DNA from: Deferribacterales bacterium
GTDB taxonomy: Bacteria > Chrysiogenota > Deferribacteres > Deferribacterales > Geovibrionaceae
Assembly (NCBI GenBank): GCA_050251945.1
Contig: JBFWLW010000001.1
Coordinates: forward strand, 544,001-608,000
Reading direction: 5' to 3'
DNA length: 64,000 nt
This document shows, in pieces, positions 1-64,000 of the stretch; position 1 is the first letter of the stretch; every line of letters starts with the position of its first letter. A program made the position numbers and the translations under genes. The notes beneath the pieces were generated by a model. It saw only the letters and a program-made list of their open reading frames with translations. It did not search any database and was not told the origin of the DNA.

Positions 1-2767
1 TGAACATATTGAAACAAAAGATGGATATCATTATATCAAATACAAAAATAATGAACAAACATATCCTTATAAATCATCTAGATTAATAATTTTCAATGTA
101 TTAGAAACTTATAAACAGGGAGAAGCCTACGCTTATATCCAGAAGCAACCTGTTATGTTCAAAAAATTATCACTGCTTTCCGAAGAATTTTCAAATGAGA
201 AATATATTCTCATTTATAACGATGAGAATGAAAGGCTATATAAAAATGAAGAGCTAACCTTGTACTTTCCTGACAAAAAGAACAGCAAATGTCTTGAATA
301 TTTTAAAGAAGTTGCAATGCTTGTTGGTTCTCTTCAAACTAATCCTGAAGCTGAAACGATAAATGTCTTACAACGCCAATATGAACAAATAACCAGCATC
401 GCTCCTCATACAGTGTTGGGAAGCTTCACAAGCAGAACTAAAAAAGAAATATCGGCAAAATCGAAGAAGGCAATATTTCCTTTTAGCTATAATTATAATC
501 AAAAACTAGCTGTACAAAAAGCAGTAAATAGCCATATTTCATCAATTAAAGGACCTCCTGGCACTGGTAAAACTCAAACTATATTAAATATTATCGCCAA
601 TCTTATAATGTCGAATAAAACGATTGCTGTTGTATCAAATAATAATACTGCGATACAAAATATTTATGATAAATATCAAGCATGTGGTTTGAGCTTTTTC
701 TTAGCTTTGTTAGGCAAAAACGAGAACATTGACAATTTCATAATAAATCAATCTAAAAATGAACTCAATTTAGAAAGTTGGCAACTTGATAGTAAGCAAT
801 ATGAAGAATTGGAGTTAGAACTAAATAACTTAGACGATGAAATAGACAAAATTCTTCGGTTAAAGACTAAATTGGCATCATTTAAGAATAAACTTAAAGA
901 ACTTGACACCGAAGTGTTCTTTTTCCAAAAATATTTAAATAATAGGACAACAGCCACAATAAAATTAAAAAACTCAAACCAACATAGTAACTTCTTTTTC
1001 GAATATAACAACGCTTTGATTAAAGGTAATGTTTCATTTATTTTCAAAACAATACAATCAATAAAATACAGACAATCGCTTTATCACTTTCTTAAAGAAA
1101 AAGCCATAACCGTTAATAATTCACTACAAAATGGTTATTATATTCAAAGGAAAAATGAAATAGAGCGTTTGATTGATAAATATTCAAAAATTATTGAAAA
1201 CGCTAATATTGATGAAAAAATGAAAGAATATACAGACAAATCAATGCTTTTATTTAAAGCACATCTTACTAAACGATTTAAAAAACAAAAAAACATATTT
1301 TGCCATGATGATTTGAAATGGAAATCAGCAAAATTCGTTGAAAGTTATCCTGTTATTTTCAGCACAACACATTCACTAAAAAAATCCCTTTCTCCTGATT
1401 ATATTTATGATTATTTGATAATTGATGAAGCCTCCCAAATAGACATTATCGCAGGTGCTTTAGCAATGTCGTGTGCAGAAAATCTTGTTATTGTTGGAGA
1501 TACCAAACAGCTACCCAACATTATAGATAGCGATAAAAGAAAAGAGGCACACGAAATTTTTAACAAATATCAACTTGAGCAGGGATATGATTACAGCCGT
1601 TACAATCTAATGTCATCAATGAATGTACTATTCCCGGAACTTGAAGAAGAAGCCATTCTTTTAAATGAACACTTCCGATGTCATCCGATGATAATAGGCT
1701 TTTGTAACAGCAGATTTTACAATAACCAACTCGTCCCTATGACCAACCATGAAGATAATGATCATCCTATGACAGTATATAAAACTGTAAAACACCCTAA
1801 GCTGTGTGAATATGAAGGCAAGTCACCTTATAACTCAAGACAGGCGAATTTAATAGAAAAAGAAATTATATATTCTAATTCTTTCAACATCAAAGACAAT
1901 TCAGTTGGGATTATCACTCCATTTAGAGCACAGGTAGATGAAATCAAAAGAATAGTCTCTGAAACTGGACAAACAGAAATAGATACCATACATAAATTTC
2001 AAGGGAGAGAAAAAGATATTATTATTTTTTCAACAGTAAAAGACAAACTTGAAAACGGATTCATCGATGAACCGATGATCAATGTTGCGGTATCCAGAGC
2101 TATAAAACAATTTTACATTGTAATACCAGAGAATGAAAAAAATATAACCAATACTGTAATCAATGATCTTATAGGGTATATACGACATAACAAATTAGAA
2201 GTCATCGACAGTTCGCTATATTCTATATTTGATTTATTTTATAAAGAATATTCAGATAGACTAAACGCATACCATGAGGAATACATTAAAAACTATAAAG
2301 ATGACAACGATATTATGTCTGAAAAATTAATTCAGATGTTGCTGGATGAGTTGCTCGCCTTAAACGAGCTGAGTGGTTTAAAATACCTTAGAAACTATCC
2401 CTTGTATCTAATATTTGACGTTGATTCTAATGAAATTCCGTTAGATGTCAGAGAAAAAGAGTTTATACAAAATACACTTTCTCATATAGATTTTATAATT
2501 ATAAACAATTGCGATAAAACACCATTACTAGGAATTGAAGTGGATGGAAGTTATCACCTGCACGACAGTAAACAAAGAGAAAGAGACTCTGTAAAAGATT
2601 CAATATTCAAAAAGCACAATATCCCACTTCTTAGGCTGTCAACCCGAAGAAGCACAAACGAAAAAGAAAGAATACTCTTTGAGTTATACAAAATAAGGGG
2701 TATTAAGAGTGAATCACTCCACCCAATACTCCTTAATCCTCTGAAAGTGAACCATGAGACGTCTTGA
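1..2767 (+). CDS. Superfamily 1 (DNA2/NAM7/Upf1-like) helicase with C-terminal DUF2726/Vsr-like nuclease domain; 5'-partial
   Basis: Walker A GPPGTGKT, DEASQ, VGDTKQL, EHFRCHP, FQGREKD, NVAVSRA; C-terminal HIDF...IEVDGSYH...ERD..KD. The frame is open from base 2 (EHIETKDG...), so the true start is probably upstream of the window. Confidence 0.9.
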   Translation, partial: EHIETKDGYHYIKYKNNEQTYPYKSSRLIIFNVLETYKQGEAYAYIQKQPVMFKKLSLLSEEFSNEKYILIYNDENERLYKNEELTLYFPDKKNSKCLEYFKEVAMLVGSLQTNPEAETINVLQRQYEQITSIAPHTVLGSFTSRTKKEISAKSKKAIFPFSYNYNQKLAVQKAVNSHISSIKGPPGTGKTQTILNIIANLIMSNKTIAVVSNNNTAIQNIYDKYQACGLSFFLALLGKNENIDNFIINQSKNELNLESWQLDSKQYEELELELNNLDDEIDKILRLKTKLASFKNKLKELDTEVFFFQKYLNNRTTATIKLKNSNQHSNFFFEYNNALIKGNVSFIFKTIQSIKYRQSLYHFLKEKAITVNNSLQNGYYIQRKNEIERLIDKYSKIIENANIDEKMKEYTDKSMLLFKAHLTKRFKKQKNIFCHDDLKWKSAKFVESYPVIFSTTHSLKKSLSPDYIYDYLIIDEASQIDIIAGALAMSCAENLVIVGDTKQLPNIIDSDKRKEAHEIFNKYQLEQGYDYSRYNLMSSMNVLFPELEEEAILLNEHFRCHPMIIGFCNSRFYNNQLVPMTNHEDNDHPMTVYKTVKHPKLCEYEGKSPYNSRQANLIEKEIIYSNSFNIKDNSVGIITPFRAQVDEIKRIVSETGQTEIDTIHKFQGREKDIIIFSTVKDKLENGFIDEPMINVAVSRAIKQFYIVIPENEKNITNTVINDLIGYIRHNKLEVIDSSLYSIFDLFYKEYSDRLNAYHEEYIKNYKDDNDIMSEKLIQMLLDELLALNELSGLKYLRNYPLYLIFDVDSNEIPLDVREKEFIQNTLSHIDFIIINNCDKTPLLGIEVDGSYHLHDSKQRERDSVKDSIFKKHNIPLLRLSTRRSTNEKERILFELYKIRGIKSESLHPILLNPLKVNHETS

Positions 2768-3232
2768 CTGGATGATACCCTTATCCTCCAGCTTACGGAC
2801 GGTTCTCCGTAAAGTCTCTTCAGATTTAAACGGAAAGCGTCTCAACCACTCTGCATACGTTATCTGCACCCTCTTCTTTCCTGACTCCTGAATCATGGTT
2901 TGGAGCTGATGAAGCACAACCGCTTCGTTGTAACCGAGCTTGTTTATCTGCTCCTGTGTGGGATTAGCGAAGGATGGCAGACACTGCGCCGCCGGTGCTG
3001 ACGGAATAACCGGAACAGAGGGAACGGCGGTCAGAATCTCTGCCACCTCCATTATCCCGGATGATTCCAGCTCCTCCATGTAGACGGCGATATCGTCCCT
3101 GCTCTGTCCGGTGAGAACGGATATCTCGTCCACGTTCAGATCCTTCTCTTTGTACCTGATTAAACTCCTCACGAAGTTAACATCTCTGCCGGAAGCGTTC
3201 AGTCTGGAAACGACCTCCTGATATGCCCTCAC
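2714..3232 (-). CDS. Tandem winged-helix protein, C-terminal half like phage/ICE replication-organiser N-terminal domains; probably 5'-truncated
   Basis: NEAVVLHQLQ...TYAEWLRRFPFKSEETLRRTVRKLEDKGII pattern; GTG start without an RBS, 10 nt after the upstream stop; more GC-rich than its neighbours. Confidence 0.5.
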   Translation of the reverse strand: MRAYQEVVSRLNASGRDVNFVRSLIRYKEKDLNVDEISVLTGQSRDDIAVYMEELESSGIMEVAEILTAVPSVPVIPSAPAAQCLPSFANPTQEQINKLGYNEAVVLHQLQTMIQESGKKRVQITYAEWLRRFPFKSEETLRRTVRKLEDKGIIQSRRLMVHFQRIKEYWVE

Positions 3233-3242
3233 AGCGGCGATT

Positions 3243-4067
3243 TTAACATGGGAAACGCTCTAAATATGCTTCTATTGTTTCAATAATAGTACGAGCTTTG
3301 AACACAACTCCCAAATCAAGCGTTTCATTATGCTCAATTACTTCTTTCTGGTTAGATACTTTTTTAAGCTCTATGAGTTCCTTCATTGTATAAGTGCTTG
3401 CTACAATACCAATAAAAACAACGCGAGAACCAAAAAGCAACTTCCCTTGTGACATAAATATATTCTGATCATATATAAAAACTGGGCTTCCACTTGAACC
3501 ACCAAACACTGAAGCATCAATGAGAAAACAAGGCTTGCCTTCATAGTCAATTCCTATTGGAGAAGCTGTAATGCCTCGTCGAACAACTGGCAAATAATTT
3601 TTACTATCCCAAATCCCTTTTGGATAACCTACAAATATAATCGACTCAATGGAACTAGAGTCTTTAATCTGTTCTGGCGAAATAGTTATGTTTTTATCAA
3701 TACACATCAAGAATGGTTTTAAATCCTCAAGAGTTTTATTATTTATTATCGGTCCCATAGGGAATATTGCTACATCTATAGTGGAATCTGGGTGACCAAA
3801 ATAAAAATGCTCTAAATTGTCTGATAATTTATACTCTATCTTTTCTCCTAATATCGGTTCCATATTATCATGTTTAAGAAAAGTTAAATTCAATTCTGCA
3901 GCATTTATGACCACGTGTTTATTAGTAACAACAAAAACAACATGTTTATTATCATGATCGTATGAGTATAAAAAACCCGTACCTTGACCAGTTTGACCAT
4001 CTTTGTATACGCACTCAATGCGCACTGTAGTGAAAAATAGTTGTTCAGTAATATTTTTTTGATACAT
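3243..4067 (-). CDS. Trypsin-like serine protease (cytoplasmic, no signal peptide)
   Basis: GTGF, VTNKHV (His), IDVAI (Asp), GGSSGSPV (Ser) catalytic motifs. Confidence 0.9.
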   Translation of the reverse strand: MYQKNITEQLFFTTVRIECVYKDGQTGQGTGFLYSYDHDNKHVVFVVTNKHVVINAAELNLTFLKHDNMEPILGEKIEYKLSDNLEHFYFGHPDSTIDVAIFPMGPIINNKTLEDLKPFLMCIDKNITISPEQIKDSSSIESIIFVGYPKGIWDSKNYLPVVRRGITASPIGIDYEGKPCFLIDASVFGGSSGSPVFIYDQNIFMSQGKLLFGSRVVFIGIVASTYTMKELIELKKVSNQKEVIEHNETLDLGVVFKARTIIETIEAYLERFPC

Positions 4068-4079
4068 GATTGTTAGTCC

Positions 4080-4388
4080 TCACTTTTTTAAAAAACGCTC
4101 ATACGGAAAATCTTCATAACCCATGTACATTACATAACCAACGTAATTACCATATTTAACTGATCTTGCACTCTGCACAGAAGGAGTAAAGCTCGATTTT
4201 CTGCGTGACTTCTTGTTTTTATCGGTAATTAGCCTATTATCATTAATTATCTCACCTAAATACTTGCCGTCAGAGTCATAAACTTCTTCATCGTAAAATT
4301 TCCCCACATGCTTTCCATCATGTGTCCAAAGATTATTTCCAGCCCTGTATCCGAAACAAATTCCACTCCATGTCCAAAGCCATTCCAT
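4080..4388 (-). CDS. Small beta-hairpin repeat protein (4-fold beta-flower-like)
   Basis: Repeated LWTxxGxxxG / VYDxxGKYLG hairpin units. Confidence 0.6.
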   Translation of the reverse strand: MEWLWTWSGICFGYRAGNNLWTHDGKHVGKFYDEEVYDSDGKYLGEIINDNRLITDKNKKSRRKSSFTPSVQSARSVKYGNYVGYVMYMGYEDFPYERFLKK

Positions 4389-4509
4389 GTTATCACCCTA
4401 TACTGTAGTAATCTGAGTATATAACAATTGGAGTCATTTATCAAATACCGCTTTAAATCACTTATATTGACTGTATTTTAAGATTGCTGACAAATTTGGC
4501 GTAAATCGC

Positions 4510-4539
4510 TTGTCACTATTTTAAATATTGTAGTAGAAT
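4510..4539 (+). promoter_or_regulatory. Putative sigma70 promoter for the small toxin-like ORF
   Basis: TTGTCA-18 nt-TAGAAT. Confidence 0.45.
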
Positions 4540-4628
4540 GGCAACTGAAATTAAGAATGACGGCATTTTAGAAAGGACAGCCCCGAAATGCTACCAACAT
4601 CCGGGGCGAGTAATTCAAAGGAGGTATT

Positions 4629-4709
4629 ATGCATACCCTTTGGATTGTGATCCTGCTTCTGAAAGTGGTGATTATCGTCCTTGAGGTAATTCAGAAATTA
4701 CGATTCTGA
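4629..4709 (+). CDS. 26-aa hydrophobic peptide, candidate type I toxin (MHTLWIVILLLKVVIIVLEVIQKLRF); absent from the ORF track
   Basis: Strong RBS AAAGGAGGT just upstream of ATG; one TM helix with a basic C-terminus; the RBS pairs with the start of the CDS (aattcaaaggaggta / taccctttggatt); flanking hairpins at 4581-4606 and 4738-4795. Confidence 0.65.
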   Translation: MHTLWIVILLLKVVIIVLEVIQKLRF

Positions 4710-4870
4710 TAACATCATCAAGGTTATAATCTGAAATGAGCGGGTAGGTCATTGCAATTTGACCTGTTCGAATACCGCATTTTGACCGCCTGCTCTGCCA
4801 CAAACATACAATATTTTACGCAAGCAAGCAATCGAAAATACGTATACCGTATTTCTTTTAATGCCTACTC

Positions 4871-6004
4871 TTATTCGCTCAAATCAACCATTGAAATTTG
4901 CAGTATGTTCATAATGAAAGAATCAACTCTGAGAAAGATGGCTTGAACTTGCTTATCTGTCAGACCTATCTCAGGCTCATGTATACGATTAAACAGAGCA
5001 TAAAGTTTCAACAATGCCATAGTATCATGAGTCATGAACTCAGAAAAAGGTCCGCTATTAATTTCTCTACAGATATAAAGAATCCTTGCTCGACGGGTTG
5101 GTTTATCTTCATGCAATAAATCCTTTTTTACAGTCTGTTGCTCAATCCATGTGATCACATGTTCATTGGGTGCTAATTGCCAAAGCAAATGATTCCACAG
5201 CTCTCTGAGTGAACTCAAAACATGTCTTGTTCGATCAGGATTGTTACCACTAAATGCTTCTCTGGCACCTATATAAATTCTCGCCAGCCCCGGATCGAAT
5301 TGCTGAAGGAGAAAAATGCAGTTCGATGTTTCAGCTCTTACCTCATCAATAAGCTTAGCTTCTTCCTCTTCCTGTTCTTCTTCCTCCCATACTTGCAAAG
5401 CTTTAAGAACAACTCCTGTTGTGAGTATCTCACGAGTAGCCCCTGGCAACACGAAAGAAGGTAGGCGCATAATGTCTGGGATATCTTGTAGTGATTCTGT
5501 AAAACGTCCATATGAATTATAAACACGGCCGATTGACTTTCCCAATTCTGAAATGGACGACATTTTAACCTGATAACGACTTCCGATAGTTCCTAAATTT
5601 ACACCTGAGACGAGCTTTTCCGCAGCCTCAAACCGATGTATGGTACAACCCAAAGATAACTTAGCTGAAGCTTGAATCTGCTGCAGGTTTGCTAAGCTAC
5701 TCTGAACGGAACCAATAGATCCTAACCATGTCTTATGTATATCTGTAGTCAACTCACCCATGCGACTTGTTATGGCACTTTGTTCAGCTAACCTCTGCAA
5801 ATGTTTATTGACAGTTGCCATCTCAAGTACCCGTCCGATTGTTCCTGATATTTCCAAAGCACGACCAATGCCCGAACGTTGGAACTCAAAAAGCCGCATT
5901 GCGCCACCCATTTGATCATTCATCCTGACTATTTGTCTGATGACTTCTGATTCCTGGTAAACCCTATTAATAGCACCTATGTTTTTAAGAAAATTATCCT
6001 TCAT
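4871..6004 (-). CDS. Protein with C-terminal pPIWI-associated nuclease-like domain
   Basis: GAREAF..NNPDRTRHVLSSLREL...LAP...KPTRRARILYI signature after a long helical low-complexity N-terminus. Confidence 0.7.
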   Translation of the reverse strand: MKDNFLKNIGAINRVYQESEVIRQIVRMNDQMGGAMRLFEFQRSGIGRALEISGTIGRVLEMATVNKHLQRLAEQSAITSRMGELTTDIHKTWLGSIGSVQSSLANLQQIQASAKLSLGCTIHRFEAAEKLVSGVNLGTIGSRYQVKMSSISELGKSIGRVYNSYGRFTESLQDIPDIMRLPSFVLPGATREILTTGVVLKALQVWEEEEQEEEEAKLIDEVRAETSNCIFLLQQFDPGLARIYIGAREAFSGNNPDRTRHVLSSLRELWNHLLWQLAPNEHVITWIEQQTVKKDLLHEDKPTRRARILYICREINSGPFSEFMTHDTMALLKLYALFNRIHEPEIGLTDKQVQAIFLRVDSFIMNILQISMVDLSE

Positions 6005-6006
6005 GA

Positions 6007-6261
6007 CTAATTAGCATCGCCTTTGGGTTTAGTGATTTTAAAAAATACCGTAAAACCCGCTAAACCCAAAATGCCACCAAACGTACTTATCATTGCGTAA
6101 TTTGGGTTATCTGAAATAAAACCAGCCATGGAAAAGCATCCTAACCCCACACCGCGGAAAAACCAATCTGATGCTCTGTGACCATAACCTTTCGCTAATA
6201 GAGCTACTGTTAATCCTACAGCCACGGCAATAATAATAGCCCACATGCCAAATGGTAACAT
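6007..6261 (-). CDS. Small multi-TM membrane protein (start revised from 6381)
   Basis: GGAGGTGG RBS before ATG at 6261 (MLPFGMWAIII...); about three hydrophobic segments. Confidence 0.55.
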   Translation of the reverse strand: MLPFGMWAIIIAVAVGLTVALLAKGYGHRASDWFFRGVGLGCFSMAGFISDNPNYAMISTFGGILGLAGFTVFFKITKPKGDAN

Positions 6262-6365
6262 AACCACCTCCGAATAATTCAATACATTTTTCCCTATATT
6301 ATGACACACTTTTTCCGTAATATATTCAAAATGATAATAATATGATTTCAAGCCCTCAAGAGTAG

Positions 6366-6417
6366 TTGCGTCATATTTCATAAAACATATTGAATTATTG
6401 CGTCATTTTGGTATATT
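6366..6417 (+). promoter_or_regulatory. Promoter/operator of the Xre-RES TA operon
   Basis: Direct repeat TTGCGTCAT at 6366 and 6398; TTGAAT-16-TATATT promoter overlapping the second copy. Confidence 0.45.
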
Positions 6418-6434
6418 AGTTCAAGGAGGTAATC

Positions 6435-6830
6435 ATGTCAATCTTTGCCACAAACGAACAAAACCCCATCGCCGTTATAGATGCAATCAGAAACGGAGTA
6501 AATAAATCCGATGTTGTTGAGGTATTCGAAAACCTCGACATACCGGTAAGCCATGTCGGCAATTTCCTTTCAGTATCTTACAGAACGTTCTTGAGAAAAG
6601 CAGATGACGAAAAGATGACAAAACAAGATACTGAAATGATATTCAAACTGCATCAGATGAGAAAAAAGGGAGCGGATCTCTTCGGCGATAATGATGCCTT
6701 TATAGGCTGGCTGAATACCGAACTACAGACTTTTGGCGACCGTAAGCCGATAGAGATCATTGACACTGAGTATGGTATTGATCTGGTTACTACAGAGCTT
6801 GGACGCATCGAGCACGGTATCTTCGGATGA
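6435..6830 (+). CDS. Xre/MbcA/ParS-family antitoxin
   Basis: HTH plus C-terminal LFG...WL...FGDRKPIEIIDTEYG..LV..ELGRIEHG; ATGA overlap with the RES gene. Confidence 0.9.
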   Translation: MSIFATNEQNPIAVIDAIRNGVNKSDVVEVFENLDIPVSHVGNFLSVSYRTFLRKADDEKMTKQDTEMIFKLHQMRKKGADLFGDNDAFIGWLNTELQTFGDRKPIEIIDTEYGIDLVTTELGRIEHGIFG

Positions 6831-7285
6831 TAGTATACAGGATTAGCGTTGACAAATACGCTTCTGACCTCTCAGGAACCGGCAGCAGGCTCTATGGCGG
6901 CAGGTGGACCCCAAAAGGGTTTCCAGTGCTCTATAGTGCTTCAAATCCTTCTCTGGCTCTTCTGGAGCTTTACGTCCACATAAAGAACAGCACACCGCCA
7001 AACCTCAAGCTCATCAAGCTGGTCATAGATGAAAAATACCTCACCAAAAAAACTTTCCGGATACCGGATCTCCCCTCCTACTGGAAGGAAAATCCGGCTC
7101 CTGAAGCTCTTCAGCTCATCGGGCAGGAATGGATCACCGAGTCTAAAACTCTGGCAATGGAAGTACCGTCTTCAATTATGCCGGAAGACACAAATTATAT
7201 CATCAATGTTGGTCACAAAGACTTCATCAATGCCGTGTCCGTGCTGAGTATCACAGATTGTCCGCTCGATAAAAGGCTGGTTTAA
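6827..7285 (+). CDS. RES-domain toxin (NAD+ phosphorylase family)
   Basis: YRI...GGRW...YSAS..SLALLE..VH...VPS...NY motifs. Confidence 0.92.
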   Translation: MIVYRISVDKYASDLSGTGSRLYGGRWTPKGFPVLYSASNPSLALLELYVHIKNSTPPNLKLIKLVIDEKYLTKKTFRIPDLPSYWKENPAPEALQLIGQEWITESKTLAMEVPSSIMPEDTNYIINVGHKDFINAVSVLSITDCPLDKRLV

Positions 7286-7286
7286 T

Positions 7287-9695
7287 ATGAGTTTAACGAG
7301 AAATAATCATTATGTCCCCCAATGGTATCAAAGAGGGTTCTTTAATGCCAATAATCAATTACAATATCTCGTCCTCAAACCAAAAATTCACACACTTCCA
7401 AATGGTGAAACCAAAAGTGTTGAGAAAAAGAAATGGTATCCAACTTCTAAATGTTTTTTTCAAAAAGATTTATATACAACATTTTTTGGTAACCAAATTA
7501 ACGATGAAATTGAAAAACATCTTTTTGGACATATTGATGATATAGGTTCTCGTGCTGTTAAGGCTTTCATTTCTGAAGATCAGAGAGAGTGGCATAAAAA
7601 TTTCCAAAACTTATTTGAATATTTAGATTCCCAAAAAATAAGAACCCCGAAAGGTCTTGACTGGCTTAAAAAGAATTACTCAAATCTAGATCAGACAGAA
7701 TTAATGTCAGAGATGCAAAGAATCAGTGGCATTAATTGTAGACTTTGGGCTGAAAGTGTTCGTGAAATTGTTAGTGCAAAAGATTCAAATGTTAAGTTCA
7801 TCATTTCGGATCATCCGGTTACAGTTTACAATTACGCTTGTCCTCCCGATTCTGATAAAACACGCTATCCTGACGATCCTGATATCGCTTTAAAAGCCAC
7901 TCAGACAATTTATCCACTTGATAAAGATTACTGTTTGATATTGACAAATTTGGAATATGCTCAGAATCGTGATGGTATTGATCCCCTCGAAATGCGAACC
8001 AATCCTGCAAGATTCAGAGAAACTTTCGTCAATACTATTGAATTTATAAGGAAACGCATACTCACAGAAGATGATGTAATTAAAATCAATTATATAATAA
8101 AAAGAAGAGCCAAAGAAGCTATTGCTGCTGGGAGTGATGATTGGCTGTACCCAGAGAAAAGGATCGAATGCAACTGGGCAGAATTAAGACATATACTCTT
8201 ACCTTCAAATGATGAATTATTCCGCTTTGGCGGAGAAATATTTGTACAGTATGAAAATGGTAAAACACGATATCAAGATGCTTACGGGCGTTCAAGTGGC
8301 CACTTAGATTTTCTTGACAAAAAAATTGATGAAAAGAAAATTGGACGTAATGACCCGTGCGGTTGCGGTAGTGGTCGAAAATACAAGCACTGCTGTAAGG
8401 ATACCCCAAAAAAACAGAGAACAACTTGGAAAGTATTAAGTATAAAAGAAAGAAATTTGGGTTTATATAGAGCAATTTATGATATTTTAGGATTAAATAA
8501 AGGGAAAACATGGGAGGATGTAAGACGTGATATTTCAAGTGAACAAATTAGCGATATATATGGTTTTTTTGGCCATATATGGCCAAATGAAACAGAAATT
8601 TACGAGTTACTCCCAAAACCAGACTCAAAATTCAGAGGACTTTATACTGGGATTGTTGATGCAAGAACAATTGGTTCAGTTGCTTTAAATGCTTCAGCAT
8701 ATTTTGATGAACTTCTTATTCAGAATCCACTGATGAATCCAAATAATATTGTACCTGAAATTAGTCCTGTAAAATCCCCAGATAAGTATCTATATCAAGC
8801 ACTGAAAGATATTTATTTTTTACTTTCAATAGAACCACTTGTAATATCAGGCGACATTAATTTAATCCCAGATCCATATAATTTTGACATGTATTTATAT
8901 CATGAAATGCTGACAATGGCTAGGTTACGGGCGAACAATGTTGTTTTGAACGTTTACGATGAATACATATTTAGTTCTTTATACGCTGAGGATCTTCTGA
9001 ATTCACATTATTCAATGCCAATAAATACCAGACTACAGGTTATTCGAGAATTATTCCCAGAATATAGCACTGAGCATTTAGAGGTGTTAATAGATGAGTT
9101 TGATCGAAATGCTGGTCTCAGTCCTTTAGTCCTATTAAAAGAAAGAGAACTTACAGATGGGGGACTCTTTATGTTACATAGTTTTATTCCAAATTATGAA
9201 ATGTCTTTATTTATTGCCCAAGTGACTGGTTCAGTTATTATTACCGATAGCCCAAGTCGTTGGCAAGAACTACAAAACGCAGCACATAGAGAATTAGGCG
9301 TTGCTTCTCACCCATGGGAATCATTATGTAAGGCTTTTAATACCATTCCACTTTACGATGACTTAGATATGATTTTAAATAACAAATACAAAAAAGAATT
9401 TATGGAATTAAGAAAAATATTAGGTTTAATAAACACAACAGTAAAATCTGGCAATACCAATAAAGAAAATACAAATAATTTGACAAATATGCTGATAGAG
9501 AGATTAAAACAGATATGTGAATCGAATACTCAAAATGATGGAATCAAAAAATATTCGACAAAAGTAACCGCATCTATGCCTTTGGGCGGCTTTGCGGATA
9601 ATCATGTTCAACGACTTCTTTTAAAATCAAATAGTCAATACCATTTGAATTCTGTCAGCTCAGTATTCTATATTTCACCTGAAGGATTTTTTTAA
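7287..9695 (+). CDS. DUF4238-family protein with internal SEC-C zinc motif
   Basis: N-terminal NHYVPQWYQ, FIISDHPV; GRNDPCGCGSGRKYKHCC. Confidence 0.8.
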   Translation: MSLTRNNHYVPQWYQRGFFNANNQLQYLVLKPKIHTLPNGETKSVEKKKWYPTSKCFFQKDLYTTFFGNQINDEIEKHLFGHIDDIGSRAVKAFISEDQREWHKNFQNLFEYLDSQKIRTPKGLDWLKKNYSNLDQTELMSEMQRISGINCRLWAESVREIVSAKDSNVKFIISDHPVTVYNYACPPDSDKTRYPDDPDIALKATQTIYPLDKDYCLILTNLEYAQNRDGIDPLEMRTNPARFRETFVNTIEFIRKRILTEDDVIKINYIIKRRAKEAIAAGSDDWLYPEKRIECNWAELRHILLPSNDELFRFGGEIFVQYENGKTRYQDAYGRSSGHLDFLDKKIDEKKIGRNDPCGCGSGRKYKHCCKDTPKKQRTTWKVLSIKERNLGLYRAIYDILGLNKGKTWEDVRRDISSEQISDIYGFFGHIWPNETEIYELLPKPDSKFRGLYTGIVDARTIGSVALNASAYFDELLIQNPLMNPNNIVPEISPVKSPDKYLYQALKDIYFLLSIEPLVISGDINLIPDPYNFDMYLYHEMLTMARLRANNVVLNVYDEYIFSSLYAEDLLNSHYSMPINTRLQVIRELFPEYSTEHLEVLIDEFDRNAGLSPLVLLKERELTDGGLFMLHSFIPNYEMSLFIAQVTGSVIITDSPSRWQELQNAAHRELGVASHPWESLCKAFNTIPLYDDLDMILNNKYKKEFMELRKILGLINTTVKSGNTNKENTNNLTNMLIERLKQICESNTQNDGIKKYSTKVTASMPLGGFADNHVQRLLLKSNSQYHLNSVSSVFYISPEGFF

Positions 9696-9720
9696 AAATA
9701 ATGGTTAAGGGGATTAAGCC

Positions 9721-11007
9721 TTATTTGATTGAATCTCTGTTTTTAATAAAACTAATCAATTTATTAAATAAAAAATCAATTTCTTTATCATTAACCGTTT
9801 CATTAATTCCATTTTGAAAATAAAAGCAAGTGCACACTTTTATTAAATTTTTTGTGATTTCATTTATATCCTTAACATCTTTAGTTGGAATTGGCTTTAT
9901 CATAGAGTGGCTTCCATGAATAATATCAGAGCGTAAATCATAGAGTTTCGAAAAATTAATATCATTCAGTATTTTTGATTCCTCCAATATTTTGAATAAA
10001 TATTCTTTTCTCTCTGTAATATTTGCAGTTACTCTGTTTGACTGTGATTCAGTGTGTATTAATCGCTCTATTACGGTAAATAATTTTGGAATTTTATAAA
10101 ATAGATTATTTTCAATGACAGCATCATGATACATCACCAAAGAATCAAATATTCTCAATCCTAAAAAGTCAATGAAGTTATTTTTAGATAACTTTGTCAA
10201 TATTTCTGCTATTACATGAGGATAGCTTGTTTGACCACCCAAATGATTTTGCCATTTGGGGCATTCAGTTGAAATAAATTCAATTTTTTTCTCTTTTTCT
10301 ACTGATTGCCTGCCGTCTGAATAAAAAAAGTGCTGAAAATACTTTGGATAATCATCAAAATAGGTTCTCAAGTATTCCGGTGAATTACAATCAGGAAGTA
10401 TAGAACAAAGCCCTAAAAAGGCTTTTAAAAGTTGCAGTGATCTTGTCCTTGCAAATTCAAGAGACAACGCTTTGACTTCAATTTGAGCGATTGACTTAAA
10501 GAGCTTGTTTGCTTTAAGTTCAAGGAAATCTTGAAGGAATGTTATTTTTGTATTCTCTATGGAATAAATTGTAATTGGACCATATTTTATTTCTTCATTT
10601 TTTTCGATTTTAAAAAAAATCAAAGGTATATATATTGAATATGACTTATAATCTTTTTCTAGTAAGGTATTTGTACTGGATACCACATTGCTTACTAAAC
10701 CAGCATTGATTTCTGATTCCTTGATGAAATAATTTTCAAGGAATAAATTACCCATATAAAGTATATATTTGTCATATTTTTCATAAGCAAAGCGGTATTT
10801 TTTATTTAAATGTCTGTCAAATATTTTTTTTAATAAATCAAATCCCTCAAAACCAATTACTACTTCTTTTTCTTCTTCATTATATTTAATTTGTAATGTT
10901 TGACTATTATCAAGAATCTTAACATTTCTTGTGCCATCAGTGAAGCCCTTCATAATTGTCAGTAAATTTTCAAAATCCTTAATAGATTCTTTCATTGTTT
11001 CATTCAT
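9721..11007 (-). CDS. ApeA-like HEPN-domain protein (putative RNase, defence-type)
   Basis: C-terminal LYDLRSDIIHG (RxxxxH) preceded by LFTVIERL; very AT-rich. Confidence 0.7.
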   Translation of the reverse strand: MNETMKESIKDFENLLTIMKGFTDGTRNVKILDNSQTLQIKYNEEEKEVVIGFEGFDLLKKIFDRHLNKKYRFAYEKYDKYILYMGNLFLENYFIKESEINAGLVSNVVSSTNTLLEKDYKSYSIYIPLIFFKIEKNEEIKYGPITIYSIENTKITFLQDFLELKANKLFKSIAQIEVKALSLEFARTRSLQLLKAFLGLCSILPDCNSPEYLRTYFDDYPKYFQHFFYSDGRQSVEKEKKIEFISTECPKWQNHLGGQTSYPHVIAEILTKLSKNNFIDFLGLRIFDSLVMYHDAVIENNLFYKIPKLFTVIERLIHTESQSNRVTANITERKEYLFKILEESKILNDINFSKLYDLRSDIIHGSHSMIKPIPTKDVKDINEITKNLIKVCTCFYFQNGINETVNDKEIDFLFNKLISFIKNRDSIK

Positions 11008-11083
11008 TATTAGTACTCCCTTATTTGAGAAATAGCGTGATACTCATATGCTGACTTTGTATGTGCTATTTTCACTTGAAATT

Positions 11084-11112
11084 TTGCAAAGTATCATAAA
11101 TAATATTATCAT
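11084..11112 (+). promoter_or_regulatory. Putative sigma70 promoter for the leading-region cluster
   Basis: TTGCAA-17-TATCAT; perfect palindrome ATTACGAT-tt-ATCGTAAT downstream at 11183-11200. Confidence 0.5.
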
Positions 11113-11216
11113 ATTTCTACATCATTTTTATGATGACCCGCCAACAAGCGGCCAAATCGGAACACCACCGAATTATTGTTTAATTACGATTTATCGTAAT
11201 GCCTGTCTATTTGACA

Positions 11217-11302
11217 ATCCCTACGGGGCATACTACCCCGTCTAAGGGATCATAGTGTGCCTGCGTATGGAAATAAAAACACCATATTTGGAGGACACTA
11301 TG
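11217..11302 (+). promoter_or_regulatory. Structured 5' leader, copy 1 (pseudoknot vs RBS-sequestering hairpin)
   Basis: atccct/agggat outer stem, acgggg/ccccgt inner stem, loop catacta pairs with downstream tagtgtg, which can instead pair with aggacacta over the RBS. Confidence 0.7.
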
Positions 11303-12058
11303 TCTAATGTTTCAAATGCAAAAAACGTTTCAGGAAAAATCTTTGTTGAGCTGAAAGATGCGAAAGTTGATAGTGTGACGCTCGATGGCGTCATCATCAA
11401 CGGCTACACATTCACCTTAACAAAAAGGACCGAATACATCGGATTTGAGAAGTTCGAGCATGGCATGACTGTTGAGCTGACAGCTTACCTCAGCCAGAAG
11501 AACATACTCTTTCTGAACACTGTAAGTTTTAAGACCGAAGCTGAACAAGTCACAGAACCTAATACGCTGGGAACGCCCAGAGGCGAAATCAAAAACCTCT
11601 CCAACGTCACAATCACCTCAGTATCCCTCAAAAGTGTCAGTCTTGACGAGAATGAATACTTCTTCTCCAAACACACTGAAAAAACTTTCGAGCCTGCTGT
11701 CGGAATGGTAGTTGACGCTGTGGTTTATGAAACCGCTTCCGGCAGACTCTACCTCAACGGTATTGCTCCTGTAAAAGGTGCTGAAAAAAATGGTTCTGGC
11801 TCATCTGAATCTGGAAAAGAGCAAAAAGACTACAGCAACAACCACAGGCTTTTCGGCTACATCGAGATGGTAACAGAAAAGGCTATCAAAGTTGGCAACC
11901 AGTGGTTTAATCTGACAGAGAAATCCTATGTTGACGAAAAAACTGTCATGGACAAAGGCGAGTATGTAGCTATCTACTTCTACGCTTCGCCCAAAAGCGG
12001 AAACTTTATCAACAAGCTCTATCCGGCAACAGACAAATACTCTAAGAAATCAGCTTAG
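11300..12058 (+). CDS. Hypothetical protein with three tandem beta-rich (OB-fold/DUF5666-like) repeats; start revised to 11300
   Basis: GGAGG RBS before ATG 11300; three repeats of [VI]xxV[TS]xxxxx[IV]xxxxFxL[TS]xxT...GxxVxxxxY....[FY]LN. Confidence 0.65.
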   Translation: MSNVSNAKNVSGKIFVELKDAKVDSVTLDGVIINGYTFTLTKRTEYIGFEKFEHGMTVELTAYLSQKNILFLNTVSFKTEAEQVTEPNTLGTPRGEIKNLSNVTITSVSLKSVSLDENEYFFSKHTEKTFEPAVGMVVDAVVYETASGRLYLNGIAPVKGAEKNGSGSSESGKEQKDYSNNHRLFGYIEMVTEKAIKVGNQWFNLTEKSYVDEKTVMDKGEYVAIYFYASPKSGNFINKLYPATDKYSKKSA

Positions 12059-12066
12059 GGTGTCTT

Positions 12067-12435
12067 ATGGAAAATTATGTTATTGAAAAAAGAGTAGATG
12101 GTAGCGTATTTATCACAGGCACTCTGTCTTCCGACCTAGAATATCTTATTTCCGATAACCAGTTTTCAACTGTTATCGACAAAGACGTTATTCAAAAGAT
12201 GCTCGAAACAGCAGAGTTCGTAACATCAAAAAATCTCTTTGAAGCCTCATTCTTCCATCCTGTCGATTCAGAATTTGTTGATGATGGCGCAGAGGAATTC
12301 GATGAAAACTCTTATGCTGTAACTGGCAGCGGATATGTCATTGTGGACAAGACAACCTTTCAATTGAAAGTGTCTTTGGCACATAATGCAGAGGATCTGC
12401 GGAGCGAGACCATCAACATCTCTGAAATAATCTAA
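12067..12435 (+). CDS. Acidic hypothetical protein
   Basis: 122 aa; roughly 24 D/E vs 8 K/R by hand count. Confidence 0.6.
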   Translation: MENYVIEKRVDGSVFITGTLSSDLEYLISDNQFSTVIDKDVIQKMLETAEFVTSKNLFEASFFHPVDSEFVDDGAEEFDENSYAVTGSGYVIVDKTTFQLKVSLAHNAEDLRSETINISEII

Positions 12436-12504
12436 CCCAATCCGGGGACACTACCCCGGCAGTGGGAACAGTGTCTCCGGTAATCTACCAGGAGACACAT
12501 TATG
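12436..12504 (+). promoter_or_regulatory. Structured 5' leader, copy 2
   Basis: ccca/tggg and ccgggg/ccccgg stems; loop-side gacact pairs with agtgtc; alternatively gtgtctcc pairs perfectly with ggagacac (RBS). Confidence 0.75.
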
Positions 12505-13134
12505 TTTGAAAATCTTTATGCTTACTACGATGGAAGACTCAAAGCAGTGGAAAGAGAACTCATACAAAAACTTGCCGGAATGCCGCTGTTTTTTTATGAG
12601 ACCAGACACGACGATGATGGCGATTGGGTAACTCCTGTTACCATAAAAAAAAGCGTGTTTGTGAATTTCTGCAATACAGTAATCTTTACAGAACCTCTTC
12701 AGTTTGGTGATTCAAACTTCATTGAAATAGATGAAGAAGAGTGGGATTTCGACTTTCCTCAGATACATGAAAGAGGAAATGAATTTGTCCTGCCTGAACC
12801 AATGAGTGAGCACACTGTTATCGTCACTGAAAAATCGGTTTTGGAAGTTACTATCAAAGCAAAGTCGGCCGCCAAGGCTGAAGAAAAAGTCAAGTTTATG
12901 TATTCACAAGGTTCAATATTCATGGATATGGGTAAATACTCTGCTGAGTTCTTTTGTCTGAGACTAAAGAGAGATGATGTCAGAGTAATTGCTGAAAGAC
13001 TCAAACTACCTATTGACGAACAGTCCCTGGATAAATATTTCTCCGCTGTTCAAGAAAGGTATTTTCACGAGTCAGAAGCGGACCCAACAGCATCATGGGA
13101 TCTTCTAGTCGAATACATAATAACGTCTATCTAA
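12502..13134 (+). CDS. Polyvalent-type protein: LPD28-like domain plus DpnD/PcfM-like domain
   Basis: YETRHDDDGDW..PVTI...VFVNFCNTVI (LPD28-like); VIVTE....VTIKAKSA..AEEKV..MY..G.I (DpnD/PcfM-like). Confidence 0.6.
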   Translation: MFENLYAYYDGRLKAVERELIQKLAGMPLFFYETRHDDDGDWVTPVTIKKSVFVNFCNTVIFTEPLQFGDSNFIEIDEEEWDFDFPQIHERGNEFVLPEPMSEHTVIVTEKSVLEVTIKAKSAAKAEEKVKFMYSQGSIFMDMGKYSAEFFCLRLKRDDVRVIAERLKLPIDEQSLDKYFSAVQERYFHESEADPTASWDLLVEYIITSI

Positions 13135-13182
13135 GCGGTTGTCCCTCCGGGGACTCCGCGCCTGCATATGTCAACGTAACAA

Positions 13183-13259
13183 CCCTTACAGGGGATACAC
13201 ATCCCCAGAGGGGCTATCTGTGTGTCCCCTTCAAATCACATTTAAGGAGACACATCATG
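13183..13259 (+). promoter_or_regulatory. Structured 5' leader, copy 3
   Basis: ccctt/gaggg and ggggat/atcccc stems; gatacaca pairs with tgtgtgtc; alternatively tgtgtcccctt pairs with aaggagacaca (RBS). Confidence 0.7.
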
Positions 13260-14105
13260 TTTATAGGAAATAAAACTGACAAAGCAGAACTGAAAGGCAT
13301 CATCGAAGAAGGGATTTTACGAGTACTGGCAGAAGGTAAATTCCAGGAATATCTGGACTTCCATGCAAATTTCAGCCGATACTCCCTGAGCAATTCACTT
13401 CTGATCTTTTTGGCCTGTCCACATGCAACTCGCATTGCCGGCAAGAAGAAATGGGAAGAACTCGGCAGATTCGTCATTGATGGCGAAGAACCGATCATGA
13501 TCTTCGCTCCCACATTCAGAAAATATTCTGAGGAAACTGTCGATGAAGAAACAGGCAAAGTTGAAACTGTTGAGCGTCAATGGCTCACTGGCTTTCGTTC
13601 TGTCAATGTGTATGATGTAAGCCAGACATACGGAAAAGAGATCCCAACAGCCGCAGGTTTTTGCCGCGACTTTGGAGATAAGACAGAACTACTGGATCGC
13701 TTTATCGGCATATTCGGCGAAAAATACCGTATTGAACAAAAACCGCTTAAAGCTCCGCTCGGCGGGTTTATCACCCCGGACAACACGATCACGCTGAACA
13801 GTAGTAAGAGCGAAGAGCAAAGGCTGAAGACTTTGATCCACGAGGTCGCACATGGCGAACTCGGTCATTTTGAGGCAAAGGATAAATCAAGAGATGCACA
13901 GGAACTGGAAGCAGAAATAGCTGCTTATATCGTTTCCCGTCATTTCGGTGTTGATTCATCAGACTACTCTTTTGGCTATCTTGTCAGCTGGAGTGGAGGA
14001 GAAATCAGCCTTATCCACACAGCACTCAATGCCGCACACGCTGTTTCCAGCAGTATCATCGAGCAAATCGAGACTACTGAACATGCACAGCAAATGGCAT
14101 CATAG
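13257..14105 (+). CDS. ArdC-like antirestriction protein (N-terminal ssDNA-binding domain plus ImmA/IrrE-like zincin); start revised to 13257
   Basis: FSRYSLSNSLLI...AT.IAG.KKW..LGRFV..GE..I.I.AP...VYDVSQT; HEVAH...ELEAEIAAYIV; AAGGAG RBS before ATG 13257. Confidence 0.85.
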   Translation: MFIGNKTDKAELKGIIEEGILRVLAEGKFQEYLDFHANFSRYSLSNSLLIFLACPHATRIAGKKKWEELGRFVIDGEEPIMIFAPTFRKYSEETVDEETGKVETVERQWLTGFRSVNVYDVSQTYGKEIPTAAGFCRDFGDKTELLDRFIGIFGEKYRIEQKPLKAPLGGFITPDNTITLNSSKSEEQRLKTLIHEVAHGELGHFEAKDKSRDAQELEAEIAAYIVSRHFGVDSSDYSFGYLVSWSGGEISLIHTALNAAHAVSSSIIEQIETTEHAQQMAS

Positions 14106-14114
14106 GGGGCTGAA

Positions 14115-14534
14115 ATGGAAATTTTCGGCGAAGTCATCCACTCATACTCCAGAGCTCAGGCGATCGAAGATGGTATCTTAGTTGATATGTCTGAATATGT
14201 ACCTGAAGGTGAATCCAAGCCTTTGGTAAAGCAGGCAGGATTCAAAGTTCCGCTGGCTGTAACAAGAGCTGTCTACGACAGACTCTTATCTCTTCCAGAC
14301 TCCTACATAGGATGTCAAAGTGTAACAGGTCGTTTTTGGGACATTCTGACATTGCTCCACGCAGAGATAAAACGCTCTGCAGGCGGAGACCAGTTAATAT
14401 TCGGTGTTTACTCCAGAAAAGTGAACAACAACGGATCTGACGGTCGTTTAGAGCTTGTCAAATTAAAAGCTGTCATTGGTCCCGGAGATACACCGGAACC
14501 GGTGTTGACAGTGATGTTCCCTGAAGAGGACTGA
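14115..14534 (+). CDS. DUF6573-like mobile-element protein
   Basis: IHSYSRAQAIEDGILVD...AGFKVPLAVT...GRFWDIL...IGPGD..EPVLTVMFPEED. Confidence 0.7.
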   Translation: MEIFGEVIHSYSRAQAIEDGILVDMSEYVPEGESKPLVKQAGFKVPLAVTRAVYDRLLSLPDSYIGCQSVTGRFWDILTLLHAEIKRSAGGDQLIFGVYSRKVNNNGSDGRLELVKLKAVIGPGDTPEPVLTVMFPEED

Positions 14535-14536
14535 TT

Positions 14537-14764
14537 ATGAAGTACATGATCGATATGGTTATTGGTAAAATGTTAGACTTGGCCAACTACCTCATGACGG
14601 CACTTCTTGTGGCCTACTTTATAGATCCTTCAGCAGGATCTCAGCACAGGCAGACAAGTTTTGGAGCAGCTATGTTTGGAATTTCCATGATATACGCTAT
14701 TTCCATTTTGATAATTCTTGCGCTGAAAGTCAGAGCGGTCTATAATAGGAGGAAGAGGACATGA
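14537..14764 (+). CDS. Small two-TM protein (DUF6722-like)
   Basis: GKMLDLANYLMTALLVAYF pattern; two hydrophobic helices and a basic tail. Confidence 0.5.
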   Translation: MKYMIDMVIGKMLDLANYLMTALLVAYFIDPSAGSQHRQTSFGAAMFGISMIYAISILIILALKVRAVYNRRKRT

Positions 14765-14889
14765 ACATGAGTGTAGATACTTTTATCCTGGGCACAATCG
14801 GAATTATCCTGACCGTTTCGGTCATAGGTGTAGTTGCCATGGCCTATCTGGATGAAAAAGAAAAAAAGTTAAAGTTAAAACGTCATTAA
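14761..14889 (+). CDS. 42-aa single-TM peptide (MNMSVDTFILGTIGIILTVSVIGVVAMAYLDEKEKKLKLKRH); absent from the ORF track
   Basis: ATGA overlap with the upstream stop, purine-rich RBS, ends just before the terminator. Confidence 0.6.
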   Translation: MNMSVDTFILGTIGIILTVSVIGVVAMAYLDEKEKKLKLKRH

Positions 14890-14891
14890 TC

Positions 14892-14920
14892 AAAAGCCTC
14901 ACCATCGGTGGGGCTTTTTT
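14892..14920 (+). terminator. Rho-independent terminator
   Basis: aaaagcctcacc-atc-ggtggggctttttt. Confidence 0.85.
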
Positions 14921-14959
14921 GCGTTACCTTGCTATTCCGAAATCTCCACTGATAATTTA

Positions 14960-14988
14960 TTGACAAACCGTATCCGCACGGATACATT
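14960..14988 (+). promoter_or_regulatory. sigma70 promoter with embedded palindromic operator for the TA operon
   Basis: TTGACA-17-TACATT; GTATCCG-ca-CGGATAC at 14970-14985; ATG follows 5 nt after the -10. Confidence 0.75.
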
Positions 14989-14993
14989 AAGAA

Positions 14994-15323
14994 ATGAGCT
15001 ATAGAATAAGCATCTGCCAAAATGAAGATGGCAAAGAACCATTTAACGAATGGCTCTCAACACTTGAAAAGAGTATCAAATTACGGATACTCAGAAGGCT
15101 CGACAGAATTGCTATGGGTAATTTCGGAGACCATAAGCAGATTGACGGCAATGTTTATGAGCTTCGCTTTTTCTTCGGCAGCGGATACCGTATCTATTTT
15201 GGCAAGGATGGCGAGACTTTGGTCGTATTGCTTTGCGGCGGCGACAAAAGCTCCCAGAACAAGGATATTGAAACTGCAAGAAGCCTCTGGAGGCATTACA
15301 ATGACAAAATTAAGAACTCTTGA
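14994..15323 (+). CDS. RelE/ParE (HigB-like, addiction module killer) toxin
   Basis: PFNEWL..L...ILRRLDRI..GNFGDHK...VYELR..FGSGYRIYF...LLCGGDKSSQ..DI. Confidence 0.92.
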   Translation: MSYRISICQNEDGKEPFNEWLSTLEKSIKLRILRRLDRIAMGNFGDHKQIDGNVYELRFFFGSGYRIYFGKDGETLVVLLCGGDKSSQNKDIETARSLWRHYNDKIKNS

Positions 15324-15609
15324 TGACATTATACAGGAAGAACTCAAAGACGAGCAGAGCAGAAATGAATATCTCGAATATGCCGTTGAAGATTATTTTG
15401 AATCCGGTGATGAGGTTGAGCTTTTACTCGCTATCAGGCAGGTCGTCATTGCCGGCATTGGTTTTACCGCACTGTCAGAACGCACCGGACTCTCAAGGGA
15501 ATCGCTTTATAAAACTCTTTCAGGCAAAGTGAACCCCAAGCTTAAAACTCTTCAGCAAATCCTTTCAGCTCTCGGTTATGCGGTTACTGTCAAACGCAAG
15601 AGTGCTTAG
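15301..15609 (+). CDS. Addiction module antidote (HTH) antitoxin; start revised to 15301
   Basis: ELKD....EYL..A...LLAIRQV...G.TALSERTGLSRESLYKTLSGKVNPKL.TL..IL; GGAGG RBS before 15301. Confidence 0.9.
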   Translation: MTKLRTLDDIIQEELKDEQSRNEYLEYAVEDYFESGDEVELLLAIRQVVIAGIGFTALSERTGLSRESLYKTLSGKVNPKLKTLQQILSALGYAVTVKRKSA

Positions 15610-15657
15610 TCGCAAGAGCACAGCAACTTCATTTTAGAAATATTATAATGGTGAAAT

Positions 15658-15882
15658 ATGAGCGAATTTAACAATGTTCTTCCTAATACATTACCCCTTC
15701 AAAAGTGTTCAGATTATCCTGACTTCTTTCTTGCTATGAATGATATTCTATGCTTATTTGGTCTTCCATCATCAAAAAATTATCCTATCAAAAAAAAACA
15801 TAAGGTAATTTTAGATGAATCATGGCTCGATTTTGTCTTCTGCGACCAGATGGACGAGTCGGATAAAGATGGCTATGCATAA
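15658..15882 (+). CDS. Small AT-rich hypothetical protein (possibly a fragment)
   Basis: ORF only; no motif recognised. Confidence 0.3.
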   Translation: MSEFNNVLPNTLPLQKCSDYPDFFLAMNDILCLFGLPSSKNYPIKKKHKVILDESWLDFVFCDQMDESDKDGYA

Positions 15883-15885
15883 ATT

Positions 15886-16395
15886 TCAGTTATATACCAA
15901 TTTCCGCTTATAATATTCCGCATACTCTTTGATTTTATCCGAATACCGGAAAGCTCTCCATGTCGTTTTACTGTGATAAAAGCCTACAGAGAGCCAGTTC
16001 TGCCCGTTCCTCCGGATTTCTTCACGAAGGATCTCTGCGCCCATGGTGAAGCTATTCTGCATATCCAGACCATAATGATATGGTATGTTGAACTTCCTGA
16101 ACCAGAAGCTGTTTATCTGCATCACGCCTACGTCGAAGCTCTTGCCGGCAGAAAGAGCCGACTGGATAATTGAATATGCCTCTTCCTGGCTCTTCGGCTG
16201 ATACCCTTTGCCGGCAACGTTTACCGCATAAGGATTGAACCCACTTTCTGCATGAGCGACAGCAAGCAGCAGCCACTCCGGGATTCCAGTTCTGGCTGCC
16301 GCATATTTCGTTGCTGTGAGGATTTCAGGAGTCACAGAGGCCCATGATATACCACAGGCCATAAAGATGATTATAGACAAAATCAGGCGTTTCAT
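15886..16395 (-). CDS. Lytic transglycosylase (VirB1/TrbN-like)
   Basis: Signal peptide; AESGFNPYAVN, DVGVMQIN, VGFYHS. Confidence 0.9.
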   Translation of the reverse strand: MKRLILSIIIFMACGISWASVTPEILTATKYAAARTGIPEWLLLAVAHAESGFNPYAVNVAGKGYQPKSQEEAYSIIQSALSAGKSFDVGVMQINSFWFRKFNIPYHYGLDMQNSFTMGAEILREEIRRNGQNWLSVGFYHSKTTWRAFRYSDKIKEYAEYYKRKLVYN

Positions 16396-16907
16396 TTGCT
16401 TTGTACTTTGATTGTTGCCATTGATCGAAAATAAATGTCTAATTCACATGGCTTGACTTTATCTATCTTTGCCATTGTAATAAATACATCATATGAGTTT
16501 GGAGCTTCATATGCCATTTCAGTGAGGGATGGCAAAAAAGCTTTTAAACATGCCATATCCTTATTGGCTATTACATCTTTGGTCAAACTTATTGAAAATA
16601 TTTCAAGATCCATAGGTTGGTCATAGATAATTGCCATATCTGTGAACACTTTCATTACTGTTGGCATTATAGTTTGCATAGTATACAACATTTTCAACCT
16701 TTCTTCATTTATCTCAATAGGTTGCGGTCGGCTATTTGAGTTTGATAATTCAGTTATCTGAAAATGCTCAGATAGATATTTTTGTTCAGAGACTAGACAT
16801 TCAATTGTATTTTTGTCATGGAAGCAAGGAGAGTGAATATTTAACTCATCTGCTAGAGAGATGCTAAAGGAAAACAAACAACTTAATAATAAATATATCT
16901 TTTTCAT
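16392..16907 (-). CDS. Secreted hypothetical protein, AT-rich
   Basis: MKKIYLLL... signal peptide after a GAGG RBS. Confidence 0.55.
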   Translation of the reverse strand: MKKIYLLLSCLFSFSISLADELNIHSPCFHDKNTIECLVSEQKYLSEHFQITELSNSNSRPQPIEINEERLKMLYTMQTIMPTVMKVFTDMAIIYDQPMDLEIFSISLTKDVIANKDMACLKAFLPSLTEMAYEAPNSYDVFITMAKIDKVKPCELDIYFRSMATIKVQSK

Positions 16908-16935
16908 TTTATACCTCAAATTCTAATTTTATTCT

Positions 16936-17235
16936 TCACTGATTAGAAGATTTATTCTTTTCAATAAATGCGAGATACTCTTCGCAGCTAAAGTCCTTCA
17001 CCCTAGCCACTTCGGAAACAGTATCATATACCTCAGGATAAGAATATCTCATCCCTAAAAGTATCCCGTACAGTTTTTCAGGACATTGCTTCTCTTCATC
17101 GATGATTTTCTGAAGTGCTGCGCCGTCAAAAGCGTGGTTTTGTTTCTGTTCACTCTTCAGATTCCAAAATATAATGCCAAATACAAAAATAACTCCTACT
17201 ACTGCATAAATAATATGCGTTAATCTCGTTTTCAT
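16936..17235 (-). CDS. Membrane-anchored hypothetical protein
   Basis: N-terminal TM helix, two Cys, GGAGG RBS. Confidence 0.6.
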   Translation of the reverse strand: MKTRLTHIIYAVVGVIFVFGIIFWNLKSEQKQNHAFDGAALQKIIDEEKQCPEKLYGILLGMRYSYPEVYDTVSEVARVKDFSCEEYLAFIEKNKSSNQ

Positions 17236-17245
17236 GATGACCTCC

Positions 17246-17941
17246 TTATTTTATCATCTGCCTTATCACAGGATCCGCACCGCTGATGACTTTACCGTCT
17301 ATGATAAAGAATGGCGTACCGCGCACTCCAAGCTGCTGTGCTACATCCATCATCTTTTTCAGCGTTGTTTTGCCGGCTTCACAGGTGTCAGTCTTGAATG
17401 AATCGGCTTTGCCTTCAGATACGGCTTTCAATACCTTCTCGTATTCTGTTGCAGAATCTTTTGAACAGAGGATGTGTACCGAAAGGCGCTCGGCGTTTTT
17501 ATGGAATGAAAGAGGGAAGAAATAAATATAACGATTGACGTCGGCATCCTTGAAGAATTCCTCTGCTTTAAGACAATACGGACACTCCGGGTCAGTGATT
17601 TCTATAACCTCTTTTTTGCCGCTGCCGACTTTCAGAGCTATGGATTTGTCAATCTGATTCGCCATTTTCGCCGTCAGACCGTTGATTTTTTCCTGAGTGA
17701 TATCTTTGCCAGTGAAATCGAACATGTGTCCCATAAGGATGTAGCTGCCATCTGAATACATGATGTTCCCGCCGGCAACAACTTCATAAAGTCCCGGAAT
17801 CTCCGACTCTATAACATCCGTGATTTTGAAGTTTGTAAACTGCTCTGTCAGCTTGCGTTTAACATCTTCAGCCTTATCACTCGCGTAAGCACTGAGAGCC
17901 AGACACAAGCATAAAATAATTAAAAGGATCTTCTTTTTCAT
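17246..17941 (-). CDS. dsbC: DsbC-family thiol:disulfide isomerase (conjugation-associated)
   Basis: Signal peptide, GLYEV dimerisation domain, TDPECPYC, GVRGTP. Confidence 0.9.
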   Translation of the reverse strand: MKKKILLIILCLCLALSAYASDKAEDVKRKLTEQFTNFKITDVIESEIPGLYEVVAGGNIMYSDGSYILMGHMFDFTGKDITQEKINGLTAKMANQIDKSIALKVGSGKKEVIEITDPECPYCLKAEEFFKDADVNRYIYFFPLSFHKNAERLSVHILCSKDSATEYEKVLKAVSEGKADSFKTDTCEAGKTTLKKMMDVAQQLGVRGTPFFIIDGKVISGADPVIRQMIK

Positions 17942-18255
17942 AATAAACTCCATTTCTTTTTATTCTCTTCCGGAGCGATAAACTCATTTCCGGTATACAG
18001 CGCTCTTTCTTCAAACATTGCAGACTTATATGATTGCCCGTTCAGCATCCGCCTTATAACAGCCAAATGTACACTAAGAGGAATAATCGCAAGATGTGGC
18101 GGATGTCTTTGACTATCTTCAAATAATGCCTGCCATTCCTCAATATTCTCAACAGCTTCTCTCTTCGATGCATTTCTGATAAAAGTGTCAATGAGACTGA
18201 TTGACACAGCTCTATATGCCTCACACTGGTTCTTATATGATGCTGCTGTTTTCAT
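17938..18255 (-). CDS. Hypothetical protein
   Basis: Overlaps both neighbours in the operon. Confidence 0.5.
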   Translation of the reverse strand: MKTAASYKNQCEAYRAVSISLIDTFIRNASKREAVENIEEWQALFEDSQRHPPHLAIIPLSVHLAVIRRMLNGQSYKSAMFEERALYTGNEFIAPEENKKKWSLL

Positions 18256-18484
18256 TTGTCCCCATAATCGTTGTCAGCATTCCCCTTCCCTTTGGGCTTA
18301 ACGAAAAATACAATATACCGCCCTTTTCCGATGCAGTTATAAGCCCTTCTTTGCGCAGATTATGAAAGCAAACCCATGTGGACATGATGCATGCCTTATG
18401 GATCTCCGTTGTCAACTCATCGAAGGACAATTCCGTAGTCTCCAGAACAAGTGCGACTTTCTGCATCTCATGCGACATTATCAT
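18233..18484 (-). CDS. Small winged-helix protein
   Basis: LSFDELT...LRKEGLI......YFSLSPKG wHTH-like pattern. Confidence 0.5.
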   Translation of the reverse strand: MIMSHEMQKVALVLETTELSFDELTTEIHKACIMSTWVCFHNLRKEGLITASEKGGILYFSLSPKGRGMLTTIMGTNENSSII

Positions 18485-18813
18485 GCAAGTTCCTTGGCTC
18501 GTTTGTACTCTTTAAAGCCGCATTTTTTATGAATCTTTGCGACTACCCTATCCAGCTCTCTGGCTTTATCGTAAAACTCCTGAATAAGACTCGTTACTTC
18601 CTCAGCTGAATATCCTTCCTGAAACAACCTTGTCTTCAGCGTGCTTATCGCGATATCAGCTTGTGACATTATCAGATAAAGGATGTGGCTCTCCGGAGTA
18701 CGTGTTAACATCACTTTTGAATCGGGGCGTTTTGCCATCTCAAGTTTGCGATCCAGAGTGTTTTGCCTGTGTGCCTGCTTATCCTTTTTATTCAGTGAAT
18801 TATTTTCTGCCAT
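18481..18813 (-). CDS. Hypothetical helical protein, weakly AcaB/DUF1845-like
   Basis: PES..LY..MSQAD.AI..L...L...G.S.EE pattern and tra-operon context; weak similarity only. Confidence 0.35.
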   Translation of the reverse strand: MAENNSLNKKDKQAHRQNTLDRKLEMAKRPDSKVMLTRTPESHILYLIMSQADIAISTLKTRLFQEGYSAEEVTSLIQEFYDKARELDRVVAKIHKKCGFKEYKRAKELA

Positions 18814-19504
18814 AGCCTTTCTCCATAGTTTTCTTTTTATTTTCCGACCTGAAGTAAAATACCCAGCAAGCCGCTATATAAGCGATACATATGAAAAAGA
18901 TCCAAAGAGAGCTTGAAATAAGCACTTCTTTTGCATCCTGAATCCAGTAGAAGATCTTCGTGCGGATATCTGCGGGGATGAAACCGAGTTTATCAAGAAC
19001 GATGTATACATTCCGCTCAGTAAAAACCATGAAATAAAGAAGGTGATATACGATAACTGACAACATTGCTTTGATTATGCTGCCGATGCTCACTCCTGTG
19101 TACAGATTTGCGAGCATCCGTTTTGTTATTTCTCCTGCATTGAATGTTGCCGCATATCCGTAAAAAAAGACATATGCAAGGCTGAACATAAGCGTTACGG
19201 CAAATATATAGACAGTATCAAGCATGGTTCGCTCCGCGTGTCCGAAGAGATGTACTTTGTCCATAAGAACGCCCATCAGCACCGGCATAAAAAGTATCGT
19301 GAAAAGACCGCCGTGCAACACACTTTTAAATCCAAGCATGAAGTATTCCATCTGCATATCGAGCGTGAAATAGTCTTTTGGGATATTACTTCCGCCGGAC
19401 TCCGCAACTGAATATCTCTGGATTTCAGATACAGCCTCAAGCATATTCAACGGTTTATGCCTTTCGCCGCCGACTTCAACAGGAACAACAGTTTCGTTGC
19501 TCAT
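18800..19504 (-). CDS. Multi-TM membrane protein of the conjugative region (start revised to 19504)
   Basis: About four TM helices; ATGA overlap with the upstream gene. Confidence 0.65.
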   Translation of the reverse strand: MSNETVVPVEVGGERHKPLNMLEAVSEIQRYSVAESGGSNIPKDYFTLDMQMEYFMLGFKSVLHGGLFTILFMPVLMGVLMDKVHLFGHAERTMLDTVYIFAVTLMFSLAYVFFYGYAATFNAGEITKRMLANLYTGVSIGSIIKAMLSVIVYHLLYFMVFTERNVYIVLDKLGFIPADIRTKIFYWIQDAKEVLISSSLWIFFICIAYIAACWVFYFRSENKKKTMEKGYGRK

Positions 19505-19707
19505 AAAGCCCCCCGGAAGAACGCATAAACGGAATATCCTACAGCCACCGCAACAGAAGCTAAAACACAAACTCCACCCGCTCTGGGAATCCTGCGTTTA
19601 AACGTTAACCACCCGCCGAGAAGAAACAGTAAAACGGCTATCAATACCGCTACGTTGCCCGAAAAACTTTTAAAAATTATTTCCGTAAATCTGGCATAGC
19701 TTTCCAT
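19501..19707 (-). CDS. Small two-TM protein, pilin (TraA/VirB2)-like
   Basis: AGGAG RBS before ATG 19707; two hydrophobic helices joined by KRRIPR. Confidence 0.4.
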   Translation of the reverse strand: MESYARFTEIIFKSFSGNVAVLIAVLLFLLGGWLTFKRRIPRAGGVCVLASVAVAVGYSVYAFFRGAL

Positions 19708-19715
19708 GTGTACTC

Positions 19716-21875
19716 CTATTGTTCCGTACTGCTGCAAATCATATCTTTAACTGCATCCGTGATTGAGCTGAAAAGACTTATTACTTCATTGAAACTGTTC
19801 GTACATGCGCAGCCTGATAAAAGTGTTTCAGATGCACTGTCATAGGGACACGTTCTTGCTCCGGTGGAGTAATCAGTACCGCATGGACGTTGTTCTTGCA
19901 CCACTGCAGAGGTGTCAGAACGTGTTTCCTGATCAGGAAACACCGTTGTGTCCTGATTCCCGGTTTGTACAGTACATGTATATGAACAGGTCTCATAGCT
20001 ATCAAAATCCAGCTTCACGTTGCCTGAAGCAACTCCGTCTTCCGTGATATAGCTGAAATCGCCGGAATCTTTATCAAGCGTCCCGCCAACCATATCTGCC
20101 TGTGCCTTTGCCCCTGAAAAATCGTATGAAGTGCCATCTTGGCACACATAAGTGCGCTTAATTGAAAACCACTCAAGACCGTCATTTTTTGATGAAACTA
20201 TCTCAGTGGAATTAGACGAAATTGCTTGAAAGCTATTACCTGAATCACAGAGCATAAACTGATTATAAGTAGCTGAAACAGTCTTACAGACACTCTGTGG
20301 AGATATGTTCATTTGGGTATAGTTTACAATAGTGTCAGTATCATTGACAATTTCGCTTTCTAACCTGCAATCCGAGTCCTGCGCTAAAGCCGCACATGAA
20401 TTATTTCTGGAGATATGAACCGTTTCATTTCTTGTCATAGTAAGCATCATAGAAGTGTAAGAGTTATTGGCAGTACCGTATTTCCCTACATCAGCGTAAT
20501 GAGATAATTGACAAACAGATTCTGAACAAGAAATAGAATAATAAAGAAGCGCACTTACTGTACCACCATCTGAACCCCAACTTACTTTTACAGTGGCACC
20601 AGAACTCTGATCTCCGCCAGAGTAATTGTTCAATATTACGGACTGCCATCCATTTGATGAATCATAATCACATCGAAAATAGCTTTCTCCCTGTAATTCA
20701 CAATCCAGTTTAAAACGTACTTTTTCACCACGCCCGTCGCCATCTTCATCAATACACTGATAATGTTCAGTAAATTGCCTATCTGAATACCCTGTTCGTT
20801 GAACTATCTTTGTTGTGACACCACTGGGAGTACACCAGTATTCAGCTGTACTACCAGTCTCAACAATCGGGGTATTAGTAATTGAACATTCATGGACTGA
20901 AGCTGTTTTATTCGTCTGAGAAATCATTGTGTTATACATACTATCAGAATCTGCCATCTGCTCTGTCAGTTTATCGTCGTAATCAATATTTCCGGTCTGA
21001 TAGAAGCTCTTCAGCTCGTCAACAGTATCATCTGACAAATCAGTACACGAAGCCGCAGAAGCGGCGTAATATTTGACTGACAGAGTGGACACGTCAACAT
21101 CTGTGTTAGTGAGCGCCAATCCCAATTCTGACATCATGTGCCCGGTGAGTGCGCCGCCGAAATAGCTCAACGCGTTATGAAATACTCCGTTAAAACTGCT
21201 ACCACATGACGCGTTGGAACAGAAACAGCCACCGGCGTGGCGCATTTCTGTAACACTTCTCTGAAATGCCAGAGTTTTATTATCAGAAGGCTTGCATACG
21301 CCGGAACACGCCGCATCACATTCTCTGTATGTGTTGTATTCAGTCCCGCCGTTGCATTTATGCTTAATGCCGAATTCGTAGTATTTGCAGTTCTGAAATG
21401 TTCCGGGAGTACAACTGACATACCCATTTGTACAGAATCCCGATATATTTGATGTTGTAAAACTTGTGTCCGCGGTGCCGTCCAAGTCAGTGTCGTATGT
21501 AATTTTAAGGCTGACTTCGCCGCCTGCAGGAAAAGTATACGGCTGCACTGTTACAGCCTCGGTTGACGACGTACACTGGAGTTTCGCGTCAAAAGAATAA
21601 ATCACACACGACTGAGAACAGGCGGCAGCACATTCACTCTGAGTTTCATACGCTGTGTCTTTATCCTGGCATTTCCATGATTCCTGCAAAGTGTTCATTT
21701 TAACGCCCTCGCCAACAAGAGGGTTATACAGTTTAGTTTTTATGTTTGATTGGCTCGAATATGTATCAGAAAGGGATTTACCGATAGTTTTACCGCTATT
21801 TGTCGCGTCGGATTTATCATCCGCATATGAAAAAAAAGGCAAAAATAACAGCGCACACACCAGAATGTATTTCAT
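19716..21875 (-). CDS. Large secreted Cys-rich protein, TraN N-terminal-like mating-pair protein
   Basis: Signal peptide; ISGFCTNGYVSC.PGT..NC, GGCFCSN.SCG; next to TrbC/TrhF/TraN. Confidence 0.6.
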   Translation of the reverse strand: MKYILVCALLFLPFFSYADDKSDATNSGKTIGKSLSDTYSSQSNIKTKLYNPLVGEGVKMNTLQESWKCQDKDTAYETQSECAAACSQSCVIYSFDAKLQCTSSTEAVTVQPYTFPAGGEVSLKITYDTDLDGTADTSFTTSNISGFCTNGYVSCTPGTFQNCKYYEFGIKHKCNGGTEYNTYRECDAACSGVCKPSDNKTLAFQRSVTEMRHAGGCFCSNASCGSSFNGVFHNALSYFGGALTGHMMSELGLALTNTDVDVSTLSVKYYAASAASCTDLSDDTVDELKSFYQTGNIDYDDKLTEQMADSDSMYNTMISQTNKTASVHECSITNTPIVETGSTAEYWCTPSGVTTKIVQRTGYSDRQFTEHYQCIDEDGDGRGEKVRFKLDCELQGESYFRCDYDSSNGWQSVILNNYSGGDQSSGATVKVSWGSDGGTVSALLYYSISCSESVCQLSHYADVGKYGTANNSYTSMMLTMTRNETVHISRNNSCAALAQDSDCRLESEIVNDTDTIVNYTQMNISPQSVCKTVSATYNQFMLCDSGNSFQAISSNSTEIVSSKNDGLEWFSIKRTYVCQDGTSYDFSGAKAQADMVGGTLDKDSGDFSYITEDGVASGNVKLDFDSYETCSYTCTVQTGNQDTTVFPDQETRSDTSAVVQEQRPCGTDYSTGARTCPYDSASETLLSGCACTNSFNEVISLFSSITDAVKDMICSSTEQ

Positions 21876-22630
21876 CTGTAATACCCGTCTGACCTGAGCA
21901 TTTCTATCAATGTCGCGGCGGAATCTGCACCTGCCGCTTTGAAATGTTCGAGAACATACTCAAGGGTTGTATCTCCTGATAATTTCAGGAAATCATTTTC
22001 AGAAAGTTTTTCGCCTTTTGAAGCCATCATCATTATCTCTGAGTAAGGCTTTTTGGACATGACGAACGCCGGAACAGCCTTTATTGAAAAGGTACGGAAC
22101 AAATAAGGGTTCAGATCGGTGCGCACAATCATACAGTCAACGTTCTCTTCCTTCAGCTCATCAACGTTCTTTCCGCATGAGATTCTTGTCAGCAGATTTA
22201 CAGTCGGCATGATATAACTGATACTTCCAACAGTTCCGTTAAGCACCATAGTTGCCGGAGGAATGTTTTTGAGTTGCGATGCATAATACCTGAGTGTTTC
22301 TTCGGGCATCGATGAGCTTATAAAGACATAAAGTTCGATATCGCCAAGGTTTTTCTGTTCATAGCACGTTTCCTCAGGTTCATCGTATCCGAACCCCTCT
22401 GTCAGCTTGCTCTTCCATGTCTTAACGCTATCCAGCAATTCAGGCATCCCGTCTTTTTCAAAATCGCTGACCTTCTTTTCAATCGCAGAATCTTTGATTA
22501 TAGGAATTTCAATAGGTTCTGCTTTTTTGAGGTCATGAAGTTTTTTTACCAGATCTGGATTGAGGCTCTGCGGTTCTTCCGCAAAAGCTCTAAAACACAG
22601 GAGTAACAGTACCAATAATATTTTTTTCAT
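21872..22630 (-). CDS. trbC: F-type conjugative pilin assembly protein TrbC
   Basis: LYVFISSSMPEETLR.Y...VLNG...LNPYLFRTFSI.AVPAFV...GDTTLEYVLEH. Confidence 0.85.
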   Translation of the reverse strand: MKKILLVLLLLCFRAFAEEPQSLNPDLVKKLHDLKKAEPIEIPIIKDSAIEKKVSDFEKDGMPELLDSVKTWKSKLTEGFGYDEPEETCYEQKNLGDIELYVFISSSMPEETLRYYASQLKNIPPATMVLNGTVGSISYIMPTVNLLTRISCGKNVDELKEENVDCMIVRTDLNPYLFRTFSIKAVPAFVMSKKPYSEIMMMASKGEKLSENDFLKLSGDTTLEYVLEHFKAAGADSAATLIEMLRSDGYYR

Positions 22631-23054
22631 CTAAAAAACCCCATATACGAGAATCGTAACTTCTGAAATGTGTTCCGGTCATGAAATATTTTCCGGAAGG
22701 GACAGCTCCATTGAAATAGAATTTCATATTCTTTGGATCACGGCGTATTGCAACGAGAACGCCATCGCAATAAAAGGCGTTATCATCACTTGACAAGTGA
22801 TTGCCACTAACACAGGCAATTTTTTTCACTAGCTTCGCATCTTCAGGTAAAATGTTAAGCGGATCCGCCTGACTCCTAAAAAGTATATAATCCCCTTCAT
22901 GAAATTCCCTCTTTGACTTATTAATGACATAGAGGGTAAATGGCACCGATTTTGTGATATTCACCCCGATGTTACTCAACGTCATGTACATAATCAAATA
23001 CCCCCCCCCTATCAAAGCAGTAATAAACAACAGTCGTTTTTTCACTGATTTCAT
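22590..23054 (-). CDS. S26-family conjugative signal peptidase (TrhF-like)
   Basis: NITKSVP (Ser), LVKKIAC (Lys), SYDSRIWG. Confidence 0.85.
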   Translation of the reverse strand: MKSVKKRLLFITALIGGGYLIMYMTLSNIGVNITKSVPFTLYVINKSKREFHEGDYILFRSQADPLNILPEDAKLVKKIACVSGNHLSSDDNAFYCDGVLVAIRRDPKNMKFYFNGAVPSGKYFMTGTHFRSYDSRIWGFLDEKNIIGTVTPVF

Positions 23055-26014
23055 TGGCTTACCCCTGTGGGCAGAGTTATATTCTCAAAGGTCTCTTTGA
23101 TGTTATTTGTGATGTTCTCGTTAAGCTCCGGGACAACATACTCTTCTATCCATTCATCAAAGCTGATTTTACTGAAATCCAGTTTTTGAAACTCTTCCGG
23201 AGTGAATCCGCGACAATTCGGTGCTTTTGCGCTACCCCAACCGATATCAAGCTGAGGTCTGCCCTGCTCAATTATGATCCTTGCAAGCGCACTGCCGAAA
23301 CAGCAGTAAGTCTTTTTCTTTTGCACACACACGCCGACCCATTTTTCAGAGCAATATTCCCCCACTTCATGGCACTGTCCATCAAGTTTTCCCCAGCTCC
23401 GCAGAGATGAAAGCATTTGTTCCTTCGGATTGCATTTCGCAAGTCCGAGCCAATCCTTTTTCTTCTTACAACAATCAGAAAATCCTGTCTGCGCTCCGGG
23501 TTTCCGGCATCTGTTGTCGTTGCCGTTGAATATATAAATACTTCCCAAACAATTGCCTTCATCGTCTGTTTCTCCATCGGCAAGGATATCGTTTGCTCCT
23601 TCAGTGGTATCATCATTCGTGTAATTTGATTCATCCGTTGCGTTGTAGCATGGATATTTACTGCACTTCCACTGCCCGCCAGTCTCAATACATGGCTGAC
23701 CGTTGTAAGGACATGCATACCCGGTAAGGCATTGGTTCTGCGCGGAATTATAGCTTCCGCTTGAACATGTTGGATTGTTTTCACACAGTTTTAGAGAGGA
23801 ATTGTATGTGTAGTCCGTGGCACAGGTTATAGTCGGCAACTGTGCGCACTTGTCGATTGTGCTTGAATAACTTCCCGCTGAACAACTTGGCGCGAGTTCA
23901 CATTTATCCGTTGAGGCGTTAAACGTATAACCCGCCGAACAAAGTGCCGCAGCATAGAGTATACATGTATCCAGTGTAGCGTCATATACTCCGGACGAGC
24001 AAACTGGAGCTGAGTAACACACATTCCCACTCATTGCATAACCATTTGGGCATGATGAAGCAACTGTAAGAGCGCATTTGTCAGTTGCTGTGTTGAGTAG
24101 TCCACCTGAGCCACACGTTGGCGAAGAGACGCACATATTCAGTGCTGAATCATACGATGTACCTGATATGCAGTCTTTTGTTGTAGATATCTCACAGCGA
24201 TTTGTAGAATTGTTATATACCCCGCCACCGGAGCAAACAGGGGCGCTGATGCATTGTGAGCCTGATGCCGTAGTTCCGGCTGCGCATCCTGCTGCAAGAC
24301 ATGATGCTGCCTGCACACATGATGAGCCATTATATGTATAACCAGTTGGGCAGGTATCATCAACCCATTGCCCTAATTTAACATCAGTTAATGCCGTACC
24401 ACTTGCTAAATGATATTGCATATGGACAGAACCATCTGCTGCGTACCACCAAACAGTGTAAGCTCCTCCAGAATACGTTTCGGTATAAGAACTGCCACGA
24501 TTTACTGTGTATAAAGATTCTCCTGGTAGTGTTTTTATTATTACTACTGACTCAGAACCGGTTAACTCGACATTATCAATTTGTGCTGATGATACAACAA
24601 AACCGCCAATACTTGGCACTGACGTATAACATTTACTGATACATGAGGTGCTTGAACTGTAAAGAGTTCCGGTTACTGAACATGTGTAATTATTCGATGC
24701 CTCACACCTGTCCGCACTTGAGTTAAACGAACCTGTCAGACATGTTGGCGTTGAGATACATGTGCTACCAGATAAAGTGTAATCTACTGGGCAGCTTAAA
24801 GTTGCCGAAGCGAGACATTTGTTTTTGCTGGCATTATATGTTGTACCGCTCGGACAGACCGGTGCAGCTTCGCAAACTCCAGTTGAAGAATTGTATGTGT
24901 ATCCTGCGGAGCATGTGTATGTTACAGCAAACTCACACCGATCTGTAGATGTGTTATATGTTCCTGCGGAGCAATCAGGGGTTTTAACGCACCCGTTGTT
25001 CGTTGCATCATATGCGTATCCGGATGGGCAACTTCCTGTTCCAAGAATTACCTCACAGAGGTCTGTTGCTCCGTTCAGTATGCCGCCGGTCGCACATGTG
25101 GCAGACATCACACAACGTTCCAGCGATGAGTCGAAACTCATGTTTGCATGACAGAGTATATTTCTCGCTAACTCACATTTATCAGACGCTGTATTTAGAA
25201 CTCCCCCGCTGCCGCAACTCGAATTTGCCCACTCAGCATCACAGGTCGCCTGCGCCTGCGGGCAGAGATATCCGCCAGAGGTTCCCTCCGTACATTGGTA
25301 TATTTCAGTTGAGTCGGTGCAGAGATAGCATTTATCGGGATTATCAGTGCAATAAGAACTTATCATATCATCGGGTTCAACTTTCTCTGTTGGCATAGTC
25401 CCAGTAACACATCCAAGCTGTCCGTTGAATTCTACAAGAGCCGGATGGTTCATAGGCTGTCCGGAGTGTTCCCCGGTGTCACTCCATCTGCCTTCGCCAT
25501 CCATCAGAACCCAGTGTTCGCCGTAAACGGTAACGTTACCGATGTCGCTGCCGCTCACTGCGTTATCCGGCTGCCCAGAAGCCCAATTTCTGTGATTGAG
25601 CAAAGTACCGTCACGCCACTCAAAACGCGTGTCGCCTGTTGAACCCAGATTCTGGGTTTTGTCAGGATCGTACAACCCTATCCACGCCGATGAAGCTCCG
25701 CTGTAACTCACAATATGCTTCAGCAGTGTGTTTATATCTGCATTACGGACAATCGCTGAGGACTGAAAAGAAGTCCACGCCCCCTCGGTTTGCGTGAGCG
25801 CGTATGTCGTATTTGTTGAATTGTCATAGACAAAGTTTTTATATGACGAGCTGCATGTGCCACCGGAAGAAACCAGCTCTGTACAGCTTTCAGCGCATTG
25901 AGACTCGCAAAACGCCAGAGAATCATATGTTGCACCGTTATCCGAACAGAGCGCAGGCGCGCCGAACGAAACTGAGGCCCAAAGGAATATCAATAACAGT
26001 ATGGATTTTTTCAT
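23051..26014 (-). CDS. traN: TraN mating-pair stabilisation protein with N-terminal C-type lectin domain and Cys-rich repeat stalk
   Basis: Canonical TraN C-terminus (CHEVGEYCS...YCCFGSALARII.EQGRPQL..GWG....PNCRGFTPEEFQKLDFSKI); WIGL...W.DG...NW..GQPDN...E.WV.M...G.WSD. Confidence 0.88.
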   Translation of the reverse strand: MKKSILLLIFLWASVSFGAPALCSDNGATYDSLAFCESQCAESCTELVSSGGTCSSSYKNFVYDNSTNTTYALTQTEGAWTSFQSSAIVRNADINTLLKHIVSYSGASSAWIGLYDPDKTQNLGSTGDTRFEWRDGTLLNHRNWASGQPDNAVSGSDIGNVTVYGEHWVLMDGEGRWSDTGEHSGQPMNHPALVEFNGQLGCVTGTMPTEKVEPDDMISSYCTDNPDKCYLCTDSTEIYQCTEGTSGGYLCPQAQATCDAEWANSSCGSGGVLNTASDKCELARNILCHANMSFDSSLERCVMSATCATGGILNGATDLCEVILGTGSCPSGYAYDATNNGCVKTPDCSAGTYNTSTDRCEFAVTYTCSAGYTYNSSTGVCEAAPVCPSGTTYNASKNKCLASATLSCPVDYTLSGSTCISTPTCLTGSFNSSADRCEASNNYTCSVTGTLYSSSTSCISKCYTSVPSIGGFVVSSAQIDNVELTGSESVVIIKTLPGESLYTVNRGSSYTETYSGGAYTVWWYAADGSVHMQYHLASGTALTDVKLGQWVDDTCPTGYTYNGSSCVQAASCLAAGCAAGTTASGSQCISAPVCSGGGVYNNSTNRCEISTTKDCISGTSYDSALNMCVSSPTCGSGGLLNTATDKCALTVASSCPNGYAMSGNVCYSAPVCSSGVYDATLDTCILYAAALCSAGYTFNASTDKCELAPSCSAGSYSSTIDKCAQLPTITCATDYTYNSSLKLCENNPTCSSGSYNSAQNQCLTGYACPYNGQPCIETGGQWKCSKYPCYNATDESNYTNDDTTEGANDILADGETDDEGNCLGSIYIFNGNDNRCRKPGAQTGFSDCCKKKKDWLGLAKCNPKEQMLSSLRSWGKLDGQCHEVGEYCSEKWVGVCVQKKKTYCCFGSALARIIIEQGRPQLDIGWGSAKAPNCRGFTPEEFQKLDFSKISFDEWIEEYVVPELNENITNNIKETFENITLPTGVSQ

Positions 26015-27732
26015 TAGCTCTCCTCCCCGTATTTCGGCTTGACTGTTACGATTTCTTTAAGGATGCCGCTTTTTCGGCTCTCAAGTTCTGATACATCCCC
26101 GAACGCCTCGGAGACCAAAGGAGTATAAAATGCTTTCTTAAATGAAGAGCCGTCTTTAAATTCAACGGTAAATGGTGCGGAGAAATAGCCGTTTTTAATC
26201 AAACCATCGGCGATGAGCCTGCGTTCACGGAGCATCTCCGTTACAGTAAAAAGATAATTACGCCGCTGATCCTGATCCGCATCGGCAAGAAGGACTTCCT
26301 CATGAAATGATTCCCTTGAGAGCTTTTTCAGGATTTTCCAAAGTAGGTCAGTTTGAAAATAAACAACATTATCCGGCATACTGAAAGCGTCAAAACGTTT
26401 TCCGTTTATAACGTTAATCTTGCTGTCCAGTTCAACAATGAACTTATCAATATCAAGCCAGGACAGTTCTGCCTCTGAAGGTCGCTTTTCGTCTTGTGTT
26501 TCCACTACCGTGCCAAAAATTCTATCAGACTGCTGAGACTGCTTGTTATGTTCTTGTGGCGCATACACGTCTGCTACATCAAGCTGCGGAAGAACCGAAG
26601 CAAGTTCCTTTCTCCTGGCATTTCTGTCTGCTTCTCGCAGCAGATCTGCTAACTCTCCCCCGCCGGTTCTGTGATGACTTAAAATAGCCGTCTCAACATC
26701 AGTTTTATATGAAAGCTCCGAAAAACCTTCTATCCCGTTCAGAAGCAAAACCGATATCCGTGGATGGTCCCCCATTGAATACATGGCCTTGTCCAGTGCC
26801 TCTGACTTACCGATATCATGCCCAAACGCAGCAAGCAGAAGCTGTGCAGAATATGCTCCGGGATTTTTAACAAGTTTAAGGACCTCTTCTGCAACATTCA
26901 GAGAATGCCGCCAAAGATACACTTTTGAGAGAGCAGCATATGTGGACGGCTCTGAATACGGATTTACGTCCGTGCTACGGTTAACAACAGATGGACAGTC
27001 GCCCTTTTCATCAAGCAGCCTCATCACAGCTTCAATGATTTTTTCAGCCGGTAATCCAGCAACGTGATTCTTATAGAACAGAGTGAAATCATATTTATTA
27101 AAAACTATTTCCGCTTGTTTTTGTATTTGCTCCGGTTTGTTTTCTGTCAGGTTGCGGATATCCGCGACCTGCTTTTTTCCTGTCCATAGACCTGAAAGCG
27201 TTTCCAGAGCTATCTGCTGTTTGTCTTCTTTTTTTTTGATTTCAGCTTTAGGATTTGCAATCACGATTATGATGAACAAAATTGTCAAAGAAAACCAAAC
27301 GGGGCAAAATCCATTAAAGACCCCTGCAATAAAAATCACCCCAATCATAATGCCGGCAAAGACAACCTCGGATATCTTTCCAGTTCTTGCCTCTTTAAGA
27401 CCGTAACCGGCTTTCAGAGGATTGATGAACGGAACGCCCGATACAGTTAAAGCGTCCGCATAAATATGCAGGAGAGCGCCGATTAAAAAGAAATAAACAA
27501 AAGACATGCCGAAATATGCGGAAATCAGAATTGAAAATATATAAATAAGCCACCAATGGCTTGTTTTACGATGAACTTTTTTCCAAAGAGTTTCATTGCC
27601 CATGGAGATAAACCTGTCGATAACATCAGGCAGAACAGACCCTGCCGTAAGTGCGCCTATTATCGCAAAATCATATTTTGCCGTTGCAAAGCCATAAACG
27701 GCGCCGATAGCAATGTGACTTTTCCATTTCAT
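26014..27732 (-). CDS. Fusion of YdjM-like membrane metal-dependent hydrolase and HD domain (MOBH relaxase-like)
   Basis: SH...GSVLPD.ID...HRKTSH...HIYADALT.SGVP; then HSLNVAE...HDIGKS...H...SHH...AD; directly downstream of traD. Confidence 0.7.
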   Translation of the reverse strand: MKWKSHIAIGAVYGFATAKYDFAIIGALTAGSVLPDVIDRFISMGNETLWKKVHRKTSHWWLIYIFSILISAYFGMSFVYFFLIGALLHIYADALTVSGVPFINPLKAGYGLKEARTGKISEVVFAGIMIGVIFIAGVFNGFCPVWFSLTILFIIIVIANPKAEIKKKEDKQQIALETLSGLWTGKKQVADIRNLTENKPEQIQKQAEIVFNKYDFTLFYKNHVAGLPAEKIIEAVMRLLDEKGDCPSVVNRSTDVNPYSEPSTYAALSKVYLWRHSLNVAEEVLKLVKNPGAYSAQLLLAAFGHDIGKSEALDKAMYSMGDHPRISVLLLNGIEGFSELSYKTDVETAILSHHRTGGGELADLLREADRNARRKELASVLPQLDVADVYAPQEHNKQSQQSDRIFGTVVETQDEKRPSEAELSWLDIDKFIVELDSKINVINGKRFDAFSMPDNVVYFQTDLLWKILKKLSRESFHEEVLLADADQDQRRNYLFTVTEMLRERRLIADGLIKNGYFSAPFTVEFKDGSSFKKAFYTPLVSEAFGDVSELESRKSGILKEIVTVKPKYGEES

Positions 27733-29033
27733 ACTTCTGCCCTCGGATAAACTACATCAATGTACAAGTCGCTTACTGCGTTGGTTTTACCGAAATATGC
27801 TCCATCGTAGTTGAGCATAAAAAACTCACGGCGCCCCAGGTTCAAAACATCCTCAACCTTCAACACATCTGCTTCAGTCTCTCTGATGTTCAACACTCCG
27901 GACGTACTCATCATGCTCGTCATCTGCTTTTCAACTCCGAAATGGCGGCAAACGTATTCTGCAGTTTCAGAGTCCGGTACCCGCATGAATCCTTTGTTGT
28001 TTGTGTTGTCGAGAATTGAATTGCCAAAACTCCTGTCAAGCATGGCGTAGATCTGGTTGACACTCTGACAGAACCCAAAAAGCTGGACATTTGCACCGCC
28101 AGCTTTCGCAAAGAAATCGTCAATGCCCTTATAAAGAACGTTTTGAGCTTCATCCATGATGATCTGAAGAGTTGGCTGCACTTTTCTTCCTGAAGAAAAA
28201 ATACGACCGGTATAAGCCTGAAGCATAGAAATCAGAACCTTGCCGACCGTGAACGCCGCTTTCCTTGTTATCAATGAACCGACCTGCGCAACAAGGATTA
28301 CGCCTTTACCACTCTCCAGTTTGTCTATAACAGGATTGCCGCGCGCATGTCCGATGACCTGTCCAATGTTACCGGATGTCAGCTCCATCAGCGCAACACG
28401 AAGAGAACTGGAAACTTTGTTGTAATAATCCTGTCCGGAGTCCACTATTTTTTTGAGATCCGCAGCGAGCTGACGTGTGCTGTCATCGCCCGCTATCGTC
28501 TCAACTTTTTTCTGCAAAGTCTCAAGATCATGGTGAGACACAACGTCTTTGACATCGTTAAAGTTAAATCTCTCCCCGTATTCCTTTTTCGTAAGTACCA
28601 TGAACGCCTGCACGATCATCAGAGACGTTTCATAAGCAACGTTGAAAAAGAAGGGCTCTTTTCCGACCTCGATACCGGCTATAAGGTGTCCGACAAGTTC
28701 CTCGATCATGTAGTAATGTTCAAGCGGGTTCAGTTGGATGCTGTATTGTGGAAAAATCGGGGATAACAGCATTAAATCATCTTCGCGTTTGGCTTCCAGC
28801 GCCACCTGCGTTATCTTGCTGAAAAGTTCAACATCACCTTTCGGATCAATAATAACAACCGAATAACCTTTATTGATACTCTGCTCAACGATGTTCTCTA
28901 TCATGCGGGTCTTACCAACCCGTGTGGTACCAAAACACCAAAAATGACCGGAAAGATCAGCATCATTGATTGCGATATCTATTTCTTTGTCCCGCTGGAC
29001 AAGTCTGTGTCCGCGTCCGATATACGTCTTCAT
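27729..29033 (-). CDS. traD: Type IV coupling protein TraD (SXT/TOL-like), without N-terminal TM helices
   Basis: GHFWCFGTTRVGKT, IIDPKGD, LNPL, MDEAQ, GGA..QL..FCQS..Q, ILDNTN...RVPD.ETAEY. Confidence 0.9.
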   Translation of the reverse strand: MKTYIGRGHRLVQRDKEIDIAINDADLSGHFWCFGTTRVGKTRMIENIVEQSINKGYSVVIIDPKGDVELFSKITQVALEAKREDDLMLLSPIFPQYSIQLNPLEHYYMIEELVGHLIAGIEVGKEPFFFNVAYETSLMIVQAFMVLTKKEYGERFNFNDVKDVVSHHDLETLQKKVETIAGDDSTRQLAADLKKIVDSGQDYYNKVSSSLRVALMELTSGNIGQVIGHARGNPVIDKLESGKGVILVAQVGSLITRKAAFTVGKVLISMLQAYTGRIFSSGRKVQPTLQIIMDEAQNVLYKGIDDFFAKAGGANVQLFGFCQSVNQIYAMLDRSFGNSILDNTNNKGFMRVPDSETAEYVCRHFGVEKQMTSMMSTSGVLNIRETEADVLKVEDVLNLGRREFFMLNYDGAYFGKTNAVSDLYIDVVYPRAEV

Positions 29034-29722
29034 TTGCCATACCTCACTATGACACGTTCTTTAAGCTCATTAGCCGTAAAGACTATATGTGCTTTAGGAA
29101 TATACTTTTCCGTCTGCACAAGGCTTCTTGCGCCTGATATCCGATGGACACAGCTCACAGTGCTCCCCTGAAGCCGGAACAATTCGTCCACAAGACGCTC
29201 TGTTGTACGGCTCAGGATAAAGCATACCTCTCTGTCCTTTTCAGAAAGCCCCGTCACATGAAACCAAAGTGTTTGTCCGTGAACGTAAGTATTGCGTTCG
29301 TGGACCGGAGTGCTGCGCACTGAACAATAAGCGGGAATACGGATACCTTCTGACGCTTCAGCGTAAAAAACTCCCACTTCCTGCTCATAACGCAGAAAAG
29401 AACAATGGACAGCTGTACCCACAAACGGCTTTAAATATCTTTGCCTTGAAACGATAGCCTGTGCCTGAAATGCATTCTGAAGAGCTTTCGCCATGTGACG
29501 TAGGTCAGACCTGCGCAAAGAAAAGGTAGATTCTTTTCCACCAAAACCATTAGTTTGATATTTTCTGAGAACAAATCCACCCGACGCAAAATCGCAAACA
29601 ACAGTACAGCGGAGCTTGTGAGTATAAAACTGCTCCGCTGTCTGCCTGAGAATGCCTTTAATTTCATCCTCGCAAAGCCCGTATTTGAAAGCAATTTCAT
29701 CAAAATATGCTTTCAGCCACAA
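29030..29722 (-). CDS. Divergent, truncated NusA paralogue (NTD-S1-partial KH1)
   Basis: DEIAFKYGL.EDEIK.IL (NTD-like); S1-like region ending ILSRTTERLVDELFRLQ; HRISGARS...ANELKERVIV, comparable to NusA R.PG.R.K...ELNGE.IDIV. Confidence 0.7.
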   Translation of the reverse strand: MWLKAYFDEIAFKYGLCEDEIKGILRQTAEQFYTHKLRCTVVCDFASGGFVLRKYQTNGFGGKESTFSLRRSDLRHMAKALQNAFQAQAIVSRQRYLKPFVGTAVHCSFLRYEQEVGVFYAEASEGIRIPAYCSVRSTPVHERNTYVHGQTLWFHVTGLSEKDREVCFILSRTTERLVDELFRLQGSTVSCVHRISGARSLVQTEKYIPKAHIVFTANELKERVIVRYGK

Positions 29723-29958
29723 AGCTCAATTCTCCCCTGATTGCCGTCTTCCATTACGATAATGAGGATGTCGTCAAAAAATGCAGCGTAATCCCGATCG
29801 TCTTCTGCCTGAACAGCGACACGAAGGACAAGATCCTTCACGCTGTTCAGCGTTTTATTTGCTTCGTTAAGCTGCACGAAGGCGTTAATCGTGTTTTCGT
29901 TATAATCAGCGTCATTCATGATGTTTTTCCGTTTTTTGTTTTTTCGTTTTTTTATCAC
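29713..29958 (-). CDS. Small hypothetical protein
   Basis: GTGA overlap with the ssb stop; alternative ATG at 29919. Confidence 0.45.
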   Translation of the reverse strand: MIKKRKNKKRKNIMNDADYNENTINAFVQLNEANKTLNSVKDLVLRVAVQAEDDRDYAAFFDDILIIVMEDGNQGRIELCG

Positions 29959-30386
29959 TCCGTTTTTTCATTTTTTGTTTGTTTTTTAGTTTTTTCGTTT
30001 GTGCCGCCATGGTCGGCATCAGGTTCGTCGAACGCGCCTTCAGCTTCGGAAGATGAGTTTGATTTCGGTTTTGAAAGCAGCTGAACGCTATCGGCAACTA
30101 TGATGTGCTTTGACTGTGTTTTTCCGTCTTTTTCCCAAACCTTATAGTCAATTTCTCCTAAAATAATGACTTGGCGACCTTTGGTCAGGTGCTTGTGCAT
30201 GGCTTCGCCATATTCACGCCAGACCTCAACGTCGATGTATATAGGTTTTTCTTTGTCTTTATCTTTGTTGGGACGCGTTGTCGCAAGAGTAAAAGAACAC
30301 ACCGCGATGTCGCTGCCAGGGAGAAAACGAAGATCTGAGTCCTTCGTCAGGTTGCCAAGGATTATAAGTTGATTCACATAAGCCAT
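29955..30386 (-). CDS. ssb: Single-stranded DNA-binding protein (start revised to 30386)
   Basis: NQLIILGNLTKD..LR...FTLAT...LTKGRQV...GEI....WE.DG; GGAGG RBS; no DDDIPF-type tail. Confidence 0.92.
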   Translation of the reverse strand: MAYVNQLIILGNLTKDSDLRFLPGSDIAVCSFTLATTRPNKDKDKEKPIYIDVEVWREYGEAMHKHLTKGRQVIILGEIDYKVWEKDGKTQSKHIIVADSVQLLSKPKSNSSSEAEGAFDEPDADHGGTNEKTKKQTKNEKTE

Positions 30387-30602
30387 AATACCCTCCAGTG
30401 AGTTTCTAGGATAGAAATGACAGGTGGGGTAAATTAACACATGAGAAGAGAATTACAGTGACCAAATAGTGACCATAACTCACAAAAACAAGCAAAGATG
30501 AGCAAATATAATGATTCTATAATATTTGCCTGTATTAGATATTTACGAATTTAAGGCAATCATTCTTTACGGCAGGAGGCCGGCCTTCCTTTTATATATC
30601 AT

Positions 30603-30634
30603 AAGATGACGCCGACGTACACCGGCGCCATCTT
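30603..30634 (-). terminator. Hairpin after the lipase gene
   Basis: aagatgacgccg / cggcgccatctt inverted repeat; weak U-tail. Confidence 0.5.
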
Positions 30635-30660
30635 GAACCGACAAATCTGAATCACTCAAT

Positions 30661-32736
30661 TTAATTAGCGATAGCCCTTCTTATCTGACTGCAAAAATCC
30701 GCTATATACTGTTTCACAAGATTACGCCTGTCACCTGAGATGACGCCGTATGCGACCGCCTGATCAAGAAGCTGGTTTGTGCTGCTTACGGCAAGCTGTT
30801 CCAGCCCGGCGCCAAGTCTGTTCTTCTGATCCTGATCCGGCGCTCTGTCCTGATAAATGGAAACAAACAAATCTTCCTTGTCCGAAGCAAACCTGATCAA
30901 CAGACTTTCGAGCTCTTTCTCCGCTTGCGGATACTGTGCCAGCAGAGAGTCAAGGTTGCTTATTCCGAATACGTTTATAAGTATGTAGCGCCATGCCTGC
31001 AATTCATAAGGAAAAGGGTTTCTGACAGCCGCCAAAGCCATTTCATACGTGCTTCTGGATTCATCGTAAACTGACGAACTCTCAACAAACGCCTTGGTCA
31101 GCAGGTCAATGAACGCTTTCTTCCCGAAGCCGAATTTACCGTAGATTATCGCCGCGTGAGCATCGCCCGATGAGCTGACTGAATCCGGAGCCTGTCCTGA
31201 AGACGCCAGAAGGAGTCTGTTTGCGGCGGAATGACTGCATCCGTTGAACTTGTTATATACTCCGGCGCAGTAATCCGAAGAAACGTTAGGCTGCTGTAAC
31301 ATATTCAGCAGTGATTTTGAAACCTGAACAGAAGCAAAAGCTCTCGCCATACCGGATTTGTAGTCAGGATTGAAACATGGCCAATAGTTTTCGGAAGAAA
31401 CATCTTTTAATCCGACACATTTTACATAAGGTATGAAATCATCCTTAACGTATTCATATCCGAGAACGTTCATCAGTTCAAAAGATTTAAGAACTGCCGT
31501 TGTGTTCAGATACAAGACCATGCACTCCATCAGGTCTTTTATGCCGTGTCCGTTGTGCGTCGATTTCGGCAAAGTGACAAGACAGCCGAGCTTTCCTCCG
31601 AAGGTTGAAACGGGGTCATAGGCTGTCATAAATATCTCTATATTATTTTTCGACTGCCCCATTCTGTCGCTTTTAAGATGGATCATGGAAATTTCCGAAA
31701 GCCCCGCTGGATTATACCCGAAACCGGACATGCGGCTGATATTTCCCGATGCGTTTGCCGTCAGAGAAAACTGAGTAAGCCCGCCGCCAAGGGAATGTCC
31801 CGTGACATAAAAATTTTTACCGGGGTAGCTGTCCAGAATTATTTTGAGCAGCCCGGCAGCTTTCAGATAAAGCAGACTGGGTGCGGAAAGCTGCTCGATA
31901 TCCGCATACACCATATCAAGACTGTCCGTACCGGAAAATGACACGACAAGATTATTATCTTTTTTGCCGAGCCACGCCCTGAGCCCGCGGGAACTGGTGA
32001 TAAGTCCTTTGGTCTCGTCGTATACTGGCTGGAGATATGACGGCAGTTCCGCTTTCTTCAAATTCACATATCCGCCGCTTTTTGAAGCGTCTATTCCGGA
32101 ATAGGCAAAATCAGCGAACGTCAGCATGAGAGAAGCCATCGGCTTGTCAATATTTGTTCGCTTCACCTGATAGAAAAGAGCCGCCTCAAGCTGTGCCGCC
32201 GCTATATTAAGAATTTCCGGTTCAAAAACCCTTGTGAAAAAATCCTGAATGGCGGTGAAACAACCCTGAATGAGACCTCTGTATTGCGGCAGCAGAACGT
32301 CGCCTGCCTGCGCAAGATACCTGCCCGCTATATCATCATCAGAAGATATCCCGAACCACTCCTTAAGGTCGTCAACAACGTCCCTTATCCTGCTTATTGA
32401 GTGAAAAAGAAGTCCCAGAACTCCCTGAAGCATCTGCGGACGGTTCACTTCCCTTCTGCAAAGATCAAGTATCGCCTGTTCTTCCGGAAGAAGTGAAAAT
32501 CCCGAGCGTATCTTGTCTTCAAACATCTCAATAGCGACGGTATAGGTCTGTTTTATAATAAGAACCGCGTCGCTCTGGGAAACACTGGACGGATTTTTCA
32601 AATACTGCTGTTCCAGATCCTTTATCTTTTTAAGCACATCGTCAATTTCTGACGACGCTTTCAGATACATACTGTCACTCAACATCGGCACTGCCTTAAG
32701 CAGACCGCGTTTTATTGGTAAATATAATTTTTCCAT
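30661..32736 (-). CDS. Large class-3 lipase-domain protein, no signal peptide
   Basis: VSFSGTD, VTGHSLGGGL, YNPAG, DPVS, GHGI motifs between long helical extensions. Confidence 0.8.
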   Translation of the reverse strand: MEKLYLPIKRGLLKAVPMLSDSMYLKASSEIDDVLKKIKDLEQQYLKNPSSVSQSDAVLIIKQTYTVAIEMFEDKIRSGFSLLPEEQAILDLCRREVNRPQMLQGVLGLLFHSISRIRDVVDDLKEWFGISSDDDIAGRYLAQAGDVLLPQYRGLIQGCFTAIQDFFTRVFEPEILNIAAAQLEAALFYQVKRTNIDKPMASLMLTFADFAYSGIDASKSGGYVNLKKAELPSYLQPVYDETKGLITSSRGLRAWLGKKDNNLVVSFSGTDSLDMVYADIEQLSAPSLLYLKAAGLLKIILDSYPGKNFYVTGHSLGGGLTQFSLTANASGNISRMSGFGYNPAGLSEISMIHLKSDRMGQSKNNIEIFMTAYDPVSTFGGKLGCLVTLPKSTHNGHGIKDLMECMVLYLNTTAVLKSFELMNVLGYEYVKDDFIPYVKCVGLKDVSSENYWPCFNPDYKSGMARAFASVQVSKSLLNMLQQPNVSSDYCAGVYNKFNGCSHSAANRLLLASSGQAPDSVSSSGDAHAAIIYGKFGFGKKAFIDLLTKAFVESSSVYDESRSTYEMALAAVRNPFPYELQAWRYILINVFGISNLDSLLAQYPQAEKELESLLIRFASDKEDLFVSIYQDRAPDQDQKNRLGAGLEQLAVSSTNQLLDQAVAYGVISGDRRNLVKQYIADFCSQIRRAIAN

Positions 32737-32748
32737 AAAATACCTCCG

Positions 32749-33612
32749 TTAAAGCATATTGCCCCTTTCCACATGCAGAGCCATTGCGCGAACGCTCTGT
32801 ATATATCTGTCAAGAAACGCGGAGATGCGGTTGATATATGTGCTTCTGTCCGATTCGCTGATATAGTGTATAGTGCTGAGCCAGTTCAGATAATCCGAAG
32901 TGTGCTGAATAATGGTCGTTTTGATTTTATTCTGCACCCCGTGCTGGTCAAGTCTGCCTGCAAGATAGTCCGAATAGATCGCTTCTCTTGCCGTCACATA
33001 AGCCTGCAAACGCTGTCTGGCTATGGCAAGCCCTGCCTGAGGGCTTTTCGCAAGAATACCGTCTACGTCTATTCCCGCCTCTTCAATGGCAATTTTGCGC
33101 CATGCCAGAAGTTCGTCGTCAATATAACTGCTGAGCCTGTTCATCACTGTGTTATATGCATTCTGATTATCGGTGTAGCCTGCCGTAACAGTATTGTAAG
33201 CCGTCACCAGAAGCTGCCTGAGCTGATCAAGCCCCATTCCGTATTTTCCGAAGAAAAACACCGCATACTCGTCTTTTGCCGCCTGCCGCACGTCGGCGGA
33301 AGCATCGCAAACAAGCAGCTCTCTGTTGGCGAGGGTGTGACACACACCGTTCACGCAAAAATGTATTCCACCCCTAGAGCCTTCCGTGCCGGGCGGAACG
33401 TAAGTCATCAGCCACTCCTTATAACAGTTTACGGTTGCAACTAGTGTTTTCGGATCCGAAGTACCCCAGCCCCTTCCGAAATTTGTCCATTGGATGCTTC
33501 TGTCGCTCTTGCTCACCACAAAAGAGTGGGTTGAGTTGGGAACGACATAAGCTGAATCCAGAGAGTACGCCTCGACTGTCATCAAGCTTATTCCGGGTTT
33601 ATCACCACCCAT
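32749..33612 (-). CDS. Hypothetical protein with possible permuted papain/NlpC-like His...Cys centre (start revised to 33612)
   Basis: AAGGAGG RBS; HSFV...W..FG...GI.F.VNGVCHTLANRELL. Confidence 0.5.
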   Translation of the reverse strand: MGGDKPGISLMTVEAYSLDSAYVVPNSTHSFVVSKSDRSIQWTNFGRGWGTSDPKTLVATVNCYKEWLMTYVPPGTEGSRGGIHFCVNGVCHTLANRELLVCDASADVRQAAKDEYAVFFFGKYGMGLDQLRQLLVTAYNTVTAGYTDNQNAYNTVMNRLSSYIDDELLAWRKIAIEEAGIDVDGILAKSPQAGLAIARQRLQAYVTAREAIYSDYLAGRLDQHGVQNKIKTTIIQHTSDYLNWLSTIHYISESDRSTYINRISAFLDRYIQSVRAMALHVERGNML

Positions 33613-33762
33613 GCTGAACCTCCTTAAACAATAAGATATTAAATCATACCCACCTGTTAAATTAATTGTCAAACAGAAAACATTTCTTCATGATCAGCAC
33701 ATATGTTCACCATGCAATTAATGTGGTTTTTTTCAATTACTTGAGTATTGTGATTTGACTGA

Positions 33763-33811
33763 TAAAAAAAGCCGACTCGCCTTTTTTATAAAAAGGTCTC
33801 CAGTCGGCTTT
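33763..33811. terminator. Long hairpin terminator, probably for the DUF2939 gene
   Basis: aaaagccgact...agtcggctttt with A/T tails. Confidence 0.65.
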
Positions 33812-33850
33812 TGAAAGGCTATTGAAACAAATATTAAGCGGTTTAAGGAA

Positions 33851-34402
33851 TCAGATTTCCATCCCCACCAGTTTCCATGAGAAAAGTCCGTGTCTTTCAA
33901 ATATCATGCTGACGGGACTCTCCTTCTCCTGAGTAATAGTGAAGGCAAACTTATTCAGGCTTCTGTAGCCGCTTGAAAAATCCACGGATTTACCGGAATC
34001 CTTTTCTTTTGCGGTGTTTTCCGAACTTTGTCCATCTTCAGACTGTCCGGCATCATCGTCTCCGCCCTTTGGCTTTATCCCGTTTTTCATCACCATGGCG
34101 AGAGCTTCGGGGGTGACAAGGCTGTCGACCAGCTGGTCCACAATACTGGCTGCGAAAGCGGTTCCAAGTGCACCCAAAGCCCCTGCATACTCGCTGTTTG
34201 CAAGCTCTTTTGCTACCCTTGCATTAAATGTCGCTTTCAGATTCTCCCTTAACTTAGGATAATCGACATATCCGGAAAGCTTATCGGCATTTCCCTCTTC
34301 TCCAGCTGATCTAATTGAATACAGCGCATAGAAAGGAGAAGCGAAATATACTGCAAAAAATATTATAACAAGAGTTGTGACGGCTAAAATTCTCTTTTTC
34401 AT
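33851..34402 (-). CDS. DUF2939-family protein
   Basis: ASPFYALYSI......D.LS.YVDYP.LRENLK...VD.LVTPE.L...R.GLFSWKL. Confidence 0.85.
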   Translation of the reverse strand: MKKRILAVTTLVIIFFAVYFASPFYALYSIRSAGEEGNADKLSGYVDYPKLRENLKATFNARVAKELANSEYAGALGALGTAFAASIVDQLVDSLVTPEALAMVMKNGIKPKGGDDDAGQSEDGQSSENTAKEKDSGKSVDFSSGYRSLNKFAFTITQEKESPVSMIFERHGLFSWKLVGMEI

Positions 34403-34489
34403 AAATAACCTCATTAACCTTTTATGACACTACATCAGACCGGATAGGATTTCAACACAATGTAATGTTAATTATATTTTTCACTTAAC

Positions 34490-34518
34490 TTGACAAAATA
34501 GAAATTTTCGTATAATAT
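34490..34518 (+). promoter_or_regulatory. sigma70 promoter for ablAB
   Basis: TTGACA followed by TATAAT (15-nt spacer) or TAATAT (17-nt spacer). Confidence 0.55.
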
Positions 34519-34567
34519 ATTTCATACATAAATTTTATATGTTGGATTTATTAAGAACGGAGGCATT

Positions 34568-35878
34568 ATGATTTATACGAAGCATCAGCAGGAAATTGCT
34601 GAGAGTCTTAACCCTGACTCAAACATTAACGACTGGAAAGACTGGAAATGGCAGATGCGCCACAGTATCCGCACCATAGAGGATTTCGAGAGCATCATGG
34701 ACATATGTTTCGAGCCATCGGAACGGGAAATGATGCAGAAAACCCTCGAAAAATTCCCTATGGCAATCACCCCCTACTACACTTCGCTTATAGACAGAAA
34801 CAACATTAAAGACGACCCGGTATTCAGACAATCTTTCTGCTCTGTTGAAGAGCTGAACATCGACACATGGGACATGGCGGACCCGCTGAGCGAGGACAAT
34901 GACAGCCCCGTACACTCCATCACCCACAGATACCCCGACAGAGTGCTTTTCCATGTGAGCAGCATGTGCGCCGTGTACTGCCGCCACTGCACGCGAAAAC
35001 GTAAAGTGGGCGACAGGGACACCATCCCTTCCAAAGATATTTTGGAAGCCGGACTTCAATATATACGCGAGCATACCGAAGTTCGCGACGTTCTGATATC
35101 CGGCGGTGATCCGCTGATGCTTTCCGACAGCAAACTAAAATGGCTTCTGGATGAGGTAACCTCCATACCACACGTCGAAATAGTGCGTATCGGCACGAGG
35201 ATGCCTGTTGTGCTTCCCTACAGAATCACCGGCAAGCTTGCTGATATCCTGTCAAAATACGATAATCTCTGGATAAACACGCATTTCAACCACCCAAGGG
35301 AGATAACCGAATCCGCAGTGGCGGCTCTGAGAAAACTTACAAAAGCAGGGATACCGCTGGGCAACCAGACAGTCCTTCTTTCAGGTGTCAACGACTGCCC
35401 TCTGATAATGAAATCCCTGATGCACAAACTTGTGAAACACCGCGTGCGTCCGTATTATATATATCAGTGCGACCTTTCCGAAGGTCTTTCTCACTTCAGA
35501 ACTCCGGTCAGCAAGGGGATAGAGATAATCGAGCTTTTGCGCGGGCATACCAGCGGACTCGCCGTACCCACATACGTCATTGACGCACCCGGCGGCGGCG
35601 GAAAAATTCCCATATCTCCGAACTATATTGTTTCATGGTCAACCAACAAAGTAATCCTGAGAAACTATGAAGGTATTATCTGCACGTACAAGGAACCTGA
35701 CAGCTACACACCAGTTTACTGCGACCGCAACTGTACCGACTGCAATCTGCAGTTTAACACCGAAGGCTCTGAATATCTTCCGCTTGTGGGTATTGAAAAG
35801 CTCATGGCGGACTATGACGAACGGATAGCGCTGATACCGGACGACAACGAACGCATCAAGAGGAGAACCAATGACTGA
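34568..35878 (+). CDS. ablA: Lysine 2,3-aminomutase (radical SAM)
   Basis: [36 protein letters not shown]; followed by the acetyltransferase. Confidence 0.95.
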
Positions 35879-36686
35879 CAGGATGGAAAACAGATACAAC
35901 GCCTCCATACATCACGGAAAATTCAGCGACAGAGTATATCTGACTGAGTTAAAATCTGCTTTCAGCCTGTCTGATCTGTCGAAAATCGAAACGCTGGCTG
36001 CAAAAGCGGATTACTCAAAGATAATCGCAAAGGTCAAAGACAGACATTCCGGTATTTTCGCTGAAAACGGATACACATGTGAAGCTTTCTTCCCGCTTAA
36101 AACGGGGAACAGGGTATCTTTTATGGTTAAATACCTGAAAGCGGAACGTATAGCGGTCAAGAACGGTACGATAATCTCCGACGTACTGAAAGAGGCGGAG
36201 AATACAGGCATAAGATACCACAGTACGGATATGCATATGCGCAGACTGACGGAGCATGATGCAGATGCGCTTGCAGAGCTTTACAGGCAGGTGTTTGAGA
36301 CCTATCCGTTTCCCATACACGAATCAGGATACCTGAGCGAAACAATGGCTGGAAATATGCGCTACTACGGCGTGTTCTCTGGAGAAAAGCTCATAGCGGC
36401 AGCCAGTGCGGAAACGGACGGTGACAAAACGTATGCGGAGATGAGTGATTTTGCCACGCTGGAAGAATACCGCAGGCTCGGACTTGCGGCGGCATTGAAC
36501 AAAGAACTGGAGAAAAGCCTTTCCGTCGATGGGGTTAAATGCTATTATACCATAGCGAGAAGCGTATCCTACGGCATGAACAAAACATTTGCCGGATGCG
36601 GATACACCTTCACAGGCACCCTGTTCAACAACACGAACATCGGCGGCGGAATAGAAAGTATGAATGTGTGGTATAAACACGAATGA
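35871..36686 (+). CDS. ablB: Beta-lysine N-acetyltransferase
   Basis: [43 protein letters not shown]. Confidence 0.92.
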
Positions 36687-37291
36687 ATAACTTTATACAG
36701 GAAACACTGTTTCTTGTAACGATTATCAACCCGATAGGAATATTTATGTATCTGGCACCTGTACGCCAGAACCTTTCCGAGCGCGATTTTCTGCGCGTAC
36801 TTTTTAAAGCAACCATTATCTCCCTGTCGATAAACCTGATATTCACATTCGGCGGGGAGTGGATGTTCAGAACGATGCTTAAAATAGACTTCAATTCGTT
36901 CCGGATATTCGGCGGAATAGTCCTTCTGAGCATCTCCCTTATGTCCATCATACACGGCGGACGCGCACTGATAAACATACGCGGCAGTCTGGACGACCTC
37001 GCATCCGAAATAGCCATGCCTTTCATGACCGGCGTCGGCACCATATCCGTCTGTATCCTGCTCGGCAGTAAAATGAGCGCTGCCGGAGCTGCCGCGGCCA
37101 ACCTTACGGCGGCGGCAGTAGCGTTCACGGTGGTGGGCACTCTGGCTGTAATCCGTTACCACCTGAGCGACAGGATCACAATCGCTTTCGACAAAGTTCT
37201 TGGGATTTTCATCCGTATAAACGGTTTTTTCATGGGCGCGTTCGGCGTTGAAATGATAAAAACAGGGGTACTCAATATAATAAGGTCATAA
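36683..37291 (+). CDS. MarC-family membrane protein
   Basis: INPIG, FRIFGGIVL, AMPFMTG.GTI; about six TMs. Confidence 0.88.
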   Translation: MNNFIQETLFLVTIINPIGIFMYLAPVRQNLSERDFLRVLFKATIISLSINLIFTFGGEWMFRTMLKIDFNSFRIFGGIVLLSISLMSIIHGGRALINIRGSLDDLASEIAMPFMTGVGTISVCILLGSKMSAAGAAAANLTAAAVAFTVVGTLAVIRYHLSDRITIAFDKVLGIFIRINGFFMGAFGVEMIKTGVLNIIRS

Positions 37292-37333
37292 TTGACCTGA
37301 ATCAAAGGAAACCATTCAAAAAGCCTCTATTAT
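37292..37333 (+). promoter_or_regulatory. FNR/CRP-family site with class II promoter geometry
   Basis: TTGAC-ctga-ATCAA at 37292-37305; -10 TATTAT at 37328-37333. Confidence 0.6.
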
Positions 37334-37364
37334 AGCTTCAGAAAACAGAAACACGGAGGCTGTA

Positions 37365-37751
37365 ATGAACGCTCTTATAAACGAACTCAAAAAGGATCAC
37401 GAACAACTGCTTAAGATACTTCAGGAAACACAGGATCTCGGACTTGTCACCGATGCCGGACGTAAAAAACTGCTGGAAGGTAAAAAACTCCTTGCGGACC
37501 ACCTTATGAAAGAAGATATAAAACTCTATCCGGTGCTGGCAAAAAGCGGTTCAGCCGTTACCGCAAACGAATTCGCAGTGGAAATGAAAGGGCTCACAAG
37601 CTCTATTCTGAATTTCATCAACAGGCTTGAAACATCGAAAAACGATATGGAATATGCGAAAGAACTGGGCAGGATAGTCTCCACCCTCAAAATGCGCATC
37701 CGAAGGGAAGAAATTCAGCTTTACCCGCTTTACGAAAAAATGAGTGCATAA
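37365..37751 (+). CDS. Hemerythrin/HHE cation-binding domain protein
   Basis: LKKDH, HLMKED..LYP, RIRREE..LYP. Confidence 0.85.
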   Translation: MNALINELKKDHEQLLKILQETQDLGLVTDAGRKKLLEGKKLLADHLMKEDIKLYPVLAKSGSAVTANEFAVEMKGLTSSILNFINRLETSKNDMEYAKELGRIVSTLKMRIRREEIQLYPLYEKMSA

Positions 37752-37777
37752 AACAACTTACAAAGTCAGGAAAATGC

Positions 37778-37861
37778 GAGATCGCGTCGTCGCATGCGCT
37801 CCTCGCGAAGACATAAGATACTGTCATTGCGGGGAAGCTGACGGGCTGACGAAGCAATCTC
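37778..37861. repeat. REP-like palindromic element (GAGAT[CT]GC...CTCGC.A.GAC / GTC.[CT]TGCG...GAAGCA.TCT family), copy A
   Basis: Same bipartite motif at 37912, 44324, 54415 and 57024. Confidence 0.8.
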
Positions 37862-37885
37862 ATTACTAGGCGCATGAAAGCGTCT

Positions 37886-38019
37886 TTAAGACTGATTACA
37901 AAATCAAAAAAAGATCGCGCCGTCGCGTACGCTCATCGCGAAGACAAAAAAACGTCTCTGCGAGGGGTTTTAACCCGAAGCAGTCTGAGTCTTTGTAAAT
38001 TTAATTTGTCAACAACCTG
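37886..38019. mobile_element. MITE-like element with IS1182-like ends, containing REP copy B
   Basis: Ends aagactgattacaaa / tttgtcaacaacctg; flanked by imperfect direct repeats aggcgcatgaaagcgtct / aggcgcatacaagcgcct. Confidence 0.6.
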
Positions 38020-38043
38020 AGGCGCATACAAGCGCCTTTTTTT

Positions 38044-38565
38044 TTACAAAGGAAGACCGTTGAGCAGAATCCTGCTGCCCTTATCCGGACTCTCTTCGTA
38101 GTCCTGAAAATTCTGTAACTTTGAAACAAGTTCATCAGGGTCAGCGACGCCTTTAACAACGGCAGCCAGACCGCCGGAGGCGAACACGGCTATTGTTCCG
38201 TAATTCATAAACCTGCCGAAAATACCCTTTCCCGCCACCAGCAGATTGACTTCTGTCGTATCAAGCTGAACAACGTTTCTTCTGAGTATCCCGCGCGTCA
38301 CTATAAATCTTTTATCTGTAAAACCTATCTCAGTATTCTTGAAATGCATGAAAGTGAAAAAGAACGGATACAGCCCGGCAAACAGGATAACTGCATATAT
38401 TCCTCTATAGCCAATCCCCCATGAAGAAACCACTGCAAATCCGCTGAAAGCAACCAGAACAAGAAATGCACCGAACATCATGGGCAGAACAAGCGGAAAC
38501 ACCTTGACCCTGTTGATACAGATGACTTTTTCGTCGGGTTTAACGATATTTTCGATATAGCTCAT
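38044..38565 (-). CDS. bPH_2 (bacterial PH domain) membrane protein
   Basis: Two TMs, then TEIGFTDKR....GIL.R...GIFGR.MNYGTI. Confidence 0.85.
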   Translation of the reverse strand: MSYIENIVKPDEKVICINRVKVFPLVLPMMFGAFLVLVAFSGFAVVSSWGIGYRGIYAVILFAGLYPFFFTFMHFKNTEIGFTDKRFIVTRGILRRNVVQLDTTEVNLLVAGKGIFGRFMNYGTIAVFASGGLAAVVKGVADPDELVSKLQNFQDYEESPDKGSRILLNGLPL

Positions 38566-38571
38566 TTTTTA

Positions 38572-39897
38572 TTATTCCATCCCGTATTTTTCCAGCCTGT
38601 AAAGAAGCACATGGCGGGGTATATTCAGATATTTCGCTGTGCGGCTTTTGTTCCCGCCGAATTTCGCAAGTGCGCGGGTGATGATTGTCTTCTCCATCTC
38701 TTCAAGATCCAGCCCCTCATCCGGCAGATGCATGTTCATACAGGTGACGATATCCGCGCTGTCCGCCTTTATATCGTTTGCCGATACCTCGCCCTGCCCT
38801 TTAAGAATACAGAGACGATACACAGTATTTTCAAGCTCGCGGATATTGCCTTTCCAGCGTGCATTGGCAAGCTTTGTCAGCGCTTCTTTGGAAAAAGTGA
38901 CCTTTGAACCGTATTTCTTTGAGAACAGTTCGACAAGTTCGCCGATATCCTCTCTGCGCTGTTCCAGCGAAGGAACGTCCACAGGGAACACATCCAGCCT
39001 GTAATACAGGTCTTCCCGAAAAGTTCCGTTATCGCTCATCTCTTTAAGGTTTTTATTTGTAGCGGCAACCACCCGCGTGTCTATCTTAACCGGCAGAGCC
39101 GACCCCACCGGCTGGATTTCCGATTCCTGCAGAAATCTAAGAAGCTTCACCTGAACTGAAAGGGGCATCTCCCCTATCTCGTCCAGAAAAAGAGTGCCGC
39201 CCTCAGCCTCCGCTATTTTGCCTTTATAATCCCTGTCCGCTCCTGTGAACGAACCTTTCCTGTGCCCGAAAAGTTCGCTTTCAAAAAGCTGTTCGGGTAT
39301 TGCCGCGCAGTTCACGGCTATGAACTGCTTATCGGAGCGGGCGCTTTTCACATGGACATATCTGGCGGCAAGTTCCTTGCCCGTTCCGCTTTCACCCAGC
39401 ACCAGAACAGGAGCATCCGTCGGAGCCACCGTCTCGGCGAGTTTCAGCATAGCCTTGAATGCAGGACTGCTGCCCGCCATCCTCGGCATATTTGTTTCTT
39501 TCATATATTGCTTAAGTCTGCTGTTCTCCCTGCGGATACTGCTGATTTCAATGGCTTTCCTGATAGCGTTGAGCAGGTCTTCATTCTCGAACGGCTTTGT
39601 TATGTAATCGTATGCGCCGTTTCTTATTGCGGCGACTGCATCGGGTATGTTCCCGAAGGCAGTCATTATAATCACAGGCATATCGGGATATAGCTGTTTC
39701 GATTTTTCAAATATCTCCATACCAGAAATTTTCGGCAGGCGGATGTCGGTGACAAGAACATCATAACTGCTTTCCGTGAGTTTTGCCATCCCTTCAAATC
39801 CGTTGTGTACAACCTCGTTAGCCACACCCTCACCTGTGAGGAACATGGAAACCAGCGTCGCGAGGGAAACGTTATCTTCAATTATCAAAACGCTCAT
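38572..39897 (-). CDS. NtrC/ZraR-family sigma54 response regulator
   Basis: Receiver domain, GESGTGKE, ELFGH.KGSFTGA, FLDEIGEM, Fis-type HTH. Confidence 0.95.
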   Translation of the reverse strand: MSVLIIEDNVSLATLVSMFLTGEGVANEVVHNGFEGMAKLTESSYDVLVTDIRLPKISGMEIFEKSKQLYPDMPVIIMTAFGNIPDAVAAIRNGAYDYITKPFENEDLLNAIRKAIEISSIRRENSRLKQYMKETNMPRMAGSSPAFKAMLKLAETVAPTDAPVLVLGESGTGKELAARYVHVKSARSDKQFIAVNCAAIPEQLFESELFGHRKGSFTGADRDYKGKIAEAEGGTLFLDEIGEMPLSVQVKLLRFLQESEIQPVGSALPVKIDTRVVAATNKNLKEMSDNGTFREDLYYRLDVFPVDVPSLEQRREDIGELVELFSKKYGSKVTFSKEALTKLANARWKGNIRELENTVYRLCILKGQGEVSANDIKADSADIVTCMNMHLPDEGLDLEEMEKTIITRALAKFGGNKSRTAKYLNIPRHVLLYRLEKYGME

Positions 39898-40961
39898 TTA
39901 TGCCTGTCCTGTATATACATTGTAAAAACCGTACCGTCTGCGTCCGAGCTGACGGTTATCTCCCCGCCGTGCGCATTGGCTATGCTCCCTGCAATGGGCA
40001 GTCCAAGCCCTGTCCCGTCGTCCTTAGTAGTAAAGAAAGGCTCGAATATCCTGTCGGCGTTCTCAATACCGCTCCCGTTGTCCGCCACGGCAAAAAAGGT
40101 TCTGTCCTTCTCATGCCCGGCGGAGATAGTCACTCTGCCGTTTCCGACACCTTCAACAGCGTCCACCCCGTTCAGCACAAGGTTCAGAAGCGCCTGTTTC
40201 AGCGAGTTCTTATCACCAAATACAGTAAAACCATCAGGCAGAGGATTTTCAACGGTTATTGCGACATCCCTGCGGGATGCAGAAAGTTTTGAAAGCTCCG
40301 CAACCTCCGCCAGAAGCGAAGAGATCACTATATCGCACGGGTCGTTATTACCGAAACGGGCATATTGCAGGAACCTGTTGACGAAGCTGTTGAGCCTCTC
40401 TATCTCCGATTCCAGAATATCCGTTATCCGCGGGTCGGTCTTGCCGCTCTTTATCATGGCTATGCCCGACTTGATAGCGGCAAGGGGATTGCGTATCTCG
40501 TGGGCTATCCCCGCACTTAACTGACCAAGGGAACGCAGTCTGTCGTCATGCGCCATCTTCTTCTCAAGAAGAAGCTTTTCGGCAGACATCTGCTCCACCT
40601 TACGCTTTTCGTCCTTAAGTTTGCCGGAAAAATAGCCGGACACTATGCCCACTGCATATATCATGGATATCTCCACAAGAGAAGGAACATGATGATGTCC
40701 GAAATGCCCTGAAAATACACCGAGATAAGCATTAGGGCTGTATATCACTGTCATGGCTGCGGCAACGATAACACCGCCTTTAAAACCGAATTTAAAGGCG
40801 GCGTATATTACAATGATATAAAATATGTAGTAATGCGCCAGATGCACGGCGCTGAAATGGGACGGCACGCTGTAGTGAAAATATGTCACCACCGCCGTGG
40901 ACAGCAATATTATGCCGATGGATATCAGCGTGTCTTTATCAGGCTTGCTTTTCGATTCCAC
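39894..40961 (-). CDS. Membrane sensor histidine kinase
   Basis: AHEIRNPL, N/G/F boxes (FEPFFTTK, GTGLGL); His-rich TM sensor region. Confidence 0.93.
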   Translation of the reverse strand: MESKSKPDKDTLISIGIILLSTAVVTYFHYSVPSHFSAVHLAHYYIFYIIVIYAAFKFGFKGGVIVAAAMTVIYSPNAYLGVFSGHFGHHHVPSLVEISMIYAVGIVSGYFSGKLKDEKRKVEQMSAEKLLLEKKMAHDDRLRSLGQLSAGIAHEIRNPLAAIKSGIAMIKSGKTDPRITDILESEIERLNSFVNRFLQYARFGNNDPCDIVISSLLAEVAELSKLSASRRDVAITVENPLPDGFTVFGDKNSLKQALLNLVLNGVDAVEGVGNGRVTISAGHEKDRTFFAVADNGSGIENADRIFEPFFTTKDDGTGLGLPIAGSIANAHGGEITVSSDADGTVFTMYIQDRHK

Positions 40962-41622
40962 TTACCAACCCGTCCTCCATGCTGACAATCGTGTGACCCG
41001 CCTTTGCGTATTCGGGTGAATGTGTCACCATCACAACGGCAAGTCCGGTGCTGTTCAGCTCCCTCAATAAATCTATTATAGCATTTCCTGTTTTGCTATC
41101 AAGACTTCCGGTGGGTTCATCCGCAAACAGAACGGAAGGTTTTTTTATAAGAGCCCGCGCAATGGCGACCCTCTGCTGTTCCCCGCCTGAAAGTTTTCCG
41201 GGAAGGCGGTTCTCTTTGCCCTCAAGTCCGACACTGGAAAGTATCCTGTTCGCCTCTTCGCGCAGTTCTTTCCCGATGGGTCTCAGACCGTGCATATAAG
41301 GCAGAAGAACGTTCTCCGCCGCAGTCAGATACGGAAACAGATGATACGCCTGAAATATTACCGATATATCGTTGCGCCGCACCAGATTTATCTGCGATGA
41401 GGATGCTGTTGTAAGCTCCGTGCCTTTGAACATTATGCTCCCGCTGTCGGGTTCAAGAAGAGTTGACATTATATTCATCATCGTGCTCTTACCGGAACCG
41501 GATTTCCCCACGATACTGACAAATTCCCCTTCCGCAACGTCAATGCTGACACCTTTCAGCACTTTTGCCGAAACACCGTCCGCAGTGTATGTCTTGTGTA
41601 TATCTTTCAGATTAAGCATCAT
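40939..41622 (-). CDS. ABC transporter ATP-binding protein (LolD/MacB-like)
   Basis: [29 protein letters not shown]. Confidence 0.95.
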
Positions 41623-41630
41623 CCCCCCCC

Positions 41631-42794
41631 TTATATCCTGCTGAACGCATCTGTCGGGCGCATCTGTGCGGCTTTAAGCGCCGGAAATGCCGATGCACAG
41701 ACGGAAAGTGCCGATACGGCGGCAACCGTAACAAGCAGATGGAGCCAGTTGAACGTTATGTGCGCGTTCTCTCCAAGCGACAGAATCTTCAGAAGCTCGC
41801 CGCTGCCGAGATAGCCTCCGGCATAACCGAGTATGCCTGACACACCACCTATTATAAGAGATTCAAAACTGAATATTATAAATATCTTACCACCTGAATA
41901 GCCGAGAGCGCGCAATATGCCTATTTCGTTTTTACGCTCATTTACAGCGGCAAGCATGAACATCGCAAGCATAAAGCAGGCGGTAAGCAGTATGACACCG
42001 CCGAGTCCAAGCACAAGATGCTGAACTGTCTGGATTGTCGCCATACGCTGTTTAACTATGTTCTGCATGGCGTTTATCTCGGTATCAGGCAGCTTTTCGG
42101 ATATCTGATGCACTATGTCCTCTATTGGGCAGCCGGCGCAGAGGGCGGCGACATCCGCGTAATTTATCAGGTTGGGCTTGTTTACCGCCGCCTGAAGACT
42201 ATGAAGATCCGCGAATATACTGTTGTCGTCCTCCGTACCAGTCGGCTTAAGAACACCTGAAACCACGAATGATTTGTTTCCTACAGGTATAGTGTCTCCG
42301 GTTTTGAGTCCCAGATGTTCAGCCGCTCTGCTTCCGGCGATAACCTCGTCGGTCTTTGCAGGTACTCCCCCCATGACCGACCAATAACTTTTTATGCGCA
42401 TTTCCTGCGCAAAAATAACACCGACCACCGCCACCGGTTTGTTTTTATAGTGTATAAGCTCAAGAAGTTTGGGGGCGACGGTACTTATATTTTTATTCAG
42501 CTCAATGCCGTATATAGCGTTAACGGTCTCCTTCTCAGGCAGATATCTGACCTGATATGCAAGGTTTCCCATGGAAAACCCGCCGTAGCTTATCTTAAGT
42601 GATTCAGTCTTAGGATATATGACCACATTCGCGCCGAACGCCGTCATCTTCTCTTCAAGAGAATGTCCGATGGAACGGGAAACATTATAAAGAAGCACTA
42701 CAGAAAGGATACCCAGCGTAAAAACAGCAACAAGTATTCCTGTGCGCAGAAGCTTCCGCTTAAGATTTCTGAAAGGCAGCGTGAATATGTTCAT
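41631..42794 (-). CDS. ABC transporter permease (FtsX/MacB-like)
   Basis: ERKNEIGILRALG; periplasmic CAGC motif. Confidence 0.9.
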   Translation of the reverse strand: MNIFTLPFRNLKRKLLRTGILVAVFTLGILSVVLLYNVSRSIGHSLEEKMTAFGANVVIYPKTESLKISYGGFSMGNLAYQVRYLPEKETVNAIYGIELNKNISTVAPKLLELIHYKNKPVAVVGVIFAQEMRIKSYWSVMGGVPAKTDEVIAGSRAAEHLGLKTGDTIPVGNKSFVVSGVLKPTGTEDDNSIFADLHSLQAAVNKPNLINYADVAALCAGCPIEDIVHQISEKLPDTEINAMQNIVKQRMATIQTVQHLVLGLGGVILLTACFMLAMFMLAAVNERKNEIGILRALGYSGGKIFIIFSFESLIIGGVSGILGYAGGYLGSGELLKILSLGENAHITFNWLHLLVTVAAVSALSVCASAFPALKAAQMRPTDAFSRI

Positions 42795-42802
42795 GCATCA
42801 CC

Positions 42803-43240
42803 CTAGAAGTACATGCCGCCGGAGCGGATATCGTCAACTTTTATGGTTATCTGTTTGCCGTCAAGTCCTCTGTTCAGAGGTGACGGGTTACATCCGCCCT
42901 TGACTTCGTTTATCCTGCTGGTGTCAAATTTCTGACCGCAGTTGTTGCACACCATGACGCTGCCTTCCTGCCTGTATCCTTTCTTTTCAGGGTAACAAAC
43001 GTCACAGGCATCAAAAGCCGCGCGGACTATGCCGTCTTCTGCGCGTACAAGGAAAAATTTGATCTCTTTTCCGTCCACAACAGTGTAGTAATAATGTGCC
43101 TGAGTGTCGCTCACTTCCGATTCGGAGATGGTTATTAATCCATTCTGAGCCTTAAGCTCTTTGTATTTACCGGTTTGCCCGCAAGCAGACAGTATAAAAG
43201 CGAAAATAAGTGCGGAAAGAAGATATACAAATTTACGCAT
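42803..43240 (-). CDS. DUF2318-family Cys-rich lipoprotein (start revised to 43240)
   Basis: LSAC lipobox; AFDACDVC, CNNCG, GGCNPSP. Confidence 0.88.
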   Translation of the reverse strand: MRKFVYLLSALIFAFILSACGQTGKYKELKAQNGLITISESEVSDTQAHYYYTVVDGKEIKFFLVRAEDGIVRAAFDACDVCYPEKKGYRQEGSVMVCNNCGQKFDTSRINEVKGGCNPSPLNRGLDGKQITIKVDDIRSGGMYF

Positions 43241-43273
43241 TGATTCCTCCATAATATTTCTCATGAAATTTAA

Positions 43274-43360
43274 AGCAACATATATGCCTGAAAAAGAAAC
43301 TGCAAAATGTCAGATATTTATAAAAACAGCTCATAAAAAATGCAGAATATTCTACATTTT
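43274..43360 (-). promoter_or_regulatory. sigma54 -24/-12 promoter plus upstream palindrome
   Basis: Minus strand CAGGCATATATGTTGCT (GG-N10-GC) at 43274-43290; aaaatgcagaat/attctacatttt palindrome at 43337-43360. Confidence 0.7.
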
Positions 43361-43613
43361 TCTTACACTAACCCGAAGATTATTCTTCAAAAAAAATTCA
43401 GAAATCAGGCTTTTTTTGACTGTTTCAGATATGTCAAAGCCCAGAAACATATAGAGTTTTTCATGCATAAAAATAACCCTATATTTCCATATCAGAGTAT
43501 GCATGTATGCGGAAAATACATATATTTGGCTTTACAAATATAAAAAAAGAAAATAGAATTATGAAGACAGAAACACATGTCTAAAAGAACTCTCGCTTAA
43601 AAGGTTTATTTGT

Positions 43614-44306
43614 ATGCTTACATATATGGATTTTAAAAAGAATATTACTGACGGCGACTTTGAGGCTGCCAAAGAGATGCTTAAAGAAGCCGACATCGAC
43701 ACTGCCCCCTTCACAGCACTTGCTAACTCATCAATGTTTCTGTCGCTGCTTTTTCGTTATCCCGACGATAATGTTTACGACCTTTTAAAAGACAATTGGG
43801 ATTCATTCGGCGACTTCATCAGTGAATATACTGAGGATTTTCCCCAAATTTACAATCAGACAGAGATGCAGAGCGACTTCATAAAACTCTTCAAACAGGA
43901 TTTCAAAGGGAGCAAGGTTGTTCCCTATATCTCATATTACACCGAAGAAAATAAAACCCTCTACGGCAAAAGCACTTTCAAAATAAGAGAGTGGATGGCG
44001 GCAGAAGGATTCGTTCTGGACTCCGAAACATCCGACCTCGAAGACAACATATTCATAGTTCTTGAATTTCTTTCAGCAATATTCGGAAGGCTGGCTCAGC
44101 CTGAAAACATAGAAAAGTGGTACGCAACCCTGCAGATTCTTTACAAACTTACAGGCACATACGGTGCCGTTATGACCGAAGAATTTGCAAAACTTGTGCA
44201 GGAGCGGAAAGAAATGCCTTTCTATGCCGCCGCTGCCGCGCTCCTTGACAGTTTTTTAAACGATATCGACACGATTCTGAAGGATGTACTCTCCGACGGG
44301 GAGTAA
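43614..44306 (+). CDS. TorD/DmsD-family molybdoenzyme chaperone
   Basis: FIKLF, VPYISYY, LEDNIFIVLEFL, FYAAAA; near a Tat molybdoenzyme. Confidence 0.8.
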   Translation: MLTYMDFKKNITDGDFEAAKEMLKEADIDTAPFTALANSSMFLSLLFRYPDDNVYDLLKDNWDSFGDFISEYTEDFPQIYNQTEMQSDFIKLFKQDFKGSKVVPYISYYTEENKTLYGKSTFKIREWMAAEGFVLDSETSDLEDNIFIVLEFLSAIFGRLAQPENIEKWYATLQILYKLTGTYGAVMTEEFAKLVQERKEMPFYAAAAALLDSFLNDIDTILKDVLSDGE

Positions 44307-44323
44307 ATTTTCAGATAGATGAT

Positions 44324-44405
44324 GAGATCGCTTCGTCGCTTTGCTCCTCGCGAAGACGTAACTTCCGTTCCGTCTCTGCGAACCCCAGCGGGGTGAAGCA
44401 GTCTC
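44324..44405. repeat. REP-like element, copy C
   Basis: gagatcgcttcgtcgct...ctcgcgaagac / gtctctgcga...gaagcagtctc. Confidence 0.8.
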
Positions 44406-44473
44406 GTCTTACCACCTCCTTTATATAAAACATTCGCCTTCTTTTGTGCGAATGTTTCTGCACCGGGCTAACC

Positions 44474-44550
44474 GGAAAGGAGGGTCGGGGTGGATTTGAT
44501 TAGCATTTAATGTAAATCCCTCCAAACCTCCCATTGTTAAAGGGAGGCTT
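44474..44550. repeat. Second REP-like palindrome family
   Basis: ggagggtcggggtggattt ... aaatccctccaaacctccc...aagggagg. Confidence 0.5.
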
Positions 44551-44673
44551 AAACGACGGAAGAAAAATTTTGATAAGAAGTCGATGAAGTAATTAAAAGG
44601 GTAAATCTTTTTTATGCCCTTTTATATATGGCGGTTCCATACAGACCGTTCGTAATACTATAGGGAGTATTGT

Positions 44674-46611
44674 ATGAGGAAAGTATTGTCATTTATTCTC
44701 CTTACGATGTTTGCTGCTTCTGCCTATGCAGCGGATGTCACCCTTGAGGAGCTGAAAGGTCAGATTTCAGATCTTCAAAACCAGATCAACACAATGTCTC
44801 AGCGTGTTGACAAAAACGAAGTTCACCGTATCAAAGATAAAGTTGATATCGGCATAGAACTGAGAACAAAAGTTGACAGCATCAGCTATGAAGACATGAG
44901 AGCTATGGATGCTATGACCAACGATATGATGGGTCTTTGGCTGCAAGGCTATATGATCAACGGCGACGCTATGGATTCCACCGGTGCCTTCACCGGCGTA
45001 ACAACTGACTGGGATACAAACGGCGACGGTTTCAACGACGCATGGATGAACACATACGGCGCTGATTTCATGAATTTCGCTTACGGTTATGTAACATCAG
45101 CAGAAGGTCAGGCGGCATTCAGCTCTTCCGATATGCAGACATGGCAGACAAACAACGCCACGGCTATCGGAAACGTATACTCTGCCAGCACAGACCTTCA
45201 GGCTATGGGAACAACAGGTCAGTACATTGCCGCTCTTATGGTTTATATGTCACAGGTAATGGACAGCAACACCATATCTGCTTCTGAAGCAAATATGATG
45301 AAATCAATGTTTTCCGCTATGTCACCCCGCAAATACGACCACAACAACGACACAATCTTCACTAACAAGCTGCGTATACGTCTGAACAGCACTGTTAATG
45401 AAAACCTTTCTTTCACCGGTCGTCTGGTTATGTACAAAACATGGGGCGACTCAACTGACGCACGCTGGTTCAACGGAACGTACAACTCCATGAACATGGA
45501 CGGAAACTCCGGAGCAATCCCCACTGACGACAAAATCCACGTTGAAAGAGCTTACTTCGTTTACAAAAATGATATGGGTCCCATCCCCTATCACTTCTCT
45601 TTCGGTAGAAGACCTTCCGACTACGGTCCCGGCGAAGAACTCCGCAACAATGCAACACAGGGTGGTTCTCCCCTTGCGCATATAATCCAGTGGCAGTTCG
45701 ACGGCGGTTCACTCCAGTTCGACTTTGAAAATGTTATCGAAGCACTGCCCGGCTCATTCATCAAGTTCTGCTACGGTAAAGGCTATGAATCCGGATGGGG
45801 TTCAAGCAACGCCACAAGCGCAAACAACGGACTTATCGCAACGCCCTCTGTGGACGACGTTGAGTTCTTCGGAACCATCGTTAAGTTCTATGACGACGAA
45901 ACTTACAAATTCTGGTACAACTATGCCAGAGGATTCGGTGTCACAGACGGTTTCACAGGTTCAACTGTTATGCCTTACAGCATCACAGGTACAGATTATG
46001 ACCTTGACGGAAGCTATGACGCATTCACATTTGATATGAACACATCAGGTTCCTCATCCAGAACAGAAGCAACTGCCGACCTCGGTGACATGGAATGGCA
46101 TTCATTCCTTGCACAAGGCAAGTCTTTCGGATTTGACTGGTTTGCATCATATTCTATGAGCAAATCTCACCCCAACGGCAACACATCAAACAGCGCAATG
46201 TACCAGTTCATGAATCAGGACACACTTCTTGGTTCAGACAGCAGCAAAAACGGTCAGAGCTACTGGGTTGGCGTCTCTACTCCTGAACTGCCCCTTACAG
46301 GCGGTAAATTCGGATTCGAGTACAACCACGGTTCTAAATACTGGGTTGCTATGACAGGCGCTGAAGACGATCTCGTAGGTTCAAAACTTGCTGTCCGCGG
46401 TGATGTTTACGAACTTTACTATCACCAGCCCATCGTTGGCGATAAACTGTTCGCAACACTCGGCTACCAGTACTACGACTACGAATACACCAACTCAGGC
46501 AGCTACCTTGGCGCACCGGTTAAAATTTCCGATGCAACTGCTTTCAACACTATGACCGCAGTAGCTGACAAAGTTGAGAAATTTTACGCTTCCTTCACTT
46601 ACAGATATTGA
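44674..46611 (+). CDS. DUF3373-family outer-membrane porin-like protein
   Basis: Signal peptide, coiled coil, VERAYF, SFGRRPS..G, EYNHGSKYW, aromatic C-terminus FTYRY. Confidence 0.85.
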   Translation: MRKVLSFILLTMFAASAYAADVTLEELKGQISDLQNQINTMSQRVDKNEVHRIKDKVDIGIELRTKVDSISYEDMRAMDAMTNDMMGLWLQGYMINGDAMDSTGAFTGVTTDWDTNGDGFNDAWMNTYGADFMNFAYGYVTSAEGQAAFSSSDMQTWQTNNATAIGNVYSASTDLQAMGTTGQYIAALMVYMSQVMDSNTISASEANMMKSMFSAMSPRKYDHNNDTIFTNKLRIRLNSTVNENLSFTGRLVMYKTWGDSTDARWFNGTYNSMNMDGNSGAIPTDDKIHVERAYFVYKNDMGPIPYHFSFGRRPSDYGPGEELRNNATQGGSPLAHIIQWQFDGGSLQFDFENVIEALPGSFIKFCYGKGYESGWGSSNATSANNGLIATPSVDDVEFFGTIVKFYDDETYKFWYNYARGFGVTDGFTGSTVMPYSITGTDYDLDGSYDAFTFDMNTSGSSSRTEATADLGDMEWHSFLAQGKSFGFDWFASYSMSKSHPNGNTSNSAMYQFMNQDTLLGSDSSKNGQSYWVGVSTPELPLTGGKFGFEYNHGSKYWVAMTGAEDDLVGSKLAVRGDVYELYYHQPIVGDKLFATLGYQYYDYEYTNSGSYLGAPVKISDATAFNTMTAVADKVEKFYASFTYRY

Positions 46612-46632
46612 TCCCCTGTAGGTTTTTTGTGA

Positions 46633-46665
46633 GAAGGGCAGCCCGCTTGGGCTGCCTTTTCTTTT
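46633..46665 (+). terminator. Rho-independent terminator
   Basis: aagggcagccc-gctt-gggctgccttttctttt. Confidence 0.85.
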
Positions 46666-46974
46666 CCATTCACAACAAATAACTTTTAGCAATAAATCAA
46701 ATTTTGCAAATTTAATTCTTGAATATCTATAGAAATCAGGTATTGATGATAGTATATTTATTTATGCGCGTTTATACATATGCGTACATTGTAAGTAAAC
46801 AAGAGTTTATCGCAAATTACACAAAACTGTTTTCAAAACGCACCGGTGCTGACGCTTCATGTGATGCGGAAATCAGTTTTTCGTATTGTTTGTTGATAAA
46901 CCAGAATAAACCAGCGCATTAAGGTATCAACTTTATTTTTAACTATTTTATTACGATGCGCGAAAGGAAGAAAT

Positions 46975-47436
46975 ATGGCACGTCCTGTAAAAAAGAGACT
47001 TGTCAAGCACAGGCTGACATACAAGGCTTTCGGTCCTGTGAACATTGACGAGACCAAAGATTCAAAAGTTATCGCAATCCCGGCTGACCAGCTTGAGGCG
47101 ATGCGCCTCGCTGACCTGGAGGGTTTGTCCCAAAACGACGCCGCCGACCAGATGGGTGTTTCGAGACAGACCTTCGGACGCATTATCGAACAGGCAAGGC
47201 AATCAGTAACCTACGCTCTGATCAACGGTTTTATCCTCAGTATTGCATATGACAGCAACATAGAAATATGCGAACGAGACCTGAAATGTATCGAATGCGG
47301 ACATGAATGGTGTCAGGGATTCTGCCAGTCTGAGGAAGATACCGTATGCGAAAAATGCGGTTCTCATGAGATCATCAAAATGAAACGATGCGGTAAATAC
47401 TGCGAATGTCCCTTAAAGGTAAATAAGGTGATCTAA
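46975..47436 (+). CDS. DUF134 HTH protein with C-terminal zinc ribbon
   Basis: MARP.KKR, EAMRLADLEGLSQ..AA.QMGVSRQTF, CIECG, CEKCGS. Confidence 0.9.
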   Translation: MARPVKKRLVKHRLTYKAFGPVNIDETKDSKVIAIPADQLEAMRLADLEGLSQNDAADQMGVSRQTFGRIIEQARQSVTYALINGFILSIAYDSNIEICERDLKCIECGHEWCQGFCQSEEDTVCEKCGSHEIIKMKRCGKYCECPLKVNKVI

Positions 47437-47828
47437 AATTTTTGAGCCGTGTCTGATTTTTTTTCAGGCACGGCGTTCATACTTTTTTCTGTTTTTTTTA
47501 TTCAAATTTCCATCAATAAATCAATACGTTCAAATAAAACCATATACATCCTAATTTAAGTAAATTATAACAAAAGAGAATACACGTGCGTCCGTTTTAG
47601 ACGGAGCTTACTTAAACACAAGGCGATAATACATCTAATTTTAGCCTTTTCATATGAACCACTTAAAACGTTATATAAAAATCTAACAACGTTTAAAAAT
47701 CGATAAAAAACACCAGAAATCGCTTGCTTAAATGTATGAAAATCTGTATATTGTATACCGTATACATAGAGATGTACGAATAGTATTTTTAAGATACTGA
47801 TGTTGTTACACAATTAGGAGGTCCCCCT

Positions 47829-50147
47829 ATGACGCTTTCCGGTATGAATGTTAGCCGTAGAAAGTTCCTCGCAGCCTCGGGCGGTGTTGTTGCAGCCGGC
47901 CTCGTTGCTGCAAACCTCTCAACTCTCAAAGCTGTGGCAAGCGGACATTCGCCCGCTCCCACTGGTGAGATAGGAGAGAAGCACATAGCGTCAAGCTGCG
48001 AAATGTGCGTTAACAAATGCGGTTTCTTCGCTCATGTCGTGGACGGCAGACTTAAAAAACTTAACCCCAATCCTAAGTTTTTCAAGAGCCGTGCCATGCT
48101 TTGCGCAAGAGGAAACGCAGGCGCTGAAGAACCATATAACCCCGAAAGACTCACCAAACCTCTGCTTCGCGTGGGCGAAAGAGGCGAAGGAAAATGGAAA
48201 GAAATTTCCTATGAAGAGGCGTTTAAGCTTGTTGCAGAAAAACTGAAAGAATTCAAAGTTAAAAACGAGAACAGAAGCTCCGTTGCCTTCGCATCGTCAG
48301 AAGGTTTTCAGGAAGAAATGTTCCAGTACCTTGTTCAGTCTTACGGTTCAACAAATACCGTACGCCACCCCACTCTCTGTCTGTCCTCTGTTATTCAGGG
48401 ATGGTCATCAGTGTACGGCGTATATCCGGATGCTGACCTTAAAAATTCAAAGTTCGTTATCATGTTCGGAGCAAACAGAGCGGAAGCTATCGTTACTCCC
48501 GACTCCATAGACTTTGTTAAATATAAACCAGAAGGCGCGAAACTCATCTATCTCGATCCCCGCTTCACAAACACAGCGACAAAGGCGGATAAATGGTATC
48601 CCGTCAAGCCCGGAACAGACCTTGCGTTCGTTCTCGGTGTTATCAACGTTATCATAACCGAAAAGCTTTACGACGCGGCTTTTGTTGAACAGTTCTGCGA
48701 CGGTTTTGCAGACCTTGAAACAATGATCGCACCCCATACCCCCGAATGGGCGGAAAAAGAGTGCGAAATCCCCGCTGTTGAAATCCGCTGGGTAGCAAGA
48801 GAATTCGCAAAAGCAGCACCTGCGGCTGTCGCTTATCCCGGCAGAAGAACAAGCTGGTATGTCAACGACGTTTATTTCCGCAGAGCCTGCGCTATCCTTA
48901 CAGCTATATGCGGCTGCTGGGATGCACCCGGCGGAATATGTCCCAAAGCGTCCGTACCGCTTAAAAACCTCGACCCGCTCTTTCCTTATTTTGAAATGAC
49001 CGACGACCGTATCGACGTTGCATCATCTGTAAAAAACAGACTGCCTCAGGATAAAAGGTCGGATAACATGCCCACTGACAGTGTTGCATATCTCGGTGAA
49101 AAGGACGGAAGCTGGCTGAGATTCAGAGACGCAATCATCGCACAGGATCCCTACCCTGTTGAGGCTATGATCGTTTACAAACAGAACTTCATCGAAGCTG
49201 TGCCTAACCGCGCGAAAACCATGGAGATGCTGAAAAAGATCAAGTTCATGGCGGTTATAGATATCCAGATGACAGAGGTTGCATACTTCGCAGACCTTAT
49301 TATTCCGGAATCAACCTACCTTGAGCGCTGGGATTCGGTTCACAACCTTGCAAGCATATGGCCCATCGCAACATTCCGTCAGCCTGTTATAGAACCTGTA
49401 TTCGGAACAAAATCAATGTTCGAGATAGCTGGCGGCATCATCAACGAAATGCTGAAACTGCCCGAACTCTGGGACGATGCAGACGAAATGGAAGTTGAAG
49501 ACTTCAAAATGGACGTTGCCGAAGATATATTCGGTCAGCCTCTGGAAGAATACATCAAACATCAGCTCGCTGACCATCCCGGTGCATATGAGCAGATGAT
49601 GAAAGAGGGAGTTTTCTACCTCACCGACGAAGCTTCATACGGCAAAACACGCAACCCAGAATTCCGCTTTAAAACAAGAACAGGAAAGATCGAGCTTGCA
49701 AACGTTAAATACGCCGACAAAGGTCTGAGCCCCCTGCCCATCTATGCGGCACCCCGCCAGCCCGAACCCGGCAAATACCGTATGATCCTCGGACGTCACG
49801 GTTTCAACACTCACACAGGCACACAGAACAACGAATATCTCTGGGAGATCCAGAAAGAGAACGTTATCTGGATAAACACTGCAGAAGCCAAAAAGATAGG
49901 CGTTATTTCCGGCGACTATGTCACCGTGAAAAGCTCTGTCGGCGAACAGACAATAAAAGTCTTCTCTACAGAAAAGATACGCAAAGACTGCGTTTTCTTT
50001 GCACACGGCTACGGTCGTCTTTCACCCCAGCTCAGCCTTGTATACAAAAAAGGCGCATCGCAGGCGGCTATACTTGAGGACTACCTCGAGCCTATTTCCG
50101 GCAACGCTGCCATGCACGAAACTTTTGTATCAATCGCTAAGGCTTAA
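47829..50147 (+). CDS. Tat-exported molybdopterin oxidoreductase catalytic subunit (PsrA/PhsA/SrrA family)
   Basis: SRRKFL Tat motif, CEMCVNKC...LCARG Fe-S motif, HPTLC Mo-ligand Cys, PESTYLER. Confidence 0.92.
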   Translation: MTLSGMNVSRRKFLAASGGVVAAGLVAANLSTLKAVASGHSPAPTGEIGEKHIASSCEMCVNKCGFFAHVVDGRLKKLNPNPKFFKSRAMLCARGNAGAEEPYNPERLTKPLLRVGERGEGKWKEISYEEAFKLVAEKLKEFKVKNENRSSVAFASSEGFQEEMFQYLVQSYGSTNTVRHPTLCLSSVIQGWSSVYGVYPDADLKNSKFVIMFGANRAEAIVTPDSIDFVKYKPEGAKLIYLDPRFTNTATKADKWYPVKPGTDLAFVLGVINVIITEKLYDAAFVEQFCDGFADLETMIAPHTPEWAEKECEIPAVEIRWVAREFAKAAPAAVAYPGRRTSWYVNDVYFRRACAILTAICGCWDAPGGICPKASVPLKNLDPLFPYFEMTDDRIDVASSVKNRLPQDKRSDNMPTDSVAYLGEKDGSWLRFRDAIIAQDPYPVEAMIVYKQNFIEAVPNRAKTMEMLKKIKFMAVIDIQMTEVAYFADLIIPESTYLERWDSVHNLASIWPIATFRQPVIEPVFGTKSMFEIAGGIINEMLKLPELWDDADEMEVEDFKMDVAEDIFGQPLEEYIKHQLADHPGAYEQMMKEGVFYLTDEASYGKTRNPEFRFKTRTGKIELANVKYADKGLSPLPIYAAPRQPEPGKYRMILGRHGFNTHTGTQNNEYLWEIQKENVIWINTAEAKKIGVISGDYVTVKSSVGEQTIKVFSTEKIRKDCVFFAHGYGRLSPQLSLVYKKGASQAAILEDYLEPISGNAAMHETFVSIAKA

Positions 50148-50158
50148 GGGAGGCTTAA

Positions 50159-50716
50159 ATGAGTCAGAAAAAATACGGAATCGTATTAGATGCTAAAAAA
50201 TGCCTTAACTGCAAGGCATGTACAGTCGCCTGTAAGTTTGAGAACGGCGTTGAGGTAGGCGACGAACAATACAGAATATGGGTTGCCGAAAAAGAGCTTA
50301 AAGGCACTTTTCCCAATCTCCGTCTGGATTTTGAACCATCACAGTGCCAGCATTGTGAAAACACTCCCTGTGCAAGCGTATGCCCCACAAGCGCAACGTA
50401 CAAAACAGACGAGGGTGTGGTTCTCATCGACTATAAAAAATGTATCATCTGCAAAGCATGCATGACAGCTTGCCCCTATGATGCAAGGTTCGTAAGCGAG
50501 GTTCACCACGCTATTGAAAAATGCACTTTCTGCTATCACAGACTCCCCGAAGGCAGAGAGCCTGCATGTGTGGAAACATGCCCCACAAAGGTAAGAGTTT
50601 TCGGCGATCTGAACGACCCGAACTCTAAAGCTGCGAAGCTGCTGGCAAAGCATGATACATATCAGCTTAAGCCTGAGAAGAACACCAGACCCAGACTGTT
50701 CTACATCATCAAGTAA
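50159..50716 (+). CDS. 4x[4Fe-4S] electron-transfer subunit (PsrB/NrfC-like)
   Basis: CLNCKACTVAC, CQHCENTPCASVCP, CIICKACMTACP, CTFC...PACVETCP. Confidence 0.95.
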   Translation: MSQKKYGIVLDAKKCLNCKACTVACKFENGVEVGDEQYRIWVAEKELKGTFPNLRLDFEPSQCQHCENTPCASVCPTSATYKTDEGVVLIDYKKCIICKACMTACPYDARFVSEVHHAIEKCTFCYHRLPEGREPACVETCPTKVRVFGDLNDPNSKAAKLLAKHDTYQLKPEKNTRPRLFYIIK

Positions 50717-50730
50717 GGACGGAGGAAAGA

Positions 50731-51954
50731 ATGTCAGCACAAGATACTGAAACAAAACAAGGAATAATATCAACCATCAAAGGTCTGATAACCTTCAACA
50801 AAGATATCCCTGTCATGCCCCTGATCCTTATAGGTCTGGTTTTGGCGGGCATAGGCGCTGTAACTGCTGTTATAGTGCTTGTGAAAGGTCACGAACAAAT
50901 GTATGCGGTAAACCGCGAGGTACCGTGGGGTATGCTCATCGGAACATACGCGTATTTTGTTATCACATCAACGGGTCTCGCTTTCATCGGCGGTCTCGGA
51001 CACGCGTTCGGATTTGAGAACTTCGCAAAAATAGGCAGACGCATAGTTGTCCTTGCAACACTGGTACTGCTTGCAGGTTTCACACAGATACTCATGGAAC
51101 TCGGACACCCCATCCGCATGATCATCTGGATGATGCTTTCACCCAATTTCGCAGCTCCTATCCTCTGGATGGGCGTGTTCTATTCTATAGAACTTGTCAT
51201 CCTCGCACTGGAGCTTTACTACGCTTTCAAAGCACACCCCACTGAAAAAGACCACAGAACAGCCGCCATGCTCGGCTTTGCGGCAATGGTAGTCGGTACG
51301 CTTGCGACAAGCAACCTCGGTTTCGTGTTCGGTTCACTCACCGCACGTCCCTGGCTGTACGGCGTACACTTCCCTCTGTTCCTTGTGGTGTCCGGCATAA
51401 CAGCGGGTGCGGCTCTGCTTATGCTTGTGCATAACATCGCATACAGATTCAGCATCCCCGAAGAGTTCAAACCTTCCATGAATGCGCTTGCAAAACTCAT
51501 GGGCGGCGGTATCGGCATAATGATGCTTATGTATGTCTGGAAGTTCCTCACATCCATCTTCACACAGCCCGCAGGTTCATATGAGTCCGCAATGGCTCTC
51601 ATAGCAGGACCTCTGGCGGCTAACTTCTGGATTGGCGAAATGCTTCTGGCGGTTATTATCCCCCTTCTTCTGCTTGTAACGGCAAAGGGGAACACGAAAA
51701 GATACGGCATAGCAGGACTTGTGTTTATGATCGGTCTCTATTTCACAAGGGTTAACTACATAGTCGCAGGTCAGATGCCCGTTATGCGTGTGGCAACCGA
51801 CGGTTCAGGCGTACATGCAAACGTTAACGGTCTCGCGATATATTCACCGTCCATAGCCGAGTGGGGCATTTTCCTCCTCGGAATAGGCGCGGCGATGGTT
51901 CTGTATTTCAGCGCAGAAAAATTTCTGGATCTGAAAACACCTGAACATCACTAA
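50731..51954 (+). CDS. NrfD/PsrC-family membrane anchor
   Basis: VPWG..I..Y.YF, ELGHP.R, RPW, R...IVAGQ, PS.AEW. Confidence 0.92.
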   Translation: MSAQDTETKQGIISTIKGLITFNKDIPVMPLILIGLVLAGIGAVTAVIVLVKGHEQMYAVNREVPWGMLIGTYAYFVITSTGLAFIGGLGHAFGFENFAKIGRRIVVLATLVLLAGFTQILMELGHPIRMIIWMMLSPNFAAPILWMGVFYSIELVILALELYYAFKAHPTEKDHRTAAMLGFAAMVVGTLATSNLGFVFGSLTARPWLYGVHFPLFLVVSGITAGAALLMLVHNIAYRFSIPEEFKPSMNALAKLMGGGIGIMMLMYVWKFLTSIFTQPAGSYESAMALIAGPLAANFWIGEMLLAVIIPLLLLVTAKGNTKRYGIAGLVFMIGLYFTRVNYIVAGQMPVMRVATDGSGVHANVNGLAIYSPSIAEWGIFLLGIGAAMVLYFSAEKFLDLKTPEHH

Positions 51955-51973
51955 GATATTCACAGATAAAAAT

Positions 51974-52004
51974 AAAGGGCAGCTTTCGGGCTGCCTTTTT
52001 TTTT
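51974..52004 (+). terminator. Rho-independent terminator
   Basis: aaagggcagc-tttcgg-gctgcctttttttt. Confidence 0.85.
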
Positions 52005-52247
52005 GATATTATATAATGTATACAATATGCATTGAAAAATATATACAGATGTGTATAATCAAAACATCAGTTGATACTCACAAACCAGTTCCTCTTTTTT
52101 TTATTTCATTGTAAGTAAAGCTAAATACGATTGCATACTGTATTCAGTATACAGAATATATGAATTTCTGTATATTAATATACACCAGAAACAAACTTTG
52201 TTTGAGTTTATGGGCAACAGTGCATTAAAAACGTTGGAGGTTGTTTT

Positions 52248-53462
52248 ATGCGTTTTATGAGCAGACTGTTTATTGTTCTCTCGCTGATTGCGGCTCTTTT
52301 TGTTATGGGCTGCGGAGAAGCTGCAAAAGCTCCCGCCGCACCTGCCAAGGCCGCCGAGGCAGCTAGCGTTGCTGACATGGCAAAAGCTGCCAAAGTTGAA
52401 CTGGTTAAGTTTGAAGAAGTCAACAAGATAGTCGGTAACGGCGTCTATGACAAAACCAGAGGCACACTCGTTGATGCGCGCCCCGCAAAGGTATACGCCG
52501 CATCTCATATTCCCACAGCTTTCCTTCTGTCAGACACAGCAATAGCTGAATACTGGCCTGCATTTGAAAAACTCGGTCTCGCAAAAGATGCCTACATAGT
52601 TACATACTGTGGCGGCGTTAAATGCGAAAAGTCTCTTATCGTAGCAAAATATCTGAAAGAACAGGGATATACAAACGTTAAGATGTATCTTGACGGTATG
52701 CCCGACTGGCAGACAAAAAACTACGGCGAAATAACTATCGACACAGCCAAAAAATTCTTTGACAACGGCAAAGCAGTCTTCATAGACGCACGCCCCGCAA
52801 AGATTTTTGCCAAAGGCTCAATCCCCGGATCAATCAGCATCCCCGACACAGAGTGGGCAACTGCAAAGGTCAATCTTCCCGCTGACAAAGAAGCTCTTTA
52901 CATCCCCTATTGCGGCGGATTTAAATGTGAAAAATCTCACTTTGTAGCAGAGCAGATGTTCAAACTCGGCTATAAAAACGTTCAGGTTTATGCAGGCGGT
53001 GTTCCTGAGTGGCAGGCGGCAGGATATCCTCTTGCACCCGCAGGTAAAGTTGCCGCTCCCGCAGAAGCACCCAAAGCTGCTGCTCCCGCATCAACTGGCG
53101 GACTTCCTCAGGGCGATGAACCGGGTATCATAAGCACAGCTTACTTTGTTTCTACAGTTGCAGATCCGGCAAAAAGACCCGCAGACGTAACCATCGTTGA
53201 CGTACGCAACGCAAACGAACTTTCCGACGGCGTTTTCCCCGGCTCCATCAACATCTCTTCCAAAGAGACTGCAAACGGATGCCCCGCTTTCACAGCTAAG
53301 CTTCCCAAAACAGGTTATGTTATATTCCACTGTGCTTCCGGCGGACGCGCAATGGAAGTTTATGACTTCCTTAAAGACACATGTAAACTGCCCGACATGT
53401 CAAGATTCTATTTCCTTGACGCATATGTAAACTGTTCAGGCGGTAATTGTACTGCTAAGTAA
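52248..53462 (+). CDS. Triple rhodanese-domain lipoprotein (SrrE-like)
   Basis: VMGC lipobox; DARP..., CGGVKCEKS, CGGFKCEKS, CASGGRA active-site loops. Confidence 0.88.
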   Translation: MRFMSRLFIVLSLIAALFVMGCGEAAKAPAAPAKAAEAASVADMAKAAKVELVKFEEVNKIVGNGVYDKTRGTLVDARPAKVYAASHIPTAFLLSDTAIAEYWPAFEKLGLAKDAYIVTYCGGVKCEKSLIVAKYLKEQGYTNVKMYLDGMPDWQTKNYGEITIDTAKKFFDNGKAVFIDARPAKIFAKGSIPGSISIPDTEWATAKVNLPADKEALYIPYCGGFKCEKSHFVAEQMFKLGYKNVQVYAGGVPEWQAAGYPLAPAGKVAAPAEAPKAAAPASTGGLPQGDEPGIISTAYFVSTVADPAKRPADVTIVDVRNANELSDGVFPGSINISSKETANGCPAFTAKLPKTGYVIFHCASGGRAMEVYDFLKDTCKLPDMSRFYFLDAYVNCSGGNCTAK

Positions 53463-53483
53463 TCGCGGCGATATTTCGTCTTT

Positions 53484-53514
53484 AAAAGGCGGGGCATATG
53501 CTCCGCCTTTTTTT
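53484..53514 (+). terminator. Rho-independent terminator
   Basis: aaaaggcggggc-atat-gctccgccttttttt. Confidence 0.85.
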
Positions 53515-53573
53515 GCTTGTGCCTCCTGTAAAAACAGATATAATATAACATAGTTTTATCAGGAGGCAAAAAT

Positions 53574-54350
53574 ATGGGCAATTCTGTAATAATCGCTGAA
53601 AAATCAGGTCACAAAGGCTATATCATCCTGAACCGCCCCGATGCATACAACACATTTTCGGAAGAATTCGCACTCCTGCTGAACAAAGCTCTGGAAGATT
53701 TCGACAGAGATGACGAGGTTCGTGTCGTAATCGTTAAGAACAACGGAAAGCATTTTTCCACGGGAATAGACCTGCACGAACTGGAAAAGGTCGAAGATTC
53801 AAAACTGATTGAGTTCATCTCCCTTATGGACAGGCACAACCACACCATCGCAAACATGAGAACCCCTGTAATATCATCGGTAAAGGGTTATTGCGTTGCA
53901 AACGGAGCCAGCCTCAGTTTCGGATGCGATATGACGATATCTGCTGAATCTGCACGCTTCGGCACAACTGCAGTCAATATTGGACTAATATGCACAGGTC
54001 CCGGCGTACCGCTTTCAAAACTTGTAAGCAAGAAGAAGGCTATGGAGATGATACTTCTGGGTGATCAGCTCACGGCACAGCAGGCGCTTGAGCTTGGGCT
54101 TGTGAACTGGGTTGTACCTGACGATGAACTTGATGCAAAAACAGAAGAAATAGCCGACAAACTGGCATCTAAAAGCCCTCTGGCTGTGGCGGCAGGCAAG
54201 ATAGGACTGAGCGCGACATACGACATGGGATTTCATGCGTCTATAGATAACGGTTCAAAGGTTTTCGCAGGTCTCTGCGCAACGGAGGACGCCGCCGAGG
54301 GTATCCGCGCCTTTTTTGAAAAGCGCAAAGCCGAGTGGAAACTTAAGTAA
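53574..54350 (+). CDS. Enoyl-CoA hydratase/isomerase family protein
   Basis: LNRP..YN, FSTGIDL, GLVN.VVP, EGIRAF.EKR. Confidence 0.92.
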   Translation: MGNSVIIAEKSGHKGYIILNRPDAYNTFSEEFALLLNKALEDFDRDDEVRVVIVKNNGKHFSTGIDLHELEKVEDSKLIEFISLMDRHNHTIANMRTPVISSVKGYCVANGASLSFGCDMTISAESARFGTTAVNIGLICTGPGVPLSKLVSKKKAMEMILLGDQLTAQQALELGLVNWVVPDDELDAKTEEIADKLASKSPLAVAAGKIGLSATYDMGFHASIDNGSKVFAGLCATEDAAEGIRAFFEKRKAEWKLK

Positions 54351-54380
54351 AACAAAAAAAGGCGTGATTCTGCCCCGCCT

Positions 54381-54576
54381 CAGACTGATGACAAAGAAGA
54401 AAAAGACTATATCTAGATCGCGTCGTCGCTTTATTCGACAAATAGTTTAAAGTGGACTCATTCAGCCTGCGGCTAGTGCTTCTCGCGAAGACGGAAATAA
54501 AAACCTGTCTCTGCGAGGGCTTTAGCCCGAAGCAGTCTAATTGTTTCATATAAATCTTTTGTTTGTCAACAACATA
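54381..54576. mobile_element. MITE-like element with IS1182-like ends, containing REP copy D
   Basis: cagactgatgacaaa / tttgtcaacaacata ends; flanking repeats aggcgtgattctgccccgcct / aggtggggtttcgccccgcct. Confidence 0.6.
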
Positions 54577-54595
54577 AGGTGGGGTTTCGCCCCGC

Positions 54596-55702
54596 CTATT
54601 CAAGTTCTAAGCCCTTTTCCTTCCGTAATGTATCTATCTTTTCCAACGGTCTTTCAAGTTGTTTCGTGCGTGTAGTGGTCAGCGCCTCGAACTCTTTCTT
54701 AACGTCATCTATGCGCTTGCCCAACGTATCGAATTTGTCGGTAAACATGCGCCACTGTTTATAAAACTCGCTGAACAGTTTCAGCATATCCGCAGAAGTG
54801 CTTTCAAATGCGAAATTTTCAACCGACTGTCTGATAACCGCCAGCACAGCGAAAAGTGACATCGGCGAAGTCAGCACAACGTTATTCGCCAGCGCATAAT
54901 CCATCACAGTGTCGTCATTTTCATAAATGAATTCGTAAACGCTCTCGTTGGGGATGAACAGAAGAACAACGTCCAAAGTGTTTTCGCTCCTGTCAACATA
55001 GCCTCTGTCCTTAACGTCCTTTATCTTGGTTTTAACGTCTTTTATGAACAGTTTAAGGCATGCATCCCGCTCCGAACCTTCCGTCTGATAAAATCTGACA
55101 TAGTTATCCAGAGGGAACTTGACATCCATGTTCAGCATCAAACCTTTTGGAAGCATGAAAGTGAAATCCGGACGGCTGCCGTTCTTCATGGTTGTCTGTT
55201 CTTTGTAGTTTACGTTCTCTATCAGCCCGGCGGCGCGGATTATATCCAGCGCCATCCGCTCGCCCCACCTGCCCCTTTCGGCGGATGAAGACAGTGCGCG
55301 GTTAAGGTCGTTAGCAACGTCCGTAAGGCGCTCGGTCTGTCGGACGGTTCCTTTTATCTGTTCGGAAATCTCCGCAAACTTTGACTCACGCTCTTTTTCC
55401 ATGGAATTCATGAACAGTTGCAGTTTCTCAAGGCTGTCCTTCATATGCACAAGCTGGGCGTCGATAAGTTCTTTTTTGCCTTCGAGCTGTCTCTCGCCCT
55501 CACCCGTTTTCGCATCCAGCGTGAGCTTCGCCAGCCTGATAAACTCCTCGGAATTGCGGGAAAGACTGTCCATGGAGACCTGCGCGAACACGTTTTTCAG
55601 TCCGTCCGCCATCTCCTCTTCCCTGCGTCGAAGAAAATAGGACGCGCCGAACCCGCAGAGGCATCCGGCGATGAAAACCATGATAACTATAACGTAGCTC
55701 AT
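54596..55702 (-). CDS. rmuC: DNA recombination protein RmuC
   Basis: RGRWGE, RPD....P......DVKFP, FIPNE, SP.SL. Confidence 0.92.
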   Translation of the reverse strand: MSYVIVIMVFIAGCLCGFGASYFLRRREEEMADGLKNVFAQVSMDSLSRNSEEFIRLAKLTLDAKTGEGERQLEGKKELIDAQLVHMKDSLEKLQLFMNSMEKERESKFAEISEQIKGTVRQTERLTDVANDLNRALSSSAERGRWGERMALDIIRAAGLIENVNYKEQTTMKNGSRPDFTFMLPKGLMLNMDVKFPLDNYVRFYQTEGSERDACLKLFIKDVKTKIKDVKDRGYVDRSENTLDVVLLFIPNESVYEFIYENDDTVMDYALANNVVLTSPMSLFAVLAVIRQSVENFAFESTSADMLKLFSEFYKQWRMFTDKFDTLGKRIDDVKKEFEALTTTRTKQLERPLEKIDTLRKEKGLELE

Positions 55703-56316
55703 ATTCCTGCCTTAAGCTTTATAAGGGCGTTCACAACCGCCCCCGCACAGGGACTGCCGCCCTTTGTGCCTATATTTGTAATATATCCCATCCCGCTCTC
55801 CGCGAGCATTGCCTTGCTCTCCGCCGCCATAACAAACCCCACCGGAAGACCTATCACCAGTGCGGGATTGATCAGCCCCTCTTTGTGCAGTTCCATTATC
55901 TTAAGCAGTGCCGTCGGCGCGTTGCCCACTGCATATATCGCTTCGGGATAGTTCCTTGCGGCGTATTCCATACTGTATTCCGCGCGTGTCTTGCCCTGCG
56001 CCGCCGCTTCGGCAGCCACATTATTGTCAGTTATAAAACAATGGCGCTCTATGCCCACAGCCTCTGTATATTTTGCCGTAATGGCGGTCTTCACCATGTT
56101 CACATCGCATATCACAGGCAGTCTGCGTTCAAGAGCATCCATAGCCCTTTCAATGGCATCGGGGCTGAAAAGCGTCATTTTCGCGAATTCAAAATCCCCT
56201 GTGGTGTGTATCAGACGCATAACAACGCGTTTTTGCCTCTCGTCGTATGCCGAAAGGTCGCACCCCGCCTCTATTATCTCAAAAGACTCCTTCTCAATTC
56301 TGTCGCCCTTGTTCAT
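55699..56316 (-). CDS. cbiC: Precorrin-8X methylmutase
   Basis: IEKESF.II, R.IHTTGDF, VGNAPTAL, PVGFV.AAESK, KGGS. Confidence 0.95.
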   Translation of the reverse strand: MNKGDRIEKESFEIIEAGCDLSAYDERQKRVVMRLIHTTGDFEFAKMTLFSPDAIERAMDALERRLPVICDVNMVKTAITAKYTEAVGIERHCFITDNNVAAEAAAQGKTRAEYSMEYAARNYPEAIYAVGNAPTALLKIMELHKEGLINPALVIGLPVGFVMAAESKAMLAESGMGYITNIGTKGGSPCAGAVVNALIKLKAGI

Positions 56317-56318
56317 GC

Positions 56319-57002
56319 TTAGCCCTTTTTAAGTATTGCGGTGGAAAGATAATTTATCTTTTTTGTCTCTTCGCCGTTAAGATCCAGTATTATCTCGTCA
56401 TCAAGGGTCGCGCGTGAAATCACATACGCGGTCTTTATGCCGTTTTCTTTGACGAAATTTTTCAGCACATCCAGCTTGTTATGCACCTTCATAACGAACA
56501 CGGTTGCGAATTTTTCAGTACATTCCTTAAGGAACGACGTGTCGTCCTTCATCTCAACCGTACAGAAGCTCTCGTCCTTCTCCGTAACCGACATACAAAG
56601 GATGTTCGGCACAGCGGAAATGGCGGATATACCCGGAACAAATTCCATTTTAACGCCGTAGTTTTCCAGTTTATGCGCCAGATAGTTCAGGGTCGAATAT
56701 ATGGGCGCGTCGCCGATGGTGACGTAGGTGACTTTTTTGCCTTCCTTCACCATGCCGTGTATATCGGCGGCAAGTGCGGCATATTTCGTATCAAGGTCAC
56801 CCTTGTCCCCTGTCATGGGGAAATAATACATATATATTTTCTCTTCGGGAACAATACCTTTAATAATATCCTTTGCGAGACTTCTGCCTGTCTTGTCCGA
56901 CTGGGGAACAACGACAACGTCGCTTTCGTTCATGAGGCGTACAGCCTTAACTGTCAAAAGTTCTGGGTCGCCGGGTCCTATTCCTATTCCGTAGATTTTC
57001 AT
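56319..57002 (-). CDS. cbiL: Precorrin-2 C20-methyltransferase
   Basis: GIGIGPGDPELLT.KA, FPM, TIGD..IYST, VPGIS. Confidence 0.92.
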   Translation of the reverse strand: MKIYGIGIGPGDPELLTVKAVRLMNESDVVVVPQSDKTGRSLAKDIIKGIVPEEKIYMYYFPMTGDKGDLDTKYAALAADIHGMVKEGKKVTYVTIGDAPIYSTLNYLAHKLENYGVKMEFVPGISAISAVPNILCMSVTEKDESFCTVEMKDDTSFLKECTEKFATVFVMKVHNKLDVLKNFVKENGIKTAYVISRATLDDEIILDLNGEETKKINYLSTAILKKG

Positions 57003-57023
57003 TTCAACTCCTGAAAACTTTAT

Positions 57024-57090
57024 GAGATTGCCACGTCGCTACGCTTCTAGCAATGACGTCTTTGCGGGGAACAGAGTGACGAAGCAATCT
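57024..57090. repeat. REP-like element, copy E
   Basis: gagattgccacgtcgct...gcaatgac / gtctttgcgggga...gacgaagcaatct. Confidence 0.75.
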
Positions 57091-57094
57091 GAAT

Positions 57095-58408
57095 TTATAT
57101 AATGTTCTTTATCAGCGGGTTATCGCACAAAAAATGCAGGTGCGTGTAAGCCGCGAAAGTATTTTTATATATCAGCCCGTCGCGGGATATTTTACCGTCC
57201 GTAATGCGCGTCAGTTTATACGCGTATTCGCCTGAATAGCCTTCCATGGCGGAATAGTGAAACTCGTGACCGACGTTGCTCTGCCCGCCTGCGCCCATTA
57301 TGCAATCTTTTACAAGCTCTGCGCGGACGTAGCCGAGCGCCTGCCGTCTGGCGCACATTCTGGTTTCGCAGTCGAAAATACCAGCCATAGGAAAAAATCC
57401 GCCGTCGGTGTGGATGCCGCGTGAAAGGTACATCAGCCCGCCGCACTCAGCATAGAGCTTTCCGCCGTTTTCCGCATAGTCTTTTATGATTTTCGCAGTC
57501 CTGCTTTCCGAAAGCTCTTTTGCATACAGTTCAGGATATCCGCCACCTATGTAAACAAAATCCGCACCATCTATGCCATCGCCAGCCAAAGGACTGAAAA
57601 ATTTCACGTCAAAACCCTGCGAAGTAAGGAATTCCATGTTTGAATTATAGTAAAACTGAAAAGCTTTATCGTATGCAACATAAGCCACCCGATCAGGCTT
57701 AACCGCAGGTTCCTGCACACAGGCAGGTCTTTCGGCACTACACAGCGACAGAAGCCCGTCGACGTCCACGTTTGCCGATGCGAAGTCGGCGCACATATCA
57801 AGATAGCTGTCGTCAATCTCCATGGCGGTCTTTATACCGAGATGCCTTGAACCCAGAAGGTTTTCGCTGTTTCTGGGCAACGTACCCAGAACTTTGCAGT
57901 CTGTATGGGTCTCAACCGCAGACCGCACCAGAAGTGCGTGGCGGTCGGAAGCTATATTGTTCAGCACAACTCCGGCTATGCGCATCTTTCCGAGCTCGGT
58001 GATGCCGCGAACCACTGCCGCAGCAGTGTATGAACTGCCGGAGCAATCCACAACCAGAATACACGGAACATCAGTTATCGCGGCGATATCGGCGCTGCTC
58101 CCTTTAAAATCCGTATGGGAAATACCGTCCAGAACGCCCATAACACCTTCTATGACTGCGGCATCGGCACCCTTACAGCCGTGAGCATAAACGTTGCGGA
58201 CTGTTTCCCGCGAAAGCATTACGCTGTCAAGGTTATAAGCCTTTCTGCCCGATGCGCGCTCCAGATGCAGAGTGTCTATATAATCCGGTCCGCATTTGAA
58301 AGGCGCAACAGTACGTCCGGTGCGGGTCAGATACCTGATAATGCCCGTTGTCAGAGTGGTTTTGCCGGAGCCGCTCTTGTCGGCGGCTATAATGAATGAA
58401 CTGAACAT
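57095..58408 (-). CDS. cbiA: Cobyrinate a,c-diamide synthase
   Basis: SGSGKTT, FKCGPDYID, EGVMG, GGGYPEL, AECGG.MYL, GHEFHYS. Confidence 0.95.
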   Translation of the reverse strand: MFSSFIIAADKSGSGKTTLTTGIIRYLTRTGRTVAPFKCGPDYIDTLHLERASGRKAYNLDSVMLSRETVRNVYAHGCKGADAAVIEGVMGVLDGISHTDFKGSSADIAAITDVPCILVVDCSGSSYTAAAVVRGITELGKMRIAGVVLNNIASDRHALLVRSAVETHTDCKVLGTLPRNSENLLGSRHLGIKTAMEIDDSYLDMCADFASANVDVDGLLSLCSAERPACVQEPAVKPDRVAYVAYDKAFQFYYNSNMEFLTSQGFDVKFFSPLAGDGIDGADFVYIGGGYPELYAKELSESRTAKIIKDYAENGGKLYAECGGLMYLSRGIHTDGGFFPMAGIFDCETRMCARRQALGYVRAELVKDCIMGAGGQSNVGHEFHYSAMEGYSGEYAYKLTRITDGKISRDGLIYKNTFAAYTHLHFLCDNPLIKNII

Positions 58409-58472
58409 ACACTGAGATTATTGCATTATCTATAATCTTGCAAGGGAAGAAAAAAAAGGCTACCCTGACTCC

Positions 58473-59126
58473 ATGAAAATATCAGCGCCGTCTTTTGTCA
58501 TCCCCGACAGCAGGGCAAACAACGTACTTTATCTGAAGCCATACACAGACGAGGTAGAGCTTCTGTTCTTCGACAGCAGGCACGATTTCGACATGCCGTC
58601 GGACGCGGAAATTGCAGAGCTTGCGGCATTTGGCATGGATTACAGCATACACCTGCCCACAGACAATGACCTGAATACTGCGGAAGGCTGGCAGGTCATA
58701 GACGCATACATAGCAAAACTAGAGCCTCTGAAACCCCTGCGCATGGTGATACATCCCGCTGAAAGTGCCTTTTTTATCAAAGAAACGCACAAAAGGCGCG
58801 AACACAACATCATAATAGAAAACACCGGTTTTTACGGTTCTTTTTTCGACGACGCGGTTGGAATGGGGCTGGGACTATGTTTTGACAACCCCCATGCAGG
58901 TGAAAAGGCGCAAGAATTCCACGAAAGATACAAAGCGCATATCCGCGAATACCATCTTCAGGGTGAAACAAACGGCAAACACCATAAAAGTCTTGAGCAT
59001 ATAGAACTCAATCTGTTAGAATCCATCCTTGCTAATGCAAAATGTAACGGGGCGACCGTCTGTCTTGAGATGTTCAGCAACGACGATTTCCTCAGATCAT
59101 ACGAAATAATCAGGGAATACATATGA
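58473..59126 (+). CDS. cbiR: Cobamide remodelling phosphodiesterase CbiR-like (AP endonuclease 2 fold)
   Basis: PSFVIP....NV..L....DEVELLFF, IHLP, IHP, IEN, C.D..H, HL, H.SL, LEMF; first gene before cobU-cobT-cobS. Confidence 0.75.
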   Translation: MKISAPSFVIPDSRANNVLYLKPYTDEVELLFFDSRHDFDMPSDAEIAELAAFGMDYSIHLPTDNDLNTAEGWQVIDAYIAKLEPLKPLRMVIHPAESAFFIKETHKRREHNIIIENTGFYGSFFDDAVGMGLGLCFDNPHAGEKAQEFHERYKAHIREYHLQGETNGKHHKSLEHIELNLLESILANAKCNGATVCLEMFSNDDFLRSYEIIREYI

Positions 59127-59632
59127 TAACACTTGTTACCGGCGGTATTAAAAGCGGGAAAACGGCATACGCTCTCAGACTTTGCGGGGAATACTCTTCA
59201 AAGACCTACGTTGCCACAGCGGAAGCTTTCGACGAGGCAATGCAGGACAAAATTGACCTGCACAAAGCGGAACGGGACGGAAGCTGGACGACAATAGAGG
59301 AACCCGTCAGCCTGCACAGCGTTTTCGATAACGCTGAAAATCAGGACGTAGTGCTTATCGACTGCATAACAATGTGGCTGAACAACCTTATATACAAACA
59401 GCTTAATATTGAAAAACACATAGAGCATTTTATGGAGAGGCTGGCGGAATGTAAAAAGCCGGTGGTCATTGTAACCAACGAAACGGGTCTGGGTGTTATG
59501 CCTGCAAACCCCGAAGGCTGTAAATTCGCCGACGAACTGGGTAAGCTGAACACAAGGCTTGCGGCGGCATCCGACAGCGTGGTTTTTATGATATCTTCAA
59601 TACCGCTCGCCATTAAGGGAGGAAAAAAGTGA
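59123..59632 (+). CDS. cobU: Adenosylcobinamide kinase/guanylyltransferase
   Basis: GGIKSGKT, YVATA, W.TIEEP, DC.T.WL.N, VTNETG.G. Confidence 0.95.
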   Translation: MITLVTGGIKSGKTAYALRLCGEYSSKTYVATAEAFDEAMQDKIDLHKAERDGSWTTIEEPVSLHSVFDNAENQDVVLIDCITMWLNNLIYKQLNIEKHIEHFMERLAECKKPVVIVTNETGLGVMPANPEGCKFADELGKLNTRLAAASDSVVFMISSIPLAIKGGKK

Positions 59633-60702
59633 AACTCACTGAGATTATTGCATCCGTTAAGCCCGCAGACAAAGAAATTTTCAAACAGGCGCAGGAGAGA
59701 ACCGCAAACCTGATCATGCCGCCCAGAGCGCTGGGAAGGCTCAATGACATCGGCGAAAAGATATGCTCCATTCAGGGAACGATGAAACCCAAAGTTGACA
59801 AACGCATGGTTTTTGTCATGGCGGGAGACCACGGAATAACGGAAGAGCGGGTGGCAGCGTTTCCGCAGGAGGTCACAGGTCAGATGATGGGCGCTTTCGT
59901 GGCTGGAATGGCTTCTATCAACATCCTGTCCAAACAGGCAAAATCAAAAGTTCTCGTGGCGGATATCGGCGCTGTCTGCGACGTTAACGCAGTCCCCTCC
60001 GATCCCGACAACACATTCATAATAAAAAAGATACGCAGAGGCACGGCAAACTTCACCAAAGGTGCGGCAATGACCCGCGAAGAGGCGGAAGCATGCGTCA
60101 TGGCGGGTTTTGATATAGCCTCCGAGATGATACAGAAACACGGACTTAACCTCATCGCCACAGGCGACATGGGCATAGGAAACACTACCCCGTCCAGCGC
60201 CATCGGTGCTGTTTTCACAGGAGAAACTGCGGAAGTTATGACCGGATTCGGTTCCGGCATTGACAACGAAGCACTGCAACGCAAGATAAACACCATTAAA
60301 CGCGGCATAGAGCTGAACAAACCCGATAAAAAGGACGCTCTTGACGTGCTTTCAAAGGTCGGCGGACTTGAGATAGGCGCTATCGCAGGGGTTATCCTCG
60401 CAGGCGCATACCACAGGATTCCCGTTATGATAGACGGGATCATATCTGCCGCAGGCGCACTCATCGCCTTCGGTCTCTGCCCACTTTCCGTTGAGTATAT
60501 GATAAGCGGGCATAAATCCGTTGAACCCGGACAGATAAAAATGCTTCAGTACATGAACCTCGAACCGCTGGTAGACCTCGGTCTCAGACTCGGCGAGGGA
60601 ACCGGAGCAGTCATGGCTATGCACTCCGTGGAAGCGGGCGTAAGGGTCATAACGGAGATTGCCACATTCGCAGAAGCAGGCGTTTCCGGCAAGGAGATGT
60701 AA
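59629..60702 (+). CDS. cobT: Nicotinate-nucleotide:DMB phosphoribosyltransferase
   Basis: ALGRL, AGDHG, GDMGIGNTT, GGLEI, LRLGEGTGA. Confidence 0.95.
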   Translation: MKLTEIIASVKPADKEIFKQAQERTANLIMPPRALGRLNDIGEKICSIQGTMKPKVDKRMVFVMAGDHGITEERVAAFPQEVTGQMMGAFVAGMASINILSKQAKSKVLVADIGAVCDVNAVPSDPDNTFIIKKIRRGTANFTKGAAMTREEAEACVMAGFDIASEMIQKHGLNLIATGDMGIGNTTPSSAIGAVFTGETAEVMTGFGSGIDNEALQRKINTIKRGIELNKPDKKDALDVLSKVGGLEIGAIAGVILAGAYHRIPVMIDGIISAAGALIAFGLCPLSVEYMISGHKSVEPGQIKMLQYMNLEPLVDLGLRLGEGTGAVMAMHSVEAGVRVITEIATFAEAGVSGKEM

Positions 60703-60703
60703 C

Positions 60704-61417
60704 ATCTTTAAACGTTATCTCGACGCACTCAGCTTTCTGACAGTTATAAGGTTTAAGACCAAAGATTTCGACGGACGAAAAGCCGTGTACAGCTTCGTTC
60801 CTGTCGGCTTAACGGTGGGATTGCCGCTCTGGCTGTTCTATACCTATGCGCAGGCATACCTGCCGCAAACGGCAATGGCTGTAATAACGGTGCTTTACCT
60901 CGTTCTGATAACAGGAGCACTGCACCTTGACGGGCTGGCTGATACGGCGGACGGTATATTCTCGTTCCGCGACCGCGAAAAGATGCTTGAGATAATGAAA
61001 GACAGCCGCATCGGCACAATGGGCGCCGTGGCTATCGTAATGGCACTGATTATAAAAACTTTTTCAGTCTATTCCATATCAAACCCGCTCTACCTGCTGG
61101 TGATTCCCGCCTATTCTCGGTTCAGCATGGTTTTCGGGTTTTACATGTTTAAATATGCGCGGGAAACAGGTACGGCGGCGGCGTTCTTCGGGACTTTTTC
61201 GCCGCTGGTGTTCGTTCAGGGTATACTGCTGCTGTGCATAAGCTATTTCTTCGGCGCATACCAGTTCGTTATTTTCAATATCGCTTTTCTGATATTTGTC
61301 TATCTTATTACAAGACTGTATAGAAACAGAATAGGCGGCATAACCGGCGATATGCTCGGTGCGATGTGCGAATCGTCCGAAGCGTTTCTGTTTCTGGTGG
61401 CGGTGTGCTTATGGTGA
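60704..61417 (+). CDS. cobS: Cobalamin synthase; start uncertain (TTG 60659 or ATC 60704)
   Basis: ALSFLT, TGALHLDGLADTADG, MKDSRIG.MG, GGITGD.LGA. Confidence 0.92.
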   Translation: MFKRYLDALSFLTVIRFKTKDFDGRKAVYSFVPVGLTVGLPLWLFYTYAQAYLPQTAMAVITVLYLVLITGALHLDGLADTADGIFSFRDREKMLEIMKDSRIGTMGAVAIVMALIIKTFSVYSISNPLYLLVIPAYSRFSMVFGFYMFKYARETGTAAAFFGTFSPLVFVQGILLLCISYFFGAYQFVIFNIAFLIFVYLITRLYRNRIGGITGDMLGAMCESSEAFLFLVAVCLW

Positions 61418-62469
61418 TGTTTCAGCACGGCGGTAACGTATATTCAGCGGCGGAGGCGGCGGGATGCCATGTGGACGAGATAATCGATCTAAGCAGTAAC
61501 GTATCTCCTTTTACATCGGATGCGCTATTGAAAGGGCTTAACGTCAAAGATATCGTTTCGCGCCTGCCCGAACCGTACAGCAGAACGCTGACAAATGATA
61601 TCGCGAACTACCATGACCTGCCTGTCGAAAACTTTCTGACGGGAAGCGGTACAACGGAATTCATTCACCGGATATGCCAACTTTATGCTGGTAAACGCGC
61701 TGTTATACTCCAGCCGACCTACGTTGACTATATGAAGCACGCACAGCTTGCGGGCATGACGGTTACCAACTGCACCATGACCGCAGAAAAAAAATTCGCG
61801 TTCGACGACAACGAGCTTATAGAATATCTGCCGGACGCAGACGTCTGTTTCATCTGCAATCCCAACAACCCCACGGGAACTCTTATCAGCAAGGATGAAC
61901 TGCGCTTCATAGCCGATATGTTCCAAAAGACAATGTTCGTAATTGACGAGTCATATATAGATTTCTGTGTGGACAAAAACCCCACACTGATAGGCTGCAC
62001 ACTGCACAACATGATAGTTCTGCGCTCCTTTTCAAAGGCGTACGGAATCCCCGGACTTCGTGCCGGATACGCTTTTTCGCAGGACAAAAATCTTCTGGCG
62101 GAGATCAAAAGCACCATGTCTCCGTGGAACATAAACAGCCTTGCGCAGGAAGTCTGCAAAAAAGCTCTTAAACTGGATATCACAAGCCCTATGAGGCAGG
62201 TATGCCAGATAAAAGCAAACACATTGAGCAGACTGGCGCATAACGAAAACCTTCATATCATGCCCGGCGAGGCAAACTATATTCTTATAAAGCTTAAAAG
62301 ATCGGACGCTACATCTTTCAGCGAATATATGCTGAACCACAAGATACTTATCCGCAACTGTTCAAATTTTGCCGGTCTTTCGGACAAATATGTCCGGATA
62401 GCCGTTAAGGAACAGGTACATATGGACACCTTCTGCCATCTTGCGGAAACCTATTTCAGGATATTCTGA
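61411..62469 (+). CDS. cobD: Threonine-phosphate decarboxylase (start revised to 61411)
   Basis: HGGN, DLSSN, CNPNNPTG, DESY.DF, RSFSK.YG.PGLR.GY. Confidence 0.92.
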   Translation: MVMFQHGGNVYSAAEAAGCHVDEIIDLSSNVSPFTSDALLKGLNVKDIVSRLPEPYSRTLTNDIANYHDLPVENFLTGSGTTEFIHRICQLYAGKRAVILQPTYVDYMKHAQLAGMTVTNCTMTAEKKFAFDDNELIEYLPDADVCFICNPNNPTGTLISKDELRFIADMFQKTMFVIDESYIDFCVDKNPTLIGCTLHNMIVLRSFSKAYGIPGLRAGYAFSQDKNLLAEIKSTMSPWNINSLAQEVCKKALKLDITSPMRQVCQIKANTLSRLAHNENLHIMPGEANYILIKLKRSDATSFSEYMLNHKILIRNCSNFAGLSDKYVRIAVKEQVHMDTFCHLAETYFRIF

Positions 62470-63908
62470 TGAAAGCCAAACCAATCATGTTTCAGGGAAC
62501 GGGAAGCGGAGTGGGCAAGTCCGTCATATGTGCGGGTTTCTGCCATCTGCTTGCGCGCAGAGGCGTAAAGGTCGCACCGTTCAAATCCCAGAATATGGCG
62601 TTGAACAGCGGTGTTGCACAGGGCGGCGAAATGGGCAGAGCGCAGATTTTGCAGGCACAGGCTGCCGGCATAGAACCAGACGTGCGCATGAACCCCGTGC
62701 TGCTTAAACCCATCGGCAATTCAACAAGTCAGGTGATACGCATGGGCAAACCGGTGGGCAACTTCACAGCCAGACAGTATTATGAAATGTCGCAGGACAA
62801 CCTTAAAACCGCTATAGAGGCTTATGAAAGCCTTTCGGCGGAATACGATGTGATCATAATCGAAGGGGCGGGAAGCCCCGCTGAGATTAATCTGCACAAT
62901 ACAGACATTGTGAACATGAGAACGGCGGAATTTGCCGACGCTCCCGTGTACATAATAGGCGACATAGACCGCGGCGGCGTTTTCGCATGGATGAAAGGCA
63001 CATACGACCTTCTGCCGGACTATGGAAAACCACGGGTAAAAGGCTTTATAATCAATCGGTTCCGCGGCGACATATCCCTTTTACAGCCCGGCATTGACAT
63101 GTTTAAAGATATTGTTCCAGTACCGATTGTCGGCACTGTGCCGATGCTGAACCTCACACTTGAAGAAGAAGACAGCCAGAGCATAAACGACAGCACAAAA
63201 GGCGGTTTCGTAACTGTCGCCGTCGTACGGCTTGCCCGAATGTCAAACTTTACGGACTTCGCTCCCCTCGCCTCCTGCCCCGACATAAACCTGATATACG
63301 CAAAATCACCCAATGAGCTTACCGGAGCGGACATAATCATTATCCCGGGGAGCAAAAGCACCATAGCCGATATGAAGGATATGCGTATGCGCGGGTTTGA
63401 CCGGAAGATACTCTCCATGGCAGGCAAAACACCGATAGTGGGTGTATGCGGCGGATTCCAGATGCTTGGGAAAACCATAAAAGACCCCGAAGGCATCGAG
63501 GGAGACGATAAAGAGTGCGCAGGGCTTGGACTTCTGGATATGGAAACCGTCATCACACCCGAAAAGACGCTTCTGAACAAAACATATCATGGCAAAGAAC
63601 AGCTTGACGGTCTGAATTTCTCAGGATACGAGATACATATGGGCGTATCATCAACAAAACGCGCCTACACGCAGTTATGCACGGAAAAAGATATATGTAT
63701 AGCCGACACTGAAAATAGGGTTATAGGAACATACATACACGGGCTTTTCGACAGCGCAGACGTGGCTTCACGCGTTACAGCAATGTCCGGAAAAGCCATA
63801 AAACCAGATTACTCTTATCATAAAAATAAACAGGCACAGCTTGACCTGCTTGCCGACACATTGGAACAGAACCTTGACACCGACACTATCCTCTCTTCTT
63901 TATATTGA
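62469..63908 (+). CDS. cbiP: Cobyric acid synthase
   Basis: QGTGSGVGKS, PFKSQNMALNS, EGAGSPAEINL, GVCGGFQMLG, GTYIHG. Confidence 0.96.
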   Translation: MKAKPIMFQGTGSGVGKSVICAGFCHLLARRGVKVAPFKSQNMALNSGVAQGGEMGRAQILQAQAAGIEPDVRMNPVLLKPIGNSTSQVIRMGKPVGNFTARQYYEMSQDNLKTAIEAYESLSAEYDVIIIEGAGSPAEINLHNTDIVNMRTAEFADAPVYIIGDIDRGGVFAWMKGTYDLLPDYGKPRVKGFIINRFRGDISLLQPGIDMFKDIVPVPIVGTVPMLNLTLEEEDSQSINDSTKGGFVTVAVVRLARMSNFTDFAPLASCPDINLIYAKSPNELTGADIIIIPGSKSTIADMKDMRMRGFDRKILSMAGKTPIVGVCGGFQMLGKTIKDPEGIEGDDKECAGLGLLDMETVITPEKTLLNKTYHGKEQLDGLNFSGYEIHMGVSSTKRAYTQLCTEKDICIADTENRVIGTYIHGLFDSADVASRVTAMSGKAIKPDYSYHKNKQAQLDLLADTLEQNLDTDTILSSLY

Positions 63909-64000
63909 CTTCATGGCTCTGATAGCCGCTTTCTGGCTGGACTGGTTTCTGGGCGAACCGGATATCCCGTTCCACCCTGTGCGTATTGCCGGAAGCGCAG
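63874..64000 (+). CDS. cbiB: Adenosylcobinamide-phosphate synthase, N-terminus only (runs off the window)
   Basis: ...ALIAAFWLDWFLGEP...HPVRIAG; start TTG 63874 or ATG 63913. Confidence 0.85.
   Translation, partial: MTPTLSSLLYIDFMALIAAFWLDWFLGEPDIPFHPVRIAGSA

Follow-up and report, generated by a model that had tools for sequence, protein, structure and literature searches.

Why should three structured leaders stand in front of genes that a conjugative element may need just after entering a new cell? The window, a 64,000-nucleotide stretch of a Deferribacterales genome, covers part of an F-type ICE of ~63 kb; the integrase, the ParM-like gene and traL-traG of this element are found upstream of the window, at C1:511.7-543.4 kb. 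Within the window, the leaders stand before genes 1, 3 and 4 of an establishment operon on the plus strand (Table 1), while the conjugation block contains no leader copies. All three copies proposed in a preliminary description were found, and each has the shared architecture claimed there, with a CCC/GGG outer stem, a GGGG/CCCC inner stem and a loop complementary to a GTGT segment. The proposed match of GTGT..CC to the GGAG(G)ACAC before the ATG is likewise present, and it is a perfect 8 bp in copy 2 (12471-12478 with 12491-12498). The stop codon of gene 2 adjoins O5 of copy 2 (gap 0), and O5 of copy 3 starts 48 nt past the upstream stop.

Table 1. Features of the establishment operon and the neighboring conjugation block, numbered by position in the window.
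Feature	Position	Strand	Details
Sigma-70-like promoter candidate for establishment operon	11076..11104	+	TTGAAA-17-AATAAT; consensus match only
Conserved three-hairpin 5′ leader	11120..11180	+	hairpins 11120-11135, 11138-11151, 11157-11171
Leader copy 1	11217..11302	+	O5 11217-11222, A ~11223-11235, B 11236-11241, O3 11245-11250, C 11253-11262, D/SD 11290-11300, ATG 11300
Gene 1, 252 aa, three repeats of small OB-fold-like domain	11300..12058	+	weak DUF5666 match
Gene 2, 122 aa, without leader	12067..12435	+	no Pfam match
Leader copy 2	12436..12504	+	O5 12436-12439, A 12442-12452, B 12454-12459, O3 12463-12466, C 12470-12480, D/SD 12491-12498, ATG 12502
Gene 3, 210 aa, LPD28 + DpnD-PcfM-like polyvalent-domain protein	12502..13134	+	
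Leader copy 3	13183..13259	+	O5 13183-13187, A 13190-13201, B 13201-13206, O3 13208-13212, C 13219-13230, D/SD 13246-13254, ATG 13257
Gene 4, 282 aa, ArdC-N + metallopeptidase, ArdC-like anti-restriction protein	13257..14105	+	
DUF6573 gene + 75-aa membrane ORF	14115..14764	+	closely spaced, without leaders
Terminator-like hairpin + T-run, end of operon	14895..14921	+	read from the sequence; absent from the scan results
Conjugation block: SLT, DsbC, TrbC, TraN, HD-domain relaxase-like, TraD-like, SSB	15886..30440	-	

Each leader can be divided into six segments in the order O5 (CCC), A (GGGG and loop), B (CCCC), O3 (GGG), C (anti-SD) and D (SD), where C consists of the anti-loop plus YCUCC and D of the SD and spacer. 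These segments allow two mutually exclusive folds. In the OFF fold, O5:O3 and A:B form hairpin H1 and C:D forms an anti-SD:SD hairpin, and in the ON fold A and C form a rod with an inner B:O3 hairpin that leaves the SD free. Every window copy folds as H1 followed by a second hairpin that buries the SD, with folding z-scores of -5.0, -5.7 and -4.1 for copies 1, 2 and 3, and equal stability was reached in 0/200 shuffles. The computed energies of the OFF and ON folds are -36.8 and -26.3 kcal/mol for copy 1, -35.5 and -24.5 kcal/mol for copy 2, and -29.6 and -24.9 kcal/mol for copy 3. Among 12 copies from four genomes, OFF was the minimum-energy fold of the full leader in 11, whereas a transcript cut just before the SD adopted A:C with the small B:O3 hairpin in all 12, at -23 to -28 kcal/mol. 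OFF was computed to lie ~8 kcal/mol below ON, and in 55 of 62 copies the ON rod had a lower energy than H1 by itself. These folding models suggest that the leader very probably hides the SD, and they make it probable, with somewhat less assurance, that the ON fold is used.

The alternative to the SD hairpin had been described as an H-type pseudoknot formed by the loop and the GTGT segment. The complementarity exists but is not confined to the loop: it extends into the GGGG strand, giving an A:C helix of 10-12 bp in the window copies. Because this helix takes in the GGGG strand, it would replace the inner stem rather than stack on it. H1 loops are 6-8 nt in the window copies and only 3-5 nt in 32 of 64 family copies, so a loop pseudoknot would be at most an intermediate, and the long A:C rod with B:O3 is favored over the pseudoknot as the second state.

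A descriptor derived from the three copies gave exactly three matches in the 3.07-Mb genome; having been built from these copies, it is circular for their existence and informative on additional ones, of which there were none. When a strict switch test was applied to all SD-bearing starts of the genome, 7 of 3375 passed, comprising the three window copies and four unclustered starts. An earlier, looser test was passed by 13 of 2439 starts and missed copy 3. Searches of Rfam returned no family matching the leader in the window at gathering level and no match between positions 11000 and 13400 at E values up to 10.

Across the phylum, a first covariance model gave matches in 13 of 68 genomes. The single match in G031 precedes an IS21 istB gene and was dropped, and in the other 12 genomes the matches were clustered on a single strand. 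A descriptor scan yielded 78 matches in 16 loci, 77 of them on the operon strand, from which we kept 64 copies in 11 genomes after dropping seven from a near-duplicate genome, six that were mis-parsed and one that was antisense. The leader regions of these 11 genomes all belong to one F-type ICE family. Leaders are 69-84 nt long, occur one per gene and up to ~14 times per operon, share a mean column identity of 55% and have loops that vary among the copies of one operon; D usually lies 10-30 nt after C, with a C-D spacer of up to ~170 nt in some copies. The genes that carry them include ssb, RecT, a PD-(D/E)XK nuclease, radC, a DUF6094 methyltransferase, an SNF2 helicase, ArdC and many small ORFs. 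A second model, based on the OFF structure, was run on 800 kb of ICE and flanking sequence; all matches with E <0.001 fell in establishment operons, some as antisense mirrors, and two weak matches (E ~0.005) lay outside them. The named records that carry this leader, or a close relative of the ArdC gene, are from Deferribacterales, which fixes the group of the host. ArdC-like genes in G013 and G052 have no leader, and 26 ArdC-like GTDB loci (23 searched) revealed no new leader-bearing element. Metagenome scans with ArdC and gene 1 gave nothing that was confirmed, and viral contigs gave 0 pattern matches.

Covariation was measured on an alignment of 86 copies fitted to the OFF fold only, so that the ON pairs played no part in the fitting. 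OFF pairs were 86.5% paired (74.9 in shuffled controls) with 230 double changes (83 in shuffled), and ON pairs were 82.0% paired (74.3) with 141 double changes (70). None of 500 shuffles reached these values of pairing and double changes for either fold, in controls that ignore relatedness. Counted by pairs, however, 10 ON pairs carry a double change, which does not exceed shuffles (78/500), and pairing fell to 43-68% in slid registers. Covariation is also seen at column pairs 10-82 and 11-81 (21 and 23 double changes), which belong to the ON fold and involve no pairing with the SD. Some of the A:C covariation could come from the complementarity to C that A and D share. In an alignment-free comparison among copies of the same locus, the best partner of A was the C of its own copy in 45/64 cases, where 12 were expected, and own-partner pairing was found for the H1 arms in 47/64 and for C with D in 23/64. 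A covariance model and an Rfam search had been proposed as checks; both were run, with covariation above shuffles and no Rfam family match. We conclude that the window leaders are a real, multicopy, covarying RNA leader, and at the level of sequence the claim of a covarying translational switch before ICE establishment genes stands for both folds.

The structure appears to act on the mRNA strand, since the sense strand folds better than the antisense strand, as RNA, in 56 of 62 copies and G-U pairs make up 82 of 826 H1 pairs. A hairpin with a U-run on the antisense strand occurs in 44 of 64 copies; it results from the A-rich linker and is hence not independent evidence.

We also looked for the leader outside the phylum. 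A pattern scan of GTDB that omitted the SD gave 60 loci, many of them chance matches or dispersed repeats; the Sulfurisoma match was rejected as a dispersed repeat. Among 23 selected loci, 19 had a complete leader before an SD-bearing ORF, 16 of them with 2-3 copies. They come from Anaerolineales, Thermoflexia, Geobacter, other Deltaproteobacteria, Alpha-, Beta- and Gammaproteobacteria and Bryobacterales, which we assign to phyla on general knowledge, and the leader-borne genes outside the phylum include RecT, YqaJ, AAA/CbbQ, DUF3150, VWA, radC and DUF6094. Judged by these sequence matches, the leader spans at least five phyla, this one and four more. Rfam returned no family for 25 related loci, save chance matches and a group II intron.

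In IncC resistance plasmids the leader precedes many genes of the host-defence-evasion region, bet included. Model R2, derived from the copies of this phylum, was run on 83 kb and found pVCR94 copies at E values as good as 1e-8, with vcrx089 at 8e-4 and bet at 3e-3; the vcrx089, ssb, bet and exo leaders share the O5-A-B-O3-C-D layout and both folds. None of six pVCR94 tra genes has the leader, and of the later starts 22/40 match a loose pattern (one being a different hairpin) and 16/36 pass the strict switch test. The bet leader fails this test in pVCR94 and passes it in a 99% identical relative. In 78 of 80 bet loci that were tested, the leader was present in 23/23 with hde-type or tra neighbors and in 1/55 without such neighbors; the opposite strand gave 2 matches in all. 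Loci L189-L191 (59% Bet identity) were rejected as SXT, having an IncC-like gene order and matching Vibrio plasmids.

These results bear on whether the leader is new. It had been called unannotated, which is incorrect for one member: a strong translational attenuator is known upstream of bet in SXT and also occurs, as a putative attenuator, in IncA/C (Garriss 2013 as summarized in PMC4542580), and a predicted structure sequestering the RBS has been described for IncC vcrx089 (PMC7498323). Like the bet attenuator, the window copies have a hairpin sequestering the SD of an establishment or recombination gene, a likeness drawn through the IncC leaders and the published description. The IncC vcrx089 and bet leaders are homologous to the window leaders in layout, two folds and gene context. 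In the parts of these sources that we cite, the attenuator is a single SD-occluding structure, with no mention of a multicopy family, an H1 latch, an ON fold or a presence outside Gammaproteobacteria (PMC4542580, PMC7498323). The window leaders belong with the SXT/IncC bet attenuator, and the SD brake is already in print; to this the present analysis adds a second state and a specific trigger site, both predicted, and an occurrence across five or more phyla. A literature search covering chiefly freely available papers found no account of a multicopy family or its ON fold. The 2013 SXT paper reportedly contains several predicted attenuators, and more recent studies of how hde genes are translated may exist, although our search for them found none. 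A repeat attributed to ICEclc was not found in the paper checked.

Other known elements resemble the leader in part. The radC RNA (RF01754) is also a multicopy leader in proteobacterial mobile elements, and in a subset of its alignment rows the last hairpin, CCC..GGGA..UCCC..GG, equals H1 (PMC2864571 and its supplement 5). It differs in a three-hairpin core that is absent from the leader, the anti-SD and SD lie beyond the alignment rows compared, and RF01754 gave no Rfam match in the window or the 25 other loci. STAXI (RF01728) is found near ssb, anti-restriction and other DNA-handling genes; as described in PMC2864571 it consists of tandem pseudoknots with UUCG loops, is found in Enterobacteriales and is not SD-linked. 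The leader lacks tandem UUCG pseudoknots and has no match to RF01728 at E values up to 10, so the suggested identity with STAXI is rejected. Repeated structured sequences also stand upstream of establishment genes as pLS20 EGeRS1 and as Frpo (PMC8708921, PMC11541004). EGeRS1 differs in being 400-750 bp long, over 60% identical between repeats and one per operon. It had been cited to us as an attenuator, yet the pLS20 paper, as far as we cite it, never speaks of attenuation and has EGeRS1 blocking read-through by a mechanism unknown there (PMC8708921). Frpo has -35/-10 boxes in a DNA stem (PMC11541004), whereas the leader has no promoter boxes in or beside its stem. The best functional analogue is the rep pseudoknot switch of ColIb-P9/IncB/IncL-M, in which the anti-SD strand is captured by part of a hairpin further upstream, so that the initiation region stays open once a ribosome event has taken place (PMC4705826). 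That switch, as described there, is single copy and has a leader peptide ending inside the inhibitory hairpin and an antisense RNA blocking the loop; our leader has no leader peptide, a rod as its ON state and many copies. Within one operon the loops vary from copy to copy, which makes a single antisense RNA common to all of them less likely.

To ask what could move the leader from OFF to ON, we computed the cost of opening the region from SD to AUG in 62 copies. The cost was 8.0 kcal/mol unblocked, 3.1-3.2 kcal/mol with the first 4-6 nt blocked or removed, 10-11 kcal/mol with 14-20 nt blocked (A covered too) and 12.2 kcal/mol without H1; freeing the first 4-8 bases alone cuts SD opening in silico from 8 to 3 kcal/mol. 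Once O5 was blocked, the costs of copies 1, 2 and 3 fell from 9.4, 11.2 and 5.6 to 3.7, 5.2 and 0.6 kcal/mol. Since opening O5 alone shifts the balance, while covering A or deleting H1 locks the OFF state, A would serve as a latch on the anti-SD. Given the SD, the chain of alternative pairings D-C-A-B-O3-O5 is enough to account for the invariant runs of C and G; a sequence-specific binder is therefore unnecessary and a sequence-blind opener would suffice, of which the ribosome is the simplest. A terminating ribosome melts roughly 8 nt past the stop (its footprint). In the 57 copies with an upstream ORF, the upstream stop is ≤8 nt from O5 in 21, 9-25 nt in 20 and >25 nt in 16, so that 41/57 stops lie within 25 nt, across a G-poor linker (59% A, 6% G). 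On pVCR94, six elements are 132-205 nt away from the upstream stop as annotated, and in front of each stands a repeated leader motif, with 6/7 matches to this motif located 9-30 nt before an element. Copy 1 comparably follows the conserved three-hairpin leader, whose third loop, RACACCA, is invariant in four ICEs and which also occurs in G006, G009 and G011 with compensatory stem changes; we infer that it is a candidate starter of the first switch.

We propose, with a probability of roughly 0.5 and on the strength of these models, that every copy acts in cis as a translational switch with two states, resting in OFF and likely flipped when a ribosome from the upstream gene opens the 5′ CCC. With O5:O3, A:B and C:D in place the SD would be buried. 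A ribosome finishing the upstream gene would open O5, the 5′ arm of H1 (A) would then capture the anti-SD (C), B:O3 would form and the SD would be freed. The leader would thereby likely keep its gene untranslated until its first bases are opened. Translation might pass from gene to gene as a relay, starting at the first copy through a conserved 5′ leader RNA or another input, and such a relay would leave leaky transcripts silent and let the operon fire as a block after transfer. We give even odds to such a ribosome relay as the trigger. New expression of the IncC hde genes is required in the recipient, and deletion of vcrx089-090 impaired downstream ssb/bet/exo function, which its authors ascribed to a probable polar effect (PMC7498323).

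Several observations weigh against a plain relay. Only the 21 stops within ~8 nt of O5 fall in the reach of the footprint, and copy 3 is among the 16 with gaps above 25 nt. No conserved uORF was found in or before copies, first copies included, and of 14 long-gap copies inspected for a hidden small ORF, 13 had none. Copy 2 still needs 5.2 kcal/mol after the O5 block, and the refolding barrier computed without pseudoknot paths is high (mean 21.6 kcal/mol); both count against the relay, as does SXT bet, which is poorly translated although highly transcribed (PMC4542580). The G040 operon contains five intrinsic-terminator-like hairpins, three of them ~35-45 nt upstream of copies, which would break a plain relay unless it is antiterminated.

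The main rival to the ribosome relay keeps the two-state switch and assigns the flip at every copy to a factor acting in trans, either a protein or a small RNA. It would bind O5 and the A-rich linker, or else keep H1 from forming as the RNA is transcribed, and might load at the 5′ leader in the manner of an antiterminator. This would account for first copies and long-gap copies with no nearby ribosome and for the conserved 5′ leaders that precede first copies, it would give recipient-specific timing directly, and antitermination is suggested by the G040 terminators and by the U-runs that follow H1 in 10/64 copies. We consider such a factor unlikely but worth keeping in view, given that loops vary freely and that, at BLAST level and in incomplete regions, the 11 ICE regions share no small regulator, the only recurring families being T4SS, ParM, integrase, ArdC-like and SSB. 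The OB-fold gene 1 was rejected as a universal regulator, as it is found in only 4 of 68 genomes, the same four that supplied the proteins for its profile, and was not found in the eight other leader-bearing genomes. S1/CSD-like feature matches in gene 1 at 0.82 are a lead only.

Two further readings are both improbable, to much the same degree. In one, only the C:D hairpin matters, as a static brake damping the expression of toxic genes, and the A:C match would simply reflect the duplication of copies. The predominance of OFF as the minimum-energy fold agrees with it, and the literature, in the parts cited, describes only an RBS-sequestering attenuator (PMC4542580, PMC7498323); against it, H1 weakens repression (12.2 to 8.0 kcal/mol), the ON-only columns covary, and the ON rod outcompetes H1 alone in most copies. 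In the other, the ON form, or an H-type pseudoknot, forms on the nascent transcript ahead of SD synthesis and later relaxes to OFF, which would limit translation to fresh transcripts. The folds of the SD-truncated transcripts, the 6-8 nt loops of the window copies, which could act as a toehold, and the long C-D spacer of some copies are what this timer would predict. Against it stand H1, which forms first and is strong (mean -23.7 kcal/mol), the short loops in half of the family, the usual closeness of D to C and the high barriers.

Least probable is a DNA-level element, either an Frpo-like ssDNA promoter, akin to the ssDNA-level structure once suggested for these leaders, or a recombination site that shuffles gene cassettes: it would suit the establishment-gene context, the leader+ORF units gained, lost or swapped at the leader start between G006 and G000 and the loose ends at 12435 and 13127 in contigs, probably of DNA, from four sequencing runs, but the pairing targets the SD and start codon, the strand preference and G-U pairs favor RNA, and -10-like boxes occur in 9/64 copies versus 13 in shuffles. 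This lack of sigma-70 enrichment also led us to reject the copies as internal promoters, and cassette exchange is probably a side use of the repeats.

Returning to the two-state switch, we tentatively suggest, at less than even odds, that a cross-phylum family of toehold-like RNA switches before most genes of F-type/MOBH anti-defence operons acts as a translational relay, or as a switch bank thrown by one factor, that fires only in a new host. The leader's presence in all tested bet loci of conjugative context and in almost none of the others makes it a marker that may flag unknown anti-defence genes across phyla. The switch, 75 nt long, has two predicted folds (OFF and ON) and a trigger site of 4-8 nt, and it could be tested with simple reporters. 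If true, the model bears on the brief, recipient-only expression of anti-restriction and repair genes in conjugative elements without Frpo promoters or known repressors, and it would add to repressor dilution and ssDNA promoters a third way of achieving zygotic induction.

We found that both in the window and in the related ICE regions, the first switch follows a separate structured leader, and that a different motif recurs in the IncC-like plasmids (table). The loop of the third hairpin in the 5′ leader, RACACCA, is invariant in the window and in L007, L008 and L009, and the leader loops could pair with a UGUU directly 3′. In its placement, ahead of the first switch, the leader resembles the radC RNA of proteobacterial elements. 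The IncC-like motif consists of a small hairpin with an AGCUG loop, followed by an A-rich run ending in CAGCA, and is found directly 5′ of elements without a stop codon close by. It has no match in Rfam, possibly forms a small H-type pseudoknot and probably belongs to the published rptI repeat.

Features within or adjoining the establishment operons
Feature	Location	Setting
Conserved three-hairpin 5′ leader	window 11120-11180; also L007, L008, L009	ahead of first switch
Repeated leader motif	L182 10128, 11170, 16002, 20438, 24837, 28619, 31751, 34872; also L184-L189, L192	IncC-like plasmids
Five near-identical intrinsic-terminator-like hairpins	L096 7403, 8268, 8910, 9294, 10448	within G040 establishment operon
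AT-rich cargo	window 155-11007	adjoining operon

The terminator-like hairpins inside the G040 operon suggest antitermination. Because 5-9 U lie directly 3′ of the first long hairpin (H1) in G063 (L099 9234, 11144, ~11560), H1 may double there as a transcription terminator.

In the element copies 5′ of ssb (L093 4883-5121; L101 14845), a ~170-nt structured insert separates the anti-SD segment C from the SD segment D, and C:D complementarity is retained. The ICE ssb gene beyond the window operon (29958-30440) has no leader. The ICE topoisomerase gene (G000 C1:526730 = L013 2730) has an SD-occluding hairpin and lacks H1, and the ArdC-like gene of G013 has a distinct structured leader with an anti-SD segment (L010 ~8560-8690). 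An identical repeat at contig ends of one genome (L125, L126, L166, L168, L174) matches H1 and C, with the SD absent, and is perhaps an insertion-sequence end.

A protein search returned only 4 homologues of the first operon gene (window 11300-12058). Its relatives carry one to four copies of a small OB-fold-like domain, the N-terminal part being SSB-like in G009 and G011. The adjoining cargo looks like a defence island and encodes a helicase-DUF2726 protein, a pPIWI-associated nuclease, a RES-Xre toxin-antitoxin pair and a DUF4238 protein, as well as a 428-aa ORF that has no Pfam match.

Among related ICEs, leader+ORF units have been gained, lost or swapped at or near the leader start (window 12435, 13127; L007 versus the window), and in G006 further units, carrying ssb or unknown genes, lie between the LPD28 and ArdC genes.
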